Below, one piece after another: positions 1 to 64,000 of a stretch of 64,000 nt of DNA (position 1 is the first letter of the stretch; each line of letters begins with the position of its first letter). Below the pieces are notes generated by a model. It saw only the letters and a program-made list of their open reading frames with translations, had not been told where the DNA came from and did not search any database. The DNA comes from Planctomycetota bacterium (GTDB lineage Bacteria; Planctomycetota; UBA1135; JAKEFM01). A program made the translations under genes and the position numbers. The stretch covers positions 23,044 through 87,043 of the forward strand of contig DASRRH010000009.1 of the NCBI GenBank assembly GCA_035695825.1, read 5' to 3'.

Positions 1-145
1 GGCATCGTGCTCGAGCGCATCCGGAATCGTCCGGGGCGAGACGCCCGAGCGAGGGATCGATGAGCGAACGCATCCGGATCGACCTCGGCGAGCTCGAGCA
101 CGCCGTACCGGCCCGGTCGACCGGCGATCCCCCAACCCCGCCGAT

Positions 146-1741
146 CTACCGCGGGGTTCCGCTCGGGAGGAACGCGATCCTGCCGTTCCGGTAGTCGAGG
201 ACGAGGCGGAAGGAGGAGAGGAACCCCAGGCCGACGTACCCGAGCGTGTACTCGTCGACGTGCGAGCCCTTCCCTGCCAGGGAGAAGCGGGTGAGCGGCT
301 CTTCGAACCGGAGGCCGCCGATCTCGAACCACTCGAGGCGACCGACGCGGACCGCGGCCTCCCCGCCGACGCCGCGCGCGACCGAGCCCGAGGTCTCGCG
401 GCTCTCGAGGAGGTGGAGCGCCCGGACGGCGGGGGCGTGGAAGGTGACGGTGCTCCTCGGGCTTCCGCTGTCGAGCCGGAACAAGCCCTCCCGGTTCCCC
501 TCGAAGCGGGCCCGAACGCAGGGCTGACCCTCGTGGAGGAGGAGTTCCTGCCATTCGCCGCCGCGCAGGACGAAGCGCCCGGGGTCGTGGAGCTCGACCG
601 CGCGCTGCGCGGCGTCGATCACGACGGCGGCCCGCGCGAAGAGGTCGTAGCCGAGGAGCCCCGCGATCTCCTCGCCGAGCGGCTCGGTCATGGAATCGAG
701 GTCGATCTCGCCGTAGAGGGGATCCCGGATCGTCAGGGGGCCGAGGGAGAGGACCTTCCCCCGCCGGATCGCGGCGTCCGCGCCTCCGCCCGCCCCGCGC
801 GCGCGGACTGGGCCGAGGACCTCCAGACGAGCCGCCTCCGCGGTCTTCCTCGAGACGATCAGCCCGCTCGCTCCGGTGTCGAGGATGAAGGACCCGCGGA
901 TCTCCCCCTCGAGGAGCGGCCGGACGAGGAGATGGCCCGTCCGCGAAGTGTGGACCGCGAGCTGGGGCGGGACGTCCGGGTCGAACGCCGCGTCCGCCGG
1001 CCGCTCCCTCGGCGGCCCGAAGGGGCGCGTCGGCGCGGCGGGCGCCGGCGCGAGCGCGTTCACCTGGAACCGCATCTCCGCCCCCTCCGGATCCGTCCGG
1101 ACCACGCGATGGGGGAAGGGGAATCCAAGCGCCGGGCGCCAGTCCTCGAGGCGGACCCTCTCCTGGTTCCCTTCCTCGCCGACGGTCATCTGCGCGGGGA
1201 GGAACGTCGAGCGGTCGATCTCGACGCGCCCGGCCGCGACGCCCCCCTTCAGGCGGAATGCAAGGGAAAGGGGGCCCGCTCCCGGGGCGGGGGAGATCGC
1301 GAGGGGGCCGTCCTCGGCGAGCCACCGGCCCGTCCAGATCCACGCGGCGAGGAGAGCGACCTCCCTCTCGCGGAGGGCGAGGGCCCTCGGCATCCCCGAG
1401 AAGTCGACGCTCCACGCGGTGGCCCCGTCGAACCCCGTGGCCAGGGAGAGGGGTCCGACGATGCGCTCGACGAACTCGCCCCCCGGCGCGAAGCGCAGGG
1501 TGAACGCGGCCTCCGTCCCGGCGAAGGAGGCCGAACCCTCGACGAGGACTCCGCCCGCCATCTCGCGGAGGGCTTCGAAGCCCGTCGCGCCGCGCACCTT
1601 GGCGAGCACCTGTTCGAGGCCCTCCCCGGAGGAGCCTTTGTCCGCGGGGGCGCAAGACGGCCCGACGGGGGGCCCGGTCGCGAGGAAGAGGAGGAGAAGG
1701 AGGAGACGGTTCCGGACGGAGCGCTCGAGTCCTCGGCTCAT
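146..1741 (-). CDS. Secreted protein with two retropepsin-like aspartic protease lobes
   Basis: 531-aa ORF. Hydrophobic N-terminal signal (RNRLLLLLLFLATG). Two aspartic-protease signatures, ILDTGASGLIV and RLDSGSPRSTV, about 135 aa apart. Balanced composition, unlike the overlapping R/P/G-rich shadow ORFs. Confidence 0.75.
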   Translation of the reverse strand: MSRGLERSVRNRLLLLLLFLATGPPVGPSCAPADKGSSGEGLEQVLAKVRGATGFEALREMAGGVLVEGSASFAGTEAAFTLRFAPGGEFVERIVGPLSLATGFDGATAWSVDFSGMPRALALREREVALLAAWIWTGRWLAEDGPLAISPAPGAGPLSLAFRLKGGVAAGRVEIDRSTFLPAQMTVGEEGNQERVRLEDWRPALGFPFPHRVVRTDPEGAEMRFQVNALAPAPAAPTRPFGPPRERPADAAFDPDVPPQLAVHTSRTGHLLVRPLLEGEIRGSFILDTGASGLIVSRKTAEAARLEVLGPVRARGAGGGADAAIRRGKVLSLGPLTIRDPLYGEIDLDSMTEPLGEEIAGLLGYDLFARAAVVIDAAQRAVELHDPGRFVLRGGEWQELLLHEGQPCVRARFEGNREGLFRLDSGSPRSTVTFHAPAVRALHLLESRETSGSVARGVGGEAAVRVGRLEWFEIGGLRFEEPLTRFSLAGKGSHVDEYTLGYVGLGFLSSFRLVLDYRNGRIAFLPSGTPR

Positions 1742-1783
1742 CGACTCCTCCCTTCCCCGCCCGTCGCGCTGCGCATCGCGGGC

Positions 1784-2887
1784 CTACTTCGGAGGCGCGG
1801 GAGCGGACGCGGGGGCGACCGCGCGGGCCGCCGGCAACTCGGAGGCGACGGAGAGCGCGAGCACGGCCGCGTAGATCGCCTGCGCGCGGCGGGCCATCAG
1901 CGACGGGTCGAGCCGCTCCGGCGTGTCCGTCGGGGCGTGGTAGTCGTCCGATTCCCCCGAGCCGAAGAAGAGCGTCGGGATCCCCGCGCGCTCGAACGCG
2001 GCGTGGTCCCCGCGATCCCTCGTCTCCTCCTCGAGGAGGGTCGAGAGGGGAGGGGGGAAGTCCTCCGGGGCGAACGCGCGCAGCCCGGCGCGGGCGCAGG
2101 CGGCCTCGACGATCCGGCGGAAGGAGGCGCGGCCCTTGGTCCCGACGACCCCGAGCGCCTTCGAGCCGTCGATCCCGAGGAGGGCCTTCGCCGCCGAGAG
2201 CGCCTTCTTGTCCGCGAGAGGCCGGCCGACCATGTCCACGTTGACCATCGCCGCGATCCTGCCGATCTCCACGGGAGGCTCGCGGACGAAGGCGCGGCTG
2301 CCGTGCATGTACGGCTCCTCGGCGCCGAAGAAGACGGCGAGGACCGACCGGCCGAGGAGGTCGGACGAGGCCTGGAGCAGCGAAGCGACCTCGAGGACAG
2401 CGGCCACGCCGGAAGCGTTGTCCTCCGCGCCGCGGTACGTCTTCCCCTCCCGGACGCCGAGGTGGTCGATGTGCGCGCCGAGGACGACGATCTCGTTGCG
2501 GAGATCCGGCGCCGCGCCCTCGACGAGCCCGAAAACGTTCCGGCTCGTCTCCCGCCGTTCCCGTCCCTCGCGAGTCTCGAGGGAGACCTGGAAGGTCCCT
2601 TCGAGGAATCGAATCGGGAGAGCGAACTCCTGGAACCGGCGACCTCCCGCCAGCGGGCGGACGCCCGCCGCGTCGAGCCGCGTCGCGATGTAGAGGGCGG
2701 CCACGCGCTCGGAAACCGATCCCGCCTCGCGGCCGAGGAGCTCTTCCGACGCGAGGAACTCGACGTGGGCCATGAGCCTGCGCGACGAGACGGGCGGCAG
2801 GGGGACCTCGGTCTCCTGACGGGGGCCCCCGGGAGGCGCGAGGCTGAGTGCGAGGAAGGGAAGGAGGATGGGTCCCCTCGGGAGCAT
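1784..2887 (-). CDS. M28 family metallo-aminopeptidase (secreted)
   Basis: Motifs VLGAHIDHLG, AEDNASGVAAVLE, FFGAEEPYMHGSRAF, NVDMVG, DDYHAPTDT. The ORF-track start at 3262 is trimmed to the ATG at 2887, which precedes the signal-like MLPRGPILLPFLALSLAPP. Confidence 0.85.
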   Translation of the reverse strand: MLPRGPILLPFLALSLAPPGGPRQETEVPLPPVSSRRLMAHVEFLASEELLGREAGSVSERVAALYIATRLDAAGVRPLAGGRRFQEFALPIRFLEGTFQVSLETREGRERRETSRNVFGLVEGAAPDLRNEIVVLGAHIDHLGVREGKTYRGAEDNASGVAAVLEVASLLQASSDLLGRSVLAVFFGAEEPYMHGSRAFVREPPVEIGRIAAMVNVDMVGRPLADKKALSAAKALLGIDGSKALGVVGTKGRASFRRIVEAACARAGLRAFAPEDFPPPLSTLLEEETRDRGDHAAFERAGIPTLFFGSGESDDYHAPTDTPERLDPSLMARRAQAIYAAVLALSVASELPAARAVAPASAPAPPK

Positions 2888-3213
2888 GGGAGAGAGATGC
2901 CTCACGTCGCTTCGGCTCTCAAACCGCGAGCCCGGGACGAAGCCGAGAGAGGCGGGACCTCGGCGCCAGGCGGACCCTCCGTCTCGGCTCCCGTCGCGAG
3001 CCTGAAGCGGAGACCGTCCTACGGCGGGCCTCCCGTCCGTCAAGCGGCGCGGACCCCGCGCGGAGTCCTCGCCGACCCGACCTCGCGCGTCGTTCCTCCG
3101 GAGCCGCGGCTCGGGCGCCATCCCGCGACCGCCGCGGTCCACCCCGCCTCCCTGGATCCGCGAGGGGGAGGCGGTCAGACTCGGGGTCCGGCGAGGCGAA
3201 TCGAGTGAGCCGC

Positions 3214-4902
3214 ATGCCGTCCGTCCGCCCCGAATGCGGGCCGAGCCGCGCCCGCCGGGCAAAGATCGTGGTCCTCCTCGCCGGGCTCGCCGTCGCGGGG
3301 GCCTACCTGGGGGCCCGATTCGCGGCCCGGAGAGAGCCGCCTCGCTCCGTCGTCCCCCTCGAGTCCCTCGGCCGGGCGCTCCTGCGGCCGCTCGACCGCG
3401 GGCCCGACGCGAGGTTTCGGGCCGGGCTGCCGCCGGTCGCCGCGCGTTCCTCGGCGTTCGAGGCCCGGGCGCCCCTCGTCATGGCCGCGGAGGGGATCCG
3501 GAGGCTCCACGAGGCCCTGGCCGACCCGACCGACGTCGCCGCCTTCCTCGACGCGCAGGAGCGGCTCCTCTGGATCGGGATGGGGGGCGGGGTGGAGGAG
3601 GCCGCGCGCGCCGTGCTCGCGCACGTGCCCGACCACCCGCGCGCGCTCGGGCTCCTCGCGGCGTTCCACTACGAGGCGGGGCTCCGCGACGGGATCCTCC
3701 CCCTGGCCGAGGCGGCGCTCCGGGGGAACCCGGACGAGACCCTCGCCCTCGTCTACCGCGGGGTTCGCCGCGCGGACGCCGGGGACTTCGAGGGCGCGCT
3801 CGGCGACCTGCGCCGCGCCGCCGCGGCCGCTCCCGAGAGGCCCGAGCCCGCGCACTTCCTGGGCATCCTCCTCTTCGGCCGGTGCCGCTTCGCGGAGGCG
3901 GCCACTCCCCTCGCGAAGGTCCCGGCCCACGAGGCGAGCCTCGAGGGGCGCGTCCCCTTCGTCCGCCTCGCCTTCGCCTACCGCGACCTCTTCGAAGGGC
4001 GGGAGCCCTTCGCCCACCCCGCGGGCTTCGAGCCGGTCGAGGTCCCGATCGAGAAGAAGCCCGACCTCCCCTGCGTCCCCGTCCGCCTGAACGGGAAGCG
4101 GGCGGGCTGGATGGTCCTCGACACCGGCTCGCACATGGTCCGCCTCCCGCGCCGGCACTCCTCCCTCGCTGCGGTCCGGGAGGACGCGGCGGTCGAGACG
4201 GGCGGGGCCGACTCCTCGAGCCCGGTCGAGATCCCCGGCCGGCTCGACTCGCTCGAGGTCGGGGCGCTGCGGGTTCGGGACGTTCCCGTCCTCGTCGAAG
4301 CCGAGGAGCACGAGCCCCCCGGGGAAGGGGTGCTCGGATCGATCGGGACGGCCTTCCTCTCCCGGTTCGCGCCGACGATCGATTTCCTCGGCGGGAGGTT
4401 CCGACTCGCGCCGGCGGGGAGCGGCGGGCACATCGCGGTCACGACGAGCGGGGGCGACGCGGACATCCGGATGGGGGCGATCCCCTTCCTCCGCGTCGGG
4501 AACTCGATCCACGTCCGGATCGGGATCGGCGAGGCGAGGGTGGCGGAGTTCCTCCTCGATACCGGGGCTTCGGGGATCACGCTCGACCGGGCGCTCCTCC
4601 GCGACCTCTTCGGCGTGGCGGAGGGGGACCCGCGGGCGACCCCGGTGACGGGGAGGGGGGTCGCGGGACGGCCTTTCCGGACCTTCCAGTTTCCGCTGCC
4701 CGTCCCCCTTGTCTTCGGCCGGACGCCGGTCCACGGGCTCTCCGTCTTCGCCGAGGACAAGACCGGGGGGAACCTGATCGACCGCACTCGGCTCGCGGGG
4801 ACGCTCGGGCTCCCGCTCCTCGCGGCGACCTCGCTCTCGTTCGACTTCGAGCGCCAGGAGATCCAGTACGCCCTGCGGGGGACGCCCGTGGGGCCGAAGT
4901 GA
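3214..4902 (+). CDS. Membrane-anchored TPR-like protein with two retropepsin-like aspartic protease lobes
   Basis: ATG at 3214 followed by a TM anchor (KIVVLLAGLAVAGAYLG). TPR-like helical region. VLDTGSHMVRL and LLDTGASGITL about 145 aa apart. Divergent from the M28 gene. Confidence 0.75.
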   Translation: MPSVRPECGPSRARRAKIVVLLAGLAVAGAYLGARFAARREPPRSVVPLESLGRALLRPLDRGPDARFRAGLPPVAARSSAFEARAPLVMAAEGIRRLHEALADPTDVAAFLDAQERLLWIGMGGGVEEAARAVLAHVPDHPRALGLLAAFHYEAGLRDGILPLAEAALRGNPDETLALVYRGVRRADAGDFEGALGDLRRAAAAAPERPEPAHFLGILLFGRCRFAEAATPLAKVPAHEASLEGRVPFVRLAFAYRDLFEGREPFAHPAGFEPVEVPIEKKPDLPCVPVRLNGKRAGWMVLDTGSHMVRLPRRHSSLAAVREDAAVETGGADSSSPVEIPGRLDSLEVGALRVRDVPVLVEAEEHEPPGEGVLGSIGTAFLSRFAPTIDFLGGRFRLAPAGSGGHIAVTTSGGDADIRMGAIPFLRVGNSIHVRIGIGEARVAEFLLDTGASGITLDRALLRDLFGVAEGDPRATPVTGRGVAGRPFRTFQFPLPVPLVFGRTPVHGLSVFAEDKTGGNLIDRTRLAGTLGLPLLAATSLSFDFERQEIQYALRGTPVGPK

Positions 4903-5294
4903 GGCGTCGGCGGCCGAGTCGTTCTTCCGTCGGTTCGACGAGTCCGCAGGGATCGGAAGGATCCGCAACTTCCCGGCGAGGTCGGGTCGCCGTCCGTGAG
5001 GGGGACGACGACGCGGAGGGGGAGGGTTCGGACGGCTCTTCCGGAGCTCGCACTTCGAGATCTCCGCCTTCGTGATCGTGCCGGAGAGGCGATCGGCCGT
5101 CTCCTCGAGCGTGAGCCCGGAGGAGCGCCGGGTCCTTCGCATGCGGGCGCCGACGGTGATTCCATGGCCGTTGAAGACGGTTCGCCGAGGGCCGAAGGTC
5201 GTCGACGTCGACGGACCCGGGTCGAAACTCGGGTTTCGCAAACGAAGAGCGCAGCAGGAGTCCCCTTCAAGGGCGGTCTTGACGTCGGCCGAAG

Positions 5295-5316
5295 TTGTTG
5301 TCACTACATACAACAA
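5295..5316. promoter_or_regulatory. AT-rich perfect inverted repeat, candidate operator just upstream of the XRE gene
   Basis: TTGTTGT-N8-ACAACAA (5295-5301 / 5310-5316), with interlocking GTCAC (5300-5304) / GTGAC (5318-5322). It is a locally AT-rich island in a GC-rich genome, 11 nt before the ATG at 5327. Confidence 0.4.
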
Positions 5317-5326
5317 GGTGACGGCG

Positions 5327-5713
5327 ATGAAGAGCGTGGAGAGCGTCTCTCGGACCTTCGGCGACGCGCTGCGGAAGGCGCGGGCCGCGCGGATGCTCGG
5401 CCTGCGCGAGTTCTGCCGGCGGGGGGGCCTGGACCCCGCGCTCGTGAGCCGGGTCGAGCGGGGTCTCGCGCCGCCCCCGGGGGATCGGGTCGATCTCCGC
5501 CGGTTCGCTCGGGGGCTCGGGCTCTCCGTCCACAGCCCCGAGTGGAAGCGTCTCGCGGACCTCGCCGCCCTCTCCCGGGGCGAGGTGCCGAGGGACCTCC
5601 TCCGGAACGAGGAGGTCGCGGGGAGGCTCCCGGTGCTCTTCCGGGCCCTGCGGGACGTGAAGAGCGACCGAAAGCTGCTCGATCGGCTCCTCCGGATCGT
5701 CCGAGAGGCCTGA
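5327..5713 (+). CDS. XRE-family helix-turn-helix transcriptional regulator
   Basis: MKSVESVSRTFGDALRKARAARMLGLREFCRRGGLDPALVSRVERGLAPPP is a typical HTH_XRE signature. I used the ATG at 5327 rather than the GTG at 5072 in the track. Confidence 0.8.
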   Translation: MKSVESVSRTFGDALRKARAARMLGLREFCRRGGLDPALVSRVERGLAPPPGDRVDLRRFARGLGLSVHSPEWKRLADLAALSRGEVPRDLLRNEEVAGRLPVLFRALRDVKSDRKLLDRLLRIVREA

Positions 5714-6199
5714 CCGAGGGAAGCGATGGGGGAAATGGGGGAGATTCCGTTTCTCGACTATCGCAGGACCGAGACGGCCGCGGAGAAGGTTCGGGTCAGC
5801 CGGGAATTCCGTGGGTGACCCCGCCTGAAGGGCTCACCCCACGGGCGACCCACGATGGCCGGTGGGACGACCCACATGGGTCGGTTTCGTGAGGTGCGCC
5901 GATCCGATGCCCATCCGGCTCAAGCTATTCCTTCACCTAGAGGCCGCGGCCCTCACCGCGACGGGGGCCCCTGCGGACGGGCGGGGCCTACCCCGGGCGA
6001 CCCACGCGGAACTCCGAACAACCGTTCATGGCCGTGGCGGGGATCTGGCCGAAGGTGAGGGTCTGCATGCGAGGCCCCCCGGAAACTCGACAGCGGAGCA
6101 AGCGCGGCGATCCCGAGCATCGGGTCGGCAGGAACGATGGGGGTGCTCCGAGGCCGGAGGGCACGAAGAAACCCCGGACGGTCCGGGGAATCCAACGGC

Positions 6200-6895
6200 A
6201 TGAGGCGCCGCGTCGCTCGCTCGAACACGACCCCATCTGGACCGGAGAAGCCCGTGCGGATCGCCGAGATCTGGCGCTACCCCGTGAAGTCGATGGCCGG
6301 GGAACGGCTCGACTCGGTCCTCCTTCACCCGGACGGCGTCGAGGGGGACCGGGTCGTCCACGTCCGCGGCGGCGACGGCCGCGTCGTCACGGCTCGCCGG
6401 AGGCCGAGACTTCTCGGCCACCGCGCCGTCCTCGGTTCAGACGGCGAGCCGCTGGTCGACGGGCGGCCCTGGAACACCCCCGACGTCGCCCGCGACGTCG
6501 AGCTCGCCGCCGGGCCCGGGGCGCGCCTCTTCCGCCACGACGGGCTCGAACGGTTCGACGTCCTCCCCCTCCTCGTCGCCACGGACGGCGGGGTCGCCGC
6601 ATTCGGGCACGACCGCAGGCGGCTGCGCCCGAACGTCCTCGTCGGCGGCGTCGAGGGAATCGCGGAGCGGAGCTGGGAGGGGAAGCGGCTCCGCATGGGG
6701 GAGTGCCTGATCCAGCTCGAAAACCTTCGCGAGCGATGCGTGATGACGACCGTCGACCCCGACACGCTCGAGCGAGATTCAGGGGTTCTGCGCCGGATCG
6801 TCCAGGAGTTCGGCGGGCGGATGGCGCTCGACGCCCGGGTGGTGCGCGGCGGCCCGCTCCGCGTCGGAGACGAGGTCGAGCTCCTCGGCGGCTGA
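6200..6895 (+). CDS. MOSC domain-containing protein
   Basis: IWRYPVKSMAGE (MOSC N-terminal beta-barrel signature), LRPNVLV, RCVMTTVDPDT. The start is uncertain (ATG 6200 or GTG 6254). Confidence 0.8.
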   Translation: MRRRVARSNTTPSGPEKPVRIAEIWRYPVKSMAGERLDSVLLHPDGVEGDRVVHVRGGDGRVVTARRRPRLLGHRAVLGSDGEPLVDGRPWNTPDVARDVELAAGPGARLFRHDGLERFDVLPLLVATDGGVAAFGHDRRRLRPNVLVGGVEGIAERSWEGKRLRMGECLIQLENLRERCVMTTVDPDTLERDSGVLRRIVQEFGGRMALDARVVRGGPLRVGDEVELLGG

Positions 6896-7347
6896 CGCGG
6901 TCGGCTCCTGCCGTGAAAAGCTCCGGCCCACGCCCGGCGCCCGAGCGTCCCGTCTGTCCCGCGCTCGGCGCCGAACGCATGCGCCTCCTCGGGCGGATTC
7001 CCCACCGGCCCGATCCTCCCGAGCCGCGCCCCTCGCCTCCGGGTGCCCGCCGCGCCCATCGTCGATCGCCGACGACCGTTCCACCATGGACCTGGAGTGC
7101 GCGACGGAGCGCCTTCGCCCGGTCTGCATCGAGGAGGGGAATCGGCGTCCCCTCTCCCAGCGGGAGCCGGGGGTCCGAACGACGCCCTTCGGATCGCCCC
7201 GATCGTCCCGCCCGCCTGGAAAACGTCGGGATGCGGCCGATCATGGACCTCAACCGACCGTCGCCGGCAGGCGGATGCGCCGAGAGGACCAGCAAGCGCG
7301 GCCGGAAGGAACGGATGGCCGAACGAGTCGGAGAAACCGGGCGGAGG

Positions 7348-7638
7348 ATGGTCCCCATGAAGGCAATCTGGCGCGGTCGCGTGATCGCGGAGAGCGATCG
7401 AACCCTCGAAGTGGACGGTTACCGGTACTTCCCGCGGGAGAGCGTCCGCATGGACCTGCTCCGGCCGGCGCCGAAGACGCCAAGCGATCTCGAGTGCCCC
7501 CACGGCGTCCAGTTCTACGACGTCGCGGACGACGCCGGACGCAGCGAGAGGGCGGCGTGGTCGTACGAGGCGCCGCGCGGGTCGATGACGCAGGTCGATC
7601 GCTGGATCGGTTTCTGGGAGGACGTCGCGATCGCGTGA
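7348..7638 (+). CDS. DUF427 domain protein
   Basis: MKAIWRGRVIAESDRTLEVDGYRYFPRESV ... AAWSYEAP ... IGFWEDV matches the DUF427 pattern. It is only the 3' end of the long track ORF 6028..7638. The start is ATG 7348 or 7357. Confidence 0.8.
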   Translation: MVPMKAIWRGRVIAESDRTLEVDGYRYFPRESVRMDLLRPAPKTPSDLECPHGVQFYDVADDAGRSERAAWSYEAPRGSMTQVDRWIGFWEDVAIA

Positions 7639-7828
7639 GACCCCGTCCTGGGGCTCGGGGCGTTCACGAATCGTCTCCCGGCGGAAGCCGGAGGGGCGAT
7701 CCCTCGAGCGACGCCCGCTCGAGCGCGCCCGGTGTAGGATGCTCCCCCGCCCGGGCCGAGCGCCGCGCGTGGGGGCGACCCGGGGGCCTTCGGACGTCCC
7801 ACGCCGACGAGATCCAAGGAGAGACGCG

Positions 7829-8302
7829 ATGGAGATGCCCAAGCCCGGTCCCGGACACAAGAAGCTCGAGTCGCTCGCGGGGAACTGGACCGGGGAGGAG
7901 AAGATGCACCCCTCCCCCTGGGAGCCGAAGGGAGGCGCGGCCACCGCCGCGATGACGAACCGCGTCGCCTGCGACGGGTTCTGGGTGGTCGGGGACTACG
8001 AGCAGCGGCGCGGCCCGGCCGTCACCTTCCGCGGACACGCGGTGTTCGGGTACGATGCGCAGAACGACGAGGTCGTCCTGCACTGGTTCGACCCGACGGG
8101 GATGGGCGCGGACCTGTTCCGCGGCAAGTTCGAGGGCCCCAGGCTGACGCTCACCTGCAAGAACGCGATGGGGACCCACCGGCTCGCGTACGACCTGAGC
8201 GAGGGGGGGACGCTCCGCTCGAGGATGGAGTCGTCCCAGGACGGGAAGAAGTGGACCCCGGTTTTCGACGGCGTCTACCACAAGAGTGGCACGAAGCCGT
8301 AG
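7829..8302 (+). CDS. DUF1579-like small protein
   Basis: ATG at 7829 preceded by AAGGAGAG. HKKLESLAGNWTGEEKM ... FRGHAVFGYD pattern. Confidence 0.7.
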   Translation: MEMPKPGPGHKKLESLAGNWTGEEKMHPSPWEPKGGAATAAMTNRVACDGFWVVGDYEQRRGPAVTFRGHAVFGYDAQNDEVVLHWFDPTGMGADLFRGKFEGPRLTLTCKNAMGTHRLAYDLSEGGTLRSRMESSQDGKKWTPVFDGVYHKSGTKP

Positions 8303-8852
8303 CTGGCGAGAGACCCGAGCCGAACATGTGCGCCTCCTCAAGGAACGCACGGGCGAGGGGGTCGAAACGTGGAACCGGCGGATCCGGAGGGCGCGCTTGT
8401 CGAGCCCGGAGGCCCTGCGGGCATGGCTCACCGAGCGCGGCGTCACGGGCTACGCGCAATCCCTCCTCGTGATGGAGCGGTTCGGGTACCCGGACTTCCT
8501 CCTCGCATCGGCCGAGGAGCTGATCGACGGGCAGTACACGGACCGGCTCCGGATGCGGCCCATCCTGGATGCCATCGTGAGCGCTGCCGGGATGTTGGGC
8601 GAGGTGACCGTCCAGGCGCGGAAGACGTACGTGTCGCTCGTGTCCCCTCGCCGGACGTTCGCCCGGGTCCAGGCGGTCACGAGGGACCGTGTCGAGCTGG
8701 CCCTTCGCCTGGAGGGGGTCGAGCCCAAGGGCCGGCTCAAGCCGTCGCGCATTCACGAGGGGATGCCCGTCGCGATCCCGCTCGCCTCCGCGAAGGAGTT
8801 CGACTCCGAGGCGCGAGATTGGCTGCGACGCGCGTACGCGGAGAACGGATAG
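8286..8852 (+). CDS. DUF4287/DUF5655-type protein
   Basis: N-terminal LKERTGEGVETW...LRAWL and C-terminal VQARKTYVSLVS...RVELALRL...EFDSEARDWLRRAYAEN. The start is uncertain (GTG 8286 overlapping the upstream stop, or GTG 8328). Confidence 0.65.
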   Translation: MARSRSWRETRAEHVRLLKERTGEGVETWNRRIRRARLSSPEALRAWLTERGVTGYAQSLLVMERFGYPDFLLASAEELIDGQYTDRLRMRPILDAIVSAAGMLGEVTVQARKTYVSLVSPRRTFARVQAVTRDRVELALRLEGVEPKGRLKPSRIHEGMPVAIPLASAKEFDSEARDWLRRAYAENG

Positions 8853-8968
8853 AGGAGCGCGTCCGCGCCTGGTCCTCTCGAGGTCCCTCCGGCCCGGCCG
8901 CTCGTCGCTTCGTGAAGGATCCGGGCCACGAGCCCGGCTCCCCCCAACCACCCCCGAAAGGAACGCCC

Positions 8969-9454
8969 ATGTCGAGGAAACAGAAGATCGCGACGTGCCT
9001 CTGGTTCGACGACAACGCGGAGGAGGCGATGAACTTCTACGTCTCCACCTTCAAGAACTCGAAGATCCTGAAGCTCGTGCGCTACGGGGAGGGGGGGCCG
9101 GGACCGAAGGGGACGGTCATGGTCGGCACCTTCCAACTCGAGGGCCAGGAGTTCATGGCGTTGAACGGCGGCCCACAGTTCAAGTTCACGGAAGCCGTCT
9201 CGCTGCTCGTGACCTGCGAGACGCAGGAAGAGCTGGACGACTTGTGGAAGAGGCTGACCGCCGGGGGCGGCGCGCCGTCGCAGTGCGGTTGGCTGAAGGA
9301 CAGGTTCGGGCTGTCCTGGCAGATCGTCCCCTCCGCATTGCTCGAGATGGTGGAGGGAAAGGATGGCGAGATGCCGAAGCGGGCGATGGACGCGATCCTC
9401 GGGATGACCAAGATCGACATCGAGGCGCTGAGGCGATCGTATGCCGGACGGTAG
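8969..9454 (+). CDS. PhnB/VOC-like protein (3-demethylubiquinone-9 3-methyltransferase-like fold)
   Basis: KIATCLWFDDNAEEAMNFYVSTFKNSKI ... FMALNGGPQFKFTEAVSL ... CGWLKDRFGLSWQIVP. RBS GAAAGGAA precedes the ATG at 8969. Confidence 0.8.
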   Translation: MSRKQKIATCLWFDDNAEEAMNFYVSTFKNSKILKLVRYGEGGPGPKGTVMVGTFQLEGQEFMALNGGPQFKFTEAVSLLVTCETQEELDDLWKRLTAGGGAPSQCGWLKDRFGLSWQIVPSALLEMVEGKDGEMPKRAMDAILGMTKIDIEALRRSYAGR

Positions 9455-9782
9455 GAGGGGTCACGATCCCCGGCCACTCCGACCGCCGGTCATCGGGACG
9501 GAGGACGAGGATGCGGCCCCCGACGACGACCGGCAGCGGCATCGAGGCCGGGGTAGAGGAGATCCGAGCCGCGGGCGAGGAGGGGATCGCCGTCCCGTTC
9601 GCCCTGACCGGGGCGCGGGCAGAGAGGCGCCGCGCGGTCCGAGGTTCCGGAATCGTCCCGGCCGTCCTCTCCAGGTCACGGCATCGAGGGCGTCGAGCGA
9701 GGGCGCGGGGCGGGAAGGGGGACGGTGGAGGCGGAGGCCCCGCTCGCGCCGGAGGCGGGCCGCCCTTAGCATCGGACTCGGA

Positions 9783-10676
9783 ATGGACCGCGCGTCCGCG
9801 TCCCGGCGCCACTCGGCCCCCGTGCCGGCGACCTCCATGGACAGCCCATCGATCGACGGGACGGCGCGGCCGGACATCTCGACCGTCCTCCTCTCCTGGA
9901 ACCGCCTCCCGCTCTCGAAGCGTTGCCTCGCCTCGTATCTCGAGACGATCTCGGTCTCTCACGAGCTGTTCGTGATCGACAACGCGTCGACCGACGGCAC
10001 GCGCGAGTGGGTGCGGTCGCTGCAGGGCCTTCCCGGGATCGCGGGCCTCGTGCGGAGCGAGCGCAACGATCCCGCGGCGGCGCTCAACCGGACTCTCGAG
10101 CGCTGCCGCGGGCGCTACCTCCACATCATGGAGAACGACTACGTGTACCTGCCCGGTTGGGATCGCTACGTGGTCGACCGGTTCGCGCGGATCCCGAGCC
10201 TCGGACAGATCGGAGCGACCCGTCCCCAGCCACGCGCGCGCGGTCCGCATCACGAGGGGCTCGTCTTCCTGGCGCGGGACAACGTGTGCACGACCTCCGT
10301 CCTCCGGCGCGAGGTCTTCTTCGAATCCGCCGTGCGCCTGACCGGCCACTATCTGCGCGGTTGCTATCCCAACGACCATGACCTGTCCGAACACGTGCGA
10401 CGCGCCGGATGGTTGGTCGCGTGGCCCGACGTCGATCTGGCGCGGAACCTCGGTCACGAGGAGGAGGAGTTCCAGCGCGACCCCGACTACTACATCCGCG
10501 ACTATGCGCTGAAGCTCCTCTCCCCTTCGAGGATGGCGGGCCAGGCGAAGCGCTGGCTCCGGCTCGACTTTCACGACACCTCGGACATCGTGGTGCCGCT
10601 CGCGCGGGTGTGCTGGTTCAAGGTCCGGCGCGAGCTCTCGCGCCTGCGGGGGAGCCGGGAGGCCGTCCGGTCCTGA
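9783..10676 (+). CDS. Family 2 glycosyltransferase
   Basis: ISTVLLSWNRLPLSKRCLASYL ... ELFVIDNASTDGTREWV ... HIMENDYVYLPGW. The start is ATG 9783 or 9837. Confidence 0.75.
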   Translation: MDRASASRRHSAPVPATSMDSPSIDGTARPDISTVLLSWNRLPLSKRCLASYLETISVSHELFVIDNASTDGTREWVRSLQGLPGIAGLVRSERNDPAAALNRTLERCRGRYLHIMENDYVYLPGWDRYVVDRFARIPSLGQIGATRPQPRARGPHHEGLVFLARDNVCTTSVLRREVFFESAVRLTGHYLRGCYPNDHDLSEHVRRAGWLVAWPDVDLARNLGHEEEEFQRDPDYYIRDYALKLLSPSRMAGQAKRWLRLDFHDTSDIVVPLARVCWFKVRRELSRLRGSREAVRS

Positions 10677-10873
10677 GGTCGGCGCGGGGCGGATCGAGGA
10701 GGCGAATCGGGTCACGCACCTCTGCGGGCTCCCGCGAGAGCCGCACGCTCGAATGGACGCAGGCGACCTGCGCCCGCCCGCCCGGTCGGCGCCGCGCTCG
10801 TCCCCCCGCGCGCGGGGTCGTATGGTCGCGGGCCTTCACCGCCGCTCCGACCCGCGGCGTCCGGAGGTCTGCG

Positions 10874-13600
10874 ATGAAGTTCCGCCCCGTCGCGTGGGTC
10901 CTCGTCCTCGCGGAGTCCGCCCCCGCGCAGAAGTGGTTCGACGCCCCGCTCGTCCTGACGCACCAGGGGGAGGTGCGCGCCCAGGGAGACGTCGACGGGG
11001 ACGGAGACGTCGACCTCCTCTCCTTCTACGGCGCGACCTCGTCGGGGATCTGGCTCTCCTTCCAAGTGTTGACGAACGACGGGACCGGAGCCTTCACCGC
11101 CGGCCCGTCGATTCCGCTCCCCTCGGGCCAGCTCAACGCCACGCACCGCCCCTTGCTCGGGGACGTGACCGGGGACGGGCTCCTCGACCTCGTCCTGACC
11201 GTCCTGATCAATCCGACGACCGGCGCCGGGATTCGCATGTTCCCCGGACTCCCGGGCGGAGCCTTCGGGGCGTCGGTGTTCGCCTCGCTCCCCGGCAACC
11301 CGCTCGGCCTCGTCCTCCGCGACCAGAACGGGAACGGCGCGCTCGACGTCGGCGTCGTCTACTTCGGCGTGACCGGCGATCCCGCCGTGCGGTGGCTCTT
11401 CTGGAACGGGACGGGATTCACGCCGAGCGCGTCGGTCGTCCTGCCGGGCTTCACCGCGCTCTCGATCGCGTCGGCGGACGTGACCGCGGACGGCGTGCCG
11501 GACCTCCTCGTCGGGGAGTGGTTCGGGCCCAACGTCCAGGTGGTCCCGACCGTCGCCGGCAATCCGGCGCTCGGCCCCCTCGTCCCCATCCCCGGCCCCG
11601 TGGGGGAGGGCCGGAACCTCCTGGTCGGCGACCTCGAGGGGGACGGCGACGAGGACGTCCTCGTCTGGACCGAGGACTACATGACCGGGCTGCGGTTCGT
11701 CGTCGTCACGAACGGCGGGGGCGGCGTCTTCACGGTCGGATCGCCCCAGTTCTTCTCCTCCTCGTCGTTCCCGTTCCTCTTCTCGCACGCGGCCGACCTC
11801 GGCGACTGGGACGGCGATGGGGACCTCGACGTCTTCCGCCAGGCCAAGGTGCTCACCTTCTTCTCGAACGACGGCTCGAACGCCTTCGCGTTCGCGGCGG
11901 CGGTCCCGACGGACTTCGATGCGGCCGGGGCAGGCCCCGCCGACTTCGACGGCGACGGCAACCTCGACTTCTGCGCCGCGCAGGTCCTGAAGTTCGGGAA
12001 CGGGACGTTCGAGTCGGTCCTCTTCCCTCCCGTCGGGAACTACGGCCCGACGGCGGCGAAGGCGATCGACTGGGAGGGGGACGGCGACGTCGACTTCCTC
12101 GACACGTTCGGCCAGGCGCTCGTCAACGACGGGACGGGCTCCTTCGCCCTCACCCCGTCCCTCTGGCCCTCCCCGCCCGCGAGCAACGTCTTCCGAGACC
12201 CGGTCGCCCTCGCGGACTTCGACGGGGACGGGAGGGCCGACTACCTGGCGGCCCGGTACCTCATCATCCTCGTTCCCCCGATGACGCCGCCGGTCTTCCA
12301 GGACATGCGCCTCCTCCGGGACGACGGCGTCGGGGGCTACGTCGACGCGGGCCCCGCCGCGCCGGCCGGGACGCTGATCGCTCCCGAGGTCGGCGGGCAG
12401 ATGCGCCGGCCCACGGTCGACATCGACGGCGACGGGGACCTCGATCTCCTCGACGGGGGAGGTTACCGGGCGAACAACGGGACGGGGTTCTTCGGCGCCC
12501 TCGTCCCCCTCTATCCCGGCAACGCGGTCGACGCCGCGGACGTCGACGGGGACGGGGACGTGGACGTGCTGACGAGCGTGAGCGTCGGCTCCTCGCCGAT
12601 CTCGCTCGTCGCGCAGATCCACCAGGGGGGTCTCACCTTCACCGGCCAGACCCTCTTCACCTCGAGCACGCAGGACGCGCGGGCCCAGTTCCTCGACCTC
12701 GACGGGGACGGCGACCCCGACGTCGCCCTCGGCTCCGGCCCGAGCGGGAACCAGCTCCGCCTCTTCGAGAACGTGGCGGGCGTCTTCCTCCCCCCGGTCA
12801 GCCTTTTCGCGTCCCCCTACACCACGCAGGTCGTCGGCACGGGCGACGTCGACGGCGACGGGTTGCTCGACGTCGTCGCGGGCCCGTTCGACGTCAACCC
12901 GAACGGGTCGTGGATGAACGCGTATCGCCGGGTGGGACCGGGGCTCGTCTACGAGCCCCGGCGCGAGTACCTGAGCCGCCTCGTGCGCGCGTTCCCGGAC
13001 CTCGGCGGGACCGCGGCGCTCCTCGTCCTCGGGACGGGAGAGGCGGCGCTTCCGAACACGCCTGTTCCCGGGATGACCGTCTACGTCGCGCCGATTCAGG
13101 TCGTCCTCCCGTTCGTGGCGCAGGGAGCCCCGGGCGTCGCCGGCGATGGGCGGATCGATCTCCCCGTCCCGATTCCCGTGCTCGCCACGCTCGCGAACAC
13201 CAGCGTCTTCCTCCAGGTCTTCCTCATCGATCCCGCTGCGCCCTCCTTCCTGGCGGCGACGAACGGCCTGGAGCTTCACGTCGGCGCGTGGGCGGCCCCC
13301 CTCCCCGGTTTCCCGCGGAGCTCGTCTCTCGGCACGACCCCGGATGGCGCGACCGGCTCGACAGGGCGAACGAGGAGCGACCGTGAGGGTGCCCGATCCG
13401 GGCGAGGGGGCCGCGACCCCGGCTCTCCTCCTCGACTCCGCCGTCGAAATGTGTTCGGCCGACCGCGGCTTCCTTTAGATCCGCGCCGGCGACGGACTCC
13501 GCGGATCGCTCGCCCGCGGAGCGGAGAGCCAAGCGGCCACCGCGATGCCCGGGTCGCGTCCTCGCGGCGACCGACCGCCCCCTGTGTCGTCAGGCCATGA
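10874..13600 (+). CDS. Secreted FG-GAP/VCBS repeat protein with shared C-terminal module and an atypical 3' extension
   Basis: Signal-like MKFRPVAWVLVLAESAPAQ. Many DVDGDGDxDL repeats. The shared module ends at ...LELHVGA (about 13288), but the frame stays open to 13600 through an R/P/G-rich tail. Confidence 0.7.
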   Translation: MKFRPVAWVLVLAESAPAQKWFDAPLVLTHQGEVRAQGDVDGDGDVDLLSFYGATSSGIWLSFQVLTNDGTGAFTAGPSIPLPSGQLNATHRPLLGDVTGDGLLDLVLTVLINPTTGAGIRMFPGLPGGAFGASVFASLPGNPLGLVLRDQNGNGALDVGVVYFGVTGDPAVRWLFWNGTGFTPSASVVLPGFTALSIASADVTADGVPDLLVGEWFGPNVQVVPTVAGNPALGPLVPIPGPVGEGRNLLVGDLEGDGDEDVLVWTEDYMTGLRFVVVTNGGGGVFTVGSPQFFSSSSFPFLFSHAADLGDWDGDGDLDVFRQAKVLTFFSNDGSNAFAFAAAVPTDFDAAGAGPADFDGDGNLDFCAAQVLKFGNGTFESVLFPPVGNYGPTAAKAIDWEGDGDVDFLDTFGQALVNDGTGSFALTPSLWPSPPASNVFRDPVALADFDGDGRADYLAARYLIILVPPMTPPVFQDMRLLRDDGVGGYVDAGPAAPAGTLIAPEVGGQMRRPTVDIDGDGDLDLLDGGGYRANNGTGFFGALVPLYPGNAVDAADVDGDGDVDVLTSVSVGSSPISLVAQIHQGGLTFTGQTLFTSSTQDARAQFLDLDGDGDPDVALGSGPSGNQLRLFENVAGVFLPPVSLFASPYTTQVVGTGDVDGDGLLDVVAGPFDVNPNGSWMNAYRRVGPGLVYEPRREYLSRLVRAFPDLGGTAALLVLGTGEAALPNTPVPGMTVYVAPIQVVLPFVAQGAPGVAGDGRIDLPVPIPVLATLANTSVFLQVFLIDPAAPSFLAATNGLELHVGAWAAPLPGFPRSSSLGTTPDGATGSTGRTRSDREGARSGRGGRDPGSPPRLRRRNVFGRPRLPLDPRRRRTPRIARPRSGEPSGHRDARVASSRRPTAPCVVRP

Positions 13601-13746
13601 CGTTAGTCCGGACCCTGTTCGTCGGATAGCCGCGGAGGCCGATCGCACGGTCGAGGCTCGGTGCGCGGATATGGGCGCAACCGGCTATGCGCAGCACGCT
13701 TCCGACCGGGTCTAGCCGTGATATTTCGGAAGGCGCGCTTTATTGG

Positions 13747-13775
13747 TTGACATGCTACAGGCCACTGGTTAGGGT
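13747..13775 (+). promoter_or_regulatory. Candidate sigma70-type promoter
   Basis: TTGACA (13747-13752), a 17-nt spacer, then TAGGGT (13770-13775), in a locally lower-GC non-coding stretch upstream of the 14006 gene. Confidence 0.25.
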
Positions 13776-14005
13776 GCCTGGCGCAGCGGTTTCAGAAATG
13801 CCCCTCCGGTGGGGCGCCAGCGAGGAGCTGGACAGAAGCGTCTATGAAACCGCCCTTGGGCTGTGGGATTCGGACCCCGCGGCGTCCTTTCACTCCGTGC
13901 GGGGTGAAAGCAGTACAGCTTACGGGCGTGAGGATATGGGCCCCATGAGTGGGCCACACGCCGAACGACGGCGGGCTTCGTTCCCTTTTCAGGGAGGATT
14001 CTACG

Positions 14006-14278
14006 ATGGAAACGCACAACGTCACGTACCAGAGCAAGGGCTGCAGCGAGAAGTTCTCGACCGAGTGGAGGATGGTCACCAAGCCCGGCATCTACACCAC
14101 GGTGCAGGGGTCCCTCGTCCGCTTCCCGGCCGAGTCGCTCAAGGCGGGCCACTCGCCCGTCGTCGAGATCGAGTCGAATCTCGACACGCGGCTCGCGTTC
14201 GTCGCGGCCGACCCGAAGACCACCGTCGAGGAGGCTCGGCAGCTCGCGACGCGCCTCTCGTTGCCGGTCAACTTCTAG
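14006..14278 (+). CDS. Small hypothetical protein (90 aa)
   Basis: Strong RBS AGGGAGGA 7 nt before the ATG at 14006. Non-repetitive, balanced composition (METHNVTYQSKGCSEKFSTEWRMV...). Followed by a hairpin. No family recognised. Confidence 0.6.
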   Translation: METHNVTYQSKGCSEKFSTEWRMVTKPGIYTTVQGSLVRFPAESLKAGHSPVVEIESNLDTRLAFVAADPKTTVEEARQLATRLSLPVNF

Positions 14279-14292
14279 TCAGTGGAAGCACT

Positions 14293-14312
14293 GCCGCTCG
14301 GGGACGAGCGGC
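14293..14312 (+). terminator. GC-rich hairpin after the small gene
   Basis: GCCGCTCG-GGGA-CGAGCGGC: an 8-bp perfect stem with a tetraloop, 15 nt after the stop. There is no U-tract. Confidence 0.35.
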
Positions 14313-14634
14313 TACAACGAGCCCCCCCAGTCTGGCTCCGCTGTATCTGCGTCCGGAGCCACCCTGTGGGGGCTCTTTCTCTTTCACCGGTCATCGGGGA
14401 ATCGCGCGCGCGACCGGATCGAGACCCTCGTCCGACATGCGGCGAGGAGCGATCTCGCCGCCGGGCTCGAACGCGCCTTTCGGCGCGCGGCCCGCGACGA
14501 GTCCCCCTCGTCTGAAGAGACCCTCGCCCCCGTCGCGACCGGGGGCGAGGACCGCTGTGACGCGCGCAACCGAAGGGTGCCCCGAGGTCGCGACCGCGCC
14601 ACGCACGGGCGGGCGCCCCTCCCGGCTGCCACGG

Positions 14635-15231
14635 TCACTTGGTGATGGTCATCCAGTCGGGGTTCGTGAGGAGGATGGTGGTGCCCCCGGCGAGGATCGC
14701 CGCCTGACCATAGACGGTCAGGCCGACGAGCGCCCGGTCATTGGGGATCGGGACGGTGACCTCGAACTTCCCGGTCGCATCGATCCGGCCCGCGCCGAAG
14801 GGGAGGATGCCCTGGGGGCCGATGAACAGGGTTCCGTCGCCCGCGATCGGCACGAACGTCGACTGGAGGGCCCCTCCGAGGAACGCCGGCTCCCCCGGGT
14901 TCCCGAACGCCGCGACGTGGGCGTCGCCTCCGATCGAACGCTTGTCTCCGATCGCGAAGCTCTGGCGGACGCTCGCGATCGTCCGCACGTCGACCCACGG
15001 CCTCATCGAGGATCCGTTCCAGTAGCCGTCGATCTCGACCTGCTCGCCCACGAACCGACCCAGGTCGATCGTCGGACTCCGGAGCAGCGTGCTCGTGCCG
15101 TCCACGAAGAACTCCTGCCTCGGGGGCGGAACCTGGTCGACCTTGCCGCGCAGGCTGACCCTCTGACCGGAGGCCACCTGCGCGGTGCCCACCAGCGCGA
15201 GGCAACACGAAACGATCGAGAGGACATTCAT
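14635..15231 (-). CDS. Secreted protein ending in the shared C-terminal module
   Basis: ATG at 15231 gives the signal peptide MNVLSIVSCCLALVGTAQVASG. The C-terminus reads ...TGKFEVTVPIPNDRALVGLTVYGQAAIL...WMTITK. Confidence 0.65.
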   Translation of the reverse strand: MNVLSIVSCCLALVGTAQVASGQRVSLRGKVDQVPPPRQEFFVDGTSTLLRSPTIDLGRFVGEQVEIDGYWNGSSMRPWVDVRTIASVRQSFAIGDKRSIGGDAHVAAFGNPGEPAFLGGALQSTFVPIAGDGTLFIGPQGILPFGAGRIDATGKFEVTVPIPNDRALVGLTVYGQAAILAGGTTILLTNPDWMTITK

Positions 15232-15663
15232 GGCGGTTCTGCTCCTTCTGTGCGGGGAGATGCGCTCCTCGGGGCGGGAGGTCGCGCTATACGAACGGCA
15301 AAGCGGATGCCGGAAGCGGCCGGGAGGGAGGGGGTCTTCATTTTTCCGCGCTCCGGCACGGCGCCGGACGACCAAGCCTCCTCCCCGCCCCCTACCGTCG
15401 AATCCGGGTTCGGGCGGAGCCCCTGGGATTCACGGATCGACCCTCGGACGCGGAACCCCCGTCCGCTCCGGGCCGCCGCTGCGATCTCCGCCGAGAGCGG
15501 TGGAGGGATTCCCGCGCCGACGAGCGAGAATCTTTCGCTGCCCCCGAAGGAATAGGGTCCATCCGCAAGACCCGGGCGCGGCTGCGGAGCGCCTCGTGAA
15601 CGCGCGGTTACGAGCCGGCGTCCCCGGCATAGGAATGTTCGCCCGGACGCCTCGAAGAACCGA

Positions 15664-18600
15664 GTGCGAAAGTCGGCCCTTCCCGCGTCGATCCTGATCG
15701 CCATCGGAGTGGCGGCGATTCTCCTCCACCCGCGATTCGCCGGGGACGCCGCGCCTCCCAACTCCGCGGGTCCGGAGGGGGTCGCCTCGCCCCCCGAGCC
15801 GGAAACTCGCCCGGCGGCGATCGAGGGGCCCCGCGTCGAGCCTCCGACCTCCACGTCGCCTCGAACGGCCGCCTCCATCTCCCGAGCGGCGGTGACCGTC
15901 CACGGCCGCGTGATCGCGCGCGACGGAGCCCCCGCCCCCGCGGGGACCCTGGTCCGGCTCCTCACGATGAGGCCGGAGGTCGACTCTACCGAGACGGCGG
16001 AGGCCCTCGAGGAATGGGGAGCGATCCGCGGGGTCTTCGTCGAGGGAGCCTGGCGGAGCCGCGCGGAGGTCGCCTTCGGGAAGGAGCCCGCGCATCGCGC
16101 CTCGACGGAGGCGGACGGCACCTTCGCGATCGAGGTCCCTCCGGATCTCCCCTCCTTCCGGCTCGAGGCCTCCGCGGAGTTCGGGCGCGCGGAGCCGCTT
16201 CAATGGCACGAACTCGCCGCCCCCGAGGTCGCGGCAGGGCTCATCCTCGTCCTCGAGGCCGCCGGGAAGGTGGAAGGGACCCTCCGTGGGCCGGACGGGT
16301 CGGCGGCTCGAAGGGGAAGGGTGATGATCCGCGCGGCGGGCGGGGGAATGTATGGACCCGGGTGGGAGACCTTCGAGTGCCGGTGCGACGGGGAAGGGCG
16401 ATTCGAGATGAGAGGCGTCGAGCCGCGGAAGTACGAGGCCGTCGCGTGGGGGGAGGGCCTCGGGACGGGGTTCGGCCCGAGGATCGACGTGCGGGCCGGG
16501 GAGACGGAGCGCCTCGACCTCGCCCTCCCGGGGGACTCGTGGATCTCCGGCACCGTCGTGGACGGCGAGGGGCGGGGCGTCGCGGGCGCGTTCGTCGTCT
16601 CGCGTCGCTGGGACGAGTCCATGATCCACGGGCCCGCGCCAACCCCGGGCCGCGTCGCGAGGACGGACGAAGCGGGGGCGTTCCGGATCGGATCGCTCGG
16701 AGCCGGCGAGCACCTCCTGGCGGCGGAGTTCCCCTCCCTCCTCCGGTCGAGCTCCACGACGATTTCGGTCCCCCCGTTGGCGGGCTCCGAAGGGGTGAGG
16801 ATCGTCCTCCCTAAGGGGCGCTCCCTCGCCGGCCGCGTGGTCGACGCGGAGGGGCGTCCGGTCGCGGGCGCCGCCGTCCGGGCCGACACGGACTACGCAT
16901 CGATCCGGAAGCGGAACCGCGGGGGCCGGTTCGAGCAAAGCCCGCAAGCCGGGAAGACTGGCGCCGACGGGGCCTTCCGGCTCGCCGGGCTCGCCGAGGC
17001 GCCGCTCTTCCTCGAGGTCTCTGTCGAGGGCCGGGCCCGCGCGAGCCTGGAGGATCTCGAGGCGGGGCGCGAGGACCTCCTCGTCACGCTCCGGCCGTGC
17101 GGAGTCGCGGGAACGGTCCGGGAGGCGGGCAAGGGGAATCCCATCCCCCGCTTCTCGGTCCAGGTCGTCGTCCCGGTGCGACCGGGGAGGCCGTGGAGAC
17201 CGGTCCTCCCCCGTTCGTTCGACTCACCCGACGGATCGTTCGAATGGACCGACGCGGGACCCGGGCTCGCGACCGTGAGCGTCTCGGCACCCGGGTTCGT
17301 TCCGGCGTCGCTCGAGAGGATAGAGGTGAAGGAAGGGGAGGTGCCCCGCGGCCTCGAGGTGAGTCTCGCGCGCGCGACCGAGGTTCGAGGAAGGGTGGTC
17401 GAGAGCGGCTCCGGGGCACCCGTCCCGGGGGCGAAGGTCGGCTGGTCGAAGGCCGGATCGCCCCGGAAAGAGTTCGACTTCCGGGGGACCGCCACCTCCG
17501 GCCCGGACGGCGCCTTCCTCCTCGCGGGGGTCGCGGCGGGGCGGCTTCGGATCGAGGTGGACCAAGGCGAGTTCCTCCCCGCGACGATCGAGACGCTCGA
17601 GGTCCGGGAGGGGGAGCGGATCGACGGGCTCGAGGTGAGGCTCGACCGCGCCGGCGCCCTGGAGGGCGAGGCGATCGGACCGGACGGATCCCCGCTCGCG
17701 GGCGGCGGCGTCCGCGCCCTCCCGATCCATTCCGAGCGGGTCATCTACGGAGGGAGGGGCTGGCCGGCAGGGATCGATGCGGCGGGGCGCTTCCGCATCG
17801 CCGGCCTGCGGCCGGGGAAGTACCGGGTCCAGGCGAGCGCGACGAGGAGCGAGGAGGACGAGCGCGATTCGGAACCGATCCTCCACGCGGTCGCTTTGGT
17901 CGAGGCGGGGCGGACGACCCGCGTCGATTTCCGCGAGCCGGCCTCCGGGAAGTGCACGGTGCGGGGAAGGGTCGTCCGGGCGGGCAAGGGAGTCGCGGGC
18001 GTGTCGGTGCGGATCGTTCCCCCGCTCGCCGGCGAAGACCCCGACTTCGCCAGGATGTTCGAGGACCGCTTCCGGACGACCACGGTCGAAGACGGGTCGT
18101 ACGCGATCCAGCGGGTACCGGCCGGAGACGCGACGCTGCGCGTCGAGGGAATGTCGTCGAGCCCTCCGTCGTTTCCTCTCCGCGTCCCGGATGCGGGGGA
18201 GCTGGCCTTCGACGTCGTCCTCCCCTCCGGGGCGATCGAAGGGGCCGTGGTCCGCGCCCGGGACGGCAGCCCCGTCGCCTGGACCCAGGTGACGATCGCC
18301 GCGATCGAGGGGAGCGCCTTCCGGGCCGGCGCGACGACGGACGAGAAGGGACGATTCCGTGCGGAAGGAATTCCGCCGGGCTCCTTCCGTGTACGGGTGC
18401 GGCAGGCGGGATGGCAGCAGGGGCGGGCGGCCGGGCGCACGTCCGTTTGCGCCAGCGCGTCGGTCGGCCCCGTGGTTCTCGGCGAAGGCGAGGTCGGGAG
18501 GGCCGACTTCGTCCTCCGCGAAGGGGGGACGGCGACAGTCGTGGTCACCGATCCCGAGGGGAAGCCGATCTCCTGGGCCACGGTGCGGATCCGCCGTACG

Positions 18601-19074
18601 GACGCGTCCGAGGATTCTCCGCCGACGCTAACCGACGGACAGGCCGACCAGGAAGGGATCGCGACGGCCACGGGGCTCGCGGCGGGGCGCTACGCCTTCC
18701 TGGCGGCGGCCGAGGGCTTCGCCGCCGTCGCGTCCGAGGAGCGCGCGGTGGCCGAGGGGGAGGTCACGGAATTCGCCGTGCGGCTCCGGCTCGGGACGCT
18801 CGTGCAGGTGCGGATGGTCGTGGACGCGAAGGCTCCCCTGCTCGACCCCGCCGCGCGCTTCCGCGACGCGCAGGGGTGGGAGATCTGGGCGCCGCTCGAT
18901 CAGCGGCGGAGTGGCGCCAACGAAGGCTTCGCGCAGACGCGGCTCGTCCCCGGCGAATACACCCTGCTCGCGCGCGCGGCGGGGTATCGGGACGCCGCCG
19001 TCCCCGTCCGCGTCGGAGAGGAATCCCAACGGGAGGTCGCCGTCCAACTCGAGCGGGAGGGAGGGCCCGAGTGA
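15664..19074 (+). CDS. Large membrane-anchored protein of carboxypeptidase-regulatory-like (Cna-B/PEGA-type) beta-sandwich repeats
   Basis: GTG start, TM anchor SILIAIGVAAILL. Repeated GxVVDxEGRPVAGAxV-type units (GTVVDGEGRGVAGAFVV, GRVVDAEGRPVAGAAVRA, GRVVESGSGAPVPGAKV, GRVVRAGKGVAGVSVRI). Confidence 0.8.
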   Translation: MRKSALPASILIAIGVAAILLHPRFAGDAAPPNSAGPEGVASPPEPETRPAAIEGPRVEPPTSTSPRTAASISRAAVTVHGRVIARDGAPAPAGTLVRLLTMRPEVDSTETAEALEEWGAIRGVFVEGAWRSRAEVAFGKEPAHRASTEADGTFAIEVPPDLPSFRLEASAEFGRAEPLQWHELAAPEVAAGLILVLEAAGKVEGTLRGPDGSAARRGRVMIRAAGGGMYGPGWETFECRCDGEGRFEMRGVEPRKYEAVAWGEGLGTGFGPRIDVRAGETERLDLALPGDSWISGTVVDGEGRGVAGAFVVSRRWDESMIHGPAPTPGRVARTDEAGAFRIGSLGAGEHLLAAEFPSLLRSSSTTISVPPLAGSEGVRIVLPKGRSLAGRVVDAEGRPVAGAAVRADTDYASIRKRNRGGRFEQSPQAGKTGADGAFRLAGLAEAPLFLEVSVEGRARASLEDLEAGREDLLVTLRPCGVAGTVREAGKGNPIPRFSVQVVVPVRPGRPWRPVLPRSFDSPDGSFEWTDAGPGLATVSVSAPGFVPASLERIEVKEGEVPRGLEVSLARATEVRGRVVESGSGAPVPGAKVGWSKAGSPRKEFDFRGTATSGPDGAFLLAGVAAGRLRIEVDQGEFLPATIETLEVREGERIDGLEVRLDRAGALEGEAIGPDGSPLAGGGVRALPIHSERVIYGGRGWPAGIDAAGRFRIAGLRPGKYRVQASATRSEEDERDSEPILHAVALVEAGRTTRVDFREPASGKCTVRGRVVRAGKGVAGVSVRIVPPLAGEDPDFARMFEDRFRTTTVEDGSYAIQRVPAGDATLRVEGMSSSPPSFPLRVPDAGELAFDVVLPSGAIEGAVVRARDGSPVAWTQVTIAAIEGSAFRAGATTDEKGRFRAEGIPPGSFRVRVRQAGWQQGRAAGRTSVCASASVGPVVLGEGEVGRADFVLREGGTATVVVTDPEGKPISWATVRIRRTDASEDSPPTLTDGQADQEGIATATGLAAGRYAFLAAAEGFAAVASEERAVAEGEVTEFAVRLRLGTLVQVRMVVDAKAPLLDPAARFRDAQGWEIWAPLDQRRSGANEGFAQTRLVPGEYTLLARAAGYRDAAVPVRVGEESQREVAVQLEREGGPE

Positions 19075-19097
19075 GAGGTCGACCGGATGCAGGAGCC

Positions 19098-19250
19098 GGA
19101 AACTGCACAAGCTCCGTGTTGATCGGGCCGACGAGGTCCAGGCCTCCACAGGAGTTGCAGGGGAATTCGCGCGCCGACCCCCGTTCCTATGCCATTCCAC
19201 GGATTCGTCCCGGTTTGGGACGGAAATCAACACGGAACAGGGGCAGCTTC
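19098..19250 (+). repeat. 153-bp intergenic repeat with terminal inverted repeats, copy A
   Basis: The left arm GGAAACTGCACAAGCTCCGTGTTGAT (19098-19123) pairs with the right arm ATCAACACGGAACAGGGGCAGCTTC (19226-19250). The interior aligns with copies B, C and D. Confidence 0.7.
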
Positions 19251-19300
19251 TAGGGTAGCCGTGTCCGCGAAGCACCGTCGCGGGAGCGATCCCGTTCGCG

Positions 19301-19645
19301 CTACAGATCCATCGCCGCCCGCAGGCCCTCGGCCACTCGGACGAGGTGGGGCAGCGAGAGGAACCCGATCCGGCGCACGAGCTTCGCCCGGTCGAGGGTC
19401 CTCACCTGGTGGCAGAGGGCCGTCGAGTCCCGCTCGAGCCCCGCGGTTCCGCGGGGGACGGGAACGGCCGTGGGCCCGCGGCGCGCCTGGAAGGGGGAGG
19501 TCGTGAGCGGGACGACGATCGCGGAGCGCCACCCGGGCGTCTCGTTGAACGCGTCGTGCGAGACGACGACCACAGGCCGGCGGCCCCGCTGCTCGGAGCC
19601 GGAACGCGGCTCGAGGGCGGCGAGGTAGACCTCCCCCCTCCTCAC
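19301..19645 (-). CDS. mazF: MazF/PemK-family type II toxin endoribonuclease
   Basis: VRRGEVYLAALEPRSGSEQRGRRPVVVVSHDAFN ... ALCHQVRTLDRAKL. The GTG start at 19645 overlaps the antitoxin stop (GTGA). Confidence 0.85.
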   Translation of the reverse strand: MRRGEVYLAALEPRSGSEQRGRRPVVVVSHDAFNETPGWRSAIVVPLTTSPFQARRGPTAVPVPRGTAGLERDSTALCHQVRTLDRAKLVRRIGFLSLPHLVRVAEGLRAAMDL

Positions 19646-19944
19646 GAGCGCCTCCGCCGGGAAGGCCCCCGGAGGTGCTCCACGGCGGCCTTCTCGAGGG
19701 TCTCGTCGAGGTCGGCGCGGGAACCGGCGACGGAGCGGGCGTACGTGGCGATCTCCTCGGAGACCGCCTCGCGCCGGCGCGCCTCGAGCCACTCGCGGAT
19801 CGCCGCGCGCGCGATCTCGGTCGCCGGCCTCCCCCTCTCGTGGGCCGCGCGCGCGAGGGCCTCGTAGAGATCCTCCGGGAGGGGGAGGTGGAAGTTCCGC
19901 GGGGAAGAAGGGCGGGTCCTCCTGGATAGCCTATTCGGTGTCAT
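19642..19944 (-). CDS. Ribbon-helix-helix (CopG/MazE-like) antitoxin
   Basis: FHLPLPEDLYEALARAAHERGRPATEIARAAIREWL. ATG at 19944. 4-nt overlap with the toxin start. Confidence 0.75.
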   Translation of the reverse strand: MTPNRLSRRTRPSSPRNFHLPLPEDLYEALARAAHERGRPATEIARAAIREWLEARRREAVSEEIATYARSVAGSRADLDETLEKAAVEHLRGPSRRRRS

Positions 19945-20125
19945 TTCTGGATGGCATGAAGTTAGCCGCGGTCCCGCGGGCGTCAAGGCCGGCGACGGGT
20001 CTCCCCTCCCCCGGGGTTCGGTCCGGCGGGATCCGGTTCGCGGGAGGCGTCGCCGGATCGCCGGCCGTCCCGCCCTCCCTCGCGCGCCAGGGGGATCCCG
20101 GTTCGCAGCTGTTCGCGGGGATCGG

Positions 20126-20278
20126 GGAAACTGCGCCGGCTCCGTGTTGATTCCGGTCACAAAGCGCCACGGATCCATCGAATGGACGGGGAATGGGGGT
20201 CGAATGAGCGATCCGGTCGCAAGTCCCGCGGACCCCTGGGCCCGGCGGCCCTCGTCCACACCGAACCGGTGCAGGTTC
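20126..20278 (-). repeat. 153-bp TIR repeat, copy B (inverted relative to copy A)
   Basis: Ends are GGAAACTGCGCCGGCTCCGTGTTGAT (20126-20151) and TCCACACCGAACCGGTGCAGGTTC (20255-20278). The interior aligns with the reverse complement of copy A, with about two thirds of positions identical by eye. Confidence 0.65.
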
Positions 20279-20329
20279 GCTTGCGGACCCATTGAGGAGG
20301 AGGGGCGTTCCGGGCACGCTCTGGCCGAG

Positions 20330-21103
20330 GTGTTCGTCGAGAAAGAGCGGGTCGAGACCCCCGAGCATGTCCCGCTCGAATTCGAGGTCGCGGGCCCGAT
20401 GAGCCGGGCGCTCGCGGGGCTGATCGACCTCGCGCTGATCACGCTCCTCCTCCTCGTCTTGTCCCTCCTCGTCCTACTGGCCGCCGCCGTCGCGGGCCTC
20501 GGCTCGGAGCTCCGGCAGTACGCGCTCGCCGTCTTCGTCCTCGGCTCGGTCGCGGTGTTCCTCGGCTTCCACCCCTTCTTCGAGCTGCGCCGCAACGGCC
20601 AGACCCCGGGGAAGCGGGCCCTCGGGCTCCGCGTGCTCCGGCAGGACGGCCTCCCCGTGGACTTCCGTGCGACGCTCGTCCGGAACCTGGTCCGCCTCGT
20701 CGACATGCAGCCCGGCCTCCTCTACGGAGTGGCCCTCGTATCCATGATCGTCACGCGCCGCGCGACGAGGCTGGGGGACCTCGGGGCCGGGACCTGGGTC
20801 GTCCGGGAACGACTGGAGCGCGAGCCGCGGGCGCCGGAGCGGGCGGAGGACGAGAGCGGGGCTCCGCACCTGGCGGGTGCGGGGAGCGTTCGGCCGCCGC
20901 GGCCGGGCCGCCTCACGGAGAAGGAGTTCGAGGTGATCGGTGGTTTCCTCGCGCGGCGGTACGGACTCGACCCGCTCCGCAGGCGACAGCTCGCGGGGGA
21001 GATCGCGCGGCCCATCCTCGAGAGGTTCCGGGAGAACGCGGCGGAGCCCGAGCGCTTCCTCGAGGAGGAGCACGCGCGCGGGAGAGGCAGGGGCCTCCTG
21101 TGA
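20330..21103 (+). CDS. RDD family membrane protein
   Basis: TPEHVPLEFEVAGPMSRALAGLIDLALI ... GQTPGKRALGLRVL ... RLGDLGAGTWVV. The track start at 20144 would read through repeat copy B, so I place the start at the in-frame GTG 20330. The start is uncertain. Confidence 0.7.
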   Translation: MFVEKERVETPEHVPLEFEVAGPMSRALAGLIDLALITLLLLVLSLLVLLAAAVAGLGSELRQYALAVFVLGSVAVFLGFHPFFELRRNGQTPGKRALGLRVLRQDGLPVDFRATLVRNLVRLVDMQPGLLYGVALVSMIVTRRATRLGDLGAGTWVVRERLEREPRAPERAEDESGAPHLAGAGSVRPPRPGRLTEKEFEVIGGFLARRYGLDPLRRRQLAGEIARPILERFRENAAEPERFLEEEHARGRGRGLL

Positions 21104-22116
21104 ACGGCGACCGCGTCGCGGGATTCGAGCGGCGCAACCGCGCGAAGTGGGAGCGGTTCCGCAGGATGGCCTCCTCCTTCGCGAAGGGGAGCCGGCCCCC
21201 TCCGGAGGAGGTGCTCGAGTTCGCCCGCCTCTATCGGGACGTGGCGGCGGACCTCTCCGCGGCCCGGTCGCTCGGAGCGCCCCCTCGGACGCTGCGCGAA
21301 ATGAATGCCCTCGTCGTGCTCGGGCACTCCGTCCTCTACCGGGAGAGGGCCGTCCGGACGGCGGGTCTCGGGGGAGGGCTCCTCCGCTTCCTCCTCTCCG
21401 AGTTCCCGGCCCTGGTCCTCTCCCGCGGCCGGCTCCTCGCCCTCGCCGTCGCCTTCTTCGCCCTCCCCGCGCTCTTCGCCTACCTCCGCGTCGCCTCCGA
21501 CGCGGGCGAGATCCACCGGCTTTTCCCTTCCCTCGAACACGTGATCCGGCCGGACGCGCAACAGGGGGGACGCTCCATCGGGGCGATGCCCCTTTTCACC
21601 TCCTCGATCCTCGCGAACAACCTGATGGCCTGCTTCTTCACCTTCGCCTCGGGGATCCTCCTTGGCATCGGAACCGCCTACATCCTCGCGTTGAACGGCA
21701 TCCTCCTCGGCGCGCTCGCGGCTCACTTCGCGAACCACGGCCGCCTCGCCTCCTTCTGGCCTCAGGTACTCCCGCACGGGATCACCGAGCTCCTTGCGGT
21801 GTTCGTCTCGGCGGAGGCGGGGTTCCTCCTCGCGAAAGCCCTCTGGCGCCCCGGTCCCTGGTCGCGCCGGGACGCGCTCGTGCTGGCCGGGCGCGAGGCG
21901 GCGCGCCTGCTCCTCGGCGTCGCCCCCCTCGTCGTGGTCTCCGCCGTGATCGAGGGATACTTCACGCGGAGTCTCGAGGAGGACCCCCCGCGCAACGCGT
22001 TCGCCGTCCTCGTCGCGCTCGCGGTCGCGGCCTGGCTCTTGCGCGCGGGCGCCGACAGGACGGGGGCGGAACCGCACGGGGAGGGCTTCCCGCTCACAGC
22101 GCGCCTCGTGCCTTGA
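21100..22116 (+). CDS. SpoIIM-like (DUF95) integral membrane protein
   Basis: The GTG at 21100 overlaps the RDD stop (GTGA). ILANNLMACFFTFASGILLGIGT ... PHGITELLAVFVSAEAGF. Confidence 0.8.
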   Translation: MNGDRVAGFERRNRAKWERFRRMASSFAKGSRPPPEEVLEFARLYRDVAADLSAARSLGAPPRTLREMNALVVLGHSVLYRERAVRTAGLGGGLLRFLLSEFPALVLSRGRLLALAVAFFALPALFAYLRVASDAGEIHRLFPSLEHVIRPDAQQGGRSIGAMPLFTSSILANNLMACFFTFASGILLGIGTAYILALNGILLGALAAHFANHGRLASFWPQVLPHGITELLAVFVSAEAGFLLAKALWRPGPWSRRDALVLAGREAARLLLGVAPLVVVSAVIEGYFTRSLEEDPPRNAFAVLVALAVAAWLLRAGADRTGAEPHGEGFPLTARLVP

Positions 22117-23410
22117 TCTCGAGGTAGCGTCCCACGACGCCTCCCGTCACCTCCTCCGGAAAGGCGTCGACGACGCCGATGCCGCGGGCGCGAAGCGCCT
22201 GGATCGCCCGGGCGCGCTCCTGGATGAGCGCCTCCGCGGACGCCCGCGAGCAGAGCCCCTCCGGGGAGCGGGCCGGGGCGGCCGCGATCCGCCAGAGCTC
22301 GGGGTCGCGCATCGTGACGAGACATCCGACGTGACGCTTCGCGCTCTCGACGAACTGCCGCCGGATCTCCTCCGACATCGAGGTGCCGGCGGGATCCGCG
22401 AAGAGAAGGAGGAGGGAGCGTTTCGGGAGAAGCGCGCGCGCGAGCGCGAAGGCCTCCCGGTAGTCCGGCTCCTCGAGGTCCGCGCGCGCGCGGAGGAGGA
22501 CCTCGCGCACTCTCCCGACCGCGGCTGGACCGGTGGTCGGGGGGACCACCCCGTGGACCCGGGAGGAGAAGCAGACGGCGCCGACGTTGTCGTGGTGTCG
22601 GACGGCGACCCACGCGAGGAGGCCCGCCGCTTGGAGGGAAACCTCGAGCCGCTCCCGCTCCTTCCAGCGCGCCCTCGCCGTGCGCCCCGTGTCGAGGAGG
22701 AGGAGGACGTTCTGCTGGCGCTCGAACTCCCGGTTGCGGAAGGAGAGCCGTCCGCGCCGGACGGAGACCTTCCAGTCGATGTGCCGCGGGTCGTCCCCCG
22801 GCTGCCAATCGCGCAGGCTCTCGAACTCCGTCCCCTGGCCGAGGTCGCGGCTCGGACGCAGGCCGACCGCGCGGCTTCGCCCGCGAACCAGGAGGCGCTC
22901 CCAGGTCGAGAGGATCCCCCAGTCGGGGTAGACCCGGACCTTGTCCTCGGGGTCGAACCGCTCCTCCCGCCACGCGAGGCCGAGCGGCCCCCGCGCCCGG
23001 AGGCGGATCTCCCCGAGCCGGTGCTCCCCGCGGCTCCGCGGGACCACGGCGCACTCGAGGAGAGCCGTCCTGCCCGGGAGGACCGCGTGGGGCCCCGGCG
23101 CGAACTCCCCCTCGAGGGCTTCGCAGAGGTCGTCGGAGAAGAGGAACTCGGCGGTCCAAGGGCCGAGGTTTCGGACCTCGACGTGGACCTGGACCGGGCC
23201 GTCCAGCCGGAGGCGAGGGGGGAGGCGGCGTCGAACCTCGAACCGCTGCCGGCGGGCGAGGCGCCCGTCCGCGAGGAAGAGGAGGAGGAGCAAGGCATCG
23301 GCGGCGAGGGTCGCGAGCGCGAAGGCCCGGCCGAGCGGCTCGAGGAGGAAGCCCGCCCCGAGCGCCGCGGCGAGGAGGCAGGCGCGGCGCGTCGGGAGGG
23401 GGCGCCTCAC
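22094..23410 (-). CDS. DUF58 domain protein (vWA-like, MoxR partner)
   Basis: GTEFESLRDWQPGDDPRHIDWKVSVRRGRL ... NVLLLLDTGRT. The GTG start overlaps the MoxR stop. The 3' end overlaps the convergent SpoIIM-like gene by 23 nt. Confidence 0.85.
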   Translation of the reverse strand: MRRPLPTRRACLLAAALGAGFLLEPLGRAFALATLAADALLLLLFLADGRLARRQRFEVRRRLPPRLRLDGPVQVHVEVRNLGPWTAEFLFSDDLCEALEGEFAPGPHAVLPGRTALLECAVVPRSRGEHRLGEIRLRARGPLGLAWREERFDPEDKVRVYPDWGILSTWERLLVRGRSRAVGLRPSRDLGQGTEFESLRDWQPGDDPRHIDWKVSVRRGRLSFRNREFERQQNVLLLLDTGRTARARWKERERLEVSLQAAGLLAWVAVRHHDNVGAVCFSSRVHGVVPPTTGPAAVGRVREVLLRARADLEEPDYREAFALARALLPKRSLLLLFADPAGTSMSEEIRRQFVESAKRHVGCLVTMRDPELWRIAAAPARSPEGLCSRASAEALIQERARAIQALRARGIGVVDAFPEEVTGGVVGRYLEIKARGAL

Positions 23411-24381
23411 TTCGGGACCTCGGTCCGGTCGAGGATCTCACCGATCACGTCGTCGGGCTTCGCCCCTTCGATCTCGAACTCGGGATGAAGGACGAGGCGG
23501 TGGCGCAGCGCCGGGCGCGCGAGCCCCTTCACGTCGTCGGGGACGACGAAGTCCCTCCCCTCGAGCAGGGCCCTTGCCTGAGCCGCGCGGAGGAGCGCGA
23601 CGCTCGCGCGGGGACTCGCCCCGAGGGAGACGGAGGCGGCCCGCCGGGTGGCGGCGACGATCTCGCGGATGTAGGCGAGGAGGCGGTCCTCGACGCGCAC
23701 GCGCCGCGCGGCCTCGCGCGCTGCGCGCACGCCCGCCGCGTCGGTCGCCGCCTGCACGCCGAAGGTCGCCTCCCGGTCGGCGTCGAAGCCGCGCCGGTGC
23801 AGGTCGAGGATCCGCTCCTCGTCGGCGGGCTCCGGGTAGCCGACCTCGATCTTGAGGAGGAACCGGTCGAGCTCCGCCTCGGGGAGCCGGTAGGTCCCCT
23901 CGAACTCGACCGGGTTCTGCGTCGCGAAGACGGTAAAGAGGTCGCCGATCGCGTGGCGGACCCCGTCGGAGGTCACCTGCCGCTCCTGCATCGCCTCGAG
24001 AAGCGCCGCCTGGGTCTTCGCGGGCGCGCGATTGATCTCGTCGGCGAGGAGGAGGTCGGTGAAGATCGGCCCCTTGCGGAAGGCGAAGCCCCCCGAGGCC
24101 CCCTCCGGGATGCCGACCCCCGTGATGTCCGCGGGCATCAGATCGGGGGTGAACTGGATCCGGGCGAACCCGCAACCGAGGGCCTTCGCGAGGACGCGGA
24201 CGAGGAGAGTCTTCGCCGTCCCCGGGACTCCCTCGAGGATCGCGTGGCCCCCGGCGATGGCCGTGAGGATCGCTTCCCGGACGGCGCGGGCCTGCCCGAT
24301 CACGACCTTCGAGACCTCGGCCTCCACGCGGGCGAGGAGCGCGCCTGCTTCCTGGAAGCCCATCGCCTGGTTCCCTGTCAT
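23407..24381 (-). CDS. MoxR-family AAA+ ATPase
   Basis: ILEGVPGTAKTLLVRVLAKAL (Walker A), FARIQFTPDLMPADITG, LLADEINRAPAKTQAALLEAMQE. Confidence 0.9.
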   Translation of the reverse strand: MTGNQAMGFQEAGALLARVEAEVSKVVIGQARAVREAILTAIAGGHAILEGVPGTAKTLLVRVLAKALGCGFARIQFTPDLMPADITGVGIPEGASGGFAFRKGPIFTDLLLADEINRAPAKTQAALLEAMQERQVTSDGVRHAIGDLFTVFATQNPVEFEGTYRLPEAELDRFLLKIEVGYPEPADEERILDLHRRGFDADREATFGVQAATDAAGVRAAREAARRVRVEDRLLAYIREIVAATRRAASVSLGASPRASVALLRAAQARALLEGRDFVVPDDVKGLARPALRHRLVLHPEFEIEGAKPDDVIGEILDRTEVPK

Positions 24382-25538
24382 CGAGACGCGAGGCCCCCCT
24401 CCGGCGCCGCGCCGGGGACGCGCTCGATCTCATCCAGCGCGGCAAGGATCCGCCGGGGGTCCCCGCTCGACGCCAGGGAAGCGACCTTCGTCTCGAGATC
24501 GTCGGAGGGCGCTCCGCCGGGCCGGGGGGGCCGGGGCGAAGGGGGCAGGTCGAGTCGCCGCCGCACCCCCTCGGCGAGGAGCGTCGCGACCTCGCGCCAC
24601 GCTCCGCTTCGCCGCAGGAGCCGCGCGACGGCGTCCACGTGCTCGTACTCGGATCGCCGGGGAGCCTCCGCCGCGCGGCGCACCCGCCCGAACCGCCGCG
24701 CGCCGGCGATCAGGAGGAGCGAGGCGGCCGCCCCTGCTTGCAAGGCGAAGTGGCCGGGCGGCGTCGACCGCAGGACCGCCCAGACGACGCCGAGCGGGGA
24801 GCCTCCCTCAAGGTAGCCGTGGACCGACTCGCAGAACGCGACCGCCTCCCCCCGCGAAACCCGCTCGAGGAGCCGGACCGCGAGGACCGGGCAGGCCGGG
24901 CTCGCGAGGAGGCGGTCGTTCGTCAGGAACGAGCCGTCCGCGACGGCGATCACCTCCCCACGACCGAGGGGGATCGAGACGATCCACGGAGCGGGATCCG
25001 CGTCGCCCGACACCGTCGCGAGGGGGTCGGAGCCCGGAGCGCGATCGAACACCCGCGCGGGGGGGAAGAGACCCGGAGGGAATCCATCCCCTTCCACCTC
25101 CGGTTCGAGGACGGCCCGACCGCCGGGAGAGGGACGGACCGCGAGGTCGAACGCCTCGAAGAGCGTCCGGCGCAAGCGCCCCGGCCGCGCGACGGCCGTG
25201 TCTCCGATCAGGAGGCGGCCGCCCCCTTCGACCCACGCGCGCACCGGGGCGAGATCGGGGATCCGCTCGTCCCCCGCGATCAGGACGAGAGCGGGCGGCC
25301 CGGCGCCGAGGAGTTCGAGACTTCGGGTCCAGCGGCTCGCCGGGATTCCGAGTTCCCCGCACGTGAGGAGCAGGGCGCGCAGCCCCTCCGGAGCGTCGGA
25401 GTAGGTCGAGGGGACTCCGCGCGTCCCCCCCTCGCTCTCCCCCTTCCCGGGGCCCGTGAGGAGGAGGGCTCCCACGAAGAGGAGGGCGAGGAGGCCCCCG
25501 GCGAGGAGGTGGGAGCCTTGAAGTCGGAATCCCTTCAC
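24378..25538 (-). CDS. DUF4350-like membrane-anchored protein
   Basis: The GTG at 25538 overlaps the upstream stop (GTGA). TM LLAGGLLALLFVGALLL. VIAVADGSFLTNDRL motif. The stop overlaps the MoxR ATG. Confidence 0.7.
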   Translation of the reverse strand: MKGFRLQGSHLLAGGLLALLFVGALLLTGPGKGESEGGTRGVPSTYSDAPEGLRALLLTCGELGIPASRWTRSLELLGAGPPALVLIAGDERIPDLAPVRAWVEGGGRLLIGDTAVARPGRLRRTLFEAFDLAVRPSPGGRAVLEPEVEGDGFPPGLFPPARVFDRAPGSDPLATVSGDADPAPWIVSIPLGRGEVIAVADGSFLTNDRLLASPACPVLAVRLLERVSRGEAVAFCESVHGYLEGGSPLGVVWAVLRSTPPGHFALQAGAAASLLLIAGARRFGRVRRAAEAPRRSEYEHVDAVARLLRRSGAWREVATLLAEGVRRRLDLPPSPRPPRPGGAPSDDLETKVASLASSGDPRRILAALDEIERVPGAAPEGGLASR

Positions 25539-26155
25539 GGGCGGGCCTCCGCAGGACGCAGGTCCGCGAGCCGCATCCATCCCTCGCGGTCGAGGGGCCG
25601 CCCGCCGAAGGAGACCCGCTGGTAGGCCGCCACGAACTCGCGCAGACGCTGGAAGAAGGGCGCGCCCCGAAACCGACCCACTTGTTCCCCCGGGGTGAGC
25701 GAGGCGTCGAGCCTCTCGCCCCGCCTCTCGTGGAGCCGGAGGAGCGCCGCCAGGTAGAGGAGGCGCACCGCCTCCGCGAAGCGGTCGGCGGAGGCGAGCC
25801 TCTCCGCCTCGCGCTCGAGGGCCGAGGGGTCGGCGACCGAAGCCCCCTCTCCCGGCGCCCGTCCGAGCGAGTGGGCCCGCCCCCGCTCCTCGCGCCGGCG
25901 GAGCAGCCCCGCGAGGAGCCGGGCGAGGAGGGCCGCCGCGGCGGCGCCGAGGAGGACGAGCAGGGCGAGGCGGATCCACTCTCCTCCTGGGCGGACCGCC
26001 CATTTGGTCAGATCCTCGAGGAGCCTCCCGATCGGGTCGAGGACGCGCTCCCGGATCCAGACCTTCCATGCCGGCGGGTTGAACTCCGGGCGGCGCAGGA
26101 CCCGCTCGGCCGCCCGCAGGATCGCCTCGACGGGGATCGAGTCGGCCCCGGTCAA
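25535..26155 (-). CDS. DUF4129-like protein
   Basis: The TTG at 26155 overlaps the upstream stop (TTGA). TM LALLVLLGAAAAALLARLL. C-terminal SLTPGEQVGRF...FVAAYQRVSFGGRP pattern. Confidence 0.65.
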   Translation of the reverse strand: MTGADSIPVEAILRAAERVLRRPEFNPPAWKVWIRERVLDPIGRLLEDLTKWAVRPGGEWIRLALLVLLGAAAAALLARLLAGLLRRREERGRAHSLGRAPGEGASVADPSALEREAERLASADRFAEAVRLLYLAALLRLHERRGERLDASLTPGEQVGRFRGAPFFQRLREFVAAYQRVSFGGRPLDREGWMRLADLRPAEARP

Positions 26156-26919
26156 GGCGACGGCCGCCCCATCTCCCGGGCGAGCACCTCGAGGTCGAAC
26201 GCCTCCTTGCGGACGCGGAGGTCGTAGTAGAGGAGGATCGTCACGATCGAGGCGAAGGGGGCGAAGAAGACGTTCCCGGCCTGCGCGAGCGCCGTGAGGA
26301 CCGCCGGGCCGGCGTGGGCCCACCTCACGAAGCCGCTGACGATCATTCCCCAGAGGAGGGAGAGGACGCCCGCAAGCCCGACGAGGAGGAGCACCTTGTT
26401 CCGGAAGCCGCGGGCGAGCGCCCACGATCGCCGGCACGACTCGATCACGGACTTGCGCTCGAGCATCACCGCCGCGTTCACGAAGGAGAGGCCCGCCATC
26501 GCCACGACGCCGGGAACGATGAAGAGGAGGAGCCCGACCATGACGGCGATCGTCACGAGGATCGCAGCGCCGATCATCGGGAGCAGGCGGTCGAACGCTT
26601 TCCCGAAGGCCGTCCGGACCCCGGTCGGACGACCGAGGACCAGGTCGGATACGGCCTGGATGAGGGCTCCCTGGAGGACGGCGCCGCCCAGGATCCCGAG
26701 GATCGTGGTGACGAGGTATCCGGCCATCGTCCTCGAGAGGAAGTTCTCCGGATTCTCGGGGCTCGGCGCCTTGGCCTCCGCCGTCGCGATGCCGAGGAGC
26801 GCGAGGGGGACGAGCAGGACGAGGGCGATCGGGAGGAGGCGTCCCAGGTTCGCGAGGTAGATGCGCAACCCCCGGTCCAGGATCTCCCCGACCCCCATCG
26901 GCCGGAGTTCGTACGGCAC
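26152..26919 (-). CDS. Polytopic membrane protein, first gene of the MoxR/DUF58 operon
   Basis: 255 aa with about 6 hydrophobic helices (LLPIALVLLVPLALLGI, AILVTIAVMVGLLLFIVPGVV, VLLLVGLAGVLSLLWGMIV). Coupled to the downstream gene. Confidence 0.7.
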   Translation of the reverse strand: MPYELRPMGVGEILDRGLRIYLANLGRLLPIALVLLVPLALLGIATAEAKAPSPENPENFLSRTMAGYLVTTILGILGGAVLQGALIQAVSDLVLGRPTGVRTAFGKAFDRLLPMIGAAILVTIAVMVGLLLFIVPGVVAMAGLSFVNAAVMLERKSVIESCRRSWALARGFRNKVLLLVGLAGVLSLLWGMIVSGFVRWAHAGPAVLTALAQAGNVFFAPFASIVTILLYYDLRVRKEAFDLEVLAREMGRPSP

Positions 26920-27243
26920 GGCGGGTCCCGACCTCCTTTCTCGTCCGGCGCGGGCCCGATGCTATCCCGCCGCCCCGGGGCGCGCACCGGACTCGGCCGC
27001 CGGACGGGGTCGCCGCGGCGACTGCGACCCGAAAGCCCTTCGGATTGTTCGGAGTTCTGCGTGGGTAGCCCGGGGTAGGGAGCTTTCCCTTCCCCATCCC
27101 CCCGAATCCCGCCCTCTCGGGCGTCCCGCCCTGCTTCCAGGGACACGTCGTCGATCCGGGGCCCGCGGTTCTCCCCGGGGCGAGCAAGGGCGGGATCGGT
27201 CGGCCGGATCCTCCGAGGCACCCGCGGCCCGGAGGCGATCGCC

Positions 27244-28548
27244 TCACAGGAACACGAGCTCGACGGTGTTCGATCCCTCCTCGAAGAAGGGTGTCGTCCC
27301 GGGCCCGAACCGGAGGTAGAGGGCCCCGGCGTAGACCCGCGACCCCGGCGTGATGCCGGGCGGGATCGGGATCGGCGGGGTCTCGGCCCGCATCATGGAG
27401 TCGAGGGTCGGATTGCCCGCCGTCGTGCAGCTGCCCGACCACAGATGGCACTGCGTCCCCGCGAAGATCGTCCATCCCAGGGTGAGGAATGTCGTCGGGG
27501 TCGGGTAGAGGGAGAGGGCGCCGGGAGAGTTGGGGAGGATCAGGCTTCCAGGAAGCAGCGCGCCTCCGGGACAGACGGGGACCCCTGCGGAGTCGTCGCC
27601 GAGGAGGATCACGGCGAGGCGGTTCGCGCCGAGGAAAGCCGCCTCGCCGGCGGTCCAGTCGAGCGACCAGAAGACGAGGTTCTCGAAGGGGAGCAGGTTT
27701 CGCGCCCCGGGGCCCGGGGCGAGGGTGGGGAAGAAGCTGGGCCCCGCCTTGAACGCCTGGAGGACGGGCTCGTAGAAGCCTAGCGACAGCATCAACTCCT
27801 CGCTCGGGGGGCGCACGCCGACCGACGGGGGGATCGTCGAGGCGTCGACCCAGCCCGAGTAGCTGTTGGGCAGTCCGTTCGACCCGATGTTCAGCGCGAA
27901 GTTCTCCTCGGCGATCGAGAGGACGTTCTGGAAGTAGACGGAGGCCGGCGGCGGCGGGAGGGACTCCCCTGGCGTGTAGCGGACCACGAAAGCGAGGTCC
28001 TGCTGCGTCGGAAGGACGGGGAGGCCCGGGTCGGGACCACAGCCGGGCGGGCCCCAGGGAGAAGCGGGAGACACGAGGACGTTGAGGGCGAACAGACCGT
28101 ACGAGATGTTGATCGTTCCCGGGTCCGCGGCGAAGAGCACGGGGCCCGCGAAGTCCGGCACGCGCTGCCCGGCGGCGTTCCGCGTCACCCGTCGAACCTC
28201 GAATGCGGGCAGGTCGAACGGCGCGACGCCCCCCGTCGGGTTGTTGATGGGCTGGACGAGCGTCGCCAGGGTCCACGCGGCGAGCCGGACGGAGCTGGAG
28301 GCGCGCGTCATCGCGTGCTCGCACCCGAGGATCTTCCACTCGGCGTCCCCCGCGATGTTGCCGCTCAGGGCGTTCGGGCCGGCGACGGCCGACACGCTCT
28401 GGGCGTTGAAGTCGCTCACCCGATTCAGATGGTCGCAGAGGACCGTGGCGCTGCAGGCCGGCGGGGGACAGAACTGGGCGGAGGCTCCCGCGCACAGGAG
28501 GGAAGCGGTGGCGAGACCGGGAAGGAGGGGATGGGAAGGTAGGCTCAA
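27244..28548 (-). CDS. Secreted hypothetical protein ending in the shared C-terminal module
   Basis: TTG at 28548 with GAGGA 4-5 nt upstream gives the signal MSLPSHPLLPGLATASLLCAGASAQ. Ends ...PPIPIPPGITPGSRVYAGALYL...VELVFL. Confidence 0.6.
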   Translation of the reverse strand: MSLPSHPLLPGLATASLLCAGASAQFCPPPACSATVLCDHLNRVSDFNAQSVSAVAGPNALSGNIAGDAEWKILGCEHAMTRASSSVRLAAWTLATLVQPINNPTGGVAPFDLPAFEVRRVTRNAAGQRVPDFAGPVLFAADPGTINISYGLFALNVLVSPASPWGPPGCGPDPGLPVLPTQQDLAFVVRYTPGESLPPPPASVYFQNVLSIAEENFALNIGSNGLPNSYSGWVDASTIPPSVGVRPPSEELMLSLGFYEPVLQAFKAGPSFFPTLAPGPGARNLLPFENLVFWSLDWTAGEAAFLGANRLAVILLGDDSAGVPVCPGGALLPGSLILPNSPGALSLYPTPTTFLTLGWTIFAGTQCHLWSGSCTTAGNPTLDSMMRAETPPIPIPPGITPGSRVYAGALYLRFGPGTTPFFEEGSNTVELVFL

Positions 28549-28616
28549 GGGATCCTCACGATTGGATCTGGGGAGATCGGCTTCGCATCCTGCGCTCGGG
28601 CCGGGCGCGACCGCGT

Positions 28617-30362
28617 TCAGAGGACGACGACATCGAGGGCGCGCGACATCGCCGCGGGCACGAGCGAGGGGCCAGGATCCGCGACGTACCATTGGACGAA
28701 GAGATGGAGCCCGTGGAGGGAGGGTGCCGCGGGGATGGGGAATGGGGAGAGGGCGGATCCGCCCGTCGGCCCCGCGCCGCCCGTCGTCGCGGGGAAGCTG
28801 ACCTCCGGCGCGACCCAGAGGAGGCATTCCGGCAGACCGAAGAAGAAGAGCCCGAAGGGAAGGGGGATGCCCATCCAGTTGTCCTCCGAGAACCCCGCGA
28901 GCAGGAACGCCGCGGTCCCGCCGGGGGCGTTCGAGAGGCCGATCCCGAAACCCGCGTTCCCGAGAACCGGGGAGCCGCCCGCGGGGGCAAGGACCGGGAC
29001 GGCCCCGCTCGGACCCGCGCAGCCGGTCCCGAACGGGCGGAAGGGGGAGAACTCGTCCCAGCCGATGTCCACGGCCACCGTGCCGTTCCCGTCGCCGTCG
29101 ACGAGCCGGGGGTCCCCGTCGGGATCGGCGGCGGGGAGGAGCGGGGCGGTGCTGAGGCCGGCGTCGATGCACGGGGAATCGAGACCCAGGTGGTAGTCCC
29201 CCTGGACCGGGTCGGCGAACTGGGGATCCGCGGAGATGTTCCCAAAGAGCCCGACCCAACCCGGGATCGTCCCGCCGAACGGAGGGATGCCCCAGGACAC
29301 GACGTCGTTGTTCTGGACGATGGGGGGGGTGGCGTCGCCGAAATCGGTGCCGAACATCGCGTACTCGCCCGCGGGCGCGACGACGATGTTGTTCTGGATC
29401 TTCGCCTGCGCGTCGTAGCCGTCCGCGTAGATCCCCGATCCGAGGACCGCGGTGTTGCCGACCATCGTGTTGTTGAGCACGGTCGGGCCGATCGTCCCGA
29501 AGGGGACGATCCAGTAGATCGCCCCTCCGTGCGAGATCGCGCTGTTCCCCACGAAGAGATTCTGGACGATCCGCGGACTCGAAGAGGCGCCCGTCGCGAT
29601 CGCTCCTCCCTGTCCGGACGTGTTCCCGATGAACCGGTTGTTCCGGATCGTGATGACCCCCACGTTGGTGAGGTTGATCCCCCCTCCGCTGTCGAACGTG
29701 TTCCCGGCGATCAAGTTGTCGAGGATCTGGGTGTTCGGGGAATTGAAGACGGCGATCCCGCCACCGCCTCCTCCCCCCGAGCACCCGAAGTTGTTGTTGT
29801 CGGTGATGACGTTCCCCACCACGACGGGCGCGGAGTCGGTGATGTAGATGCCGCCGCCTGAGCAACACGCGCGGTTCGCCGTGATGACGTTGTTCGAGAT
29901 CGTCGGCGTGGCGCCGACGGCGATGAAGAGGCCGCCCCCGTAGCAGATCGTCCCTGCCATTCCGGAGGCGTTGCCGTTTCGAATCGTGAACCCGCTCAGC
30001 ACGGCGCTCGAGGGTTCCCCGGATTCCATCAGGACGACCGTCCCCAAGCCCATCCCGTCGACGATCGTCGCCGCCGGGCCCTCCTCGCTCGCCACGACGA
30101 TCCCCTTGCCGAGGAAGTCGAGGTGCTCGGAGTAGGTGCCCGGCGAGACGAGCACCGTGTCCCCGTTCACCGACGCGTTGATGGCCGACTGGATCGTCGG
30201 GTACTCGGAGGGGACGAGGCGAACGGTCCGCGCGTCGGCCGTCCCGGCGAGGAGGACCCATCCCGCCGCCGCCGCGACGAATCCGAGCGCGCGACGGCGC
30301 CTGCTCGCCCGGGATCCCCCGTTCCGACCACGCGACTCGCGGGACGCGACGCTCCGCCTCAT
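28617..30362 (-). CDS. Secreted right-handed parallel beta-helix (PbH1/pectate-lyase-fold) protein with shared C-terminal module
   Basis: ATG at 30362. Arg-rich signal SRRRRALGFVAAAAGWVLLAGTADA. Repeats NNVITANRA / GNVITDNNN / DNLIAGNTF / NNRFIGNTS / QNLFVGNSA. The C-terminus reads ...PFPIPAAPSLHGLHLFVQWYVADPGPSLVPAAMSRALDVVVL. Confidence 0.8.
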   Translation of the reverse strand: MRRSVASRESRGRNGGSRASRRRRALGFVAAAAGWVLLAGTADARTVRLVPSEYPTIQSAINASVNGDTVLVSPGTYSEHLDFLGKGIVVASEEGPAATIVDGMGLGTVVLMESGEPSSAVLSGFTIRNGNASGMAGTICYGGGLFIAVGATPTISNNVITANRACCSGGGIYITDSAPVVVGNVITDNNNFGCSGGGGGGGIAVFNSPNTQILDNLIAGNTFDSGGGINLTNVGVITIRNNRFIGNTSGQGGAIATGASSSPRIVQNLFVGNSAISHGGAIYWIVPFGTIGPTVLNNTMVGNTAVLGSGIYADGYDAQAKIQNNIVVAPAGEYAMFGTDFGDATPPIVQNNDVVSWGIPPFGGTIPGWVGLFGNISADPQFADPVQGDYHLGLDSPCIDAGLSTAPLLPAADPDGDPRLVDGDGNGTVAVDIGWDEFSPFRPFGTGCAGPSGAVPVLAPAGGSPVLGNAGFGIGLSNAPGGTAAFLLAGFSEDNWMGIPLPFGLFFFGLPECLLWVAPEVSFPATTGGAGPTGGSALSPFPIPAAPSLHGLHLFVQWYVADPGPSLVPAAMSRALDVVVL

Positions 30363-30612
30363 GGGACGCTCCCTCGCTCCTGGGTGGGAAGGACCCCAGG
30401 AATGTCCCGGCCATCCGGGCGTTTCTGCGGGAGGCGATCGTAGGAGGGGTCGGGGACCTGTCAAGGCGGATGGGAAGGACGCGGACCCCGACCTCCTTCC
30501 CGGAGTTCGAAGTCCCTGCTGGAGCCTCCCCGCCACGCCACCGTCGCGCGCGAGCGCGCCCGCCGGAGAGCCTCTAGAATGCCGGCGCCTCACCTGGCCG
30601 GAGGATCGAGCG

Positions 30613-33429
30613 ATGCGCGCCGTCCGTTCCGCCGCGGTTCTCGCCCTCGCTTCCCTTGCTCCCTTCGCTCCCGGACAGACCGGCTCCTACGCCAACTTCG
30701 AGAGCCCGACCGTCCACCCGATCCGGCTCTCGGCGGACGGGACGCGCCTCTACGCCGCGAACACGCCGGACAACCGCCTCTCGGTCTGGAGCCTCGCCGA
30801 CCCCTCGAGCCCGGTCCTGATCAAGGAAATCCCGGTCGGGCTCGAGCCGGTCTCCGTCGCGCCCCGGACGGACGACGAGGTCTGGGTGGTGAACCACCTC
30901 GGCGACTCGGTGAGCGTCGTGTCCGTCGCCCTGGGGGTCGTCCTCGACACGATCTACGTCAAGGACGAGCCCGCCGACGTCGTTTTCGCGGGGTCCCCGC
31001 AGCGGGCCTTCGTCAGCGTCTCCCAGTCGAACGAGGTCCGCGTCTTCGACGTCGCGACCCGCGACCTCCTCCAGACGATCCCGATCTTCGGGGAGGATCC
31101 CCGCGCGCTCGCCGCGAGCGCGGACGGCTCGAAGGTCTGGGCGGTCGTCACCGAGTCGGGGAACAAGACGACGGTCCTTCCCGCTTCCCAGTCCCCGGCG
31201 CCGCCGCCGCCGACGAACCCGGCCCTCCCCGCCGCGCCGCAGACGGCGCTCATCGTCTCGAGCACCGACCCGCTGTACGCGGCGCTGATCCCCTACACGC
31301 TCGCCGATCAAGACGTCGTCGAGATCGACGCGAACACGGGCGCGATCTTGTCGAGCTACACCGGCGTCGGGACGATCAATTTCGGAATCGCCCCCCGCCC
31401 CGGGACGAGCGAGCTGTGGGTCGCGAACACGGAGGCGCGCAATCTCGTGCGCTTCGTCCCGAACCTGCGGGGCCACGCGGTCGACGACCGCGTCACCCGG
31501 ATCGTCCCGGGGAGCCCTCCGACGACGACTCCGTTCGACCTCAACCCGGGCGTCGACTACGCGGTCCTCCCCAACCCCGCCGCCCTCTCGACCGCCCTCG
31601 CGCAGCCCGTCGACCTCGTCTGGGACCCCTCCGGCACGACCCTCTACGTCGCCGCCTTCGGCACGGACCGCATCGGGGTCGTGAGCCCCTCGGGGGGCGT
31701 GACGGACCGGATCGAGATCGGGCCGGCGCCGGGAGCTTCGGCCGACCCGCGGAACAAGAAGGGCCCCCGCGGCCTCGCTCACCATCCGTCGCAGCCCCGC
31801 CTCTACGTCCTCGACCGGCTCTCGCAGACCCTCCAGACGATCGACACCGTTTCGAGGACGGTCCTCGGAGAGAAGCCGATCGCGGCGGTGAACCCGGAGC
31901 CTCCGGCCGTCCGCGAAGGGCGGGGCTTCCTCTACGACGCGAAGCTCTCGGGGAGCGGCACGATGTCCTGCGCCTCCTGCCACGTCGACTCGAACTTCGA
32001 CCGTCTCGCGTGGGATCTCGGGGACCCCGGGGGAAGCCTCGACACGGTCGCGAACCCCGTCCTCCCCTCGCCGGTCTTCCTCCCCTCCCTGACGATGCAC
32101 CCGATGAAGGGGCCGATGACGACGCAGGCGCTGAAGGGGCTCTCAGGCGTCGACCCGTTCCACTGGAGGGGGGACCGGGTCGATCTCGCGGCGTTCAACG
32201 GCGCCTTCCCGGACATCCTGGGCGGCGCGCCGCTCCCGAGCGCCGACCTCCTCGAGCTGGTCGCCTTCCTCGGCTCGGTCCGGTTCCCGCCCAATCCGAA
32301 CCGGACCCTCGACGACGACCCGCCCGGCGACTTCCTGGGCGGCAATCCCGTGGCCGGGCAGACCTTCTTCTCGACCCAGGTCTTCAACGGGACCAACCTC
32401 CGCTGCATCGACTGTCACGCCCTCCCGACGGGCACGGGCCGGTCGATCGCCCCCGCGGGAGTTCTCCAGCAGAGCCAGCCGCTCAAGGCCCCGCACCTGC
32501 GGAACCTCTACGAGAAGACGGGCTTCTCCCGCGCTCCCGGGCCGCAGCGCGCGGGGTTCGGCTTCGCCCACGACGGGACGAGCGACACCCTGCTCGGGTT
32601 CCTCCAGCAGCCCTTCTTCGGGGCGCTTTCGGGGACCACGCTGATCGCGACGACGAACCGGCAGGACCTCCAGGCCCTCGTGCTGACGCTCGGGACCGGA
32701 ACGGCGCCTGCCGTCGGGTACTCGCGCACGGTCACCGGGTCGAACGCATTCTCCTCCGCCGTCTCCTCGGACTTCGCCCTCCTCTCCGGCCAGGCGGCGC
32801 TCGGGAAGTGCGACCTCGTGGCCAAGGGGGCGCTGAACGGGCAGGCGCGGGGATTCCGTTACAGCCCGGCGAGCGCCATGTTCCTGCCCGACCGGTCCGG
32901 CGAGTCTCCCTCGACGTGGAACGGCCTCCGCATCCCCATCGCGATGGGGGCGGGGACCCTCACCCTCATCGGCGTCCCTCCCGGCTCGGGGCAGCGGATC
33001 GGGATCGACCGCGACGAGGACGGGATCCTCGACGGGGACGAGGGACTCCTCTCCTACGGCGCCTCCACTCCGGGCTGCGCCGGCCCCCTCTCCCTCGGGG
33101 GGAACTCGGAGCCGCGGGTCGGGAACTCCCTCTTCGCCCTCGCCTGCGCGGGCGGGCCGTCGGGCGGGAGCGGGCTCCTCCTCCTTGGGTTCGGCCCGAC
33201 CTCCATCCCCGTCCTCGGCGTGACGCTCCTCGTCGACCTCGGAGGAGTGGCGCCTGTCGCCCTGCCGATGCCCGCGGACGGAGCGGGCCTCGGCCTCGTC
33301 TCCCTCCCCATCCCCGACGTCGCCTCGCTCGCCGGGGCGAACCTCTACGCGCAGGCCTTCTTCGGGGATCCCTGCGGGCCGCAGGGGATCGGCGCTTCGC
33401 AGGGGCTCGGGATCACGGTCCAGTCGTAG
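30613..33429 (+). CDS. Secreted beta-propeller + two-CxxCH (dihaem cytochrome c peroxidase-like) protein with shared C-terminal module
   Basis: RBS GGAGGA before the ATG at 30613. Signal MRAVRSAAVLALASLAPFAPGQ. Propeller-like repeats (RLYAANTPDNRLSVWSL, EVWVVNHLGDSVSVV). Haem-c motifs CASCH and CIDCH. The C-terminus reads ...LVSLPIPDVASLAGANLYAQAFFGDP...GITVQS. Confidence 0.8.
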   Translation: MRAVRSAAVLALASLAPFAPGQTGSYANFESPTVHPIRLSADGTRLYAANTPDNRLSVWSLADPSSPVLIKEIPVGLEPVSVAPRTDDEVWVVNHLGDSVSVVSVALGVVLDTIYVKDEPADVVFAGSPQRAFVSVSQSNEVRVFDVATRDLLQTIPIFGEDPRALAASADGSKVWAVVTESGNKTTVLPASQSPAPPPPTNPALPAAPQTALIVSSTDPLYAALIPYTLADQDVVEIDANTGAILSSYTGVGTINFGIAPRPGTSELWVANTEARNLVRFVPNLRGHAVDDRVTRIVPGSPPTTTPFDLNPGVDYAVLPNPAALSTALAQPVDLVWDPSGTTLYVAAFGTDRIGVVSPSGGVTDRIEIGPAPGASADPRNKKGPRGLAHHPSQPRLYVLDRLSQTLQTIDTVSRTVLGEKPIAAVNPEPPAVREGRGFLYDAKLSGSGTMSCASCHVDSNFDRLAWDLGDPGGSLDTVANPVLPSPVFLPSLTMHPMKGPMTTQALKGLSGVDPFHWRGDRVDLAAFNGAFPDILGGAPLPSADLLELVAFLGSVRFPPNPNRTLDDDPPGDFLGGNPVAGQTFFSTQVFNGTNLRCIDCHALPTGTGRSIAPAGVLQQSQPLKAPHLRNLYEKTGFSRAPGPQRAGFGFAHDGTSDTLLGFLQQPFFGALSGTTLIATTNRQDLQALVLTLGTGTAPAVGYSRTVTGSNAFSSAVSSDFALLSGQAALGKCDLVAKGALNGQARGFRYSPASAMFLPDRSGESPSTWNGLRIPIAMGAGTLTLIGVPPGSGQRIGIDRDEDGILDGDEGLLSYGASTPGCAGPLSLGGNSEPRVGNSLFALACAGGPSGGSGLLLLGFGPTSIPVLGVTLLVDLGGVAPVALPMPADGAGLGLVSLPIPDVASLAGANLYAQAFFGDPCGPQGIGASQGLGITVQS

Positions 33430-33441
33430 CCCGCGCGCGGG

Positions 33442-35085
33442 TCATAGGACCGTCACGTCGAGGCCCGCCGACATCGCGCCCGGCAGGAGCGCGGGACCCG
33501 GGTCGGTCACGTACCACTGGAAGAACACGCGAGCCCCGTGGAGGAGGGGGTCGTTCGGAATCGGCAGCGGAAGGGAGACGGTCCCGACCCCGGGCCCGCT
33601 CCCGGAGACCGGGCTCACGGCGAGGAGGAACGGGGGGACGAGCAGGGAGCAGTCGGGGAGCCCGAAGAAGAAGAGGTTGACCGGGGCCGGGAGCGGAGCG
33701 AGCCCGGACAGGAGGAAGGCCGCGCTCCCTCCGAGCGCATTCGAGAGCGTGAGGGCGAACCCCCCGTTCCCCACGGCCGGAGTCGGACCCGAGACGCCCG
33801 CGTTGGGGAGGAAGCCGCCGCTCCCGGGACAGGCCGAGCCGAAGGAAGCGACGGGGGAGTATTCGTCCCAGCCCACGTCCACGACCGCCGAACCGTCCGC
33901 GTTCCCGTCGTAGATCCGAGGATCCCCGTCCGCGTCGGTCGGGGAGAGGAAAGGGGCCCCGGCGAATCCCGCGTCGATGCAGGGAGAGGAGGGGAGGAGG
34001 TGGAAGTCCCCGCCGAGGGGGTTCGCGAACAGCGGGTCGGCGCTGAAGTTCCCCCACGTCCCGGTCGGGTCCGGCATCCCCCCCGCGTAGGGCGCCCCAC
34101 CCGGATTCCACACGTCGTTGTTCCGGAAGGCCGCGAGGAGGACGTTGAGGGTGGGGGAGAAGACGGCGCTCGGGGCCCCCCTCCCCGCGAAGACGTTGTT
34201 CTCGAGGGTGCAGGGGGTCGAGAGCCCGTTCGGGACGTAGACCGCCGTCCCGATGGGCGCGTCGTTCCCGACCACCGTGTTGTTGACGACCGCCATCGGG
34301 GCGCCGGAAAAGACCTCGAGGTGGAGTCCGCCCCCCGCGATCGGAGAGGAATTCCCGGTGACGAGGTTCTGGACGAGCCGGACTCGGCCTGCGGCGAAGA
34401 TGCCCGCGCCCGGGCTCGCGCACAATCCGAACGTCGCGTTCCCCTGGACGAGGTTCCCCGTGACGACGACGAGGCCCGGGGAGGAGATCGAGAGGCCGGC
34501 CCCGGCGCTGTGGATGTTGCCCGTGATCACGTTCCCCGTGATCTCGGTCCCCGCGCAGTCGCCGACGACGGCGATCGCGCCGCCCGAGGCCCCCCAGCAG
34601 AAGATCGGCTGGAAGTTGTCCTGGAGCACGTTCCCGACGATCCGGGGGGAAGCGGAGTGGACCTCGATCCCTGCCCCGTCGAGGCAGTCGGCGTTGTCAC
34701 GGACGAGGTTTCCGACGATCGTCGGAGACGAGCGGCCGTCGACGAGGATGCCCCCGGCGGCGCCGTATCGGACCGTGAACCCCGAGAGCACGGCGGTGTC
34801 CGGCTCCCCGTTCGCGAACGTGACGACCGGGATCGGAAGACTCGCCCCGTCGAGGATCGTCAGTTCCGGGCCGGCGCTGCTCACCACGGCGATCGCCCGC
34901 CCGAGGAAGTCGACGTTCTCGACGTAGATCCCCGGGGCGACGAGCACCGTGTCCCCGTCGATCGCCGCGAGGATCGCGGCCTGGACCGTGGGGAAGTCGG
35001 CCGGCACGCGGAGGGTGTTCTGGGCCCGCGCGAGGCCGACGGTCGCCGCGAGGAGGAGAGGGAGGACGAGGCGGACTATGCACAT
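33442..35085 (-). CDS. Secreted right-handed parallel beta-helix protein (paralog of 28617..30362) with shared C-terminal module
   Basis: ATG at 35085 preceded by GGAGG. Signal MCIVRLVLPLLLAATVGLARA. PbH1 repeats. The C-terminus reads ...SLPLPIPNDPLLHGARVFFQWYVTDPGPALLPGAMSAGLDVTVL. Confidence 0.8.
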   Translation of the reverse strand: MCIVRLVLPLLLAATVGLARAQNTLRVPADFPTVQAAILAAIDGDTVLVAPGIYVENVDFLGRAIAVVSSAGPELTILDGASLPIPVVTFANGEPDTAVLSGFTVRYGAAGGILVDGRSSPTIVGNLVRDNADCLDGAGIEVHSASPRIVGNVLQDNFQPIFCWGASGGAIAVVGDCAGTEITGNVITGNIHSAGAGLSISSPGLVVVTGNLVQGNATFGLCASPGAGIFAAGRVRLVQNLVTGNSSPIAGGGLHLEVFSGAPMAVVNNTVVGNDAPIGTAVYVPNGLSTPCTLENNVFAGRGAPSAVFSPTLNVLLAAFRNNDVWNPGGAPYAGGMPDPTGTWGNFSADPLFANPLGGDFHLLPSSPCIDAGFAGAPFLSPTDADGDPRIYDGNADGSAVVDVGWDEYSPVASFGSACPGSGGFLPNAGVSGPTPAVGNGGFALTLSNALGGSAAFLLSGLAPLPAPVNLFFFGLPDCSLLVPPFLLAVSPVSGSGPGVGTVSLPLPIPNDPLLHGARVFFQWYVTDPGPALLPGAMSAGLDVTVL

Positions 35086-35334
35086 GGCGGACCTCCGCAT
35101 CCGAGGATCGGCGAGCGCCTCCCCGGCCGACGACCCCCTGCCGTTCCGATCGGGGCGTCGTCGAGGAAACGTCACCGCCCGGTTCCCGCGGCTTCGGACT
35201 GCGGCGCATCCTACCGGCCGCCCTGGGAGCGGGGAAGGAGGGCTTGCGCCGGGCGGGCGCTCCCTATCCGTCTCCGAGCGCGACCGTTATCTTACGGCCG
35301 AGCGTCCGACCTCCCTTTCGGAGAGGAGGCGTCG

Positions 35335-36750
35335 ATGAATGCGCGCGGAGCCTTGAGAGCCGCCTTCTTCGTGGCGGTGGGGGCCGTTCCCGTCCGAGGC
35401 CAGGACAACCACGCCCCCGTCTTCACCGTCGCCGAGTTCGTCCAGGTCGCCTCGAGCCCCTCCCTCAACTCGATCTCGAGCGCCCTGACGGTCGAGGCGT
35501 GGGTGCGTGCCACGCTGGCCCAGTCCAACCTGACGGCCCTCCGGAGGAACCTGACGAATTTCGTGAACGGCGGAGAGGTGATCATGCTCCGGATCGATTC
35601 GATGAACCTCCTCACGAACCAGATGAAGCCGCGCTTCTACCTCGGCGTGGGGCCGGACTCCTTCTTCGTCGAGGGGACCGTGCCCTTGTCGCTCGGCTTC
35701 TGGCACCACTGGGCCGCGACCTTCGACGGGACGTTCATGAGGATGTTCTGGGACGGCGCGCTCGTGGCGATCGCGCCGCATCCCGGGGTCGTCGCCTCGA
35801 CCGCGGCGCCCCTGTTCCTCGGAACGGGCGTGGGGAACCCGTTCGACTCCTGGCGGGGCAACGTCGACGAGGTGAGGCTCTGGAACGTCGCCCGCTCGCA
35901 GGCGGAGATCCAGTCCTCGTCCTATGCCGTCTTGACCGGGTCCGAGCCGGGACTGGTCGCCTACTGGCGGTTCGAGGAGGGGGGAGGGCAGTTCGCGGCG
36001 GACACGACGCCCAACGGCAACGTCGGGGTCTTCGGCGCGCTCCCGGTCCCCGATCCGTCCGACCCGGCCTGGGCCGTCGTCCCGTTCATCGAGGCCTTCT
36101 CCGTCGCTCCGTCCATCGGCCCCTTCTACGCGGCGAGCGCCGTCACGATCGCGGGGTCGGGCTTCGTCGCGGGAGGTCCGCCGACCGTCACCGTCGGGGG
36201 AGTGTCCGCGAGCGCGGTGACCGTGGTCGGTCCCGGCACCCTGCAGGCGGTCTTCCCCGCTGGCCCGGCGGGCCCCGCGGACGTCGTCGTCTCGAACGGC
36301 CTCGGGTCCGACGTCCTCGCGGGAGGATGGCATTGGGCCGACCACCTCTACGGTGCAACGACCTCGATCTCGGCGGCGGCGGGCGGCGCCGCCCCGTTGA
36401 CCCTCTTCGGGGAGCCGGGGAACGCCGGGAAGGTCTACCTCGTCGGCTCCTCCGTCTCGGGGACCTTTCCGGGAATTCCTCTCCCGGGGACGTCCCTCGT
36501 CGTCCCGCTCAATCACGACCCGTGGATGGACCTCGCCCTCGGGACCGTGAACAGCCCCCTCTTCGCGAACTTCTTCGGCACGCTCGACGGGCAGGGTCAG
36601 GCGACCGCGTCGTTCAACGCAGCGCCCGGCCCGCTCCCGACCGCCGCCATCGGGCTCGAGGCGAGCTTCGCCTACGTCGTGATCGACCCGCCGCCGGTGC
36701 CGGCGTTCGCGCTCGCCTCGAACGCGGTCACGGTCACGGTGCTCCCGTGA
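35335..36750 (+). CDS. Secreted LamG (concanavalin-A-like lectin) + IPT/TIG protein with shared C-terminal module
   Basis: RBS GAGAGGAGG before the ATG at 35335. LTVEAWVR...WHHWAATFDG...WRGNVDEVRLWNVARSQAEIQ (Laminin_G_3 pattern). IPT-like ...VTIAGSGFVAGGPPTVTVGG. Ends ...NAVTVTVLP. Confidence 0.8.
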   Translation: MNARGALRAAFFVAVGAVPVRGQDNHAPVFTVAEFVQVASSPSLNSISSALTVEAWVRATLAQSNLTALRRNLTNFVNGGEVIMLRIDSMNLLTNQMKPRFYLGVGPDSFFVEGTVPLSLGFWHHWAATFDGTFMRMFWDGALVAIAPHPGVVASTAAPLFLGTGVGNPFDSWRGNVDEVRLWNVARSQAEIQSSSYAVLTGSEPGLVAYWRFEEGGGQFAADTTPNGNVGVFGALPVPDPSDPAWAVVPFIEAFSVAPSIGPFYAASAVTIAGSGFVAGGPPTVTVGGVSASAVTVVGPGTLQAVFPAGPAGPADVVVSNGLGSDVLAGGWHWADHLYGATTSISAAAGGAAPLTLFGEPGNAGKVYLVGSSVSGTFPGIPLPGTSLVVPLNHDPWMDLALGTVNSPLFANFFGTLDGQGQATASFNAAPGPLPTAAIGLEASFAYVVIDPPPVPAFALASNAVTVTVLP

Positions 36751-38471
36751 GCCGCTCCCTGGGACGCGCACTCGCCGGCCTCGGTTGGATCCTCCTCGCG
36801 TCGGCCGGGACGGCGCGCGGTCAGGGCTATCCCCTGCAGTCGGCGTCGGGGACGGCCGCCTACGATGCCTTCGGGTTCTCGGTGGCCGGCCCCGGCGACG
36901 TGGACCAGGACGGCGTCCCCGACTTCCTCGTCGGGATCCCGGGAGCCGACCCGGCGGGGAACGCCGACGCGGGGGAGGCGAGGGTTATCTCGGTGGCGAG
37001 CGGAGCGGCGATCCTGATCCTCCCGGGCGGAGCCGCGGGGGACTACTTTGGCTACTCGGTCGCGGGGGCCGGGGACCTGGATCTCGACGGCGTTCCCGAC
37101 CTCGTCGTCGGCGCTTCCCAGAACGGGTCCGGAGGACCGGGCCTCGCGAAGGTCTTCTCCGGGGCGAGCGGCGCGGTCCTCCTCACCCGCACGGGGACGC
37201 TCGCGGGAGACCGCTTCGGCGCCTCGGTCGCAGGCGCCGGGGACGTGAACGCGGACGGGGTCGCCGACATCCTCGTCGGCGCGCCGCGGGTGTGGCCGGG
37301 GGCGCTGCCGGGCTACGCGAAGGTCTACTCCGGATCGACCGGCGCGACGCTGCTCCTGTTGAATGGCCCCGGCCCGGGCGACCTCCATGGCTTCGCCGTC
37401 GCCGGAGCGGGGGACGTCAACGGGGACGGGCGGGCCGACCTCCTGATCGGTGCCCCGAACGGGCCCGGCAGCGGGGGCATCTCCGGCGAGGCGCGGCTCC
37501 TCTCGGGACTCGACGGGACACTGATCCGCCTGTTTGCCGACCTCGGGACCTACGGGGACCTCGGCCTCTCGGTCGGGAACGCGGGCCTCGTGAACGGAGA
37601 CGCCGTGCCGGACCAGATTCTCGGGAGCATGTCGGGCGCGGGGGTCTATTCGGGGGTCGGGGGGTACACGATCCTCGCCGAGTACGGGGGGACGGGGGAC
37701 TGGTTCGGCCGCTCCGTCGCGGGAGCGGGAGGGGACGTGGACGGCGACGGGTTCGGCGACCTCCTCGTCGGGGCGCCCGCCTCCCCGATCTACTCCATGC
37801 TGCCGGGGTACGCCCGGGTCGTCCCCGGCGGGCCGGCAGGGACCGCCGTCAAGCTCGCCGGGTCGGCGCCGGGCGATGAGTTCGGGTGGTCGGCGGCCGT
37901 GGTGGGGGACGTGAACGACGACGGCGTTCCGGACTTCGTCGTGGGCGCCCCCGGTGCAGACTCCCCCGGCGCTCCCGGGGCCGGAAGCGCGACCGTGACC
38001 TCCGCCGTCGGGATCCCGCCAGGCTCGGCCTTGCTCGGGTCGGGCTGTCCGGGCCCAGGGGGCCTCGTTCCCGCGATCACGACGATCGGCGGCTACCCGA
38101 CCACGGGTTTCCCGGGGACGGGACTGGCCAACCCGTACTTCACGATCCTCCTCTCGCACGCGGAGCCGGGGAGACCTGCCTTCCTCTTCGTCGGCGTTTC
38201 GGCCGCCTCGTGGATGGGGACGCCGCTTCCCTTCAACCTGGGGCCCTTCGGCATGCCGGCCTGCTTCCTGAACGTCCAGCCGGGGTTCATCGTGCCGAGG
38301 ACGACCGTCGGATTGGGACCCGGGGGAGGGAAGGCGCGAGTCCCCATGCCCATCCCCGCGATCCCCTCCCTCGCCGGGAGCCACGTTTACTGCCAGTGGT
38401 ATGTCGTCGATCCGGGGCCCGGCATCGTCCCCGGGGCGATGTCTCCCGGATGGGACGGGGTGATCCTGTAG
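36747..38471 (+). CDS. Secreted FG-GAP (integrin-alpha-like) repeat protein with shared C-terminal module
   Basis: The GTG at 36747 overlaps the upstream stop (GTGA). Repeats FGFSVAGPGDVDQDGVPDFLVG and FGYSVAGAGDLDLDGVPDLVVG. The C-terminus reads ...PMPIPAIPSLAGSHVYCQWYVVDPGPGIVPGAMSPGWDGVIL. Confidence 0.8.
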   Translation: MSRSLGRALAGLGWILLASAGTARGQGYPLQSASGTAAYDAFGFSVAGPGDVDQDGVPDFLVGIPGADPAGNADAGEARVISVASGAAILILPGGAAGDYFGYSVAGAGDLDLDGVPDLVVGASQNGSGGPGLAKVFSGASGAVLLTRTGTLAGDRFGASVAGAGDVNADGVADILVGAPRVWPGALPGYAKVYSGSTGATLLLLNGPGPGDLHGFAVAGAGDVNGDGRADLLIGAPNGPGSGGISGEARLLSGLDGTLIRLFADLGTYGDLGLSVGNAGLVNGDAVPDQILGSMSGAGVYSGVGGYTILAEYGGTGDWFGRSVAGAGGDVDGDGFGDLLVGAPASPIYSMLPGYARVVPGGPAGTAVKLAGSAPGDEFGWSAAVVGDVNDDGVPDFVVGAPGADSPGAPGAGSATVTSAVGIPPGSALLGSGCPGPGGLVPAITTIGGYPTTGFPGTGLANPYFTILLSHAEPGRPAFLFVGVSAASWMGTPLPFNLGPFGMPACFLNVQPGFIVPRTTVGLGPGGGKARVPMPIPAIPSLAGSHVYCQWYVVDPGPGIVPGAMSPGWDGVIL

Positions 38472-38741
38472 TGTGAGTTCTCCGGGCCCGAGGGGGACGG
38501 GCTCCTCGGGAAAGCGCGGGCCACCAGAGCCCAGATGGCAGTTCCGGAACCGTTCCGGGGGTCGCGGCGTGATCGCTCGGGAGCCGGGGCGGTCCGGCGG
38601 GGGGCACGGAGCGGACCGCTCGCGGGCACTCGTTTCCGCGAGGCACTCCCTACGCGGAGGCGCAGGAGGACAAGGGGGTCCTGCGCCCGATCATCGCTCG
38701 CTGCCGGAATTCCCCAACACCACGACCCCAGCCCAGGATCC

Positions 38742-41366
38742 CTACCTCCCCGGCAGCTCGATCGGCTTCGCCTTCCGGATCCTGACTTCGAGCGGGGGCC
38801 CGCTGGCTGGGGGCCATGGGACCTCGACCGAACCCGCGCCAGGCAGGAAGAAGCCCCTCCCGTCACCTCCGTCGGCGAGGCTCTGGGTGCCCGGGGGGAG
38901 ACGGAAGGTCACGATTCCCTCTCCATCCGTCCTGGCCTTGTTGGGCCAGGTCACGGTGCGACCTCTCTCCAACTCCCGGGTGAAGAGCATGAGGACGTTT
39001 CGATTCGCCAGGGGCTTGCCCGACTCTGCGTCGAGCACGAGGAGCGTCCCCTCCACGAGCTTCACCTCGATCCGGACGCTCTCCTCGCCGGCGGGGGGCA
39101 CCCGAACTGGGGCCGACGAGACGAGCCATCCTCCCTCGATGGGCCGGACCCAGGGAATCCACTCCCCCGCGAAGAGAGGTCCCAAGCGCGCCGTCCCGTC
39201 CGCGCCGAGCTGCCCTCCCGTCTCCCCGAGGTCGCTCGCGAGCTCGACGACCAGTCCGGGCGCCGGTCGGCCGTCGACGGTCGCCGTGACGAGGAGGGAG
39301 CCCGGGAAGCGTTCCCGCAGGTCGAACTCGGCCTCCGTGTCCGGGCCCTCGCGGACCTCGACGCGGGCGAGCTCGAGGGTCGCGCCTTCCGTTCCCGTGC
39401 TCGAGTCGAAGCCCGTGGGAAGGAAGACCTGCCCGAGGCGCGCGGAGACGCGGACGCGCCCGGCCGGGAGCGGCCCCACGCGGAACGAGCCGTCGGCGGC
39501 GACCTCGGCGACCGGCGGCTCGTGCTCGAGCCAGTAGAAGGGCTCGTCCGGGTGGTCCTCGTCCGGGCGCGCGCTCATCTGGAGGCCGTCGAACCGCGCG
39601 CCGGGGGGACCGAGGACCTTCCCCCTCAGGTGGCCGAAGTCAGGGAGCAGGATCCGGATGGGGCCCGGCGAGCGCGACGCCTCTACGCCGACCACTCGCT
39701 CGGCCGCGACGAGGGGGCTCAGCTCGGCGAGGACCCGATAGCGGCCCCCCGACACGTTCGGGAATTCGAAGCGTCCCGAGGCGTCCGTCTTTGTCTCCGG
39801 TCCGCTCTCCGAATCGTGGTCGACGACTCGGGAGGCCTCGGAGGGGGGGGCTTCCCTCGGACAGAGCCGGACCTTCACCTTCCCCACCGGCGTCCTGCCG
39901 TCGGACTGAAAGACGAACCCGGCGACGGTCGCTCCCGCATCGAGGCGCACGCTGACGACCCGGGTCTCGTCCGGTTTCAGGTGGTCGATGGGAGCTTCCG
40001 CGACGGCGTGGCCGGGGACCTCGACGACGAGGGTGCAGTCCCCCGGGACGATGCCTGGATAGACGCCCCCCTCGGGCTCGGGTTGGCCGCGACCCCGCAA
40101 TTCGAACTCGTCCGGCGAGACGGACCGGTCGGAGAACCGGTAGCGGATCTTGAGCCGGTAGTCGTGAACGGGAGCGCCCCCGCCATCCACGACGGTGATC
40201 GAGCAGGCCGCGCTTCCCTCCAACCGCGCGTCCACGGACGAGCCGGGGAACACGCCCTCGCGGACCCAGGGTTTGAAGCGCGGATCTCGGATCTCGATCG
40301 TGTAGCTTCCCGGGTCGAGGTCGTCGAAGCTCCAGCTCTGGGACGAGCGCTCGATCTTCCTCGCGACGAGCGGGCCCCGAGGAGACCCGAGGAGCGTGAT
40401 CGAGCCGACGTCGTTCGCGAAGATGTGGAAGCGCCCCGTGAAGGGGACGACGGTGATCCGACGGCTGTTGTCGGGACCCTCGTAGACGATGTCGGCGCGC
40501 GCCTCCTTGCCGATCTCCACGTTCACCGTCGGGCCGTCGATCCAGTTCGCGATCCGCGAGTCCGCCTTGAGCTTCGCGGGACCGGGAGGCAGGTCCTCGA
40601 GCCGGAACTCGCCCGTCACCGGATCCGCCGGGCCCCGCACCCTCGTGATCTCGCCGCCTTCCCCCGGCTGTCGGTACGCCGTGTCGGCATAGACATGCCA
40701 CCTTCCTCCCGCCGGCTTCCCGTCCCGATTCACGACGCGGCCGGCGATCGAGCCCGTCCGCACGAGGGCGATCTCTCTCAAGTCGACGACCTCGCCCGGG
40801 GGAAGCTCCCCCCAGCGCCAGCTCGTTTCCGCATGGCCAGGGAGTTTCGCGTCCAACGTGAACTGGTAGGCGCGCGGCGGATCGAACCGGAACGAGAATC
40901 TCCCGTCGGAGTCCGACTCCGCGTCGAGGTCCTTCCATTCGTTCGGCAGCCCGTAGCGGAGGACGCGCTCTGTGTTCGCCTGCCAGCCGTGGAGTCGTAC
41001 GCGGGCTCCTGCGGCGGGCCCAGCCCCTTCGGGGAGGAGGAACCGGCCGCGCAGTTGGGTGAGCGCAGGTCGCGTCTCCTGCGAGGCAAGCGCGGGAATC
41101 GCGGGTTCGCGTCGGACCTGGGATGCGCCGGGGTCCGGAGCCGATCCACTTCCCGTCTGGGTAGGCGGGAAAACGGGGGCGGGGTTCGAGCCCGCTGATG
41201 CCAGGCCCGCGAACGAGGCAAACGCGCCGGCGCCGGCAGGGCGGGATGCAATCGCTGGGAGCGGGGCCGCGAGAACGCAGAGAGGAAGGATGGAGGCCAC
41301 CCTCGCCGCCGACAGGGTGAGACGCGTCCGCATCGGGACCTCGTCCCGGGTTCGCCCCGGGACCAT
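38742..41366 (-). CDS. Large secreted protein of carboxypeptidase-regulatory-like beta-sandwich repeats (paralog class of 15664..19074)
   Basis: Signal region ...ASILPLCVLAAPLPAIA. Units GRVVNRDGKPAGGRWHVYA and GFVFQSDGRTPVGKVKVRL. The start is ATG 41366 or 41333. Confidence 0.8.
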   Translation of the reverse strand: MVPGRTRDEVPMRTRLTLSAARVASILPLCVLAAPLPAIASRPAGAGAFASFAGLASAGSNPAPVFPPTQTGSGSAPDPGASQVRREPAIPALASQETRPALTQLRGRFLLPEGAGPAAGARVRLHGWQANTERVLRYGLPNEWKDLDAESDSDGRFSFRFDPPRAYQFTLDAKLPGHAETSWRWGELPPGEVVDLREIALVRTGSIAGRVVNRDGKPAGGRWHVYADTAYRQPGEGGEITRVRGPADPVTGEFRLEDLPPGPAKLKADSRIANWIDGPTVNVEIGKEARADIVYEGPDNSRRITVVPFTGRFHIFANDVGSITLLGSPRGPLVARKIERSSQSWSFDDLDPGSYTIEIRDPRFKPWVREGVFPGSSVDARLEGSAACSITVVDGGGAPVHDYRLKIRYRFSDRSVSPDEFELRGRGQPEPEGGVYPGIVPGDCTLVVEVPGHAVAEAPIDHLKPDETRVVSVRLDAGATVAGFVFQSDGRTPVGKVKVRLCPREAPPSEASRVVDHDSESGPETKTDASGRFEFPNVSGGRYRVLAELSPLVAAERVVGVEASRSPGPIRILLPDFGHLRGKVLGPPGARFDGLQMSARPDEDHPDEPFYWLEHEPPVAEVAADGSFRVGPLPAGRVRVSARLGQVFLPTGFDSSTGTEGATLELARVEVREGPDTEAEFDLRERFPGSLLVTATVDGRPAPGLVVELASDLGETGGQLGADGTARLGPLFAGEWIPWVRPIEGGWLVSSAPVRVPPAGEESVRIEVKLVEGTLLVLDAESGKPLANRNVLMLFTRELERGRTVTWPNKARTDGEGIVTFRLPPGTQSLADGGDGRGFFLPGAGSVEVPWPPASGPPLEVRIRKAKPIELPGR

Positions 41367-41462
41367 GCGCTTCCGAGGGTAGCCAGGAGGGCGCGGGTTC
41401 GCACCGATCTCTCTCGACGCCTCCGCCCGACGCTGTGGCGGAGGTGGAGGAGGGCCGGAATC

Positions 41463-41597
41463 GGAGACTGCCGCAACTCCGTGTCGATCGGGTGCACCCG
41501 GTCCAGGGCTCCAGGGAAGTTGAAGCGGAATCCGCGGCCCGACACCCGTTCGTCATTCCTCCTGCCGAACGGGTCCTCCGCGGGGAACAGAGTTCTC
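41463..41597 (+). repeat. TIR repeat, copy C (about 135 bp, right arm degenerate)
   Basis: Left arm GGAGACTGCCGCAACTCCGTGTCGAT (41463-41488). The interior aligns closely with copy A (GATCGGG..GGTCCAGG.CTCCA..AGTTG..GGAAT.CGCG.GCCGAC.CCCGTTC). Confidence 0.6.
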
Positions 41598-41760
41598 GAG
41601 GTTCGACGGGCCCGCACCGACCTCCTGGGTCCCACATGGACGGGACGAAGGGGGACGGTAGACTCTGCGCGTCTGCACTTTCACCCCTCCCGGCGAGCCG
41701 TTGGGCCCCGGCGGGGTAATTTGTATTGGGGGGACGAGGAGAGTGCGGGGGGAGCCTGCG

Positions 41761-41962
41761 GTGAAGAGGGGGGTCGCCTTCGTGGACGGCCAGAACCTGG
41801 TCCACGGCACCCGGCCTGCGAGTGATCGCGCTCTCGCGAGCGATCTGCCGGCGGCGAGGATCGGAGTCGACGCAGGCTCGCTTCTACACGGGCGTCCCCG
41901 AACCCGAAGCCGATCCGTGCCTCGACCAGAGGGAGTACAGGCCGCGAAGGGAATCGCGGTGA
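41761..41962 (+). pseudogene. Frameshifted, truncated copy of the NYN-domain gene at 55816
   Basis: VKRGVAFVDGQNLVHG (frame of GTG 41761) matches RAVAFFDGQNLFHG of the intact copy. ARFYTGVPEPEADP in a different frame matches VRFYTGLRDPRDDP. The spacing between the two is shortened and a stop falls at 41960-41962. The upstream 160 bp is also homologous. Confidence 0.55.
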
Positions 41963-42185
41963 CGGCGTCCGGCCCGCCCGGGACGAGTCCGATTCGCCTC
42001 GCTGCCGGGCCGTGGGTCGAATGCAGACCCGCCGCGAGACTCGGGCCCCGCGCCTCCGCCCGCGAGGCGTCAGCGAGGAGCCCGTTGGACTTCGATTCGC
42101 CGACCTCGGCGCCCCGGGCCGTCCGGGGAGATGGACGGCGACGGGTCGGCCTTCGGTCAGGCTCGCCGTCGAGAGGGTCGCAGGG

Positions 42186-43415
42186 TCAGGGGCGCGCGAT
42201 CGAGACCTCGAGCCCGTTCGTGTTCTGCCAAATGTTCGTGTTTCCGTCGAACACGAACCCCTGCAGGAAGATCGAGGCGGGGATCGGCAGGTTCGCCGGC
42301 AGCGGCGTCGGCACGAAGAATGTCCCGCTCGCCGGCACGGGGCCCTGGACGAGGAGGGCCGGCGCCCCGATATAGACCAGCATGGTGAGGATCGGGAAGG
42401 GCGGGCACGAGGTGCCCAGGGAAAGGAAGATGAACGCGAAGGAGCCCGGGGGCGCGCCGGAGATCGAGAGCGAGAAGTTCGGGTTCGGCGAGACGCTCTG
42501 GCCGGAGCCGAGGAGGAACGGATACCCCGGAGGAGAGGCGGTCCCGAACCCGATCGCGTGCGCCGAGTAGGCGAGGCCCGAGACGGGAGGCGAGGTCGCG
42601 GGGAAGCAGGCGGACGTCGCGTAGAACGTCGACGCCGGCGGCCCGGCGATCGGCGTGATCCGCTCGATCATCGCGCCGTCGGTGACGTACATCGCCCCCG
42701 GCCCGGCGAAGAACGAGTGGTCCATCGCGAGCCCTTGGAGGCCGCCCGTCGCGCAGGTGAGCGGCGGCGCCTGGATCCCGTACCCCGTCGGGAGGCCGGT
42801 GGTGGGGGAGACGCTGACGATCAATCCCGACACCGTGCACGCGTAGAGCGCGGGCACGACCGGATCCCACTCGATGTCGGTGTAGGGGGACCCGACCGCG
42901 GGCAGGGCGAAGGGCGCGACCATCAAGGTGAGCAACCCGGGGCAGTTCGCGGGCCCCGGCGGCACGAGCCCGGCCGCCGTCGTCGCGTTGCAGACCCAAA
43001 GGACTCCGCCCGGGTCGTCGTAGCCGAGTCCCGTGATGGTGCCGAAGCCCGGGAGGACGGAGGCGAGCGTGAAGGAGCGCTGCGGGGAGCCGTTCGGAGT
43101 GAAGAGGGTGATGTTCGTTCCGTCCGTCACGTAGATCAGGTTCTGGGAGCGCGCGACCGCGATGTCGCCGCCGAGGTTGCCGGGAGGGAGCGCGAAGCCC
43201 GCCACCGTCGGGCAAGGGAAGGGGGGGTTCGTCAGGAACCCACCGAGATAGGGCCCGTTCGGCCAGAGACACAAGCCGGCGGGGGGTCCAGTCTGTTCGG
43301 AGACGATCGCGAAGGGGCTCGCGGGGCCGTTGCCGTTGATCGTGTAGAGCGTCTGGGTGTGGGCCGTGGCGGTCAGGGTCGTCGCGATCGCGAGCAGCAT
43401 CGAGGTCGGTCGCAT
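42186..43415 (-). CDS. Secreted hypothetical protein ending in the shared C-terminal module
   Basis: Signal MRPTSMLLAIATTLTATAHTQ. Balanced, Gly/Pro/Thr-rich extracellular-type composition. Ends ...FFVPTPLPANLPIPASIFLQGFVFD...GLEVSIARP. Confidence 0.7.
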   Translation of the reverse strand: MRPTSMLLAIATTLTATAHTQTLYTINGNGPASPFAIVSEQTGPPAGLCLWPNGPYLGGFLTNPPFPCPTVAGFALPPGNLGGDIAVARSQNLIYVTDGTNITLFTPNGSPQRSFTLASVLPGFGTITGLGYDDPGGVLWVCNATTAAGLVPPGPANCPGLLTLMVAPFALPAVGSPYTDIEWDPVVPALYACTVSGLIVSVSPTTGLPTGYGIQAPPLTCATGGLQGLAMDHSFFAGPGAMYVTDGAMIERITPIAGPPASTFYATSACFPATSPPVSGLAYSAHAIGFGTASPPGYPFLLGSGQSVSPNPNFSLSISGAPPGSFAFIFLSLGTSCPPFPILTMLVYIGAPALLVQGPVPASGTFFVPTPLPANLPIPASIFLQGFVFDGNTNIWQNTNGLEVSIARP

Positions 43416-44181
43416 GGAGAAACTCCTGGCTAGAGGTGGTCGATGGTCCGAGCGGTCCTTGCGGATTCTCCGCGGGCCGGAGGGAAGGCTCGTCGCCCTC
43501 GGTCCGAAGCCCTCACGAGCCGGAGGCCCTCGCCCTCGGGGCGAAGGGACGTCCGGCGCGAGAGGGGGTCAGGCTTCGATCCTTCCTCGCGGCCCGGCCT
43601 GCGGGCGGAGCGGAAGCGGTCCTGCGATCAGGACGCGTTCCGCCTTCTCACTTCGGATACCCACGGGTTTCCCGGAAAGATGAGGGGACTTCTACCCGCT
43701 CCGGGCCGATGCCACAAGGGAGCGGCGGGCTGGAGGGCGCGACCTCGGGGACCGTCGCGCTCCGTCTCCGGGGTCGCGAGGCCGTGAATAGACGGTCGCA
43801 GGACCCACCGCTCCCCGCGATGGACCCGCGTCGGCGACCGATCGTTCGATCTCGAGCCGCTCGAGGAGCCCTTCCTCCGGGGCGGGCCCGCGACCTTGTT
43901 TCGGTCCTCCGCGCGCCTCCCGAAGTCAGCGGTCCGCTCGGCCGCGTCTTCCCGAGGAGTCGAGATCCGGGCCGCCGCTCCGGACGGGTTCCGGCGGTTC
44001 CGCGCGAGGGGAGGAGAGCCCTCGACCCGGAGCGGTTCGCCGTCCTCCCGTCGAACGAGCGGCGCATCCGTGGCCTGGAGGCGCCGCGGGTGGGAGAAGA
44101 GGTCGTCCTGCCGCGCGACGAGCCTCTCGCCCCTCTACTCGCGGAGTCGCTCGTCCTGGGGGAGACGCGCGGGACCGCGGC

Positions 44182-44679
44182 TCAGAGGACGGTGACGACG
44201 ATCGCCTGCGTGAAGGAGAGGGGGATGAAAGGGGAGCCGGAGAGGACGATCGCCTGGATCCCGAAGGACGCGCCAGGGGGGGCGTTGCTCGGGAAGGTGA
44301 ATGGAATCGTCGTCGTCCCGCTCGGGCAGGAGAGGATCGGGCTCACCTGGTCGAGCGTCCCCGCGAAGGCGACGATGATCGGCAGGTCGAGGACGAGGGA
44401 GTGGGAGATCCCCGGGATCGAGAGGCAGGACGTCGCGCTCACGGACACGCCGACGACGTAGGCGGCGTTCGGCTCTCCCCGGAGGAAGAGCGCGACCGCC
44501 TCTCCCGGCGAGACCGTCGTCGTGTCCGGAGCGCACTGGAAGCCCCAGCAGAACGGGCCCGCCGTGTTTCCGCCCGCGCCCGTCCAGTGGAGAGCGACGG
44601 CGTCCGCGGGGAACTGAGCGAAGCCGGAACCGGTGCACGTCGCGACGGCGACGGCGAGAGGAAGGAGCTGGATTCGCAT
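44182..44679 (-). CDS. Small secreted protein consisting essentially of the shared module alone
   Basis: Signal MRIQLLPLAVAVATCTGSGFAQ. 165 aa. ...TTIPFTFPSNAPPGASFGIQAIVLSG...QAIVVTVL. Confidence 0.65.
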   Translation of the reverse strand: MRIQLLPLAVAVATCTGSGFAQFPADAVALHWTGAGGNTAGPFCWGFQCAPDTTTVSPGEAVALFLRGEPNAAYVVGVSVSATSCLSIPGISHSLVLDLPIIVAFAGTLDQVSPILSCPSGTTTIPFTFPSNAPPGASFGIQAIVLSGSPFIPLSFTQAIVVTVL

Positions 44680-44912
44680 GTTCGCTCCGAGGGTCGGTGG
44701 GCGCCGCCAGTCTACTCCAACGACCTTCGGAGGGCGAAGAGGTCGTGGAGGTTCCCGAAGCCCGACTCGACGAGGTCGGCCTCGTCGAGAATCCTCCCCC
44801 GCACTCCCTCCGCGTGGGAGGGGGGCGAGGGCCGTCCTCAGCGCGCCCTCTCCGGCCCGTTCGAGATCGTCCGCCCCAGCCGGCCGACCGGACGAGGCGC
44901 CGCGCGGGGCGA

Positions 44913-44987
44913 GGGGAGCTGACCGAATCCTGGTGAGGTCGAGCGACCGGTCCCGGACCGACCTGGGTTCAAATCCCAGGCGGCTCG
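44913..44987 (+). other. tRNA-like relic (acceptor/D-arm/extra-arm/T-arm but no anticodon arm)
   Basis: Perfect T-arm CTGGG-TTCAAAT-CCCAG (44963-44979). 3' acceptor strand GCGGCTC. 5' strand GGGGAGC pairs at 5 of 7 positions. U8. D-arm ACCG/AGGT with a GG-containing loop. Hairpin CGGTC-CCG-GACCG. No 17-nt anticodon stem-loop can be drawn. Confidence 0.3.
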
Positions 44988-45405
44988 GAAGTTAGCAATG
45001 GATGGTGCGCCCGCGTCCGAACGCGGCCGTTTCTGCGTTCTTGGGAATACCGCCGCGAGGAGAGTCCGTGCGCCCCTCAGGTCGCCCCTTCGAGCCGTTT
45101 CGAACCCCATTCCCTCCGATTCCCATGCGTCGATTACCGCGTCGACACGAGGAGATGGCGATCCTGCCGAGGCTCGCGCCGCCCCCGACTCGGGAGGAGG
45201 GCGCGGTCCTCAGAGGCATTCGCCGCTCCAAGGACGCGCTCGGCGATCGGCTCGAGGAGGCGCGACACCGGCACCGGACCCAGCGGATCTTCCGCACACC
45301 GGGCCCGGACTTCCCCGGCGACGGCGACAGATGGGGATCGATTGCGATGGAATCGATCCGTGATCTGGCTTCGGGAACGAAATCTCGAGGAAGGACGGAA
45401 AGAAC

Positions 45406-46251
45406 ATGACCCAGGGTTGCTCGATCCACGTCGGCCTGAACCGGGTCGACCCCCGACACTACGGCGGCTGGGACGGAGAGCTCGCGGGGTGCGAGAACGA
45501 CGCCCGCGACATGAAAAGGATCGCCCGCTCCCGAGGGTTCCGGACGCAGCTCCTCCTGACGAGGCGGGCGACCTCATCCGCCGTGACGGCGGCGATTGCG
45601 GAGGCGGCGGAGACGCTGCGCTCCGGGGACATCCTCTTCCTCACCTACTCCGGCCACGGGGGGCAGGTGCCCGACGAGAACGGAGACGAGTTCGAGGACC
45701 GGCGGGACGAGACCTGGGTCCTCTTCGACCGCGAGCTGGTCGACGACGAGCTCTACGCGCTCCTCGGCCGCTTCGAGCCGGGCGTCCGGGTCGCGGTCCT
45801 CTCGGACAGCTGCCACAGCGGCACGGTGACGAGGGCGCGGAGGATGGCGGAGCTGCGCGCTTCCGCGCCGATGGCGCGCGCGTTCGGGATCGACGGGGAG
45901 CGGAGGGTGAAGGCGCTCCCCCCCGACGTGCAGGAGAGGACCTGGCGGCGCCACCGGGCGCTCTACTCGCGCATCCAGAGGGCCCACCCCTCGGGGGAGC
46001 GGGCCGCGATCGGGGCGAGCGTGATCCTGATCTCGGGTTGCCAGGACAACCAGGAGTCGGCGGACGGAGACCGGAACGGCCTCTTCACCGAGAAGGTCCT
46101 CGAGGTCTGGAGCGCCGGGCGGTTCCGGGGCGGCTACCGGCGCCTCCACCGCGAGATCGGGACGCGGATGCCTCCGGTGCAGACCCCGAACTACTACCGG
46201 GTCGGGACGCCGAGTCCTTCGTTCGAACGGCAGAAGCCGTTCACGATCTAG
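45406..46251 (+). CDS. Caspase-family (peptidase C14, orthocaspase/metacaspase-like) cysteine protease, no signal peptide
   Basis: Catalytic His context ILFLTYSGHGGQ and catalytic Cys context VAVLSDSCHSGT. NDARDM near the N-terminus. The ATG at 45406 lies in a locally AT-richer leader. Confidence 0.9.
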   Translation: MTQGCSIHVGLNRVDPRHYGGWDGELAGCENDARDMKRIARSRGFRTQLLLTRRATSSAVTAAIAEAAETLRSGDILFLTYSGHGGQVPDENGDEFEDRRDETWVLFDRELVDDELYALLGRFEPGVRVAVLSDSCHSGTVTRARRMAELRASAPMARAFGIDGERRVKALPPDVQERTWRRHRALYSRIQRAHPSGERAAIGASVILISGCQDNQESADGDRNGLFTEKVLEVWSAGRFRGGYRRLHREIGTRMPPVQTPNYYRVGTPSPSFERQKPFTI

Positions 46252-46265
46252 GCCGGGGAGCCTCC

Positions 46266-49200
46266 ATGGACCGCTTTCACGTCCTCCCCCTTCCCGCCCC
46301 CCGCCGAGGGACGAAGCTCCCCGCGGGCGGGATCTACGGCCTCCACCGGCAAACCGGCCACTACGAGGTCGCGCAGGAAGCGGCCGAGCAGTTCGGCTTC
46401 ACCTCGCCCGCGGTCTCGATCCTCCGGGACGCCGCGCAGGATCCCGACTTCTACGAGTGGAGCGTCCCGGCGGCCCACGCGCAGACGCCCGACGAAGTGG
46501 ACCTCGGAAAGGTCCCCGACCGCTCCGAGGCGATCGAGGCCTCGCAGGAGGAGTTCCTCCGATGGGGATTGGGCAACGTCGAGCGGGCACGCGCGGCGCT
46601 CGCGCAGGGGGACCTCCGCGAGACCCTCTACTGGGTCGGCTACCTCCTCCACGGCGTCCAGGATCTCGCCCCCCACGCGGGGCGGACGAACGCGGAGCAC
46701 GCCTGGAACGACCCCAATCCCGACCTTGACGCGGGGTGCGTCGAGCTGGCGCGGAGCTATACGCTGGAGACCCTCCGGGCTCTGCGCGAGACCTTCGGGG
46801 CACAGAGCTTCGACGCGCTGCGCTCCTTCGACGGCGAGGGGAAGTTCTCGCGCGCGGAGAAGAAGGAGCGGCTGCATCCGGGCGGGTGGGACTTCTCGTT
46901 CGAGAGGTGGCGCGAGTACCACTCGAACGGGGAAGCCTACGGGGAGCTCGATCCCCCTCCGGCGCCCGTTCGCTGGCCCCGCGAGCGCGTGCTCGGGCGG
47001 CTCCTCGGGGGTTTCGCGGCGGCCGCGACGAAGGGGGAGGCGCGGCCTCGGCGCGAGGAGCCGGCGACCGGAGACCGATTCGTGCCCCTCGTCTCCCTCC
47101 CCTCTCCGAAGGAGCGGGCGAGCTGGACGCTCCTCGTCTACATGGCGGGGGACGATCTCTCGCCGGACGGGATCGAGTACGCCGTCGAGCAGGACCTGCG
47201 CGAGATGAAGGAAGCGGGGTCCACGGCGTCCGTCCACCTCCTCGCCCAGACGGACGAGGCGACGCGGCGCAACAGTTTCCGCTACCGGCTCCGCAAGGGG
47301 ACGGCGCTCGAGAGCGACCGCCTGGAGATCTTCCGCGGCGATCTCAACACGGGGCGCGTCTCGACCCTCGTCGACTTCGTCCGGTGGGGGAAGGAGAGGT
47401 TCCCCGCGGAGCGCTACGGCCTCGTTCTCTGGGGGCACGGCTCCGGTCACGACGACCGGGACGTCTACCGGCTCGCCCGGGGCTCGATCTCCCGGCGCCT
47501 CGCGACGCAGGTCGCGCGAAAGCGCCTCGGTTTCTTCCGCGGGACGCGCCGGACCCTCCTCGAGCGCGGAGGGCCGGCGCGTGGTTTCGGGTTCGACGAC
47601 ACGGCGGGGGACTTCCTCGACGGGACCGAGCTGCGGGCGGCGCTGCGCGAGATCGCCGCCCTCCTCGGCGCTCCGCTCGACCTGCTCGGCTTCGACGCAT
47701 GCCTGATGGGGATGGCGGAGGTCGCGTACCAGGCGCGCGAGAACGTCCGGGTGATGGTGGCGAGCCAGCTCCCGGAGCCGGGGGACGGCTGGCGGTACGA
47801 CCGAGCGCTCGCCCTCCTCCTCAAGAAGCCCGACCGCACGCCGGAGGCTCTCGCAAAGGGGCTCGTCCGGGAGTTCGACCGGGAGTACGGCGGGGCGCAG
47901 ACGCTGAGCGCCATCCAGGTCGACCGGATCGTGGGCCTGGCGGGGGAGCTGCGCGCCCTCTCTCCCCGCATCGCTCCCGAGGAGTTCCACCGCTGCCGCC
48001 GCGCCGCCCGCGACTGCGGCCCGGAGGGGCGGGACGGGTACCGGGACCTCGGGGGGTTCCTCGCCGCGCTCGGCGCCCCGGCGGCCGCGGCTTCCGCGGC
48101 CCTCGGCCGCGCCGTGGTCGAGACCTGCGGGGGGACGAGCGGCCTCTCGATCTACCTCCCGGGCGACTACCGGCCGGAGGAGCCGGGCGGGACGGACGAG
48201 ATCTACGAGGGCCTCGACTTCCCGCACGAGGGGGGCTGGGCCGGGCTCCTTCGCCGGATCTACGCGCCTCCCTCGGAGCGCGTTCCCGGCCGCGGCGTCC
48301 CCCGAAGCTCGGCCGAGCTCGCGGGCGTCGCCTTCCTCCACGCCCTCGACCGACACCACGTCGGAGCGGCCGCCCGGGCGGTCCTTGAGCAGGACGGCGA
48401 TCCCTCGAAGGCGCGAGAGGCGGACCGGGCGCTCCGGGCCCGCGCCTCCCCCGCGCGCGACCTCCTTCGCGTTTCCACGATCCGCCCCTCCCGCGGCGCG
48501 GTCGGAGAGGCGCTCCGCAGGATGTGGGAGTCCGCCGGCCGATGGTTCGACGAGGACGGCGATCCGCGCGAGGACCCCGACGTCCGGGTGCTCCTCCTCC
48601 CCGGCGGCATGGGCTCGCTCCTCTCCGATCGGGCGGGCGGGCATGGCCTCGTCTGGATCGACCCGATCGGTCTCCTCGCCGGGGAGGACTTCGAGACCCT
48701 CCGCCTGCAGCCCGACGGGGAGACCGACGCGGACGGCGGAGTGAGGCTCGAGGCGATCGGCCCGGTGCCGGTCCTCTACGACCGCCTCGCCCTGGCCCTG
48801 ACGGCGGAGTTTGGTCCAGTCGTCGAGCAGGTGGGCTACGACTGGCGAAAGCCCCTCGAGCGCCGCGCCCTCGATCTCGCGAGGAGGATCGAGCGCATCC
48901 TCGCCGCGTCCCCCCGTCGCCGCGTCGCGCTGGTCGCCCACTCGGCGGGGGGGCTCGTCGCCGCGGAGGCGGCCGGGAAGCTCGATCCAAAGCTGCGTCC
49001 ACGCGTGCTCGGCCTCGTCGCGATGGGGGCTCCCTGGCGCGGGATGGCCCGGGCCGGGCTCTACTTCCGCGGAGAAGGGGACCAGGCCGATCTATTCTCG
49101 AGGCTCACCGGGCGGGAGCCCGCCGAAGTCGCCGCCGTCGTCCAGACCTTCGCGGGCCTCGTCGACCTGCTTCCCCCGGACTCCCCCGACCTCTTCGAGC

Positions 49201-49676
49201 CGAGGTTCTATGCGCCGGGCCCCCTCTCGACGTGGCCGGAGGCCGGGGCGCGGCTCGCAAGGGCGAGGACGAAGGAGTGGAGGTGGCCCGAGCCGACCGT
49301 CGCGATCGTCGACGACAGCCACTCGACCCTCACGCGCGTCGTCGCGACGGACGGCTCCTGGGAAGGGGAGGAAGGTCCCGGCGACGGGAGCGTCCCGGTC
49401 GCGAGCGCGACGGCGGGGGGGGACATCCCGAGCGTGCGGGTGCGCGCGGGCCACGTCTCCCTCCCCTTCGACGGGGATGCGATCCGCGCGACGGTCGAGC
49501 AGATCGGGCGCTGGGTCCACGGCTCCTCGTACACATTCGCGGGTCCGCTTCCCGGAGCGGGAGCCGAGGACCTGCGCGCCTCCGCCTCGCGCCGCGAACT
49601 CCTGGCGAGGCTCGAGGAGCCGGAGGTCCGGCCCCTTTCCGTGGCGGACTTCGCGGCCCTCGCTTGGCTCCTGTGA
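46266..49676 (+). CDS. 1136-aa fusion: Zn-dependent phospholipase-C-like domain + clostripain-type (C11) cysteine protease + LCAT/PGAP1-like alpha/beta-hydrolase lipase; no signal peptide
   Basis: N-terminus: AAQDPDFYEW...AHAQTP...LYWVGYLLHGVQDLAPHAGRTN (compare the PLC pattern FYLGxSLHYLGDxxQPMHxxN). Middle: WTLLVYMAGDDL...LVLWGHGSGH...LGFDACLMGMAEV...SQLPEPGDGWRYD (C11 His/Cys dyad contexts). C-terminus: LLLPGGMGS...GYDWRKP...LVAHSAGGLVA...GAPWRG...GDGSVPV...AGHVSL (LCAT-type Ser/Asp/His contexts). RBS GGGGAG before the ATG at 46266. Confidence 0.85.
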   Translation: MDRFHVLPLPAPRRGTKLPAGGIYGLHRQTGHYEVAQEAAEQFGFTSPAVSILRDAAQDPDFYEWSVPAAHAQTPDEVDLGKVPDRSEAIEASQEEFLRWGLGNVERARAALAQGDLRETLYWVGYLLHGVQDLAPHAGRTNAEHAWNDPNPDLDAGCVELARSYTLETLRALRETFGAQSFDALRSFDGEGKFSRAEKKERLHPGGWDFSFERWREYHSNGEAYGELDPPPAPVRWPRERVLGRLLGGFAAAATKGEARPRREEPATGDRFVPLVSLPSPKERASWTLLVYMAGDDLSPDGIEYAVEQDLREMKEAGSTASVHLLAQTDEATRRNSFRYRLRKGTALESDRLEIFRGDLNTGRVSTLVDFVRWGKERFPAERYGLVLWGHGSGHDDRDVYRLARGSISRRLATQVARKRLGFFRGTRRTLLERGGPARGFGFDDTAGDFLDGTELRAALREIAALLGAPLDLLGFDACLMGMAEVAYQARENVRVMVASQLPEPGDGWRYDRALALLLKKPDRTPEALAKGLVREFDREYGGAQTLSAIQVDRIVGLAGELRALSPRIAPEEFHRCRRAARDCGPEGRDGYRDLGGFLAALGAPAAAASAALGRAVVETCGGTSGLSIYLPGDYRPEEPGGTDEIYEGLDFPHEGGWAGLLRRIYAPPSERVPGRGVPRSSAELAGVAFLHALDRHHVGAAARAVLEQDGDPSKAREADRALRARASPARDLLRVSTIRPSRGAVGEALRRMWESAGRWFDEDGDPREDPDVRVLLLPGGMGSLLSDRAGGHGLVWIDPIGLLAGEDFETLRLQPDGETDADGGVRLEAIGPVPVLYDRLALALTAEFGPVVEQVGYDWRKPLERRALDLARRIERILAASPRRRVALVAHSAGGLVAAEAAGKLDPKLRPRVLGLVAMGAPWRGMARAGLYFRGEGDQADLFSRLTGREPAEVAAVVQTFAGLVDLLPPDSPDLFEPRFYAPGPLSTWPEAGARLARARTKEWRWPEPTVAIVDDSHSTLTRVVATDGSWEGEEGPGDGSVPVASATAGGDIPSVRVRAGHVSLPFDGDAIRATVEQIGRWVHGSSYTFAGPLPGAGAEDLRASASRRELLARLEEPEVRPLSVADFAALAWLL

Positions 49677-49834
49677 AGGATGGGGGTGTTGGGTCTCTTT
49701 TACATTCGAGGCTCGCGCCCCCTCGAGGATCGCGATCGATGACCAGGTGAGAGGAACGCCCCTCTTCCGGCATCGGGGCGCGGGCAATCGCCCCGGGCCG
49801 GGTAGGGAGGCGTCTGCTTCGAGGAGGAGATCCC

Positions 49835-52800
49835 ATGCCGGACTCTGAGTCGTCTCAGGCCAGGGACGCGGTCTCTCGGTTCTGGCCGCCGGTCACCGCT
49901 CTGCTGCTCCTCGCGCTCGGCATCTTCCATCCCCGCGCACCTCTCAAGACCGCTCGCCCAGACGTGGCGAATCCGTTCGCGAGCGCCACGGAGCCCGGCA
50001 CGATCCCAGCCAGGCTTTGGGAGGACCCGCTCGAAGCGGTCTCTCGCTCCCCCCGGGTCGAATCCCCGGCTCCCGCCCCGGACCAGGCGGCGACGACCGA
50101 AGGGAGCGAACCCCTCCTTCCCGGCCTCGACGGGGTTCCCAAGGGATCGCGGCTCCTCTTGCCCGTCTTGCTCCCCGGCGGGCCCCATGCGGAGGACCGG
50201 GAGACCCGCCTCCGAACGCGCAGGGCGGTCCTCATGGCCCTCGCCGCCGAGGGATACGTTCCGGAGCAGAGCGACAGGCTGAGGTACCTGGTCGTCCGCG
50301 ACCCGCTGCCGAGGGTCCCCTACGAACTCCTCGTGCTCGATCCGGGTAGCGGGGACGAAGAACATCACCCTTTTCTCCGCTACGACCTCGTCGTCCTCTG
50401 CTGGATCGACGAAGCGCGCCTGCTTCTTCCCTTTGGCGAAAAGCGGACCACGCCCAACCTTCTGGGCGCGCTGAGCGAGATCGTCGCCAAGTTCTGCAGG
50501 GGGATTCGATCCGCCTCCAAGGATCCCGAATCCGTGGCGCCCGCGGTCCGCGCCATCGGCCCCACCGACTCCGCGGGACTCGTCTCCCTCCTCGCGGCCG
50601 ACCCGAAGGGGCCGGCCTTCCCTGAAGGGACGGAACTCCACTCCCCCTGGGCCACGATCGACGACGGCACGATTCGGGGGAAGGGCGACAAGCACCCGTC
50701 GCTTGTCGGTCAGCCGCCCGGGCCCCTGCGCCTCGCCGAATGGCGCCTCACCGTCCACCGGACGATTCAGACGGACGACAAGGTCGTCGGCGCTCTCCTG
50801 GCGGAGCTCGACCTCCGACGCGCGATCCCCACGACCTGCGACCGCCGCATGATCCTCCTCTACGAGTGGGACACCGGCTACGGACGGGCGCTGAAGGATC
50901 TCTTCTGGGAGGCCTTCGAGGTGGACCTGCATCTGGGGCCCTCCCGTCGTCCGTGGCTGCCCCGCTGCCGGTGCTGCAGCGCGCGCCAGTTCGCGTGCTG
51001 CGAGGCTCCGACGGCGGGAGGATGCTGCCCCCACCTGCGCGTCATCGGCTACATGCGCGGGCTGGACGGCATGGTCTCGGGCGGACGCGGTCCGGACGAG
51101 GAGGCCGCGGGGCGGGAGGAAGGATCCCGCGCGAGCGGGTCCGTCAATCCCTCGGAGGAACCCTTCGGCCGCTCCCAGCTCGACTACGCTCGGCGCCTCG
51201 CCTCTCGATTGGGGGCGGAGGAGACATCCCGGCCCGGCGGCACGCGGATCGCCTCGATCGGGATCCTCGGCACCGACGTCTACGACAAGCTCCTGCTCCT
51301 CCGGGCGTTGCGACCGGCGTTTCCCCAAGCGCTCTTCTTCACCACGGATCTCGATGCGCGGCTCCTCGATCCCGACGAGCAGGACTTCGCTCGGAACCTG
51401 ATCGTCGCTTCCGCGAACGGGATCGCCCCTGACGACGAGGAGCACCGCGTGGCTCCCTCGTTCCGCGACTCCTACCAGACGAGCGTCTACCGCACCTGCC
51501 GCGGCATCCTGAGGGGTTCGCCCGAAGATCTCGGTCCTCCGGTCGTGTTCGAAGTCGGGAGGACCGACGCGAACAGGCTCCGCGCGGGGACATGGTCGGC
51601 GGATTCCGCCTCGGCTCGAAAGCCTCATCCAAACAGCAGGCGGGGCACGCTCGGGTTGGCCGTCCTCGTCGGGCTCCTCGGTCTCGTGGCGGGCATCGCC
51701 TGGCTTCGACCCCCCCTGCTTCGCTGGTTCCGGGCACTGCCGATCGAGACGCGACGGCGGACGCTGCGGGGGATCGGCATCGCGGCCGTCTTCGTCGCCG
51801 CCCTCGCCGCTTGCATCCTCTACGACATCCACCGACCGGGGGGGGAGCCTTTTGCCCTGTGGGAAGGGATCAGCGCGTGGCCCACCGAGATCCTCCGCGC
51901 CCTCGTGATTCTTCTCGGGGCCGGGCTGTTGCTCCAGGCGGAAGCCCAGCTCGCTTCCAACGCTCGAGACATCGAGGAGACCTACCACTTCGAGAGGGGA
52001 GAAGGGTCGGCGGGGAAGGGCCCCTCGGCGGGGTCCGGGAGAGGCTCGCGCGGCGAGCCGGACGACAGCGATTCGAACCCTGGCGCGACCGGGGGAGCCA
52101 GTCGCGGCTCCCGGAAGGGCTTGTGGGCCCGTCTCGAATCCCTGGCCCCCCTCGCCTGGCCACTGACAGACCCGATCCCGGACGCGCGGGGCACGTGGGC
52201 CGCCTACCGCGAGCACAACCGGCTGGAGAAACGGTGGTGGAGGATTGTCAGGTTTGTCTTCCTCCTCCTCGTCCCCGGCTGCCTCGCCTTCCTCCTCTTC
52301 AGCTGGCCGACGAGGCCCGTCCGGGGCTTCCTCTGCTCCGTCGCGGACCTCTTCTTGGAAGGAGGAGCCTTCCTCGCGACCGCCGTGGTCACGCTCGCCG
52401 TCCTCGATCGATCCCTCGCGGCCCGGAGGTTCGTCCGGGCGCTCACGGCGCCGGGAATCGGATGGGACGCGGAAGCATTGGGCCGCTTCCCGACGAAGGA
52501 AGGCAAAGGGATCGAGGAGGTCGGCGAGTGGCTGGACGTCGAGGTCATCGCGAAGAGGACCGAGTCCGTCGAGCGCACCGTGTACGGCCCCTTCGTGCTG
52601 GTCCCCCTCCTCTGGATCTCCCGGGACTCCCACTTCGACAACTGGGGCTGGCCCGTCCCGTTCCTGGTCGTGGGGATCGCCCTGCTCCTCGCCGCGGTGG
52701 TCTCCATCGCGCTGGTTCGCCGCTCCGCCGAGCGAGCGAGAGCCAGCGCCCTGGAGCGCCTCGAAGCGAAGATCGAGGAGGCGCGCGGCAAGGGCGGCCA

Positions 52801-52954
52801 GGATCGCGTCGACCTCCTCGCGCGCCTCGCGGAGAGAGTCCGCAGCGAGCGGCGGGGCGCGTTCAGCCCATTCCTCGACAATCCCGTGCCCCGCGCTCTC
52901 CTCATCCCCTTCGGCGGACTCGGGTCGTGGACATTCCTGCAATCGATCCTGTGA
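49835..52954 (+). CDS. Orphan 1039-aa polytopic membrane protein (N-terminal anchor, large soluble domain, about 7 further TM helices, coiled-coil tail)
   Basis: Strong RBS GAGGAGGAG 5 nt before the ATG. TM segments FWPPVTALLLLALGIF, LGLAVLVGLLGLVAGIAWL, GIAAVFVAALAACILY, ILRALVILLGAGLLL, IVRFVFLLLVPGCLAFLLF, FLVVGIALLLAAVVSIALV. No family recognised. Confidence 0.75.
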   Translation: MPDSESSQARDAVSRFWPPVTALLLLALGIFHPRAPLKTARPDVANPFASATEPGTIPARLWEDPLEAVSRSPRVESPAPAPDQAATTEGSEPLLPGLDGVPKGSRLLLPVLLPGGPHAEDRETRLRTRRAVLMALAAEGYVPEQSDRLRYLVVRDPLPRVPYELLVLDPGSGDEEHHPFLRYDLVVLCWIDEARLLLPFGEKRTTPNLLGALSEIVAKFCRGIRSASKDPESVAPAVRAIGPTDSAGLVSLLAADPKGPAFPEGTELHSPWATIDDGTIRGKGDKHPSLVGQPPGPLRLAEWRLTVHRTIQTDDKVVGALLAELDLRRAIPTTCDRRMILLYEWDTGYGRALKDLFWEAFEVDLHLGPSRRPWLPRCRCCSARQFACCEAPTAGGCCPHLRVIGYMRGLDGMVSGGRGPDEEAAGREEGSRASGSVNPSEEPFGRSQLDYARRLASRLGAEETSRPGGTRIASIGILGTDVYDKLLLLRALRPAFPQALFFTTDLDARLLDPDEQDFARNLIVASANGIAPDDEEHRVAPSFRDSYQTSVYRTCRGILRGSPEDLGPPVVFEVGRTDANRLRAGTWSADSASARKPHPNSRRGTLGLAVLVGLLGLVAGIAWLRPPLLRWFRALPIETRRRTLRGIGIAAVFVAALAACILYDIHRPGGEPFALWEGISAWPTEILRALVILLGAGLLLQAEAQLASNARDIEETYHFERGEGSAGKGPSAGSGRGSRGEPDDSDSNPGATGGASRGSRKGLWARLESLAPLAWPLTDPIPDARGTWAAYREHNRLEKRWWRIVRFVFLLLVPGCLAFLLFSWPTRPVRGFLCSVADLFLEGGAFLATAVVTLAVLDRSLAARRFVRALTAPGIGWDAEALGRFPTKEGKGIEEVGEWLDVEVIAKRTESVERTVYGPFVLVPLLWISRDSHFDNWGWPVPFLVVGIALLLAAVVSIALVRRSAERARASALERLEAKIEEARGKGGQDRVDLLARLAERVRSERRGAFSPFLDNPVPRALLIPFGGLGSWTFLQSIL

Positions 52955-53089
52955 GCGAGGGCTGCGGGGGTCTCCCTCGAGATGGCAAGGCCAGGTCCAT
53001 CCACCCGCCACGGAACCCGAGAGGAGGGGCCGGCGCGGGAATCCGCCGCAGGTCTCGAGGCTTGCGCGGGCCTCCCCGCGGGTCGCCCG

Positions 53090-54373
53090 TCAGCTACCCT
53101 TCTTCTTCTCGTAGGCGCGGAGCTCGGAGAGCAACCACTGGATGCGGGGGGACGCGCTGGGATCCTGTCCGTATCGCTGCCAGGCGTCCTCGACGGCCCT
53201 CAGGACTTGATAGAAGTTCGCATCGAGAGGGCGACCGGGGTTGGAGGTGACCATCTGACTCACCGCCCACATGTAGGACTGCGCAAGGGTGGTGTCGGAC
53301 TGCCCGACCGCGGAGTCCAGCAGGGACTGGGTGATCCGGAGCCGCGCTTCGTCGGAGAGCCCTTTCAGATTCGCGATGCCCCACGCGAGGGTCCCGGCTT
53401 GCGCCTGGTCGGGGGTCCGGGTCAGGTTGCTGACCAGAACGTCGCCGAGTAGATCATGCTCCCCCTGCGGGCGAAGGGAAGCGGCCCACGCCAGGGACCC
53501 GGTCTTCTGGAGGACGGCGTTCTTCTCGGTTTCGGCCAGGACCGGATCGCGCAAAGCCTTCAGGATGGAGTCGAACCCCTCGCCCAGCTTCTCGCGGAGG
53601 GCGTCGCCATGCTCGGGGGAGAGCTGGGCCAGGACCCAAGCAGCATTCCCCGCCCCCTCGGGATCCGAGAGGGGATCCGCCACGTAGGCCGCCAGCGGAT
53701 CGAGCGCGCCGATCCCGAGAGCGACGAGGGCCTCGGAGACCGACGCCGCCCGCTCGGGGTCGAGCCTCGAATCCTTCAGCGCCCCGATGAAGAACTCCGC
53801 CACCTCTCGCTCGAGGGACGGTCGCTTCCCGGCGAGCTTCGCGAGCATGCCCGCCAGCCGCGCGAGGGCCTCTGGATCCCTCGACGCACGAAAGGCGCCC
53901 ATGACGGACGGCGCGATGTCGAGCGAGGATCGGAGCAGTCCTTCCTCGAGCAGGGAGAGGAGGATGGGATCGGTCGCGGCGAGCAGCGCCTCGAGGAGAA
54001 CTCCGTTCGCCTCGAGAGTCTTCGCCTGGAGCAGGAGCTCGATCGCTCGAATCTGATCGAACCGGCTGGAGGAGGAGAGGAGCCGGCGCAGATCTTCGAG
54101 GGAGAGGGACTCGTCCCCTTTGCCCGGAACCTCCGTGCGAGCAGCGGCGAAGTCCGCTCCTCGGGTCCCCTCCGTCCCCGGGATCCCGAGGCCCGTCGCG
54201 GTCTCCTCCGCAGCATGCGCCGCAGGGCGCGGCCTCGCCGAATCCCCCTCGACCGTGTCGCTTCTGCGCCCCAGCACGAGCACCGCGCCGAGTCCGAGAG
54301 AGACCCCGGCCAAGGCGCCCATGAGAAGGGAGGGCCCGTGGACTCCCGAGATCGGCTTTCTGAGGATGTCCAT
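53090..54373 (-). CDS. Membrane-anchored HEAT/armadillo-like repeat protein
   Basis: TM LLMGALAGVSLGLGAVLVLG followed by alpha-helical repeats (IRAIELLLQAK, LLEALLAATDP, ALARLAGMLAKLAG, ALVALGIGALDPL). Confidence 0.65.
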   Translation of the reverse strand: MDILRKPISGVHGPSLLMGALAGVSLGLGAVLVLGRRSDTVEGDSARPRPAAHAAEETATGLGIPGTEGTRGADFAAARTEVPGKGDESLSLEDLRRLLSSSSRFDQIRAIELLLQAKTLEANGVLLEALLAATDPILLSLLEEGLLRSSLDIAPSVMGAFRASRDPEALARLAGMLAKLAGKRPSLEREVAEFFIGALKDSRLDPERAASVSEALVALGIGALDPLAAYVADPLSDPEGAGNAAWVLAQLSPEHGDALREKLGEGFDSILKALRDPVLAETEKNAVLQKTGSLAWAASLRPQGEHDLLGDVLVSNLTRTPDQAQAGTLAWGIANLKGLSDEARLRITQSLLDSAVGQSDTTLAQSYMWAVSQMVTSNPGRPLDANFYQVLRAVEDAWQRYGQDPSASPRIQWLLSELRAYEKKKGS

Positions 54374-54512
54374 TGCTGCAAGCCCGACGGGAGCGGAGAG
54401 AATAGTCCTCGCTCCCGAGCCGGGCCAGTGGGGCGCACCCAGTAGGTTTCGCGCCGCCCGCCGGCCCGAAACCTCGATCGTCGCTATTCGGGGCGCGAGC
54501 GCGGTTCCCCGG

Positions 54513-55289
54513 TCATCGCGCCTCCGCCATCCCCTCGAGCTCCTCGACGGGAACCGGAGCTCCCGCGCGCACGTCGAACGTCCGCCCGCTTCCGCCCAAG
54601 GACTCGGGGGGGAGGAGCGCCGTGCGGAGGCGCCGCTGGATGCCTCCGACGATGCGGAAGAGGGGCCCGTTCGGACCGGCGAAGTACGCTGGGACGGCGC
54701 GCGCTTCGGTCCAGCGGAGGATCAGGGCCACCGGCGGGCTCCACGTGGTCTCCTCGCTCTCCGCGCGAGAGAAGGCGACCTCCCCGGCGGCGAGCAGGAC
54801 GAGCAGCCCTCCCTTCTCGACCCATCGGATCGCCTGGCGGAGCGGCGCGCGGTCGCGCGCGACCGGCTCCCGCCGCCCGAAGGGATCGACGAAGAGGAGG
54901 GCGCCGCGGACGTCGGGGATCCGCGCCAGCCGATGGTCCGCGAGGAACCGGACGTCGGGCCGGAGCGTGCGCAGGATCGCGCCGAGGAGGAGGCCCTCGA
55001 CGGCGCTGGAGGGGCGGTTTGCGACCACGACCACCGGCCCCGTCCTCGGGATCCCGAGGAAGTCCTCCTCGGGGAGGCGATCGGAAACCCCCAGGTTCTC
55101 GAGGGTGCGCGCGAGGAAGTCCCCTTCCGCCCCCCGCCCCGCGGCGCCGTCGACCAGGGCCTCGAGGCGCCGGAGGCCGAGCTCGCTCTCGAGCGCCCTT
55201 CCGAGGGCGGGCCCGTCCCACCCGGAGAAGGGGAAGGAGGGGAGGTCGGAGATGCTGAAGCGATGCTCGGAAGCGCTCTGCATGGGCAT
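54513..55289 (-). CDS. PlsC-superfamily (lysophospholipid/hemolysin-type) acyltransferase-like protein
   Basis: GPVVVVANRPSSAVEGLLLGAIL and LLVLLAAGEVAFS correspond to acyltransferase motifs I and III. ATG at 55289 (or 55283). Confidence 0.65.
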   Translation of the reverse strand: MPMQSASEHRFSISDLPSFPFSGWDGPALGRALESELGLRRLEALVDGAAGRGAEGDFLARTLENLGVSDRLPEEDFLGIPRTGPVVVVANRPSSAVEGLLLGAILRTLRPDVRFLADHRLARIPDVRGALLFVDPFGRREPVARDRAPLRQAIRWVEKGGLLVLLAAGEVAFSRAESEETTWSPPVALILRWTEARAVPAYFAGPNGPLFRIVGGIQRRLRTALLPPESLGGSGRTFDVRAGAPVPVEELEGMAEAR

Positions 55290-55815
55290 CGACCCTCTCG
55301 AGCGGCGCCCGCGTCGCGTCCGGCCGCGTTCGCGGGAGCGTCTCGCGCGCACTTTGTCGTCTCGGCGACCCGGTTTCCGATGAAATCGACGTGAATTTCT
55401 CGTGAGGCTGCCCACCCTCGCCCGCGTGGCCGCCGCGTCAGCGGACACGTTCCCGGCGAGGGGCTTCGTCGCGTGCGCGCTCGGCGGATCGCGCATCGGC
55501 GCTCGACGGTGACGCCCGCGCCCGGGTGTAACCTTTCCCGGGTCGAGCGTCATTCCGTGGGGAATCGAGGTCGGCGCGCGGCGGCGAGTTCGACGGCTCC
55601 CCCCGGCGGCGCCGGGGACTTGACGTCCGCGGTGAGCCCGATTACCTAGGGACCGTTCGATTGGCCGCCCGCTCGACGCGCCGGAAGGGCTAGGGCGGGT
55701 TATTTCAGTTCGGGGAGGGGCGAAGAAGTTTGGGAGGGAGGGATTCCCGCGGGCGGTCGCGTTCTTCGACGGCCAGAACCTCTTCCACGGCGCCCGCGAG
55801 GCGTTCGGCTATCGG

Positions 55816-56376
55816 ATGCCGAACTACGAGCCCGTCGCCCTTGCGCGGGCCGTCTGCTCGGGTCCGAGGTGGACCCTCGAGCGCGTTCGTTTCTACACGG
55901 GCCTCCGCGACCCGCGCGACGACCCGTTCTGGTACTCGTTCTGGTCCGCGAACCTTGCTGCCATGAAGAGCGATGGGATCGAGGTGATCACCCGCCCGCT
56001 GCGGTACCGCCGCGTGACCGTCCGGCTTCCGGACGGCGGCACGCACTCGTTCGTCTCGAGGGAGGAGAAGGGGATCGACGTGCGGATCGCCCTCGACGTC
56101 ATGCGGCTGGCGCATCGGCGGGAGTACGAGGTCGCGCTCCTGTTCAGCCAGGACCAGGACTTCGCGGAGGTCGCGCGGGAGATCTGCGTCGTCGCGGCGG
56201 ACCAGCGCCGCTGGATCAAGATCGCGTCGGCCTTCCCGGAGGGCGCGGGCGCGCGCAAGGGGAGGGGGATCGACCTCACCGACTGGATCCCGATCGCGCG
56301 GACGACGTACGACGCCTGCCTCGATCCGCGGGACTTCCGGCCGAGGGGGAGAAGTGGTCCGGGCGCGGCGGGGTGA
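55816..56376 (+). CDS. NYN (LabA-like) domain RNase-fold protein
   Basis: EKGIDVRIALDVMRLA ... ALLFSQDQDFAEVAREI. The conserved N-terminal strand RAVAFFDGQNLFHGAREAFGY lies in-frame upstream (55750-55812), but there is no ATG/GTG/TTG between the in-frame stop at 55633-55635 and the ATG at 55816. Confidence 0.75.
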   Translation: MPNYEPVALARAVCSGPRWTLERVRFYTGLRDPRDDPFWYSFWSANLAAMKSDGIEVITRPLRYRRVTVRLPDGGTHSFVSREEKGIDVRIALDVMRLAHRREYEVALLFSQDQDFAEVAREICVVAADQRRWIKIASAFPEGAGARKGRGIDLTDWIPIARTTYDACLDPRDFRPRGRSGPGAAG

Positions 56377-56391
56377 GCGGGCGACCGACGA

Positions 56392-56537
56392 CGAAACTGC
56401 GCCCGTCCTGTGTTGATGAGGGCCGCCGGGCCTAGGCGTCCCCAAGAGTTGCGACCCAATCTCTCGGTCCCCCCCCTTCCCCTTCACGAATCCGTAGCGG
56501 TTCGTAACTGGAATAGACACGGGACCGTGGCAGTCTC
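56392..56537 (+). repeat. TIR repeat, copy D (146 bp)
   Basis: Arms CGAAACTGCGCCCGTCCTGTGTTGAT (56392-56417) and ATAGACACGGGACCGTGGCAGTCTC (56513-56537). The interior aligns with copies A and C. It starts 16 nt after the NYN stop. Confidence 0.65.
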
Positions 56538-56702
56538 CGCGGCCGGAAGGGATGCCCGGCGGGGAGGGGAGGCCGGCGATCCAGTGCGAGGGCCGCGAAA
56601 CGAGGATGAACCGCGAGGCTCCCGGAAGCGTTTGCGGGCCCGGTCTCCACGTCCCATGATCCAAGGACGCCGCCTGCACCCGACGCCCGAGGAGGCGCGA
56701 CG

Positions 56703-57719
56703 ATGAGATCCCTGGCCGCGACGACCCTCTCGATCGGGATCTGGGCCTCTCCCCTTCTCGCGCAGAACGAGCACGCCGACGCCGGCGACGCTCTCGTCCG
56801 GGGTGCGGAGGAGATCCGGCGCGGGAAGGACCCCGACCCCGAAAAAGTCCTCGACCTGCTCGACCAGGCCTCGCGCGAGTACCGGGAGGCCCGGGGATCG
56901 GGTCCGGTGGCCGTGCGGTCACCCGTGAACGAGTGTTATCGCTGGGCGGCCGGCTACTACGCCGCGCGCGAGGACTGGGAGAGGGCCCTGAAGGCATGGG
57001 AGCGATGGCGACCCGTGACCTGGTGCGGGAACGAAGGGGAGGCCATGCGGCAGGAGCGGGCGGGGAACATCGCGACCTGCCAAACCCGGCTCGGGAGGCA
57101 CGACGCCGCGCTGGCGACCCTGGAGGCGGTCCTCCTGAAGAACAGCGGCCTCGCCGGGAGCGCGGACCGCGAGGCGCTCCTCTATCTCGAGATCGCCGCC
57201 CAGGCCGGCCGGCTCGCCGATGCCCGGGAGAAACTCCGTTCGTCGAGTGGGGCTCTTGCGTTCTCCCCGGTGGCCGAGTCGGCGGGTTCCCGCCCCTCCG
57301 AGGAGGAATGGCACTCCTATCGGACGGCGATCGCGCTCGTCGAGGCCTACGCCGCGGGGGATCCCGCGGGGATCCTCCGCGCGCTGGAGCATGAGTGGGA
57401 CCCGGTCCGGATGTACGACTTCGAGAATAAGTTCCCCTTGCCCCCCCAGGAGTACATCTTCGCGGGCAGGTACCTCGCGAACCTCGGTCCCTCCGCGATC
57501 GCCCTCGTCGCGAAGGCGATCGAGGAGGGGAATCCTCGGGCTTTCAAGGTCGCCGGCTTCACGGGTCGCGAGGAGCTCGCGGCGATCCTCGAGAAGCGGC
57601 TCGCCGTGGAGAACGACGCGCCGCGGCAGGGCCTGATCGACGACGCCCTTGGGCGGCTCAGGGCGAAGGCGGTCTCCCCGCCGTCCCCGACCTCGAGACC
57701 CTCGAGCGAGGGGCGCTGA
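56703..57719 (+). CDS. Secreted alpha-helical (TPR/HEAT-like) hypothetical protein
   Basis: Signal MRSLAATTLSIGIWASPLLAQ. Balanced composition. Helical repeats (WERALKAWERW, HDAALATLEAVLL). Confidence 0.6.
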   Translation: MRSLAATTLSIGIWASPLLAQNEHADAGDALVRGAEEIRRGKDPDPEKVLDLLDQASREYREARGSGPVAVRSPVNECYRWAAGYYAAREDWERALKAWERWRPVTWCGNEGEAMRQERAGNIATCQTRLGRHDAALATLEAVLLKNSGLAGSADREALLYLEIAAQAGRLADAREKLRSSSGALAFSPVAESAGSRPSEEEWHSYRTAIALVEAYAAGDPAGILRALEHEWDPVRMYDFENKFPLPPQEYIFAGRYLANLGPSAIALVAKAIEEGNPRAFKVAGFTGREELAAILEKRLAVENDAPRQGLIDDALGRLRAKAVSPPSPTSRPSSEGR

Positions 57720-57764
57720 CCCTACCACGCGAAACGGGACGTTTCCTTGCGGTCGCCGCGCCGA

Positions 57765-58304
57765 CTAGGCGCGGCCGCGCGCCGCCCGGAGGATCCGGGC
57801 CGCCGCCCGCGCCACCGGGAGGCTGCTCGCGACGTGCCGGCGCGTGGAGGCGAGGAGCGCCTCCCGGATCGGGATGAAGGCGGGCGTCGACCAGGCCTCG
57901 CCGAAGTAGAGCTCCCAGAGCCTCTCGAGCGTCCGGTTCAGGTGGGCGCACTCCCCGGCGAGGACGTTGATGGCGCGGGAGAGGCCCGGCCGATGCGCGA
58001 GGAGTCGCCCGCGCTCGATGACCGTCGTGTCGAAGTGCTCGGTGTCGAGGGTGGCGATGGGGAGCGAGACCTTCTTGGCCTCCGCGCCGATCCGCGCCTG
58101 GAGCTTCTGGAGCTGGTCGAGGTTCCTCCCGACCCCTTCGTTGAGCAGCGTCACCAGGGCCGCGGTCTCCTGCCTCTGCTTTCGCAGGTCGATCGTCCGC
58201 TCGACTCTCAAGGCGGAGAGGGCTCCGAGGAAGACGCCGACGACGCCGGCGACCAGGTTGCGGGCGAAGTCGATGTCGAAGAAGTCCGAGAGGGACGTGG
58301 ACAA
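57765..58304 (-). CDS. Small membrane-anchored hypothetical protein
   Basis: Only the 3' part of track ORF 57765..60314 has protein-like composition (NLVAGVVGVFLGALSAL TM, then a helical region). The TTG at 58304 is the first plausible start after the fucosidase stop. There is no clear RBS. Confidence 0.45.
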   Translation of the reverse strand: MSTSLSDFFDIDFARNLVAGVVGVFLGALSALRVERTIDLRKQRQETAALVTLLNEGVGRNLDQLQKLQARIGAEAKKVSLPIATLDTEHFDTTVIERGRLLAHRPGLSRAINVLAGECAHLNRTLERLWELYFGEAWSTPAFIPIREALLASTRRHVASSLPVARAAARILRAARGRA

Positions 58305-58387
58305 GGCTCGGGGGGGGGAGGGCCGGCGGGGACGGACGCCAGGGGTCCCCGTTCGGTATTCCCCGGACCCCAACTTGAAGGTCCCGG

Positions 58388-60427
58388 CTACCGGATCGTC
58401 CGGACGGGGACCTCGCGAGGCTCCCCTCCGACCTCCGCGAACCGCAGGGCGAGGTGGGTGTCCCCCGTCTTGTTGAACCACTCGACCCGGATCGCGTGGG
58501 GGCCCTTCGCGAGCGCGATCGCGCCGCGCTTCTCGACCGTCCCGTGGAGGCCGTCGTTGTCGACGACGAGATTCCCCTCGACCCAGAGACGAGCGCCGTC
58601 GTCCGAGGCGAGCGAGAAGAGGTAGACCTCGTCGCGTGGCGCCTCGACGAACCCGGCGAAGCGGAGGCCGAGGCGCTCCTCCCCCTTGCCTCCGGGGAGA
58701 CCGACCGCGGGGAGCGTCTCGACGTGCTCGGGAGGGAGCCGGTCGAAGTCGGGGAGACGATCCCAGTCCCCGCGGAAGCGCTCGCAGCGGATCCCGGGGG
58801 AGAGCCCGGCGACCTCGACGGGGGGGTGCGGCTCGACCCGCGTGAAGGTCGCCCCGGCGACCCCGCTCGTGGGCCGCCCGCGGCGGAAGGTGCGGGCCTT
58901 CAAGGTCGTCGTGTCGCTCAACAAGATCGGTCCGCGATAGATCGGAGAGGTCTCGCCGGGATCCATCCCGTCCGTCGTGTACCGGACCTCGAGGGCGTCC
59001 GAGGGGCGCGAGATCGCGACCTCGAGAGGGCGGACGAAGATCTCCGAGGCCGCGCGGATCTCCGGCGCGCGGTAGACGATCGGCTTCCCCTCGACCTCGA
59101 GGACGACGACGGAGCAGACCGGGTCCGGCGGGGTGGGTGGGAGGACGATCCGGAGGTCGGACCCGGAGCGCTGGACGGAGAGGAGGGAGGACTTCGCGAG
59201 GAGGAACGCGCGGCGCGGCTCGTTGCCGATTCCCGGGAGGACGAGCGCGCCGTCCGCGGGCCAGTCGAAGACGTGGAGGTAGAGGCGGCTCGTCCGCTCG
59301 TCCGGCTTGACCGTGCAGCGGCCCCACGGAAGCGCGTCGAAGGGGCTCGCTCCGGTCCCGTGGATCGCCTCCCCGTTCACCCCCATCCACGCGCCGATCG
59401 CGCGCAGGCGCTCGAGGCAGGGCTCGGGGAAGGTCCCGTCGGGCTTCGGCCCGACGTTCAGGAGGAAGTTCCCCCCCTTCGAGGCGACGTCGACGAGCTT
59501 GACGAGGAGATCCCCGGCCGACTTCCAGTTCCCGTCGCGCGCGTTCCACCCCCAGTGGTCGTTCATCGTCATGCAGGTTTCCCAGTCGACGCCGGGGACG
59601 CCGCTCGAGGGGATCTCCTGCTCGGGGGTCGCGAAGTCGCCGAGCGCCTCCTCCGACGCCGAGAAGCCCGCCATCCCGCCGCGGTGAACGTCGACCCGGT
59701 TGTTCACGATCAGCGAGGGGCGGAGCGAGCGGCAGAGCTCGAAGAGGCGCTCGCCCCGCGCGTGCGTCCAGGTACTCTCCCATTCCCCGTCGAACCACAT
59801 CACCGCGGGGTCGTAGCGCTCGACGATCTCCCGGACCTGCGCGTGGAGGTAGCGCTCGAAGCGGTCGAAGTCCGCGCCCTCCGACGGCCGATTCTCCCAG
59901 GAGCGGCGCGGCAGATAGTCGGCGTGGTGCCAGTCCATGATCGAGTGGTAGGTGCAGAAGCGCAGCCCCTCGCTCCGGCAGGCCTCCGAGAGTTCCTTCA
60001 GGACGTCCCTCCGGAAAGGGGTCGACGCGACGTCCCAGTCGGTGTGGACCGAGTCGAAGAGGCAGAAGCCGTCGTGGTGCTTGCTCGTGATCACGACGTA
60101 GCGCATCCCGGCGGCCTTTGCCGTCCGCGCCCACTCGCCGGCGTCGAACTTCACCGGGTCGAATCTCGAGAGGAGCCCCTCGTAGGTCTCGACGGGGATG
60201 CGCGCGCTCTCCCGGATCCATTCCCCGTGGCCCGTCTCGCCGTTCCACTCCCCGGCCGGGATCGAGTAGAGCCCCCAGTGGAGGAAGAGGCCGAAGCGCG
60301 CCTCCCGCCACCACGCCATCCGCCAGTCGCGCTCCGACTCCGGCCGCTCCGCCGCGGCGGGGGCCGGCTGGGGGCGGGGAACGCAGGCGGCGAGGAGGAG
60401 GAGCCCGGGGATCGCGGACCGGGTCAT
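58388..60427 (-). CDS. GH29 alpha-L-fucosidase with C-terminal PA14 domain
   Basis: WWREARFGLFLHWGLYSIPAGEW, YVVITSKHHDGFCLFDS, FCTYHSIMDWHH, WETCMTMNDHWGW. The C-terminus reads LFSLASDDGARLWVEGNLVVDNDG (PA14-like). Lipoprotein-like signal LLLLAAC. Confidence 0.9.
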   Translation of the reverse strand: MTRSAIPGLLLLAACVPRPQPAPAAAERPESERDWRMAWWREARFGLFLHWGLYSIPAGEWNGETGHGEWIRESARIPVETYEGLLSRFDPVKFDAGEWARTAKAAGMRYVVITSKHHDGFCLFDSVHTDWDVASTPFRRDVLKELSEACRSEGLRFCTYHSIMDWHHADYLPRRSWENRPSEGADFDRFERYLHAQVREIVERYDPAVMWFDGEWESTWTHARGERLFELCRSLRPSLIVNNRVDVHRGGMAGFSASEEALGDFATPEQEIPSSGVPGVDWETCMTMNDHWGWNARDGNWKSAGDLLVKLVDVASKGGNFLLNVGPKPDGTFPEPCLERLRAIGAWMGVNGEAIHGTGASPFDALPWGRCTVKPDERTSRLYLHVFDWPADGALVLPGIGNEPRRAFLLAKSSLLSVQRSGSDLRIVLPPTPPDPVCSVVVLEVEGKPIVYRAPEIRAASEIFVRPLEVAISRPSDALEVRYTTDGMDPGETSPIYRGPILLSDTTTLKARTFRRGRPTSGVAGATFTRVEPHPPVEVAGLSPGIRCERFRGDWDRLPDFDRLPPEHVETLPAVGLPGGKGEERLGLRFAGFVEAPRDEVYLFSLASDDGARLWVEGNLVVDNDGLHGTVEKRGAIALAKGPHAIRVEWFNKTGDTHLALRFAEVGGEPREVPVRTIR

Positions 60428-60431
60428 CCCT

Positions 60432-62855
60432 CTAGGGCCCCGCCTGCAGCTCGATCTCGCTGAAGCCGAGCTCGCTCCCTCCCATGCGGCCGTCGGCCGC
60501 CGCGAGGATCCGCACCTCCAGGCGCTGGACGGGGAGCGGCTTCGGGAAAGTGCAGATCGTCTTCAGCAGGACGTCGAGGTTCGCGTCGACCTCGAAACGC
60601 TTCTCCCCGTTGACGAGGACCTCGGCCCGCCGGACCCGGGGCCCGCGCGCGCTCTCCTCGCGCGGCCGTCCGTGGGAGAGGAGCACCCGAGATGCCCGGA
60701 CCGGCTGCGGCAGGGCGATCCGGATCCAGGGGGAGCCGTCCGTCGCCGCGCAGAACCAGGCCGTCCCCATGGAGCCGTCGAGCGCCATCTCGGGCTTCTG
60801 CGCGGCGGAGGCGGAGGTCGAGGCCTCGGCGCGCGCGCCGAGGCCGCGGAGGAGGTTCTTCTTGAAGTCCCCGGCGTAGGCGAGGCGCTCGGGCTCGAGG
60901 ACCTCCCGGATCGGGATCACGAGCGGAGGGGCGAGGAGGATCCGCGTCGACTCCTGCGCGTCCTTCTCGATCGGCGGCCGGACGAAGGCGCGCGCCCACA
61001 CGCTCCAGTCGCCCCGGCGGGGGAAGAAGAGCCGGACCTCGAAGCGGCGCACCCCCTCGGGGGAGACGATGGCGCCCGGAAGCTCGGAGAGCCGGACGGC
61101 CTCTCCCTCGCCTCCTCCGAGGCGTCCCCAGAACTCCACCTTCTCGACGGAGATCCCCCGGCCGCGCTCGGAGCAGGACGCCGCGAGGTCCTCGCGGACC
61201 GCCTCGATCCAGATCGTCGTCGGCGACTGGCCGCGGGCGCGGAGGCGCAGCTCCGCGTCGGGCTCCGCCGTCGCCCAAGTCTCTCCCTCGCTCTCCTTCC
61301 CCGTCGCCGGGGCGGTCGCCCGCTTGAGGAAGAGGAGGGCGAGGAGCGTCTCGAGCGCGCTGTTCCCCCCCTCCGCCGTCCAGGAGCCCTCCCCGCTCTG
61401 CGCGTTCACGAGGTAGTCGGCGCCGTTCCAGTACCAGTCGAGGCCCCCCAGGCGCTCGCGTCCGAGGAGGGCGCCGACCCGTTCGAATCCGTAGATGAAC
61501 CAGTAGTGGTGGCCCGCGCCGGCGAGGGGGTTCCCCGTCCAGTGCATGTTCTTCTCGATCCAGGCGAGGGCCCCGGCCTTGGCGGGGTCGACGCGCGAGC
61601 GGAGCGGCCCCGGGAGGCGGCCCTTCAACCCCTCTTCCGCGATCGCGAGCACCGAGATCCCCGCCATCGTCGTCGAGCCCGTCGGCCCCCCCTCGGCGAC
61701 CCGGTAGGAGAATCCGGCGGGGCGCGCCCCTCCCGTGACCGCGGGGCCGGAGGGGTTGCGATCGATGCAGCGGAGCGCCCCCGAAGCGAGGTCGAGCCAG
61801 ACGTCGTCCGGCACCGCGTGGCCGGCGCGCGCGGCCGCGCGGAGGGCGAGCGCGGCGAAGAGCGTGTTCGAGAGGTCGGAGGGACGCTGGTCGGCCTTCG
61901 GGAAGACCGGGTAGCCGTAGAGCCCCGTCGAGTCCTGCCAGGAGAGGAGGTCCTCGAAGGTCCGCCGGAAGAGGGGCTCGCGCGCGGGGTCGCGCAGCCT
62001 CTCGAGCGCGAGGATCAGGCAGGAGGCGGCGTAGGTCGTCTCGATCTCCCGCTCCTCGGCCGCGCGGATCGCCATCTCGACGGCGGGGTGGTCCGGGCGG
62101 AGCCCGCAGGCGAGGAGCGCGTAGGCCGAGAACGCCGGGTGGCCCGCGCCCCACTCCTCGAAGGCGCCCCAGGTCCCGTCGAGGAGCTGGCGGGAGAGGA
62201 GCCAGCGCACGCCCCGATCGATCGCGCCGTTGATCCTCTCCTGCGCGATCCTCTTCCAGGGGGCGATCCGGAAGGTCCAGGGTCCCCCCTCGTTCGTCAC
62301 CTTGACGAGGAGGTGGTTCGCGCCCCGCTTGAGCCGGAGCCGCAGCTCGTGGTCCTGGAGGGCGAGCTTCCGGGCGAAGGCGCGCTCGACGAGGAGCTCG
62401 CCGTCGAGCCAGAGACGCATCGCGTCGTCGCTCCCGGCGGCGACCGGGACGTCGAGATCCTCGCCGGCCTCGACCCGCCGGTAGAGGTAGGCGGTGGCGC
62501 GGTCGGTCAAGCGCTCCACCCCCGGAGGGGCGGGGAGCGCCTTCGCGAAGTCGATCGCGCCGACGTCGAGCGCCCCGGGCTCGTCGCACGCCAGGGGGAC
62601 CCACGCGATCGCGTGTCCTCCCTTTCCCTTGTACGTCGACCGCAGGTCGGGCCCCTCCGCGCCCGCCTCCATCGCCTTCAGCGAGCGCTCGACGGGGGTC
62701 GGGAGGCCGACCTGCGAGGCGCCCTCGGGCGCGTCGAAGGGTCCGACGACGTGCCAGGGGCCGTACTCCTGCGCGCGGAGCGAAGGGGCGAGGAGGAGAC
62801 CGGCGCAGGCGACGGCGCGGCCCAGGGGCGTCCTTCGGAGGAGGGGAGGGACCAT
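60432..62855 (-). CDS. Secreted prenyltransferase/squalene-cyclase-like alpha/alpha-toroid repeat protein with C-terminal discoidin (F5/8 type C)-like domain
   Basis: ATG at 62855. Signal ...AVACAGLLLAPSLRAQ. QxxDGxWG-type repeats (RQLLDGTWG, WQDSTGLYG, AQSGEGSWT). The C-terminus reads DGSMGTAWFC...WIRIALPQP...LGFSEIELQ. Its stop is 4 nt before the fucosidase start. Confidence 0.8.
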   Translation of the reverse strand: MVPPLLRRTPLGRAVACAGLLLAPSLRAQEYGPWHVVGPFDAPEGASQVGLPTPVERSLKAMEAGAEGPDLRSTYKGKGGHAIAWVPLACDEPGALDVGAIDFAKALPAPPGVERLTDRATAYLYRRVEAGEDLDVPVAAGSDDAMRLWLDGELLVERAFARKLALQDHELRLRLKRGANHLLVKVTNEGGPWTFRIAPWKRIAQERINGAIDRGVRWLLSRQLLDGTWGAFEEWGAGHPAFSAYALLACGLRPDHPAVEMAIRAAEEREIETTYAASCLILALERLRDPAREPLFRRTFEDLLSWQDSTGLYGYPVFPKADQRPSDLSNTLFAALALRAAARAGHAVPDDVWLDLASGALRCIDRNPSGPAVTGGARPAGFSYRVAEGGPTGSTTMAGISVLAIAEEGLKGRLPGPLRSRVDPAKAGALAWIEKNMHWTGNPLAGAGHHYWFIYGFERVGALLGRERLGGLDWYWNGADYLVNAQSGEGSWTAEGGNSALETLLALLFLKRATAPATGKESEGETWATAEPDAELRLRARGQSPTTIWIEAVREDLAASCSERGRGISVEKVEFWGRLGGGEGEAVRLSELPGAIVSPEGVRRFEVRLFFPRRGDWSVWARAFVRPPIEKDAQESTRILLAPPLVIPIREVLEPERLAYAGDFKKNLLRGLGARAEASTSASAAQKPEMALDGSMGTAWFCAATDGSPWIRIALPQPVRASRVLLSHGRPREESARGPRVRRAEVLVNGEKRFEVDANLDVLLKTICTFPKPLPVQRLEVRILAAADGRMGGSELGFSEIELQAGP

Positions 62856-62932
62856 GCCTAGCGGCACTCCCCTCCGGGATCCATCCTCTCCGATCCGCGG
62901 AAGGTGGGAAGGAGAGGAAGCTTCCGCCGGGC

Positions 62933-64000
62933 TCAACCGAGGAGGGGCGCGAGCCGGTCGACGACCGCCTCGCCGATCGAGAGGGAGGAGGTCGCGGCGG
63001 GGGAGGGGGCGTTCAGGACGTGGACGACGCTCCCGTGCGTTTCGAGGAGGAAGTCGTCGACGAGGGAGCCGTCGGGGGAGAGGGCCTGGGCGCGCACCCC
63101 CGCCGGCGCGGGGAGGAGGTCTTCGCGGCGCACGTCGGGGACGAGGCGGGCGAGCGCCCGCGCGAAGGCCCGCCGCGAGAGAGAGCGCCACATCTCGGCG
63201 GTTCCCGTGCGCCAGTACGCCGCCGCGAGCCTCCAGAACCCGCGGTAGGAGAGGACGTCCCAGAGGTCCGCGGGGCGGACCGTCCACTTCCGGTACCCCT
63301 CGCGCGCGAAGGCGAGGACCGCGTTCGGGCCGCACTCGACCCTCCCCCCGATCGTCCGCGTGAAGTGGACGCCGAGGAACGGGAAGGTGGGGTCGGGGAC
63401 GGGGTAGATCAGGTTCCGGACGAGGCGGCGCGCCGGCGGCGCGAGCTCGAAGTACTCGCCGCGGAACGGGACGATCCGGACGGGACGGCGTCCGCCCCCC
63501 CTCGCGAACACGCGATCGGCGTGGAGGCCCGCGCAGTTGGCGACGGCGCGGCCGCGCGCTTCCCCCTTCGTCGTCTCGACGAGCGTGGTTCCGGCCTCGC
63601 TCCGCAGCGCCGTCGCCCGCGCGCCCGTCAGGACCTCTCCCCCGCGCTCGGCCACGATCCGCGCGAGCCGGGAGGCGACGAGCCCGAAGTCGACGATTCC
63701 GGTCTCTCTCACGTGGATCGCGGCGATCCCCGCGGCGTGCGGCTCGAGCTCGCGCAGGCGCCCGGGCCCGATCCTCTCGCCGTCGACCCCGTTCGCGACG
63801 GCTCGCTCGTGGAGGCGATCGAGCCGGGTCCTCTCCGCCTCGTCGAGCGCGACGATCACCTTGCCGCAGGTCTCGAAGGGGATCCCCTCTCCCCGGCAGA
63901 ACGCCTCGAGCATCCGCTTCCCGCGCCGGCAGTTCGCCGCCTTGAGGGAGCCCGGCTTGTAGTAGATCCCGGAGTGGATGACGCCCGAGTTGTGGCCGGT
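62933..64000 (-). CDS. lhgO: L-2-hydroxyglutarate oxidase-like FAD-dependent oxidoreductase (5' end beyond the window)
   Basis: ...TGHNSGVIHSGIYYKPGSLKA at the window edge, then RIVPFRGEYFEL, IYPVPDPTFPFLGVHFT, VHVLNAPSPAATSSL. The reading frame runs off the right end. Confidence 0.85.
   Translation of the reverse strand, partial: TGHNSGVIHSGIYYKPGSLKAANCRRGKRMLEAFCRGEGIPFETCGKVIVALDEAERTRLDRLHERAVANGVDGERIGPGRLRELEPHAAGIAAIHVRETGIVDFGLVASRLARIVAERGGEVLTGARATALRSEAGTTLVETTKGEARGRAVANCAGLHADRVFARGGGRRPVRIVPFRGEYFELAPPARRLVRNLIYPVPDPTFPFLGVHFTRTIGGRVECGPNAVLAFAREGYRKWTVRPADLWDVLSYRGFWRLAAAYWRTGTAEMWRSLSRRAFARALARLVPDVRREDLLPAPAGVRAQALSPDGSLVDDFLLETHGSVVHVLNAPSPAATSSLSIGEAVVDRLAPLLG

Follow-up and report, generated by a model that had tools for sequence, protein, structure and literature searches.

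A C-terminal beta-sandwich domain, so far without annotation, is widespread on exported proteins of uncultured Planctomycetota

Genes of the six-gene block

The 64-kb window, meaning the whole stretch of DNA that was analyzed, contains a block of six adjacent open reading frames (g1 to g6), which lie at the coordinates given by the initial annotation and each begin with a signal-peptide-like N-terminus. That annotation proposed that these six proteins carry unrelated N-terminal folds and all end, within 0–3 residues of the stop, in one shared module, with four divergent copies elsewhere making ten in the window. The N-terminal folds it named agree with Pfam for g2, g3, g4, g5, and g6, and g1 falls in no family. 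Of the ten tails, profile statistics support seven full copies (g2, g3, g4, g6, and the genes at 10874, 14635, and 42186) and one probable remote copy (g5); the tails of g1 and of the gene at 44182 are unsupported. Two kinds of profile were used for this count: a window HMM, built only from window sequences, and two broader profiles, A4 (a diverse alignment) and A5 (a deeper profile). The A4/A5 match is co-terminal with the protein in all seven full copies, and the distance from module end to stop is 0–3 residues in g2, g3, g4, g6, and the gene at 42186.

The canonical form of the module is found in g2, g4, and g6, whose matches to the window HMM are all at about E = 1e-57. The g2 gene (28617..30362, minus strand) encodes a signal peptide with a twin-arginine-like n-region, a right-handed beta-helix (NosD and para_beta_helix matches), and the module in its last 135 aa (28620-29024; E = 8e-59, window HMM). 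Its paralogue g4 (33442..35085, minus strand) likewise joins a beta-helix to a module at 33445-33837, with a weak match to choice-of-anchor Q lying right before the module; g4 is representative P0007 of the exhaustive search described below (E = 7.5e-38). The two proteins are 43% identical over their full length and 51% identical in the module, so the cargo folds of the block are not all unrelated. The g6 gene (36747..38471, plus strand), the start of which overlaps the g5 stop by 4 bases, encodes an FG-GAP propeller followed by a module at 38040-38468, and is representative P0006 (E = 1.3e-47). Though its cargo is unrelated to that of g2 or g4, its module is about 50% identical to theirs. The fourth copy in the block belongs to g3 (30613..33429, plus strand), a beta-propeller and di-haem CCP/MauG-like enzyme (Pfam/NCBIfam matches to the propeller and to CCP_MauG di-haem), with a module of the 'YGASTPGCAGPL...' subtype at approximately 33043-33426 (E = 6e-42 with the window HMM and 2e-38 with A5). 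Just outside the block, at 27072..27197 on the plus strand, lies the conserved C-terminal block of the module, 'FPFPIPPNPALSGVPPCFQGHVVDPGPAVLPGA' (E = 5e-8). Three-frame translation puts a stop directly before it and reveals no coding frame. As it lacks an intact upstream gene, this orphan fragment is a decayed module copy.

Divergent copies and doubtful tails

Three of the four divergent copies proposed elsewhere in the window are supported. The gene at 10874 (10874..13600, plus strand) encodes an FG-GAP/VCBS protein (FG-GAP_3, E = 7e-49) with a divergent, Cys-less module at approximately 12896-13297 (E = 5e-11, window HMM; 5e-24, A5). Its frame remains open for about 105 codons beyond the module before the first stop, with a non-coding GC pattern (GC2/GC3 of 0.80/0.71 in the extension vs. 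0.48/0.96 in the gene body). The gene at 14635 (14635..15231, minus strand; P0001, a 'hypothetical protein' in the annotation of a Planctomycetota MAG) encodes 198 aa consisting of a signal peptide, about 70 aa, and a divergent module at approximately 14638-14928 (E = 4e-5, window HMM; 4e-21, A5). The third (42186..43415, minus strand) is a 409-aa exported protein of no Pfam family, with a divergent module at approximately 42198-42527 (E = 1.4e-4, A4; 2e-7, A5). A jackhmmer search seeded with any one of these three tails converges on the whole family.

The remaining tails are less certain. The g5 gene (35335..36750, plus strand) encodes a LamG and IPT/TIG protein (Laminin_G_3, TIG), the C-terminal ~135 aa of which (~36340-36747) are probably a remote relative of the module, forming a distinct subfamily. 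This assignment is based on hhalign probabilities of 91% over the last 54 columns with the single sequence, and of 53% (E = 1.3e-4, 100 co-terminal columns) with a three-sequence profile. Tails of the g5 type are also found on different cargo (L008 and L017). The gene at 44182 (44182..44679, minus strand), a 165-aa exported protein proposed as the fourth divergent copy, has a co-terminal tail with a weak resemblance to the module: hmmsearch among 534 ORFs places it at the right position with E = 3.9, hhalign gives 2.7%, and jackhmmer from this tail finds nothing. The likeness of the g1 tail (27244..28548, minus strand; an exported protein with no recognized domain) was seen by eye only. There is no HMM match, hhalign gives 0.5%, jackhmmer finds nothing, and no g1 relatives were found in metagenome contigs; a single-sequence AlphaFold model of the tail has a pLDDT of 36. 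These results are all negative or uninformative, and g1 has no support as a module carrier.

Family size, position, and cargo

An exhaustive HMM search covering 1.8 billion proteins found the module in 5,851 protein clusters when the threshold was E ≤ 1e-3, and in 526 at E ≤ 1e-10. All named matches are from Planctomycetota MAGs. Word-indexed homologue searches returned 5, 0, and 29 matches and missed the window's own proteins, which are present in the exhaustive search as P0006 and P0007. Shuffled and reversed ORF controls gave zero HMM matches. The module is a genuine domain, shared by homology. An artefact of composition in this 72% GC genome was rejected because of these empty controls and of E-values down to 1e-47 against 1.8 billion proteins.

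Among the 150 best matches, the module ends no more than 7 residues from the C-terminus in 147, and no protein carries two copies. Exceptions include P0127, in which the module is N-terminal and directly follows the signal peptide; P0121, in which it is internal; and P0125, which consists of a signal peptide and a module with no cargo. A scan of genome contigs found 21 modules in 14 loci of three other MAGs, all at the end of an ORF, the number of MAGs being a lower bound since the scan profile (A6) was restricted to the pattern QWYV[VTI]DPG. Module genes are multi-copy and often in tandem.

At least six cargo folds with no relation to one another carry the module. The 91 full-length members include 62 FG-GAP propellers, which are about 550–590 aa long and share the same architecture, about five NosD/beta-helix proteins, cupredoxin and NIDO proteins, and others with no assigned family. 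The window adds the propeller with di-haem and the LamG/TIG types, and SBBP-like repeat proteins (P0002-P0005 and P0159-P0180) carry the same module subtype as g3. No linker is present between cargo and module, and the weak choice-of-anchor Q match found in g4 recurs in two of the 91 relatives. All window carriers have a signal-peptide-like N-terminus; type I secretion substrates were rejected on account of these N-terminal signal peptides.

Fold, conserved residues, and annotation

According to an AlphaFold model of the g2 module, the input alignment for which was drawn from the word-indexed homologue matches, the module, which spans ~125–140 residues across the family, folds as a confident all-beta sandwich of 10 strands (pLDDT 94.8, pTM 0.87). 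A Foldseek search of the PDB with this model gave no match at E ≤ 1e-3. The best TMq values were 0.45–0.52, to LILR, LAIR, and TRAP domains, which is a resemblance at the level of fold and not evidence of homology, and generic Ig-like domains (TRAP, LaX325, NPC2, LILR, SoxYZ) fill the top 50. The predicted fold thus resembles a generic Ig-like sandwich, and being generic it gives no pointer to mechanism. The initial annotation had raised the possibility of a generic Ig-like carbohydrate-binding domain that also occurs internally; the placement is terminal in 147 of the 150 best matches, with P0121 as the internal case.

Two cysteines are both present in 89 of the 91 modules, and the only sequence without the first cysteine is without the second one too. 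This paired presence and absence points to a disulfide holding the canonical subtype of the module, and hence to an oxidizing, extracytoplasmic location. Aromatic and polar residues also form a conserved block in the module, 'QW(Y)V.DPGP'. Its tails end in a beta-strand ('LDV.VL') and have no hydrophobic helix.

The module was described as unassigned, and this proved correct. Neither Pfam-A 2025 nor NCBIfam 20.0 has a match over the tail in the 10 window proteins or the 91 relatives, and isolated modules match nothing in Pfam or NCBIfam even at E ≤ 10. Sequence searches of the PDB with two module profiles found nothing real (best E = 0.15, spurious), and a full-text literature search found no description of the domain. 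The module is a widespread beta-sandwich domain of about 130 residues, located C-terminally on many exported proteins of uncultured Planctomycetota, and so far without annotation.

Comparison with known C-terminal domains

Like the module, the type IX secretion system C-terminal domain (T9SS CTD) of Bacteroidota (Por_Secre_tail, PF18962/TIGR04183; type B, TIGR04131) folds as a beta-sandwich and closes Sec-exported proteins at their very C-terminus; it too is present in a single copy per protein, and a genome has many carriers with very diverse cargo. However, the module has no match to PF18962, TIGR04183, or TIGR04131, and it is larger, with 125–140 aa and 10 strands compared with ~70–100 aa and 7 strands. 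It occurs in Planctomycetota, with no PorU/PorV/Sov-like genes seen in the window or the 14 related loci, and unlike the T9SS CTD it has rare N-terminal and cargo-less examples. PEP-CTERM, LPXTG, MYXO-CTERM, GlyGly-CTERM, and PGF-CTERM are also C-terminal, multi-copy, and carried by diverse exported cargo, with an overlap in choice-of-anchor cargo. In contrast to these short tripartite tags, the module is a globular domain of 130 aa without signature motif, hydrophobic helix, or basic tail, and no NCBIfam C-terminal tag model matches the module tails. The earlier statement that it does not look like PEP-CTERM, LPXTG, the T9SS CTD, MYXO-CTERM, or GlyGly-CTERM agrees with these searches.

Non-covalent envelope anchors and pre-peptidase tails, such as SLH and PPC (PF04151) domains, are likewise autonomous domains on varied secreted proteins, where they set retention or are removed after secretion, but show no sequence similarity to the module. 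The integrin alpha 'thigh', an Ig-like domain, also follows an FG-GAP propeller, as in the commonest architecture of the module, a 7-bladed propeller and then an Ig-like sandwich. On the other hand, no homology between module and thigh is detectable, and beta-helix, SBBP, cupredoxin, and di-haem proteins carry the module as well.

Possible roles of the module

We favor, with a probability of about 0.45, the reading that the module serves as a shared handle for envelope or surface targeting or retention on diverse exported cargo. It would be a lineage-specific, self-folding Ig-like beta-sandwich and would serve as the same C-terminal handle for a wide range of proteins exported by Sec or Tat in an uncultured, high-GC lineage of Planctomycetota. 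Once exported through the inner membrane, the folded tail may bind one shared envelope partner, for which an outer-membrane or surface receptor and an envelope polymer are the candidates, and this binding would route the varied cargo, namely propellers, beta-helices, and lectin-like and redox domains, to the cell surface or retain it there. Where the cargo goes, that one partner is shared, and whether the tail stays on or is removed are all inferred. The initial annotation proposed a sorting, anchoring, or assembly domain with a dedicated machinery: the near-invariant terminal position and the varied cargo agree with such a domain, and no partner gene for the machinery recurs in the 14 related loci.

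A possibility to which we give considerably less weight is a lectin/CBM-like or adhesive ligand-binding domain that would hold various enzymes and binding proteins on one common external substrate, or on other cells, and not on the envelope of the producing cell. The predicted Ig-like beta-sandwich is that of many CBMs and adhesin domains, the 'QW(Y)V.DPGP' block could be read in the same way, and adhesion- and binding-type folds dominate the cargo (FG-GAP, LamG, TIG, NIDO, discoidin). Stand-alone and N-terminal versions also exist; P0125 and P0127 are at least as compatible with an autonomous domain for binding or retention as with a sorting signal. However, the module is never tandem within a protein and is internal only very rarely, in contrast to most CBM or Ig adhesin modules. 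It has no sequence or close structural similarity to a known CBM or lectin, and few carriers have a recognizable glycoside hydrolase or lyase as cargo.

It is also unlikely, in our estimation, that the module works as a secretion or sorting signal in the strict sense, similar to the T9SS CTD, in which a dedicated outer-membrane translocon would recognize the folded tail and a sortase-like peptidase would then remove it, perhaps attaching the cargo to a surface glycolipid. In its full form, to which we grant the same low odds, this would make the module the recognition domain of an undescribed planctomycete pathway for outer-membrane secretion and attachment, an independently evolved analogue of the T9SS CTD with its own translocon and tail-processing enzyme. 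The hallmarks of T9SS CTDs are present, namely the extreme C-terminal position, the single copy, the diverse cargo, and the many copies per genome, together with Sec- or Tat-type signal peptides on all carriers and, in g4 and two relatives, a weakly matched choice-of-anchor Q domain just upstream of the module. Against it, no T9SS CTD appears in the Foldseek top 50 and no T9SS CTD model matches, the N-terminal P0127 and cargo-less P0125 make little sense for a cleaved tag, and the gene at 10874 tolerates its 105-codon extension beyond the module. Moreover, T9SS is not known in Planctomycetota.

The gene neighborhoods also count against a dedicated translocon. The initial annotation reported no sortase, exosortase, or T9SS gene in the 64-kb window, and none was found. 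The T9SS machinery (PorU, PorV, Sov/SprA, PorK-N) has no representative in the window or in the 14 related loci, no recurrent partner, translocon, or sortase gene lies near the modules of those loci, and Pfam finds only scattered housekeeping genes among their 64 neighbor ORFs. A large clan-CD C11 (clostripain-family) peptidase at 44937-49673 adjoins two tail-bearing genes; as a candidate for the sortase-like peptidase it is suggestive only.

Finally, a passive structural or folding domain (a stalk, oligomerization unit, or intramolecular chaperone, like the integrin thigh or a PPC tail), handed down for the most part within a single expanded FG-GAP paralogue family and moved to other cargo only now and then, would account for the 62 like-built propellers, the whole-gene paralogy of g2 and g4, and the missing linker, but is improbable given the six or more unrelated cargo folds, the lack of a Pfam PPC match, and a module identity of about 50% between unrelated carriers, which argues for a shared external constraint.

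Significance for Planctomycetota

How the many surface and extracellular proteins of Planctomycetota pass across, or are fixed to, the outer membrane is poorly understood, and the module provides a concrete handle on this question. With members in thousands of protein clusters and no counterpart in Pfam, NCBIfam, or the PDB, it is ready to be described as a new family, and the number of modules per genome can be used for phylogenetic profiling toward a partner. If the module is a sorting domain, it would represent a new route of secretion or anchoring; if it is a binding domain, it would define a common ligand of the whole surface proteome in an uncultured lineage of soil and sediment.

Module-Bearing Proteins and Their Cargo

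All six open reading frames named in the initial annotation are present, each with a signal-peptide-like N-terminus, in a window whose GC content is about 72% throughout. According to Pfam and NCBIfam, the cargo is a right-handed beta-helix/NosD-like domain in 28617..30362 (-) and 33442..35085 (-), a beta-propeller followed by a CCP/MauG-type di-haem domain in 30613..33429 (+), Laminin_G_3 and IPT/TIG domains in 35335..36750 (+), and an FG-GAP propeller in 36747..38471 (+), while 27244..28548 (-) has no match in either database. The two beta-helix genes are whole-gene paralogues (43% identity), and residues 360-405 of the 33442..35085 product give a sub-threshold choice-of-anchor Q match (Pfam/NCBIfam). 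The di-haem protein has a YVTN-type propeller and sub-threshold NCBIfam matches to the hydrazine synthase beta, gamma, and beta-gamma fusion subunits, as well as to MbnH-family di-haem enzymes; its architecture may be related to that of hydrazine synthase, in a non-anammox form. The N-terminus of 28617..30362 (30240-30362, -) has a long basic n-region containing SRRRRALGF, which is twin-arginine (Tat)-like, and the signal peptides of the other carriers are Sec-type in appearance. The GTG start of 36747..38471 and the stop of 35335..36750 share a 4-base overlap (36747-36750), suggesting that these two tail-bearing genes are co-transcribed and translationally coupled.

Four window tails were used to build an HMM, which was searched against 534 six-frame ORFs. 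It recovered the tails of 28617..30362, 33442..35085, and 36747..38471 (E about 1e-57), the di-haem protein (E = 6e-42), the FG-GAP gene at 10874 (E = 5e-11), and the small gene at 14635 (E = 4e-5), with zero matches in shuffled and reversed controls. The tail of the gene at 42186 was added with deeper profiles (E = 2e-7), and jackhmmer runs seeded with the 10874, 14635, or 42186 tail each converge on the whole family. In hhalign, the tail of 35335..36750 aligns co-terminally with the module profile over 100 columns (53% probability, E = 1.3e-4), and as a single sequence reaches 91% over the last 54 columns. It forms its own subfamily and, judging from these alignments, is probably a remote relative. 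The 44182 tail resembles the module weakly, and the 27244..28548 tail has no support as a copy. The initial annotation was thus largely right that a shared module exists but over-counted it: its ten copies become seven solid ones, one probable remote relative, and two unsupported, and for this reason the observation is only partly confirmed.

The search also returned an unexpected 42-residue fragment (27072-27197, +; E = 5e-8) from the conserved C-terminal block of the module. Because a stop lies just upstream and an intact gene is absent, it is read as a decayed copy, and it sits between the DUF4129-operon genes and 27244..28548. This suggests that module-bearing genes at this locus undergo turnover and decay. 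The gene at 10874 has no stop after its module, and its frame extends for about 105 Arg-rich codons (13289-13600, +) with a non-coding-looking GC2/GC3 of 0.80/0.71; this run-on may stem from stop-codon loss or a sequencing error, or be an extension that is tolerated. One family member elsewhere (P0130) has the same kind of junk-like tail.

Predicted Structure and Comparison with Known Domains

AlphaFold2 modeling of the 28617..30362 module (35-sequence alignment) gives an all-beta sandwich of 10 strands (pLDDT 94.8, pTM 0.87). Foldseek found nothing in the PDB at E<=1e-3; the best TM-scores (0.45-0.52) are to generic Ig-like domains (TRAP lumenal, LaX325, NPC2, LILR/LAIR, SoxYZ), and no T9SS CTD is among the top 50 matches. 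Two near-invariant cysteines, both present in 89 of 91 modules, are consistent with a disulfide. Other conserved positions are mostly loop Gly/Pro and the PIP..P.L.G....QW.V.DPGP block.

The module was rightly described as unassigned, since the final ~130 residues of the six proteins are without a Pfam or NCBIfam match and the isolated tails are unmatched even at E<=10. It shares C-terminal position and general fold class with the T9SS CTD family but differs from it by sequence profile and by Foldseek comparison, and the features of short tripartite sorting tags are likewise lacking, as first noted. Full-text searches of the literature turned up no account of the domain.

Family Size and Placement

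When 1.84 billion cluster representatives were searched exhaustively with an HMM, 5,851 proteins matched at E<=1e-3, of which 526 passed E<=1e-10. Among the 150 best matches, the module ends within 7 residues of the C-terminus in 147 and never occurs twice in a protein. The exceptional arrangements include a module that directly follows the signal peptide and precedes 600 residues of other domains (P0127), an internal module (P0121), and a signal peptide plus module with nothing else (P0125). Cargo is an FG-GAP propeller in 62 of 91 full-length members, the remainder being NosD/beta-helix, cupredoxin, NIDO, or without assignment; in all 91, the module itself lies outside every Pfam and NCBIfam match. 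Carriers with unrelated cargo share ~50% module identity. All named matches are hypothetical or VCBS proteins of Planctomycetota MAGs; one of them is the product of the 14635 gene (P0001), listed under a "Planctomycetota bacterium" MAG as hypothetical and encoded on a 603-kb contig of JGI metagenome 3300036860.

The tail of the di-haem protein resembles a second subtype (YGASTPGCAGPL...QFAW.D.CAPGG.SASNAL.I.VQP) that is found at the end of SBBP-like repeat proteins. Tails of the 35335..36750 type (...SGT.PGI....PLN.DP...) end a BNR/Asp-box-like protein beside a canonical module gene in another MAG (L008, 3750-5849, +) and a discoidin-like protein on a metagenome contig (L017, 1164-2573, +). 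Therefore, at least two related tail subfamilies coexist.

Genomic Neighborhood

Species-representative genomes were scanned with a narrow pattern, so the counts are lower bounds. The scan located 14 loci across three MAGs, eight of them within one Planctomycetota MAG. Together these loci carry 21 modules, each of them at an ORF end, and several belong to tandem pairs or quartets of genes. No recurrent partner gene lies near the modules in these loci, where neighbors have scattered housekeeping functions. The window contains two giant CarboxypepD_reg-repeat proteins (15556-19071, +; 38745-41552, -) that flank the module-gene clusters; the former has 9 matched stretches and adjoins a P0001 homologue on an independent Logan contig as well. 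Immediately upstream of the module cluster is a MoxR-type operon (19868-26961) encoding an RDD protein, DUF58/VWA, a MoxR AAA_3 ATPase, DUF4129, and a UPF0259-like membrane protein. The neighboring proteins 149-1783 (-) and 2848-4899 (+) both have Asp_protease_2 domains, of the retropepsin-like aspartyl protease type, and one of them also has TPR repeats.

Possible Roles of the Module

Being terminal, single, multi-copy, and conserved across diverse exported cargo, the module has the statistical profile of a C-terminal targeting domain. The preferred reading, put at somewhat under even odds (roughly 45%), is that it is a common handle for targeting or retention: one shared partner would recognize the module, and varied cargo would thereby be targeted to, or retained in, the envelope or surface. 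A module that binds external ligands is a distinctly less likely account. About as doubtful, if marginally more so, is a T9SS-like route with dedicated secretion and sortase machinery. The inference of sorting machinery in the initial annotation is plausible, but no supporting machinery turned up (sortase, exosortase, and T9SS genes are all absent from the window, as had been stated), and the N-terminal and cargo-less examples would fit such a system awkwardly. A 1,579-aa protein (44937-49673, +) directly adjoining the 42186 and 44182 genes combines Peptidase_C11 (clostripain, clan CD) with an alpha/beta-hydrolase/LCAT-like domain; since clan CD contains the T9SS sortase PorU family (C25), it is a speculative candidate for tail processing. 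That the module is a passive structural domain is improbable.

The analysis establishes that the domain family is large, confined to one lineage, and without annotation. The module is a genuine new family, of moderate interest, that merits definition and profiling.

Follow-up and report, generated by a model that had tools for sequence, protein, structure and literature searches.

The window analysed here, meaning the whole 64,000-nucleotide stretch of Planctomycetota DNA, carries on its forward strand three co-directional genes that encode a metacaspase-like C14 protease of 281 aa (45406..46251), a fusion protein of 1136 aa (46266..49676) and a membrane protein of 1039 aa (49835..52954), hereafter the caspase, the fusion and the giant. 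The coordinates, lengths, and 14-nt and 158-nt gaps that an initial annotation gave for these open reading frames are confirmed, and a codon-usage gene caller trained on the window's other genes picks exactly the same three. Codon log-odds per codon are +0.37, +0.35 and +0.22 for the caspase, the fusion and the giant, with GC3 values of 0.95, 0.92 and 0.86. The 14 nt that separate the stop codon of the caspase from the ATG of the fusion (46252..46265) carry a Shine-Dalgarno-like GGGGAG motif, and for this reason the two genes, judged by their sequence, are probably co-transcribed. No terminator-like site was found on the same strand between the caspase and the fusion, or between the fusion and the giant.

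The surroundings of these genes agree only in part with the initial annotation. The coupled leader peptide that it considered does exist as open frames on the same strand (45002..45409; 135 aa, or 20 aa from 45347), which overlap the caspase ATG through an ATGA, but we judge these frames non-coding, with codon log-odds of -0.22 and -0.79 per codon, GC3 values of 0.70 and 0.38, and no Pfam match. The same stretch holds the caspase's ribosome-binding region, GGAAGGA. The tRNA relic is also present, as a degenerate 91-nt tRNA-Leu(GAG)-like structure on the forward strand (44897..44987), ~420 nt upstream of the caspase, that keeps an intact T-arm (CTGGGTTCAAATCCCAG, a motif present in single copy), but it is sub-threshold, being found with ARAGORN at -ps90 and by neither ARAGORN at default settings nor Rfam. 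It is possibly an old integration site. Of the NYN units thought to be duplicated, one is an intact gene (55816..56376), whereas the second is a short, frameshifted fragment (41716..41917). The caspase and the fusion are surrounded by genes of secreted glycosidase and adhesin type; a Pfam scan of 20 neighbouring genes identified none for defence, integrases or transposases, which speaks against a defence island, and no gasdermin is present at the locus.

The caspase matches Peptidase_C14 (PF00656, 1.7e-24; 87 bits against a Pfam cutoff of 21), and its two catalytic contexts are intact as first described, with His84 (SGHGG) and Cys136 (DSCHSG) invariant across 24 homologs. A profile of these homologs matches GSU0716 of Geobacter sulfurreducens (PDB 3BIJ, a structural-genomics "uncharacterized protein") over its full length at 2e-122, followed among PDB entries by metacaspases at ~1e-24; DSCHSG is itself a metacaspase motif. 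By sequence, the caspase is an ortholog of GSU0716, whose structure is solved and which is otherwise uncharacterised. An Arg-rich variable linker (~aa 140-175) lies between its p20-like and p10-like halves, and it probably cleaves after Arg or Lys. It lacks a sensor domain as well as a signal peptide. The family is large (>7500 homologs) and extends over many phyla at >50% identity and onto plasmids, including Bacillus toyonensis p68, where it occurs alone.

The reading of the fusion as a Zn-phospholipase C (PLC), a C11 protease and an LCAT-type lipase in one chain holds for the last two domains, both above Pfam cutoffs, but is weak for the first. This all-alpha N-domain (aa 1-258; 46266..47039) is a candidate Zn-PLC/P1-nuclease-like metallo-hydrolase on the strength of its AF2 model (pLDDT 85), Foldseek comparison and an invariant His/Asp/Glu set (H32, D59, D61, H71, H129, D133, H137, N142, E144). 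The nine best Foldseek matches in the PDB are all Zn-PLCs, but at E ~0.1 and TM ~0.3; the Zn-PLC Pfam family gives no match to the fusion, and PF00882 appears sub-threshold in two remote N-domain homologs. The N-domain is common to 419 representative proteins, among them proteins in which it is joined to Peptidase_C14 (P0340, with 46% identity over 121 aa, and P0353) or to transglutaminase-like cysteine proteases (P0294, P0306).

The second domain of the fusion is a clostripain-type C11 protease (~aa 285-680; 47115..48300; PF03415 2.5e-34, 120 bits against a cutoff of 26) that matches the C11 zymogen 6mzo in the PDB at 1.7e-24 and has its dyad, His391/His395 (WGHGSGH) and Cys479 (FDACLM), invariant in 36 fusion homologs. 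C11 enzymes are zymogens, activated when the loop that joins the catalytic His to the Cys is cut, and clostripain removes its own linker via two Arg-specific cuts. A search for cleavable sites in the fusion found its only two invariant [RK]-G dipeptides, R405-G406 and R439-G440, in this basic His-Cys loop, 34 residues apart, where they are candidate activation cleavage sites. The third domain (~aa 775-1136; 48580..49676) is an LCAT/LPLA2-type alpha/beta-hydrolase (LCAT 1.2e-6, 28.4 bits against a cutoff of 21; Abhydrolase_1 1.8e-7), with PDB matches to LPLA2 (4x90, 1.3e-9) and LCAT (4.5e-6). Its triad candidates, the nucleophile Ser893 (AHSAGG), Asp1040 and His1063, are again invariant in the 36 homologs. 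The fusion is predicted to be cytoplasmic: a hydrophobic N-terminus or export signal is absent from it and from all 36 full-length homologs, and the absence of a signal peptide first noted for both the caspase and the fusion stands.

Does this arrangement recur in other genomes? We surveyed 80 genome loci, each built around a homolog of the window caspase (51-60% identity, from at least six phyla or classes). An LCAT/DUF7379 hydrolase and/or a CHAT protease was present in 25 of the 80, against 0/80 control loci of similar size (Fisher p = 6e-9). These partners are mostly co-directional with the caspase, many only a few nt away, and seven of them are single DUF7379/LCAT + CHAT fusions of 1200-1900 aa; the caspase-adjacent LCAT and CHAT partners have no signal peptides. 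Pfam assigned the 59 immediate downstream neighbours of caspase homologs to LCAT (11), a second C14 (9), PGAP1 (7), DUF7379 (6) and CHAT (5), among others, and further neighbours include papain-like proteases and one PLC-family phosphoesterase. The pairing of a caspase with a lipid enzyme or protease therefore recurs at the level of domains, but not as orthologous synteny, and the envisaged co-occurrence of all three genes was found at ortholog level in none of the 7 fusion contexts, 80 caspase loci and 80 giant loci.

What, then, might the caspase and the fusion do together? We tentatively propose, with a little less than even confidence, that they form a two-gene cytoplasmic module in which proteolysis gates a lipase, as a variation on protease-effector systems already known. 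The proposal builds directly on intact genes, identified domains, catalytic residues that do not vary among homologs, the absence of signal peptides, the recurrent caspase-LCAT/CHAT adjacency and the occurrence of the PLC-like domain in fusions with cysteine proteases; beyond these, we infer a lipid substrate, cleavage sites, the direction of a cascade, a trigger and an outcome in death or defence. The fusion would be a latent effector in which two hydrolase domains likely to act on lipids, one PLC-like and metal-dependent, the other an LCAT/LPLA2-type Ser-Asp-His hydrolase, accompany its own clostripain-type C11 protease. The caspase, or the C11 domain itself, would cut the two Arg-Gly sites in the C11 loop, and this short clan-CD protease cascade would free or activate the lipase domains, which could then degrade membrane phospholipids from inside and stop or kill the cell. 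This could happen as part of a conflict response, for instance abortive infection, or in programmed death of some other kind. Of the protease-gated suicide module first suggested, this keeps the intact, cytoplasmic, tightly spaced caspase and fusion with their recurrent kind of adjacency, but not the giant, the leader or the defence context.

Several results count against such a module. Full-length homologs of the fusion (41-55% identity) have neither a caspase nor a giant nearby in any of seven contexts; the fusion gene there seems to stand alone among varied, mostly housekeeping neighbours. Conversely, 0/80 caspase loci contain a C11 fusion, a C11 or a PLC-like domain, and phmmer with the whole fusion does not retrieve the caspase-associated LCAT proteins, which are kin to its LCAT domain at Pfam-family level only. 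Autocatalysis may suffice, since the Arg-Gly sites are invariant even where no caspase is nearby, and the PLC-like domain often acts outside the cytoplasm, as a signal peptide or lipobox is found on most of its stand-alone homologs. Members of the caspase family are also seen solo or beside unrelated genes (SpoIIE phosphatases, histidine kinases, amidohydrolases, CorA). PADLOC reports no known system at the locus, its sole match being its "caspase" HMM to the first gene (1e-9); no trigger or sensor was identified for the module, and that its substrate is a lipid is read from the names of the families alone.

Some of these results fit a rather unlikely alternative, namely that the genes are chance neighbours, with a self-contained and self-activating fusion, a mobile sensorless caspase inserted by the old tRNA-like site, and an unrelated giant. 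The caspase-free contexts of the fusion homologs, the invariance of the loop sites without a partner, the mobility of the caspase family, the degenerate tRNA-like element just upstream and the lack of any conserved neighbour in the giant family would all be expected. However, the 14-nt spacing and its Shine-Dalgarno-like motif suggest operon-style expression, and the PLC-like domain is fused to caspases elsewhere. In addition, genes for LCAT-type hydrolases and clan-CD proteases are rare, yet no others neighbour this caspase family as often, which makes a chance landing beside a protein with both domain types unlikely.

It is still less probable that the fusion is an antibacterial or predatory toxin that leaves by a non-Sec route (contact-dependent secretion or vesicles) to attack the membranes of other cells, with the caspase as its maturation protease. 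The secreted proteins around the locus and the signal peptides or lipoboxes on stand-alone homologs of the PLC-like domain are consistent with this, as are cell-wall enzymes in caspase loci (LysM+SLT+phosphoesterase in L016; PG_binding/CHAP and patatin in L011 and L012) and one fusion homolog near CHAP and VgrG3-C-like genes. However, neither secretion-system nor immunity genes nor delivery domains (PAAR, Rhs, VgrG, MIX) were detected in the fusion or beside it, export signals are absent from its 36 full-length homologs and from the caspase-adjacent LCAT/CHAT proteins alike, and the homologs' contexts are mostly housekeeping.

The preferred two-gene module leaves the giant to be explained. As first described, it is a polytopic membrane protein (~7 hydrophobic helices by hydropathy), and its AF2 model (pLDDT 75.5) has an N-terminal TM helix, a type-1 periplasmic-binding-protein (Venus-flytrap) domain at ~aa 55-585 and ~6 further TM helices. 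By Foldseek, the soluble part matches LivK-type binding proteins (E 1.3e-5, prob 1.0) and also resembles class-C-GPCR-type flytrap domains, and in the model the TM helices resemble insect gustatory/odorant-receptor 7TM ion channels, with Gr43a at E 0.013, prob 1.0 and TMt 0.42. We know of no described protein in which a 7TMIC-like core carries a flytrap domain inserted behind its first TM helix. Bac7TMICs (Himmel et al. 2023, 10.1101/2023.08.30.555482) and flytrap receptors are the nearest known relatives in kind, the TM part matching insect Gr/Or channels modestly (E 0.01-0.1, TMt ~0.4). The closest caspase orthologs (63-66% identity; L011, L012, L013, L176) lie ~10-15 nt downstream of a membrane protein of 1245-1261 aa that is a remote homolog of the giant (hhalign probability 98.3% / 97.3%, E 2e-14 / 2e-11). 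A three-gene unit, in which the giant responds to membrane stress or to a ligand in the periplasm and acts through the caspase on the fusion, is nevertheless very unlikely: this arrangement, a CorA-like membrane protein 4 nt upstream of another close caspase ortholog, and the giant's co-directional position without an intervening terminator-like site speak for it, but 0/80 giant-family loci, and not the surroundings of the closest giant homolog (47% identity) either, contain a caspase, LCAT, CHAT or C11, 0/80 caspase genome loci contain either type of giant, the giant family has no conserved neighbour, and the 158-nt gap could hold a separate promoter. The giant, which is not a regular partner in the loci surveyed, is probably an independent receptor or channel, separate from the caspase-fusion module, and at most an optional sensor for it.

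How does the proposed module compare with known systems? Its C11 domain is like clostripain/PmC11-type proteases in its Pfam and PDB matches, its His/Cys dyad and its basic His-Cys loop. Most known C11 proteases serve anaerobes as digestive enzymes, either secreted or as lipoproteins; the window C11 differs in being predicted cytoplasmic and in standing between two hydrolase domains. Bacterial gasdermin operons share the concept of a caspase-like protease beside a membrane-damaging effector that is inactive until cleaved, but this parallel is only an analogy: membrane attack would here be enzymatic, by a lipase or phospholipase, whereas gasdermins form pores. Gasdermin-associated proteases also usually have sensor domains.

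A clan-CD protease that activates another is known from SAVED-CHAT, which cleaves and activates PCaspase (Steens et al. 2023, 10.1101/2023.06.23.546230). In that type III-B CRISPR/CBASS hybrid of Haliangium ochraceum, as in the window, two clan-CD proteases are co-encoded, one of them a small His/Cys-dyad caspase, and the logic, for the window a proposed one, is that of a protease activating a protease, leading to abortive infection. In contrast, the locus has no SAVED/cOA sensor and no CRISPR, CD-NTase, sigma factor, kinase or inhibitor genes, and its second protease is a C11 fused to hydrolase domains rather than a CHAT.

In Lysobacter capsici, LcCaspase activates an alpha/beta-hydrolase zymogen via two R|G cuts, leading to cell death, and a sensorless caspase-like protease protects E. 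coli from phage (Evans et al. 2025, 10.1101/2025.11.14.688446). The published LcCaspase-type proteases are described as fusions with sensors (for example STAND or beta-transducin repeats), whereas the window caspase, at 281 aa, has none; LcHydrolase, compared here by description, is ~33 kDa, whereas the window effector has 1136 aa with its own C11 protease and PLC-like domain, and its Arg-Gly sites lie in the C11 loop and not, as in LcHydrolase, in the hydrolase. In both, however, the gene of a caspase-fold protease adjoins that of a cytoplasmic alpha/beta-hydrolase with lipase-like affinities, and where LcHydrolase needs two Arg|Gly cuts for activation, the window fusion has exactly two invariant Arg-Gly sites.

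We propose, tentatively, that the first two of the three genes studied encode a protease and its effector. The predicted pair consists of a caspase (gene 1; + strand, 45406-46251, 281 aa) and a large fusion protein (gene 2; + strand, 46266-49676, 1136 aa) whose gene starts 14 nt past gene 1; on the sequence, this is the best explanation we have for the two genes, held at somewhat under an even chance. Gene 3, the giant (+ strand, 49835-52954, 1039 aa), starts 158 nt past gene 2 and encodes a membrane protein. The G+C content of the window is about 72%, and since long spurious frames are common in G+C-rich DNA, a codon log-odds model was trained on the other long genes of the window. This model picks exactly genes 1-3 and discards alternative frames (the frame of gene 2, for instance, is open back to 45342), and together with open reading frame inspection it bears out the coordinates, lengths and gaps of the initial annotation. 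That annotation was also right that the caspase and the fusion lack signal peptides: by hydropathy neither has an N-terminal signal, and a signal peptide is likewise absent from every full-length fusion homolog examined.

The caspase matches Pfam PF00656 (Peptidase C14) over aa 17-265 at 87.3 bits (cutoff 21.4), and its dyad, H84 (SGHGG) and C136 (DSCHSG), is invariant among 24 homologs, so that a C14 caspase with both catalytic contexts intact, as first described, holds. DSCHSG is a metacaspase-type cysteine motif, and protease activity with P1 specificity for Arg/Lys would be expected on the strength of this motif and because the closest characterised structures are metacaspases. More than 7500 relatives were found by database search; they make up a tight family of about 275-285 aa with 55-66% identity to the window protein. 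The family profile matches PDB 3BIJ full-length (E = 2e-122), the structure of Geobacter sulfurreducens GSU0716, which was deposited as uncharacterised; the fold of the caspase family is thus solved, with no function assigned. The next-best profile matches are eukaryotic metacaspases (about 1e-24). Scanning one genome per species yielded at least 550 caspase loci, the best 80 of which have 51-60% identity throughout and come from Verrucomicrobiota, Actinomycetota (including Streptomyces), Acidobacteriota, Planctomycetota, Chloroflexota, Brocadia, Flavobacteriales, and beta- and delta-proteobacteria; the family is also plasmid-borne in Rhizobium, Sinorhizobium, Bacillus, and Deinococcus. This taxon and plasmid distribution points to a strongly constrained module having spread horizontally. 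The window's caspase is a protease domain alone (281 aa), lacking a sensor domain, and no STAND, WD40, or TPR genes occur among the scanned neighbours of the locus.

Pfam assigns Peptidase_C11 and LCAT/alpha-beta-hydrolase domains to gene 2 and leaves its first 260 residues unmatched. The C11 domain scores 119.8 bits against PF03415 (cutoff 25.8), and among solved structures the fusion family profile finds the C11 proteases 6mzo (1.7e-24), 6n9j, and clostripain 9cip (1e-13). The LCAT domain scores 28.4 bits against PF02450 (cutoff 21), with LPLA2 (4x90, 1.3e-9) and LCAT (4.5e-6) as profile matches in the PDB. Among 36 homologs the C11 dyad (H391/H395 and C479) is invariant, as is the hydrolase triad of S893 (AHSAGG, a GxSxG-type nucleophile elbow), D1040, and H1063, the roles of the last two being assigned from conservation and order rather than structure. 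About 60 full-length fusion homologs share the architecture at 1080-1200 aa and 41-55% identity (BLASTP or MAFFT), their sources being Myxococcota, MAGs of Syntrophorhabdus and Syntrophales, and metagenomes. Only two [RK]-Gly dipeptides are invariant in the entire fusion, R405-G406 and R439-G440, and both sit in the basic loop that separates the C11 His from the Cys. C11 zymogens such as PmC11 and clostripain are activated by cleavage in this His-Cys loop. We propose that activating cuts would be made at these two predicted sites, an activation mechanism open to direct test.

What might the N-domain of the fusion (aa 1-258, upstream of the C11 and LCAT domains) be? The initial annotation read gene 2 as a fusion of Zn-PLC-like, C11, and LCAT domains; profiles confirm the latter two, but the first lacks a PF00882 match and has weak fold similarity to its namesake. 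The window's fusion gives no match to PF00882 at E <= 0.1, two remote homologs of the N-domain are sub-threshold (19.1 and 17.5 bits, cutoff 26.8), and a PDB sequence-profile search returned no match for the N-domain. Its AlphaFold model (pLDDT 85) is all-alpha, and every one of its top nine Foldseek hits in the PDB is a Zn-PLC, namely clostridial alpha-toxins and the Bacillus cereus PC-PLC, albeit weak (E 0.1-0.4, prob <=0.66, TM ~0.3). Invariant among 36 homologs are H32, D59, D61, H71, H129, D133, H137, N142, and E144; apart from N142, these residues may correspond, by their order along the chain, to the PC-PLC ligand series H-D-H-H-D-H-E. Because the Foldseek scores are weak and the Pfam Zn_dep_PLPC matches sub-threshold, we call the N-domain, from model and alignment, probably a distant Zn-PLC/P1-nuclease-like metallo-hydrolase and not a member of that family.

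Among 1.84 billion representative proteins searched by profile, 419 carry the N-domain. It is fused to Peptidase_C14 in two of them (P0340, P0353) and to transglutaminase-like cysteine proteases in two others (P0294, P0306). P0340 has 46% identity to the fusion's N-domain across 121 residues; its caspase domain falls outside the 3BIJ type, and hence this caspase/PLC-like fusion backs the link between genes 1 and 2 solely at the level of the C14 family. Most N-domain proteins are about 400 aa long and have signal peptides or lipoboxes (P0297, P0301, P0310, P0353), and one caspase and PLC-like fusion likewise has a signal-peptide/lipobox-type N-terminus. The PLC-like family thus appears mostly extracytoplasmic, unlike the window's fusion with its signal-less N-terminus. 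The fusion may accordingly have an extracytoplasmic or toxin role, a rival that stays alive because the stand-alone homologs of its PLC-like domain are mostly exported.

The preferred reading of genes 1 and 2 as a protease-effector pair was compared with the neighbourhoods of homologs in other genomes and metagenomes. Conserved synteny of the three genes, a check named by the initial annotation, is absent at the ortholog level. None of seven fusion-homolog contexts contains the caspase or the giant (0/7 each), the surroundings being different each time, and across 80 caspase genome loci the window's fusion, C11 domain, PLC-like domain, and giant are all absent, as is the giant type of locus L012 discussed below. 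Two of the seven fusion-homolog contexts have toxin-antitoxin pairs within a few kb (PemK/RHH at L007:1634-2193, ParE/RHH at L010:11625-12163), and a Y1 transposase lies nearby in L005 and L181, faint hints of accessory regions.

At the domain level a different picture emerges from a search of the caspase loci with profiles seeded from the window's LCAT domain and from Pfam-identified neighbours. At 25/80 caspase loci there is an LCAT/DUF7379 hydrolase, a CHAT (clan CD) protease, or both, these 80 being the top scorers among at least 550, with several from related MAGs. In the control of 80 giant-centred loci (0.97 Mb versus 1.30 Mb for the caspase loci) the count is 0/80 (Fisher p = 6e-9, a statistic that tallies loci rather than independent evolutionary events). 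The partners are mostly co-directional with the caspase and many are only a few nt away, gaps and lengths being approximate as foreign ORFs were taken as stop-to-stop frames. Three groups can be told apart: LCAT proteins of 470 aa, starting no more than about 30 nt after the caspase stop (L021, L023, L035, L037, L039, L070); single 1200-1900-aa fusions of DUF7379/LCAT and CHAT (L022, L049, L050, L053, L069, L078, L081); and separate CHAT genes. Giant DUF7379, LCAT, and CHAT fusions lie immediately beside GSU0716-type caspases at, for example, L022:4353-9809, L069:10808-16528, and L053:10941-16076; as far as we have found, such a cytoplasmic fusion beside a caspase of this type is an undescribed pair that recurs in several phyla. 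The LCAT/CHAT-bearing loci come from Actinomycetota, beta-proteobacteria, Chloroflexia, Flavobacteriales, Solimonas, and Limisphaerales, and the partner proteins also lack signal peptides.

A Pfam census of 59 immediate downstream neighbours gave LCAT 11, a second Peptidase_C14 9, PGAP1 7, DUF7379 6, and CHAT 5, with papain-like proteases and a PLC-family phosphoesterase as further downstream neighbours. Upstream neighbours are heterogeneous, and therefore the caspase usually leads the pair, as in the window. In Streptomyces loci (L055, L061, L067, and others) the gene after the caspase encodes a PAS/GAF/SpoIIE (PP2C phosphatase) protein, not a hydrolase. A phmmer search with the whole fusion against caspase-locus ORFs did not find the LCAT partners, and hence the relation between the fusion and these partners holds at the family level only. 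Taking the fusions of the N-domain to proteases together with the caspase-locus partners, the combination of a clan-CD or other cysteine protease with a lipase-like hydrolase is a recurrent theme. The window's pair would be a further combination of this kind, with C11 replacing CHAT.

About 85 relatives of the giant can be detected, in Nitrospira, Roseateles, and many metagenomes; none has a Pfam domain, and the family has metagenomic members numbering in the hundreds. Pfam leaves the giant itself unmatched, as does a PDB sequence-profile search. Hydropathy predicts about seven hydrophobic helices, the N-terminal one included, and the AlphaFold model (pLDDT 75.5) places an N-terminal helix before a large alpha/beta domain and a helical membrane domain. 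In Foldseek, the alpha/beta domain (aa ~55-585) matches LivK-type type-1 periplasmic binding proteins (4q6b and 3td9; E 1.3e-5, prob 1.0, TMt 0.54-0.61), and also the Venus-flytraps of taste, CaSR, and mGlu receptors. The membrane domain (aa ~600-1039) matches the insect chemoreceptors Gr43a, BmGr9, and OR (E 0.013-0.25, prob up to 1.0, TMt 0.35-0.44), with Gr43a the closest (E 0.013, prob 1.0, TMt 0.42). Bacterial members of the 7TM ion channel superfamily have been reported (10.1101/2023.08.30.555482). On its model, the giant looks like a ligand-binding receptor or channel. Described initially as belonging to no recognised family, it indeed has no Pfam domain, but with the flytrap and insect-channel-like matches it is no longer an orphan in fold terms. 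We know of no description of this architecture of N-terminal TM helix, flytrap, and insect-channel-like domain; a flytrap combined with a channel core of chemoreceptor-like type makes the giant interesting for how ligand-gated receptors evolved.

Could the giant nevertheless belong with genes 1 and 2? We consider such a three-gene unit improbable. In its favour, the closest caspase orthologs (63-66% identity; four contigs, three with a common gene order) have a 1245-1261-aa membrane protein about 10-15 nt upstream (L012:3254-6991, L011:3206-6991, L176:1-1827), which aligns with the window giant over the flytrap domain (hhalign probability 98.3% and 97.3%; E 2e-14 and 2e-11). These proteins form a second, very divergent flytrap-like membrane family, remotely homologous to the giant. 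Further genes of their cluster encode an M10-like metallopeptidase, PG_binding/CHAP, alpha/beta-hydrolases, ADC, and a patatin. At another locus (L175:1560-3389) a 334-aa CorA-like membrane protein stops 4 nt short of a close caspase ortholog (64% identity), which is followed by a 276-aa protein of no Pfam family that overlaps the caspase stop codon. These neighbours are suggestive of a membrane partner for the window's caspase sub-clade. However, this hint is outweighed by the giant's own family: caspase, LCAT, CHAT, and C11 are missing at all 80 of its metagenome loci and beside its closest homolog, and the family has no conserved neighbour (best cluster 9/80 loci). Hence, of the three-gene module first proposed, the pairing of genes 1 and 2 stays plausible through its recurrence at the domain level, and gene 3 probably stands outside.

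A defence-island context did not emerge from the surroundings of the locus, the scanned neighbours being secreted adhesin- and glycosidase-type genes with none of defence type, and base composition does not set the segment apart from the rest of the window. A coupled leader peptide encoded by ORFs upstream of the caspase was rejected, as their codon usage is non-coding and homologs are absent; this stretch holds the ribosome-binding region of the caspase. No sigma-70-like promoter was found on looking for one, and an Rfam search of 40-58 kb of the window gave no match. What had been read as duplicated NYN brackets are an intact NYN gene (55816-56376) and, 14 kb upstream in direct orientation, a frameshifted fragment, about 200 nt long, of an NYN-domain paralog (41716-41917, aa 22-97), with the three genes in between; these are not two full units, and no similarity between the flanks was found beyond them. 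The tRNA-like relic reported earlier corresponds to a degenerate 91-nt tRNA-Leu(GAG)-like structure with an intact T-arm (44897-44987, about 420 nt upstream of the caspase start), called by ARAGORN solely at a relaxed threshold. It is compatible with an old integration beside a tRNA gene, yet an integrase and a second repeat are absent, and no second copy of the T-arm motif able to mark the far end of an island was found.

If the link between caspase and fusion is real, a function would be gained for the sensorless metacaspases of the 3BIJ family, which is very large and very conserved and which this analysis finds repeatedly paired with LCAT-type hydrolases of the cytoplasm and with clan-CD proteases. 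The PLC-like, C11, and LCAT fusion would then be a previously undescribed tri-domain effector family and the first cytoplasmic clostripain-type protease in a regulatory role. We infer its lipid substrate, where it is cleaved, which way the cascade runs, and any role in defence. A bolder, very improbable reading is a 'death-receptor-like' pathway, in which a receptor or channel (a Venus-flytrap ligand-binding domain on an insect-chemoreceptor-like 7TM core) would control a sensorless metacaspase; this would trigger the C11 protease within the large fusion effector and so release two lipid hydrolases to dissolve the membrane of the cell itself. Were it true, the thousands of GSU0716/3BIJ caspases would be a universal 'executioner adaptor', with flytrap giants and CorA as interchangeable membrane sensors and LCAT, DUF7379-CHAT, C11 fusions, papain-like proteases, and PLC as interchangeable effectors.

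How does the predicted caspase-fusion pair compare with known systems? Protease-gated death effectors are an emerging major logic of bacterial immunity. Our searches found no literature on DUF7379, nor on clostripain/C11 proteases in a defence context, and of the known defence-protein models (Pfam, PADLOC) only PADLOC's generic caspase HMM matched the three proteins. One likeness is to a module in which a caspase-like protease cuts a neighbouring alpha/beta-hydrolase zymogen twice, at Arg|Gly sites, and so causes cell death (Evans et al., 10.1101/2025.11.14.688446); the same study reports a caspase-like protease that protects E. coli from phages without a dedicated effector. Similarly, the window's caspase gene lies 14 nt from a cytoplasmic alpha/beta-hydrolase gene, a pairing that recurs in the caspase family; it differs in that the caspase is neither fused to nor partnered with an infection sensor, and in that the two invariant R-G sites sit in the C11 loop. 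In the SAVED-CHAT system, a small caspase (PCaspase) is cut and thereby switched on by a CHAT protease and goes on to degrade many proteins (Steens et al., 10.1101/2023.06.23.546230), whereas SAVED, CRISPR type III, and CD-NTase are absent from the three proteins and the scanned neighbours. The bacterial gasdermin system differs in turn, there being no gasdermin among the three proteins (Pfam, PADLOC). By analogy, then, the window's pair would resemble these protease-effector systems on paper, yet it lacks a sensor domain, SAVED, CRISPR, or CD-NTase genes, and a gasdermin. To our knowledge, described protease-gated systems have proteases with sensors of their own and effectors that are small and single-domain. 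Set beside the Evans et al., SAVED-CHAT, and gasdermin systems, the window's effector is different and much larger.
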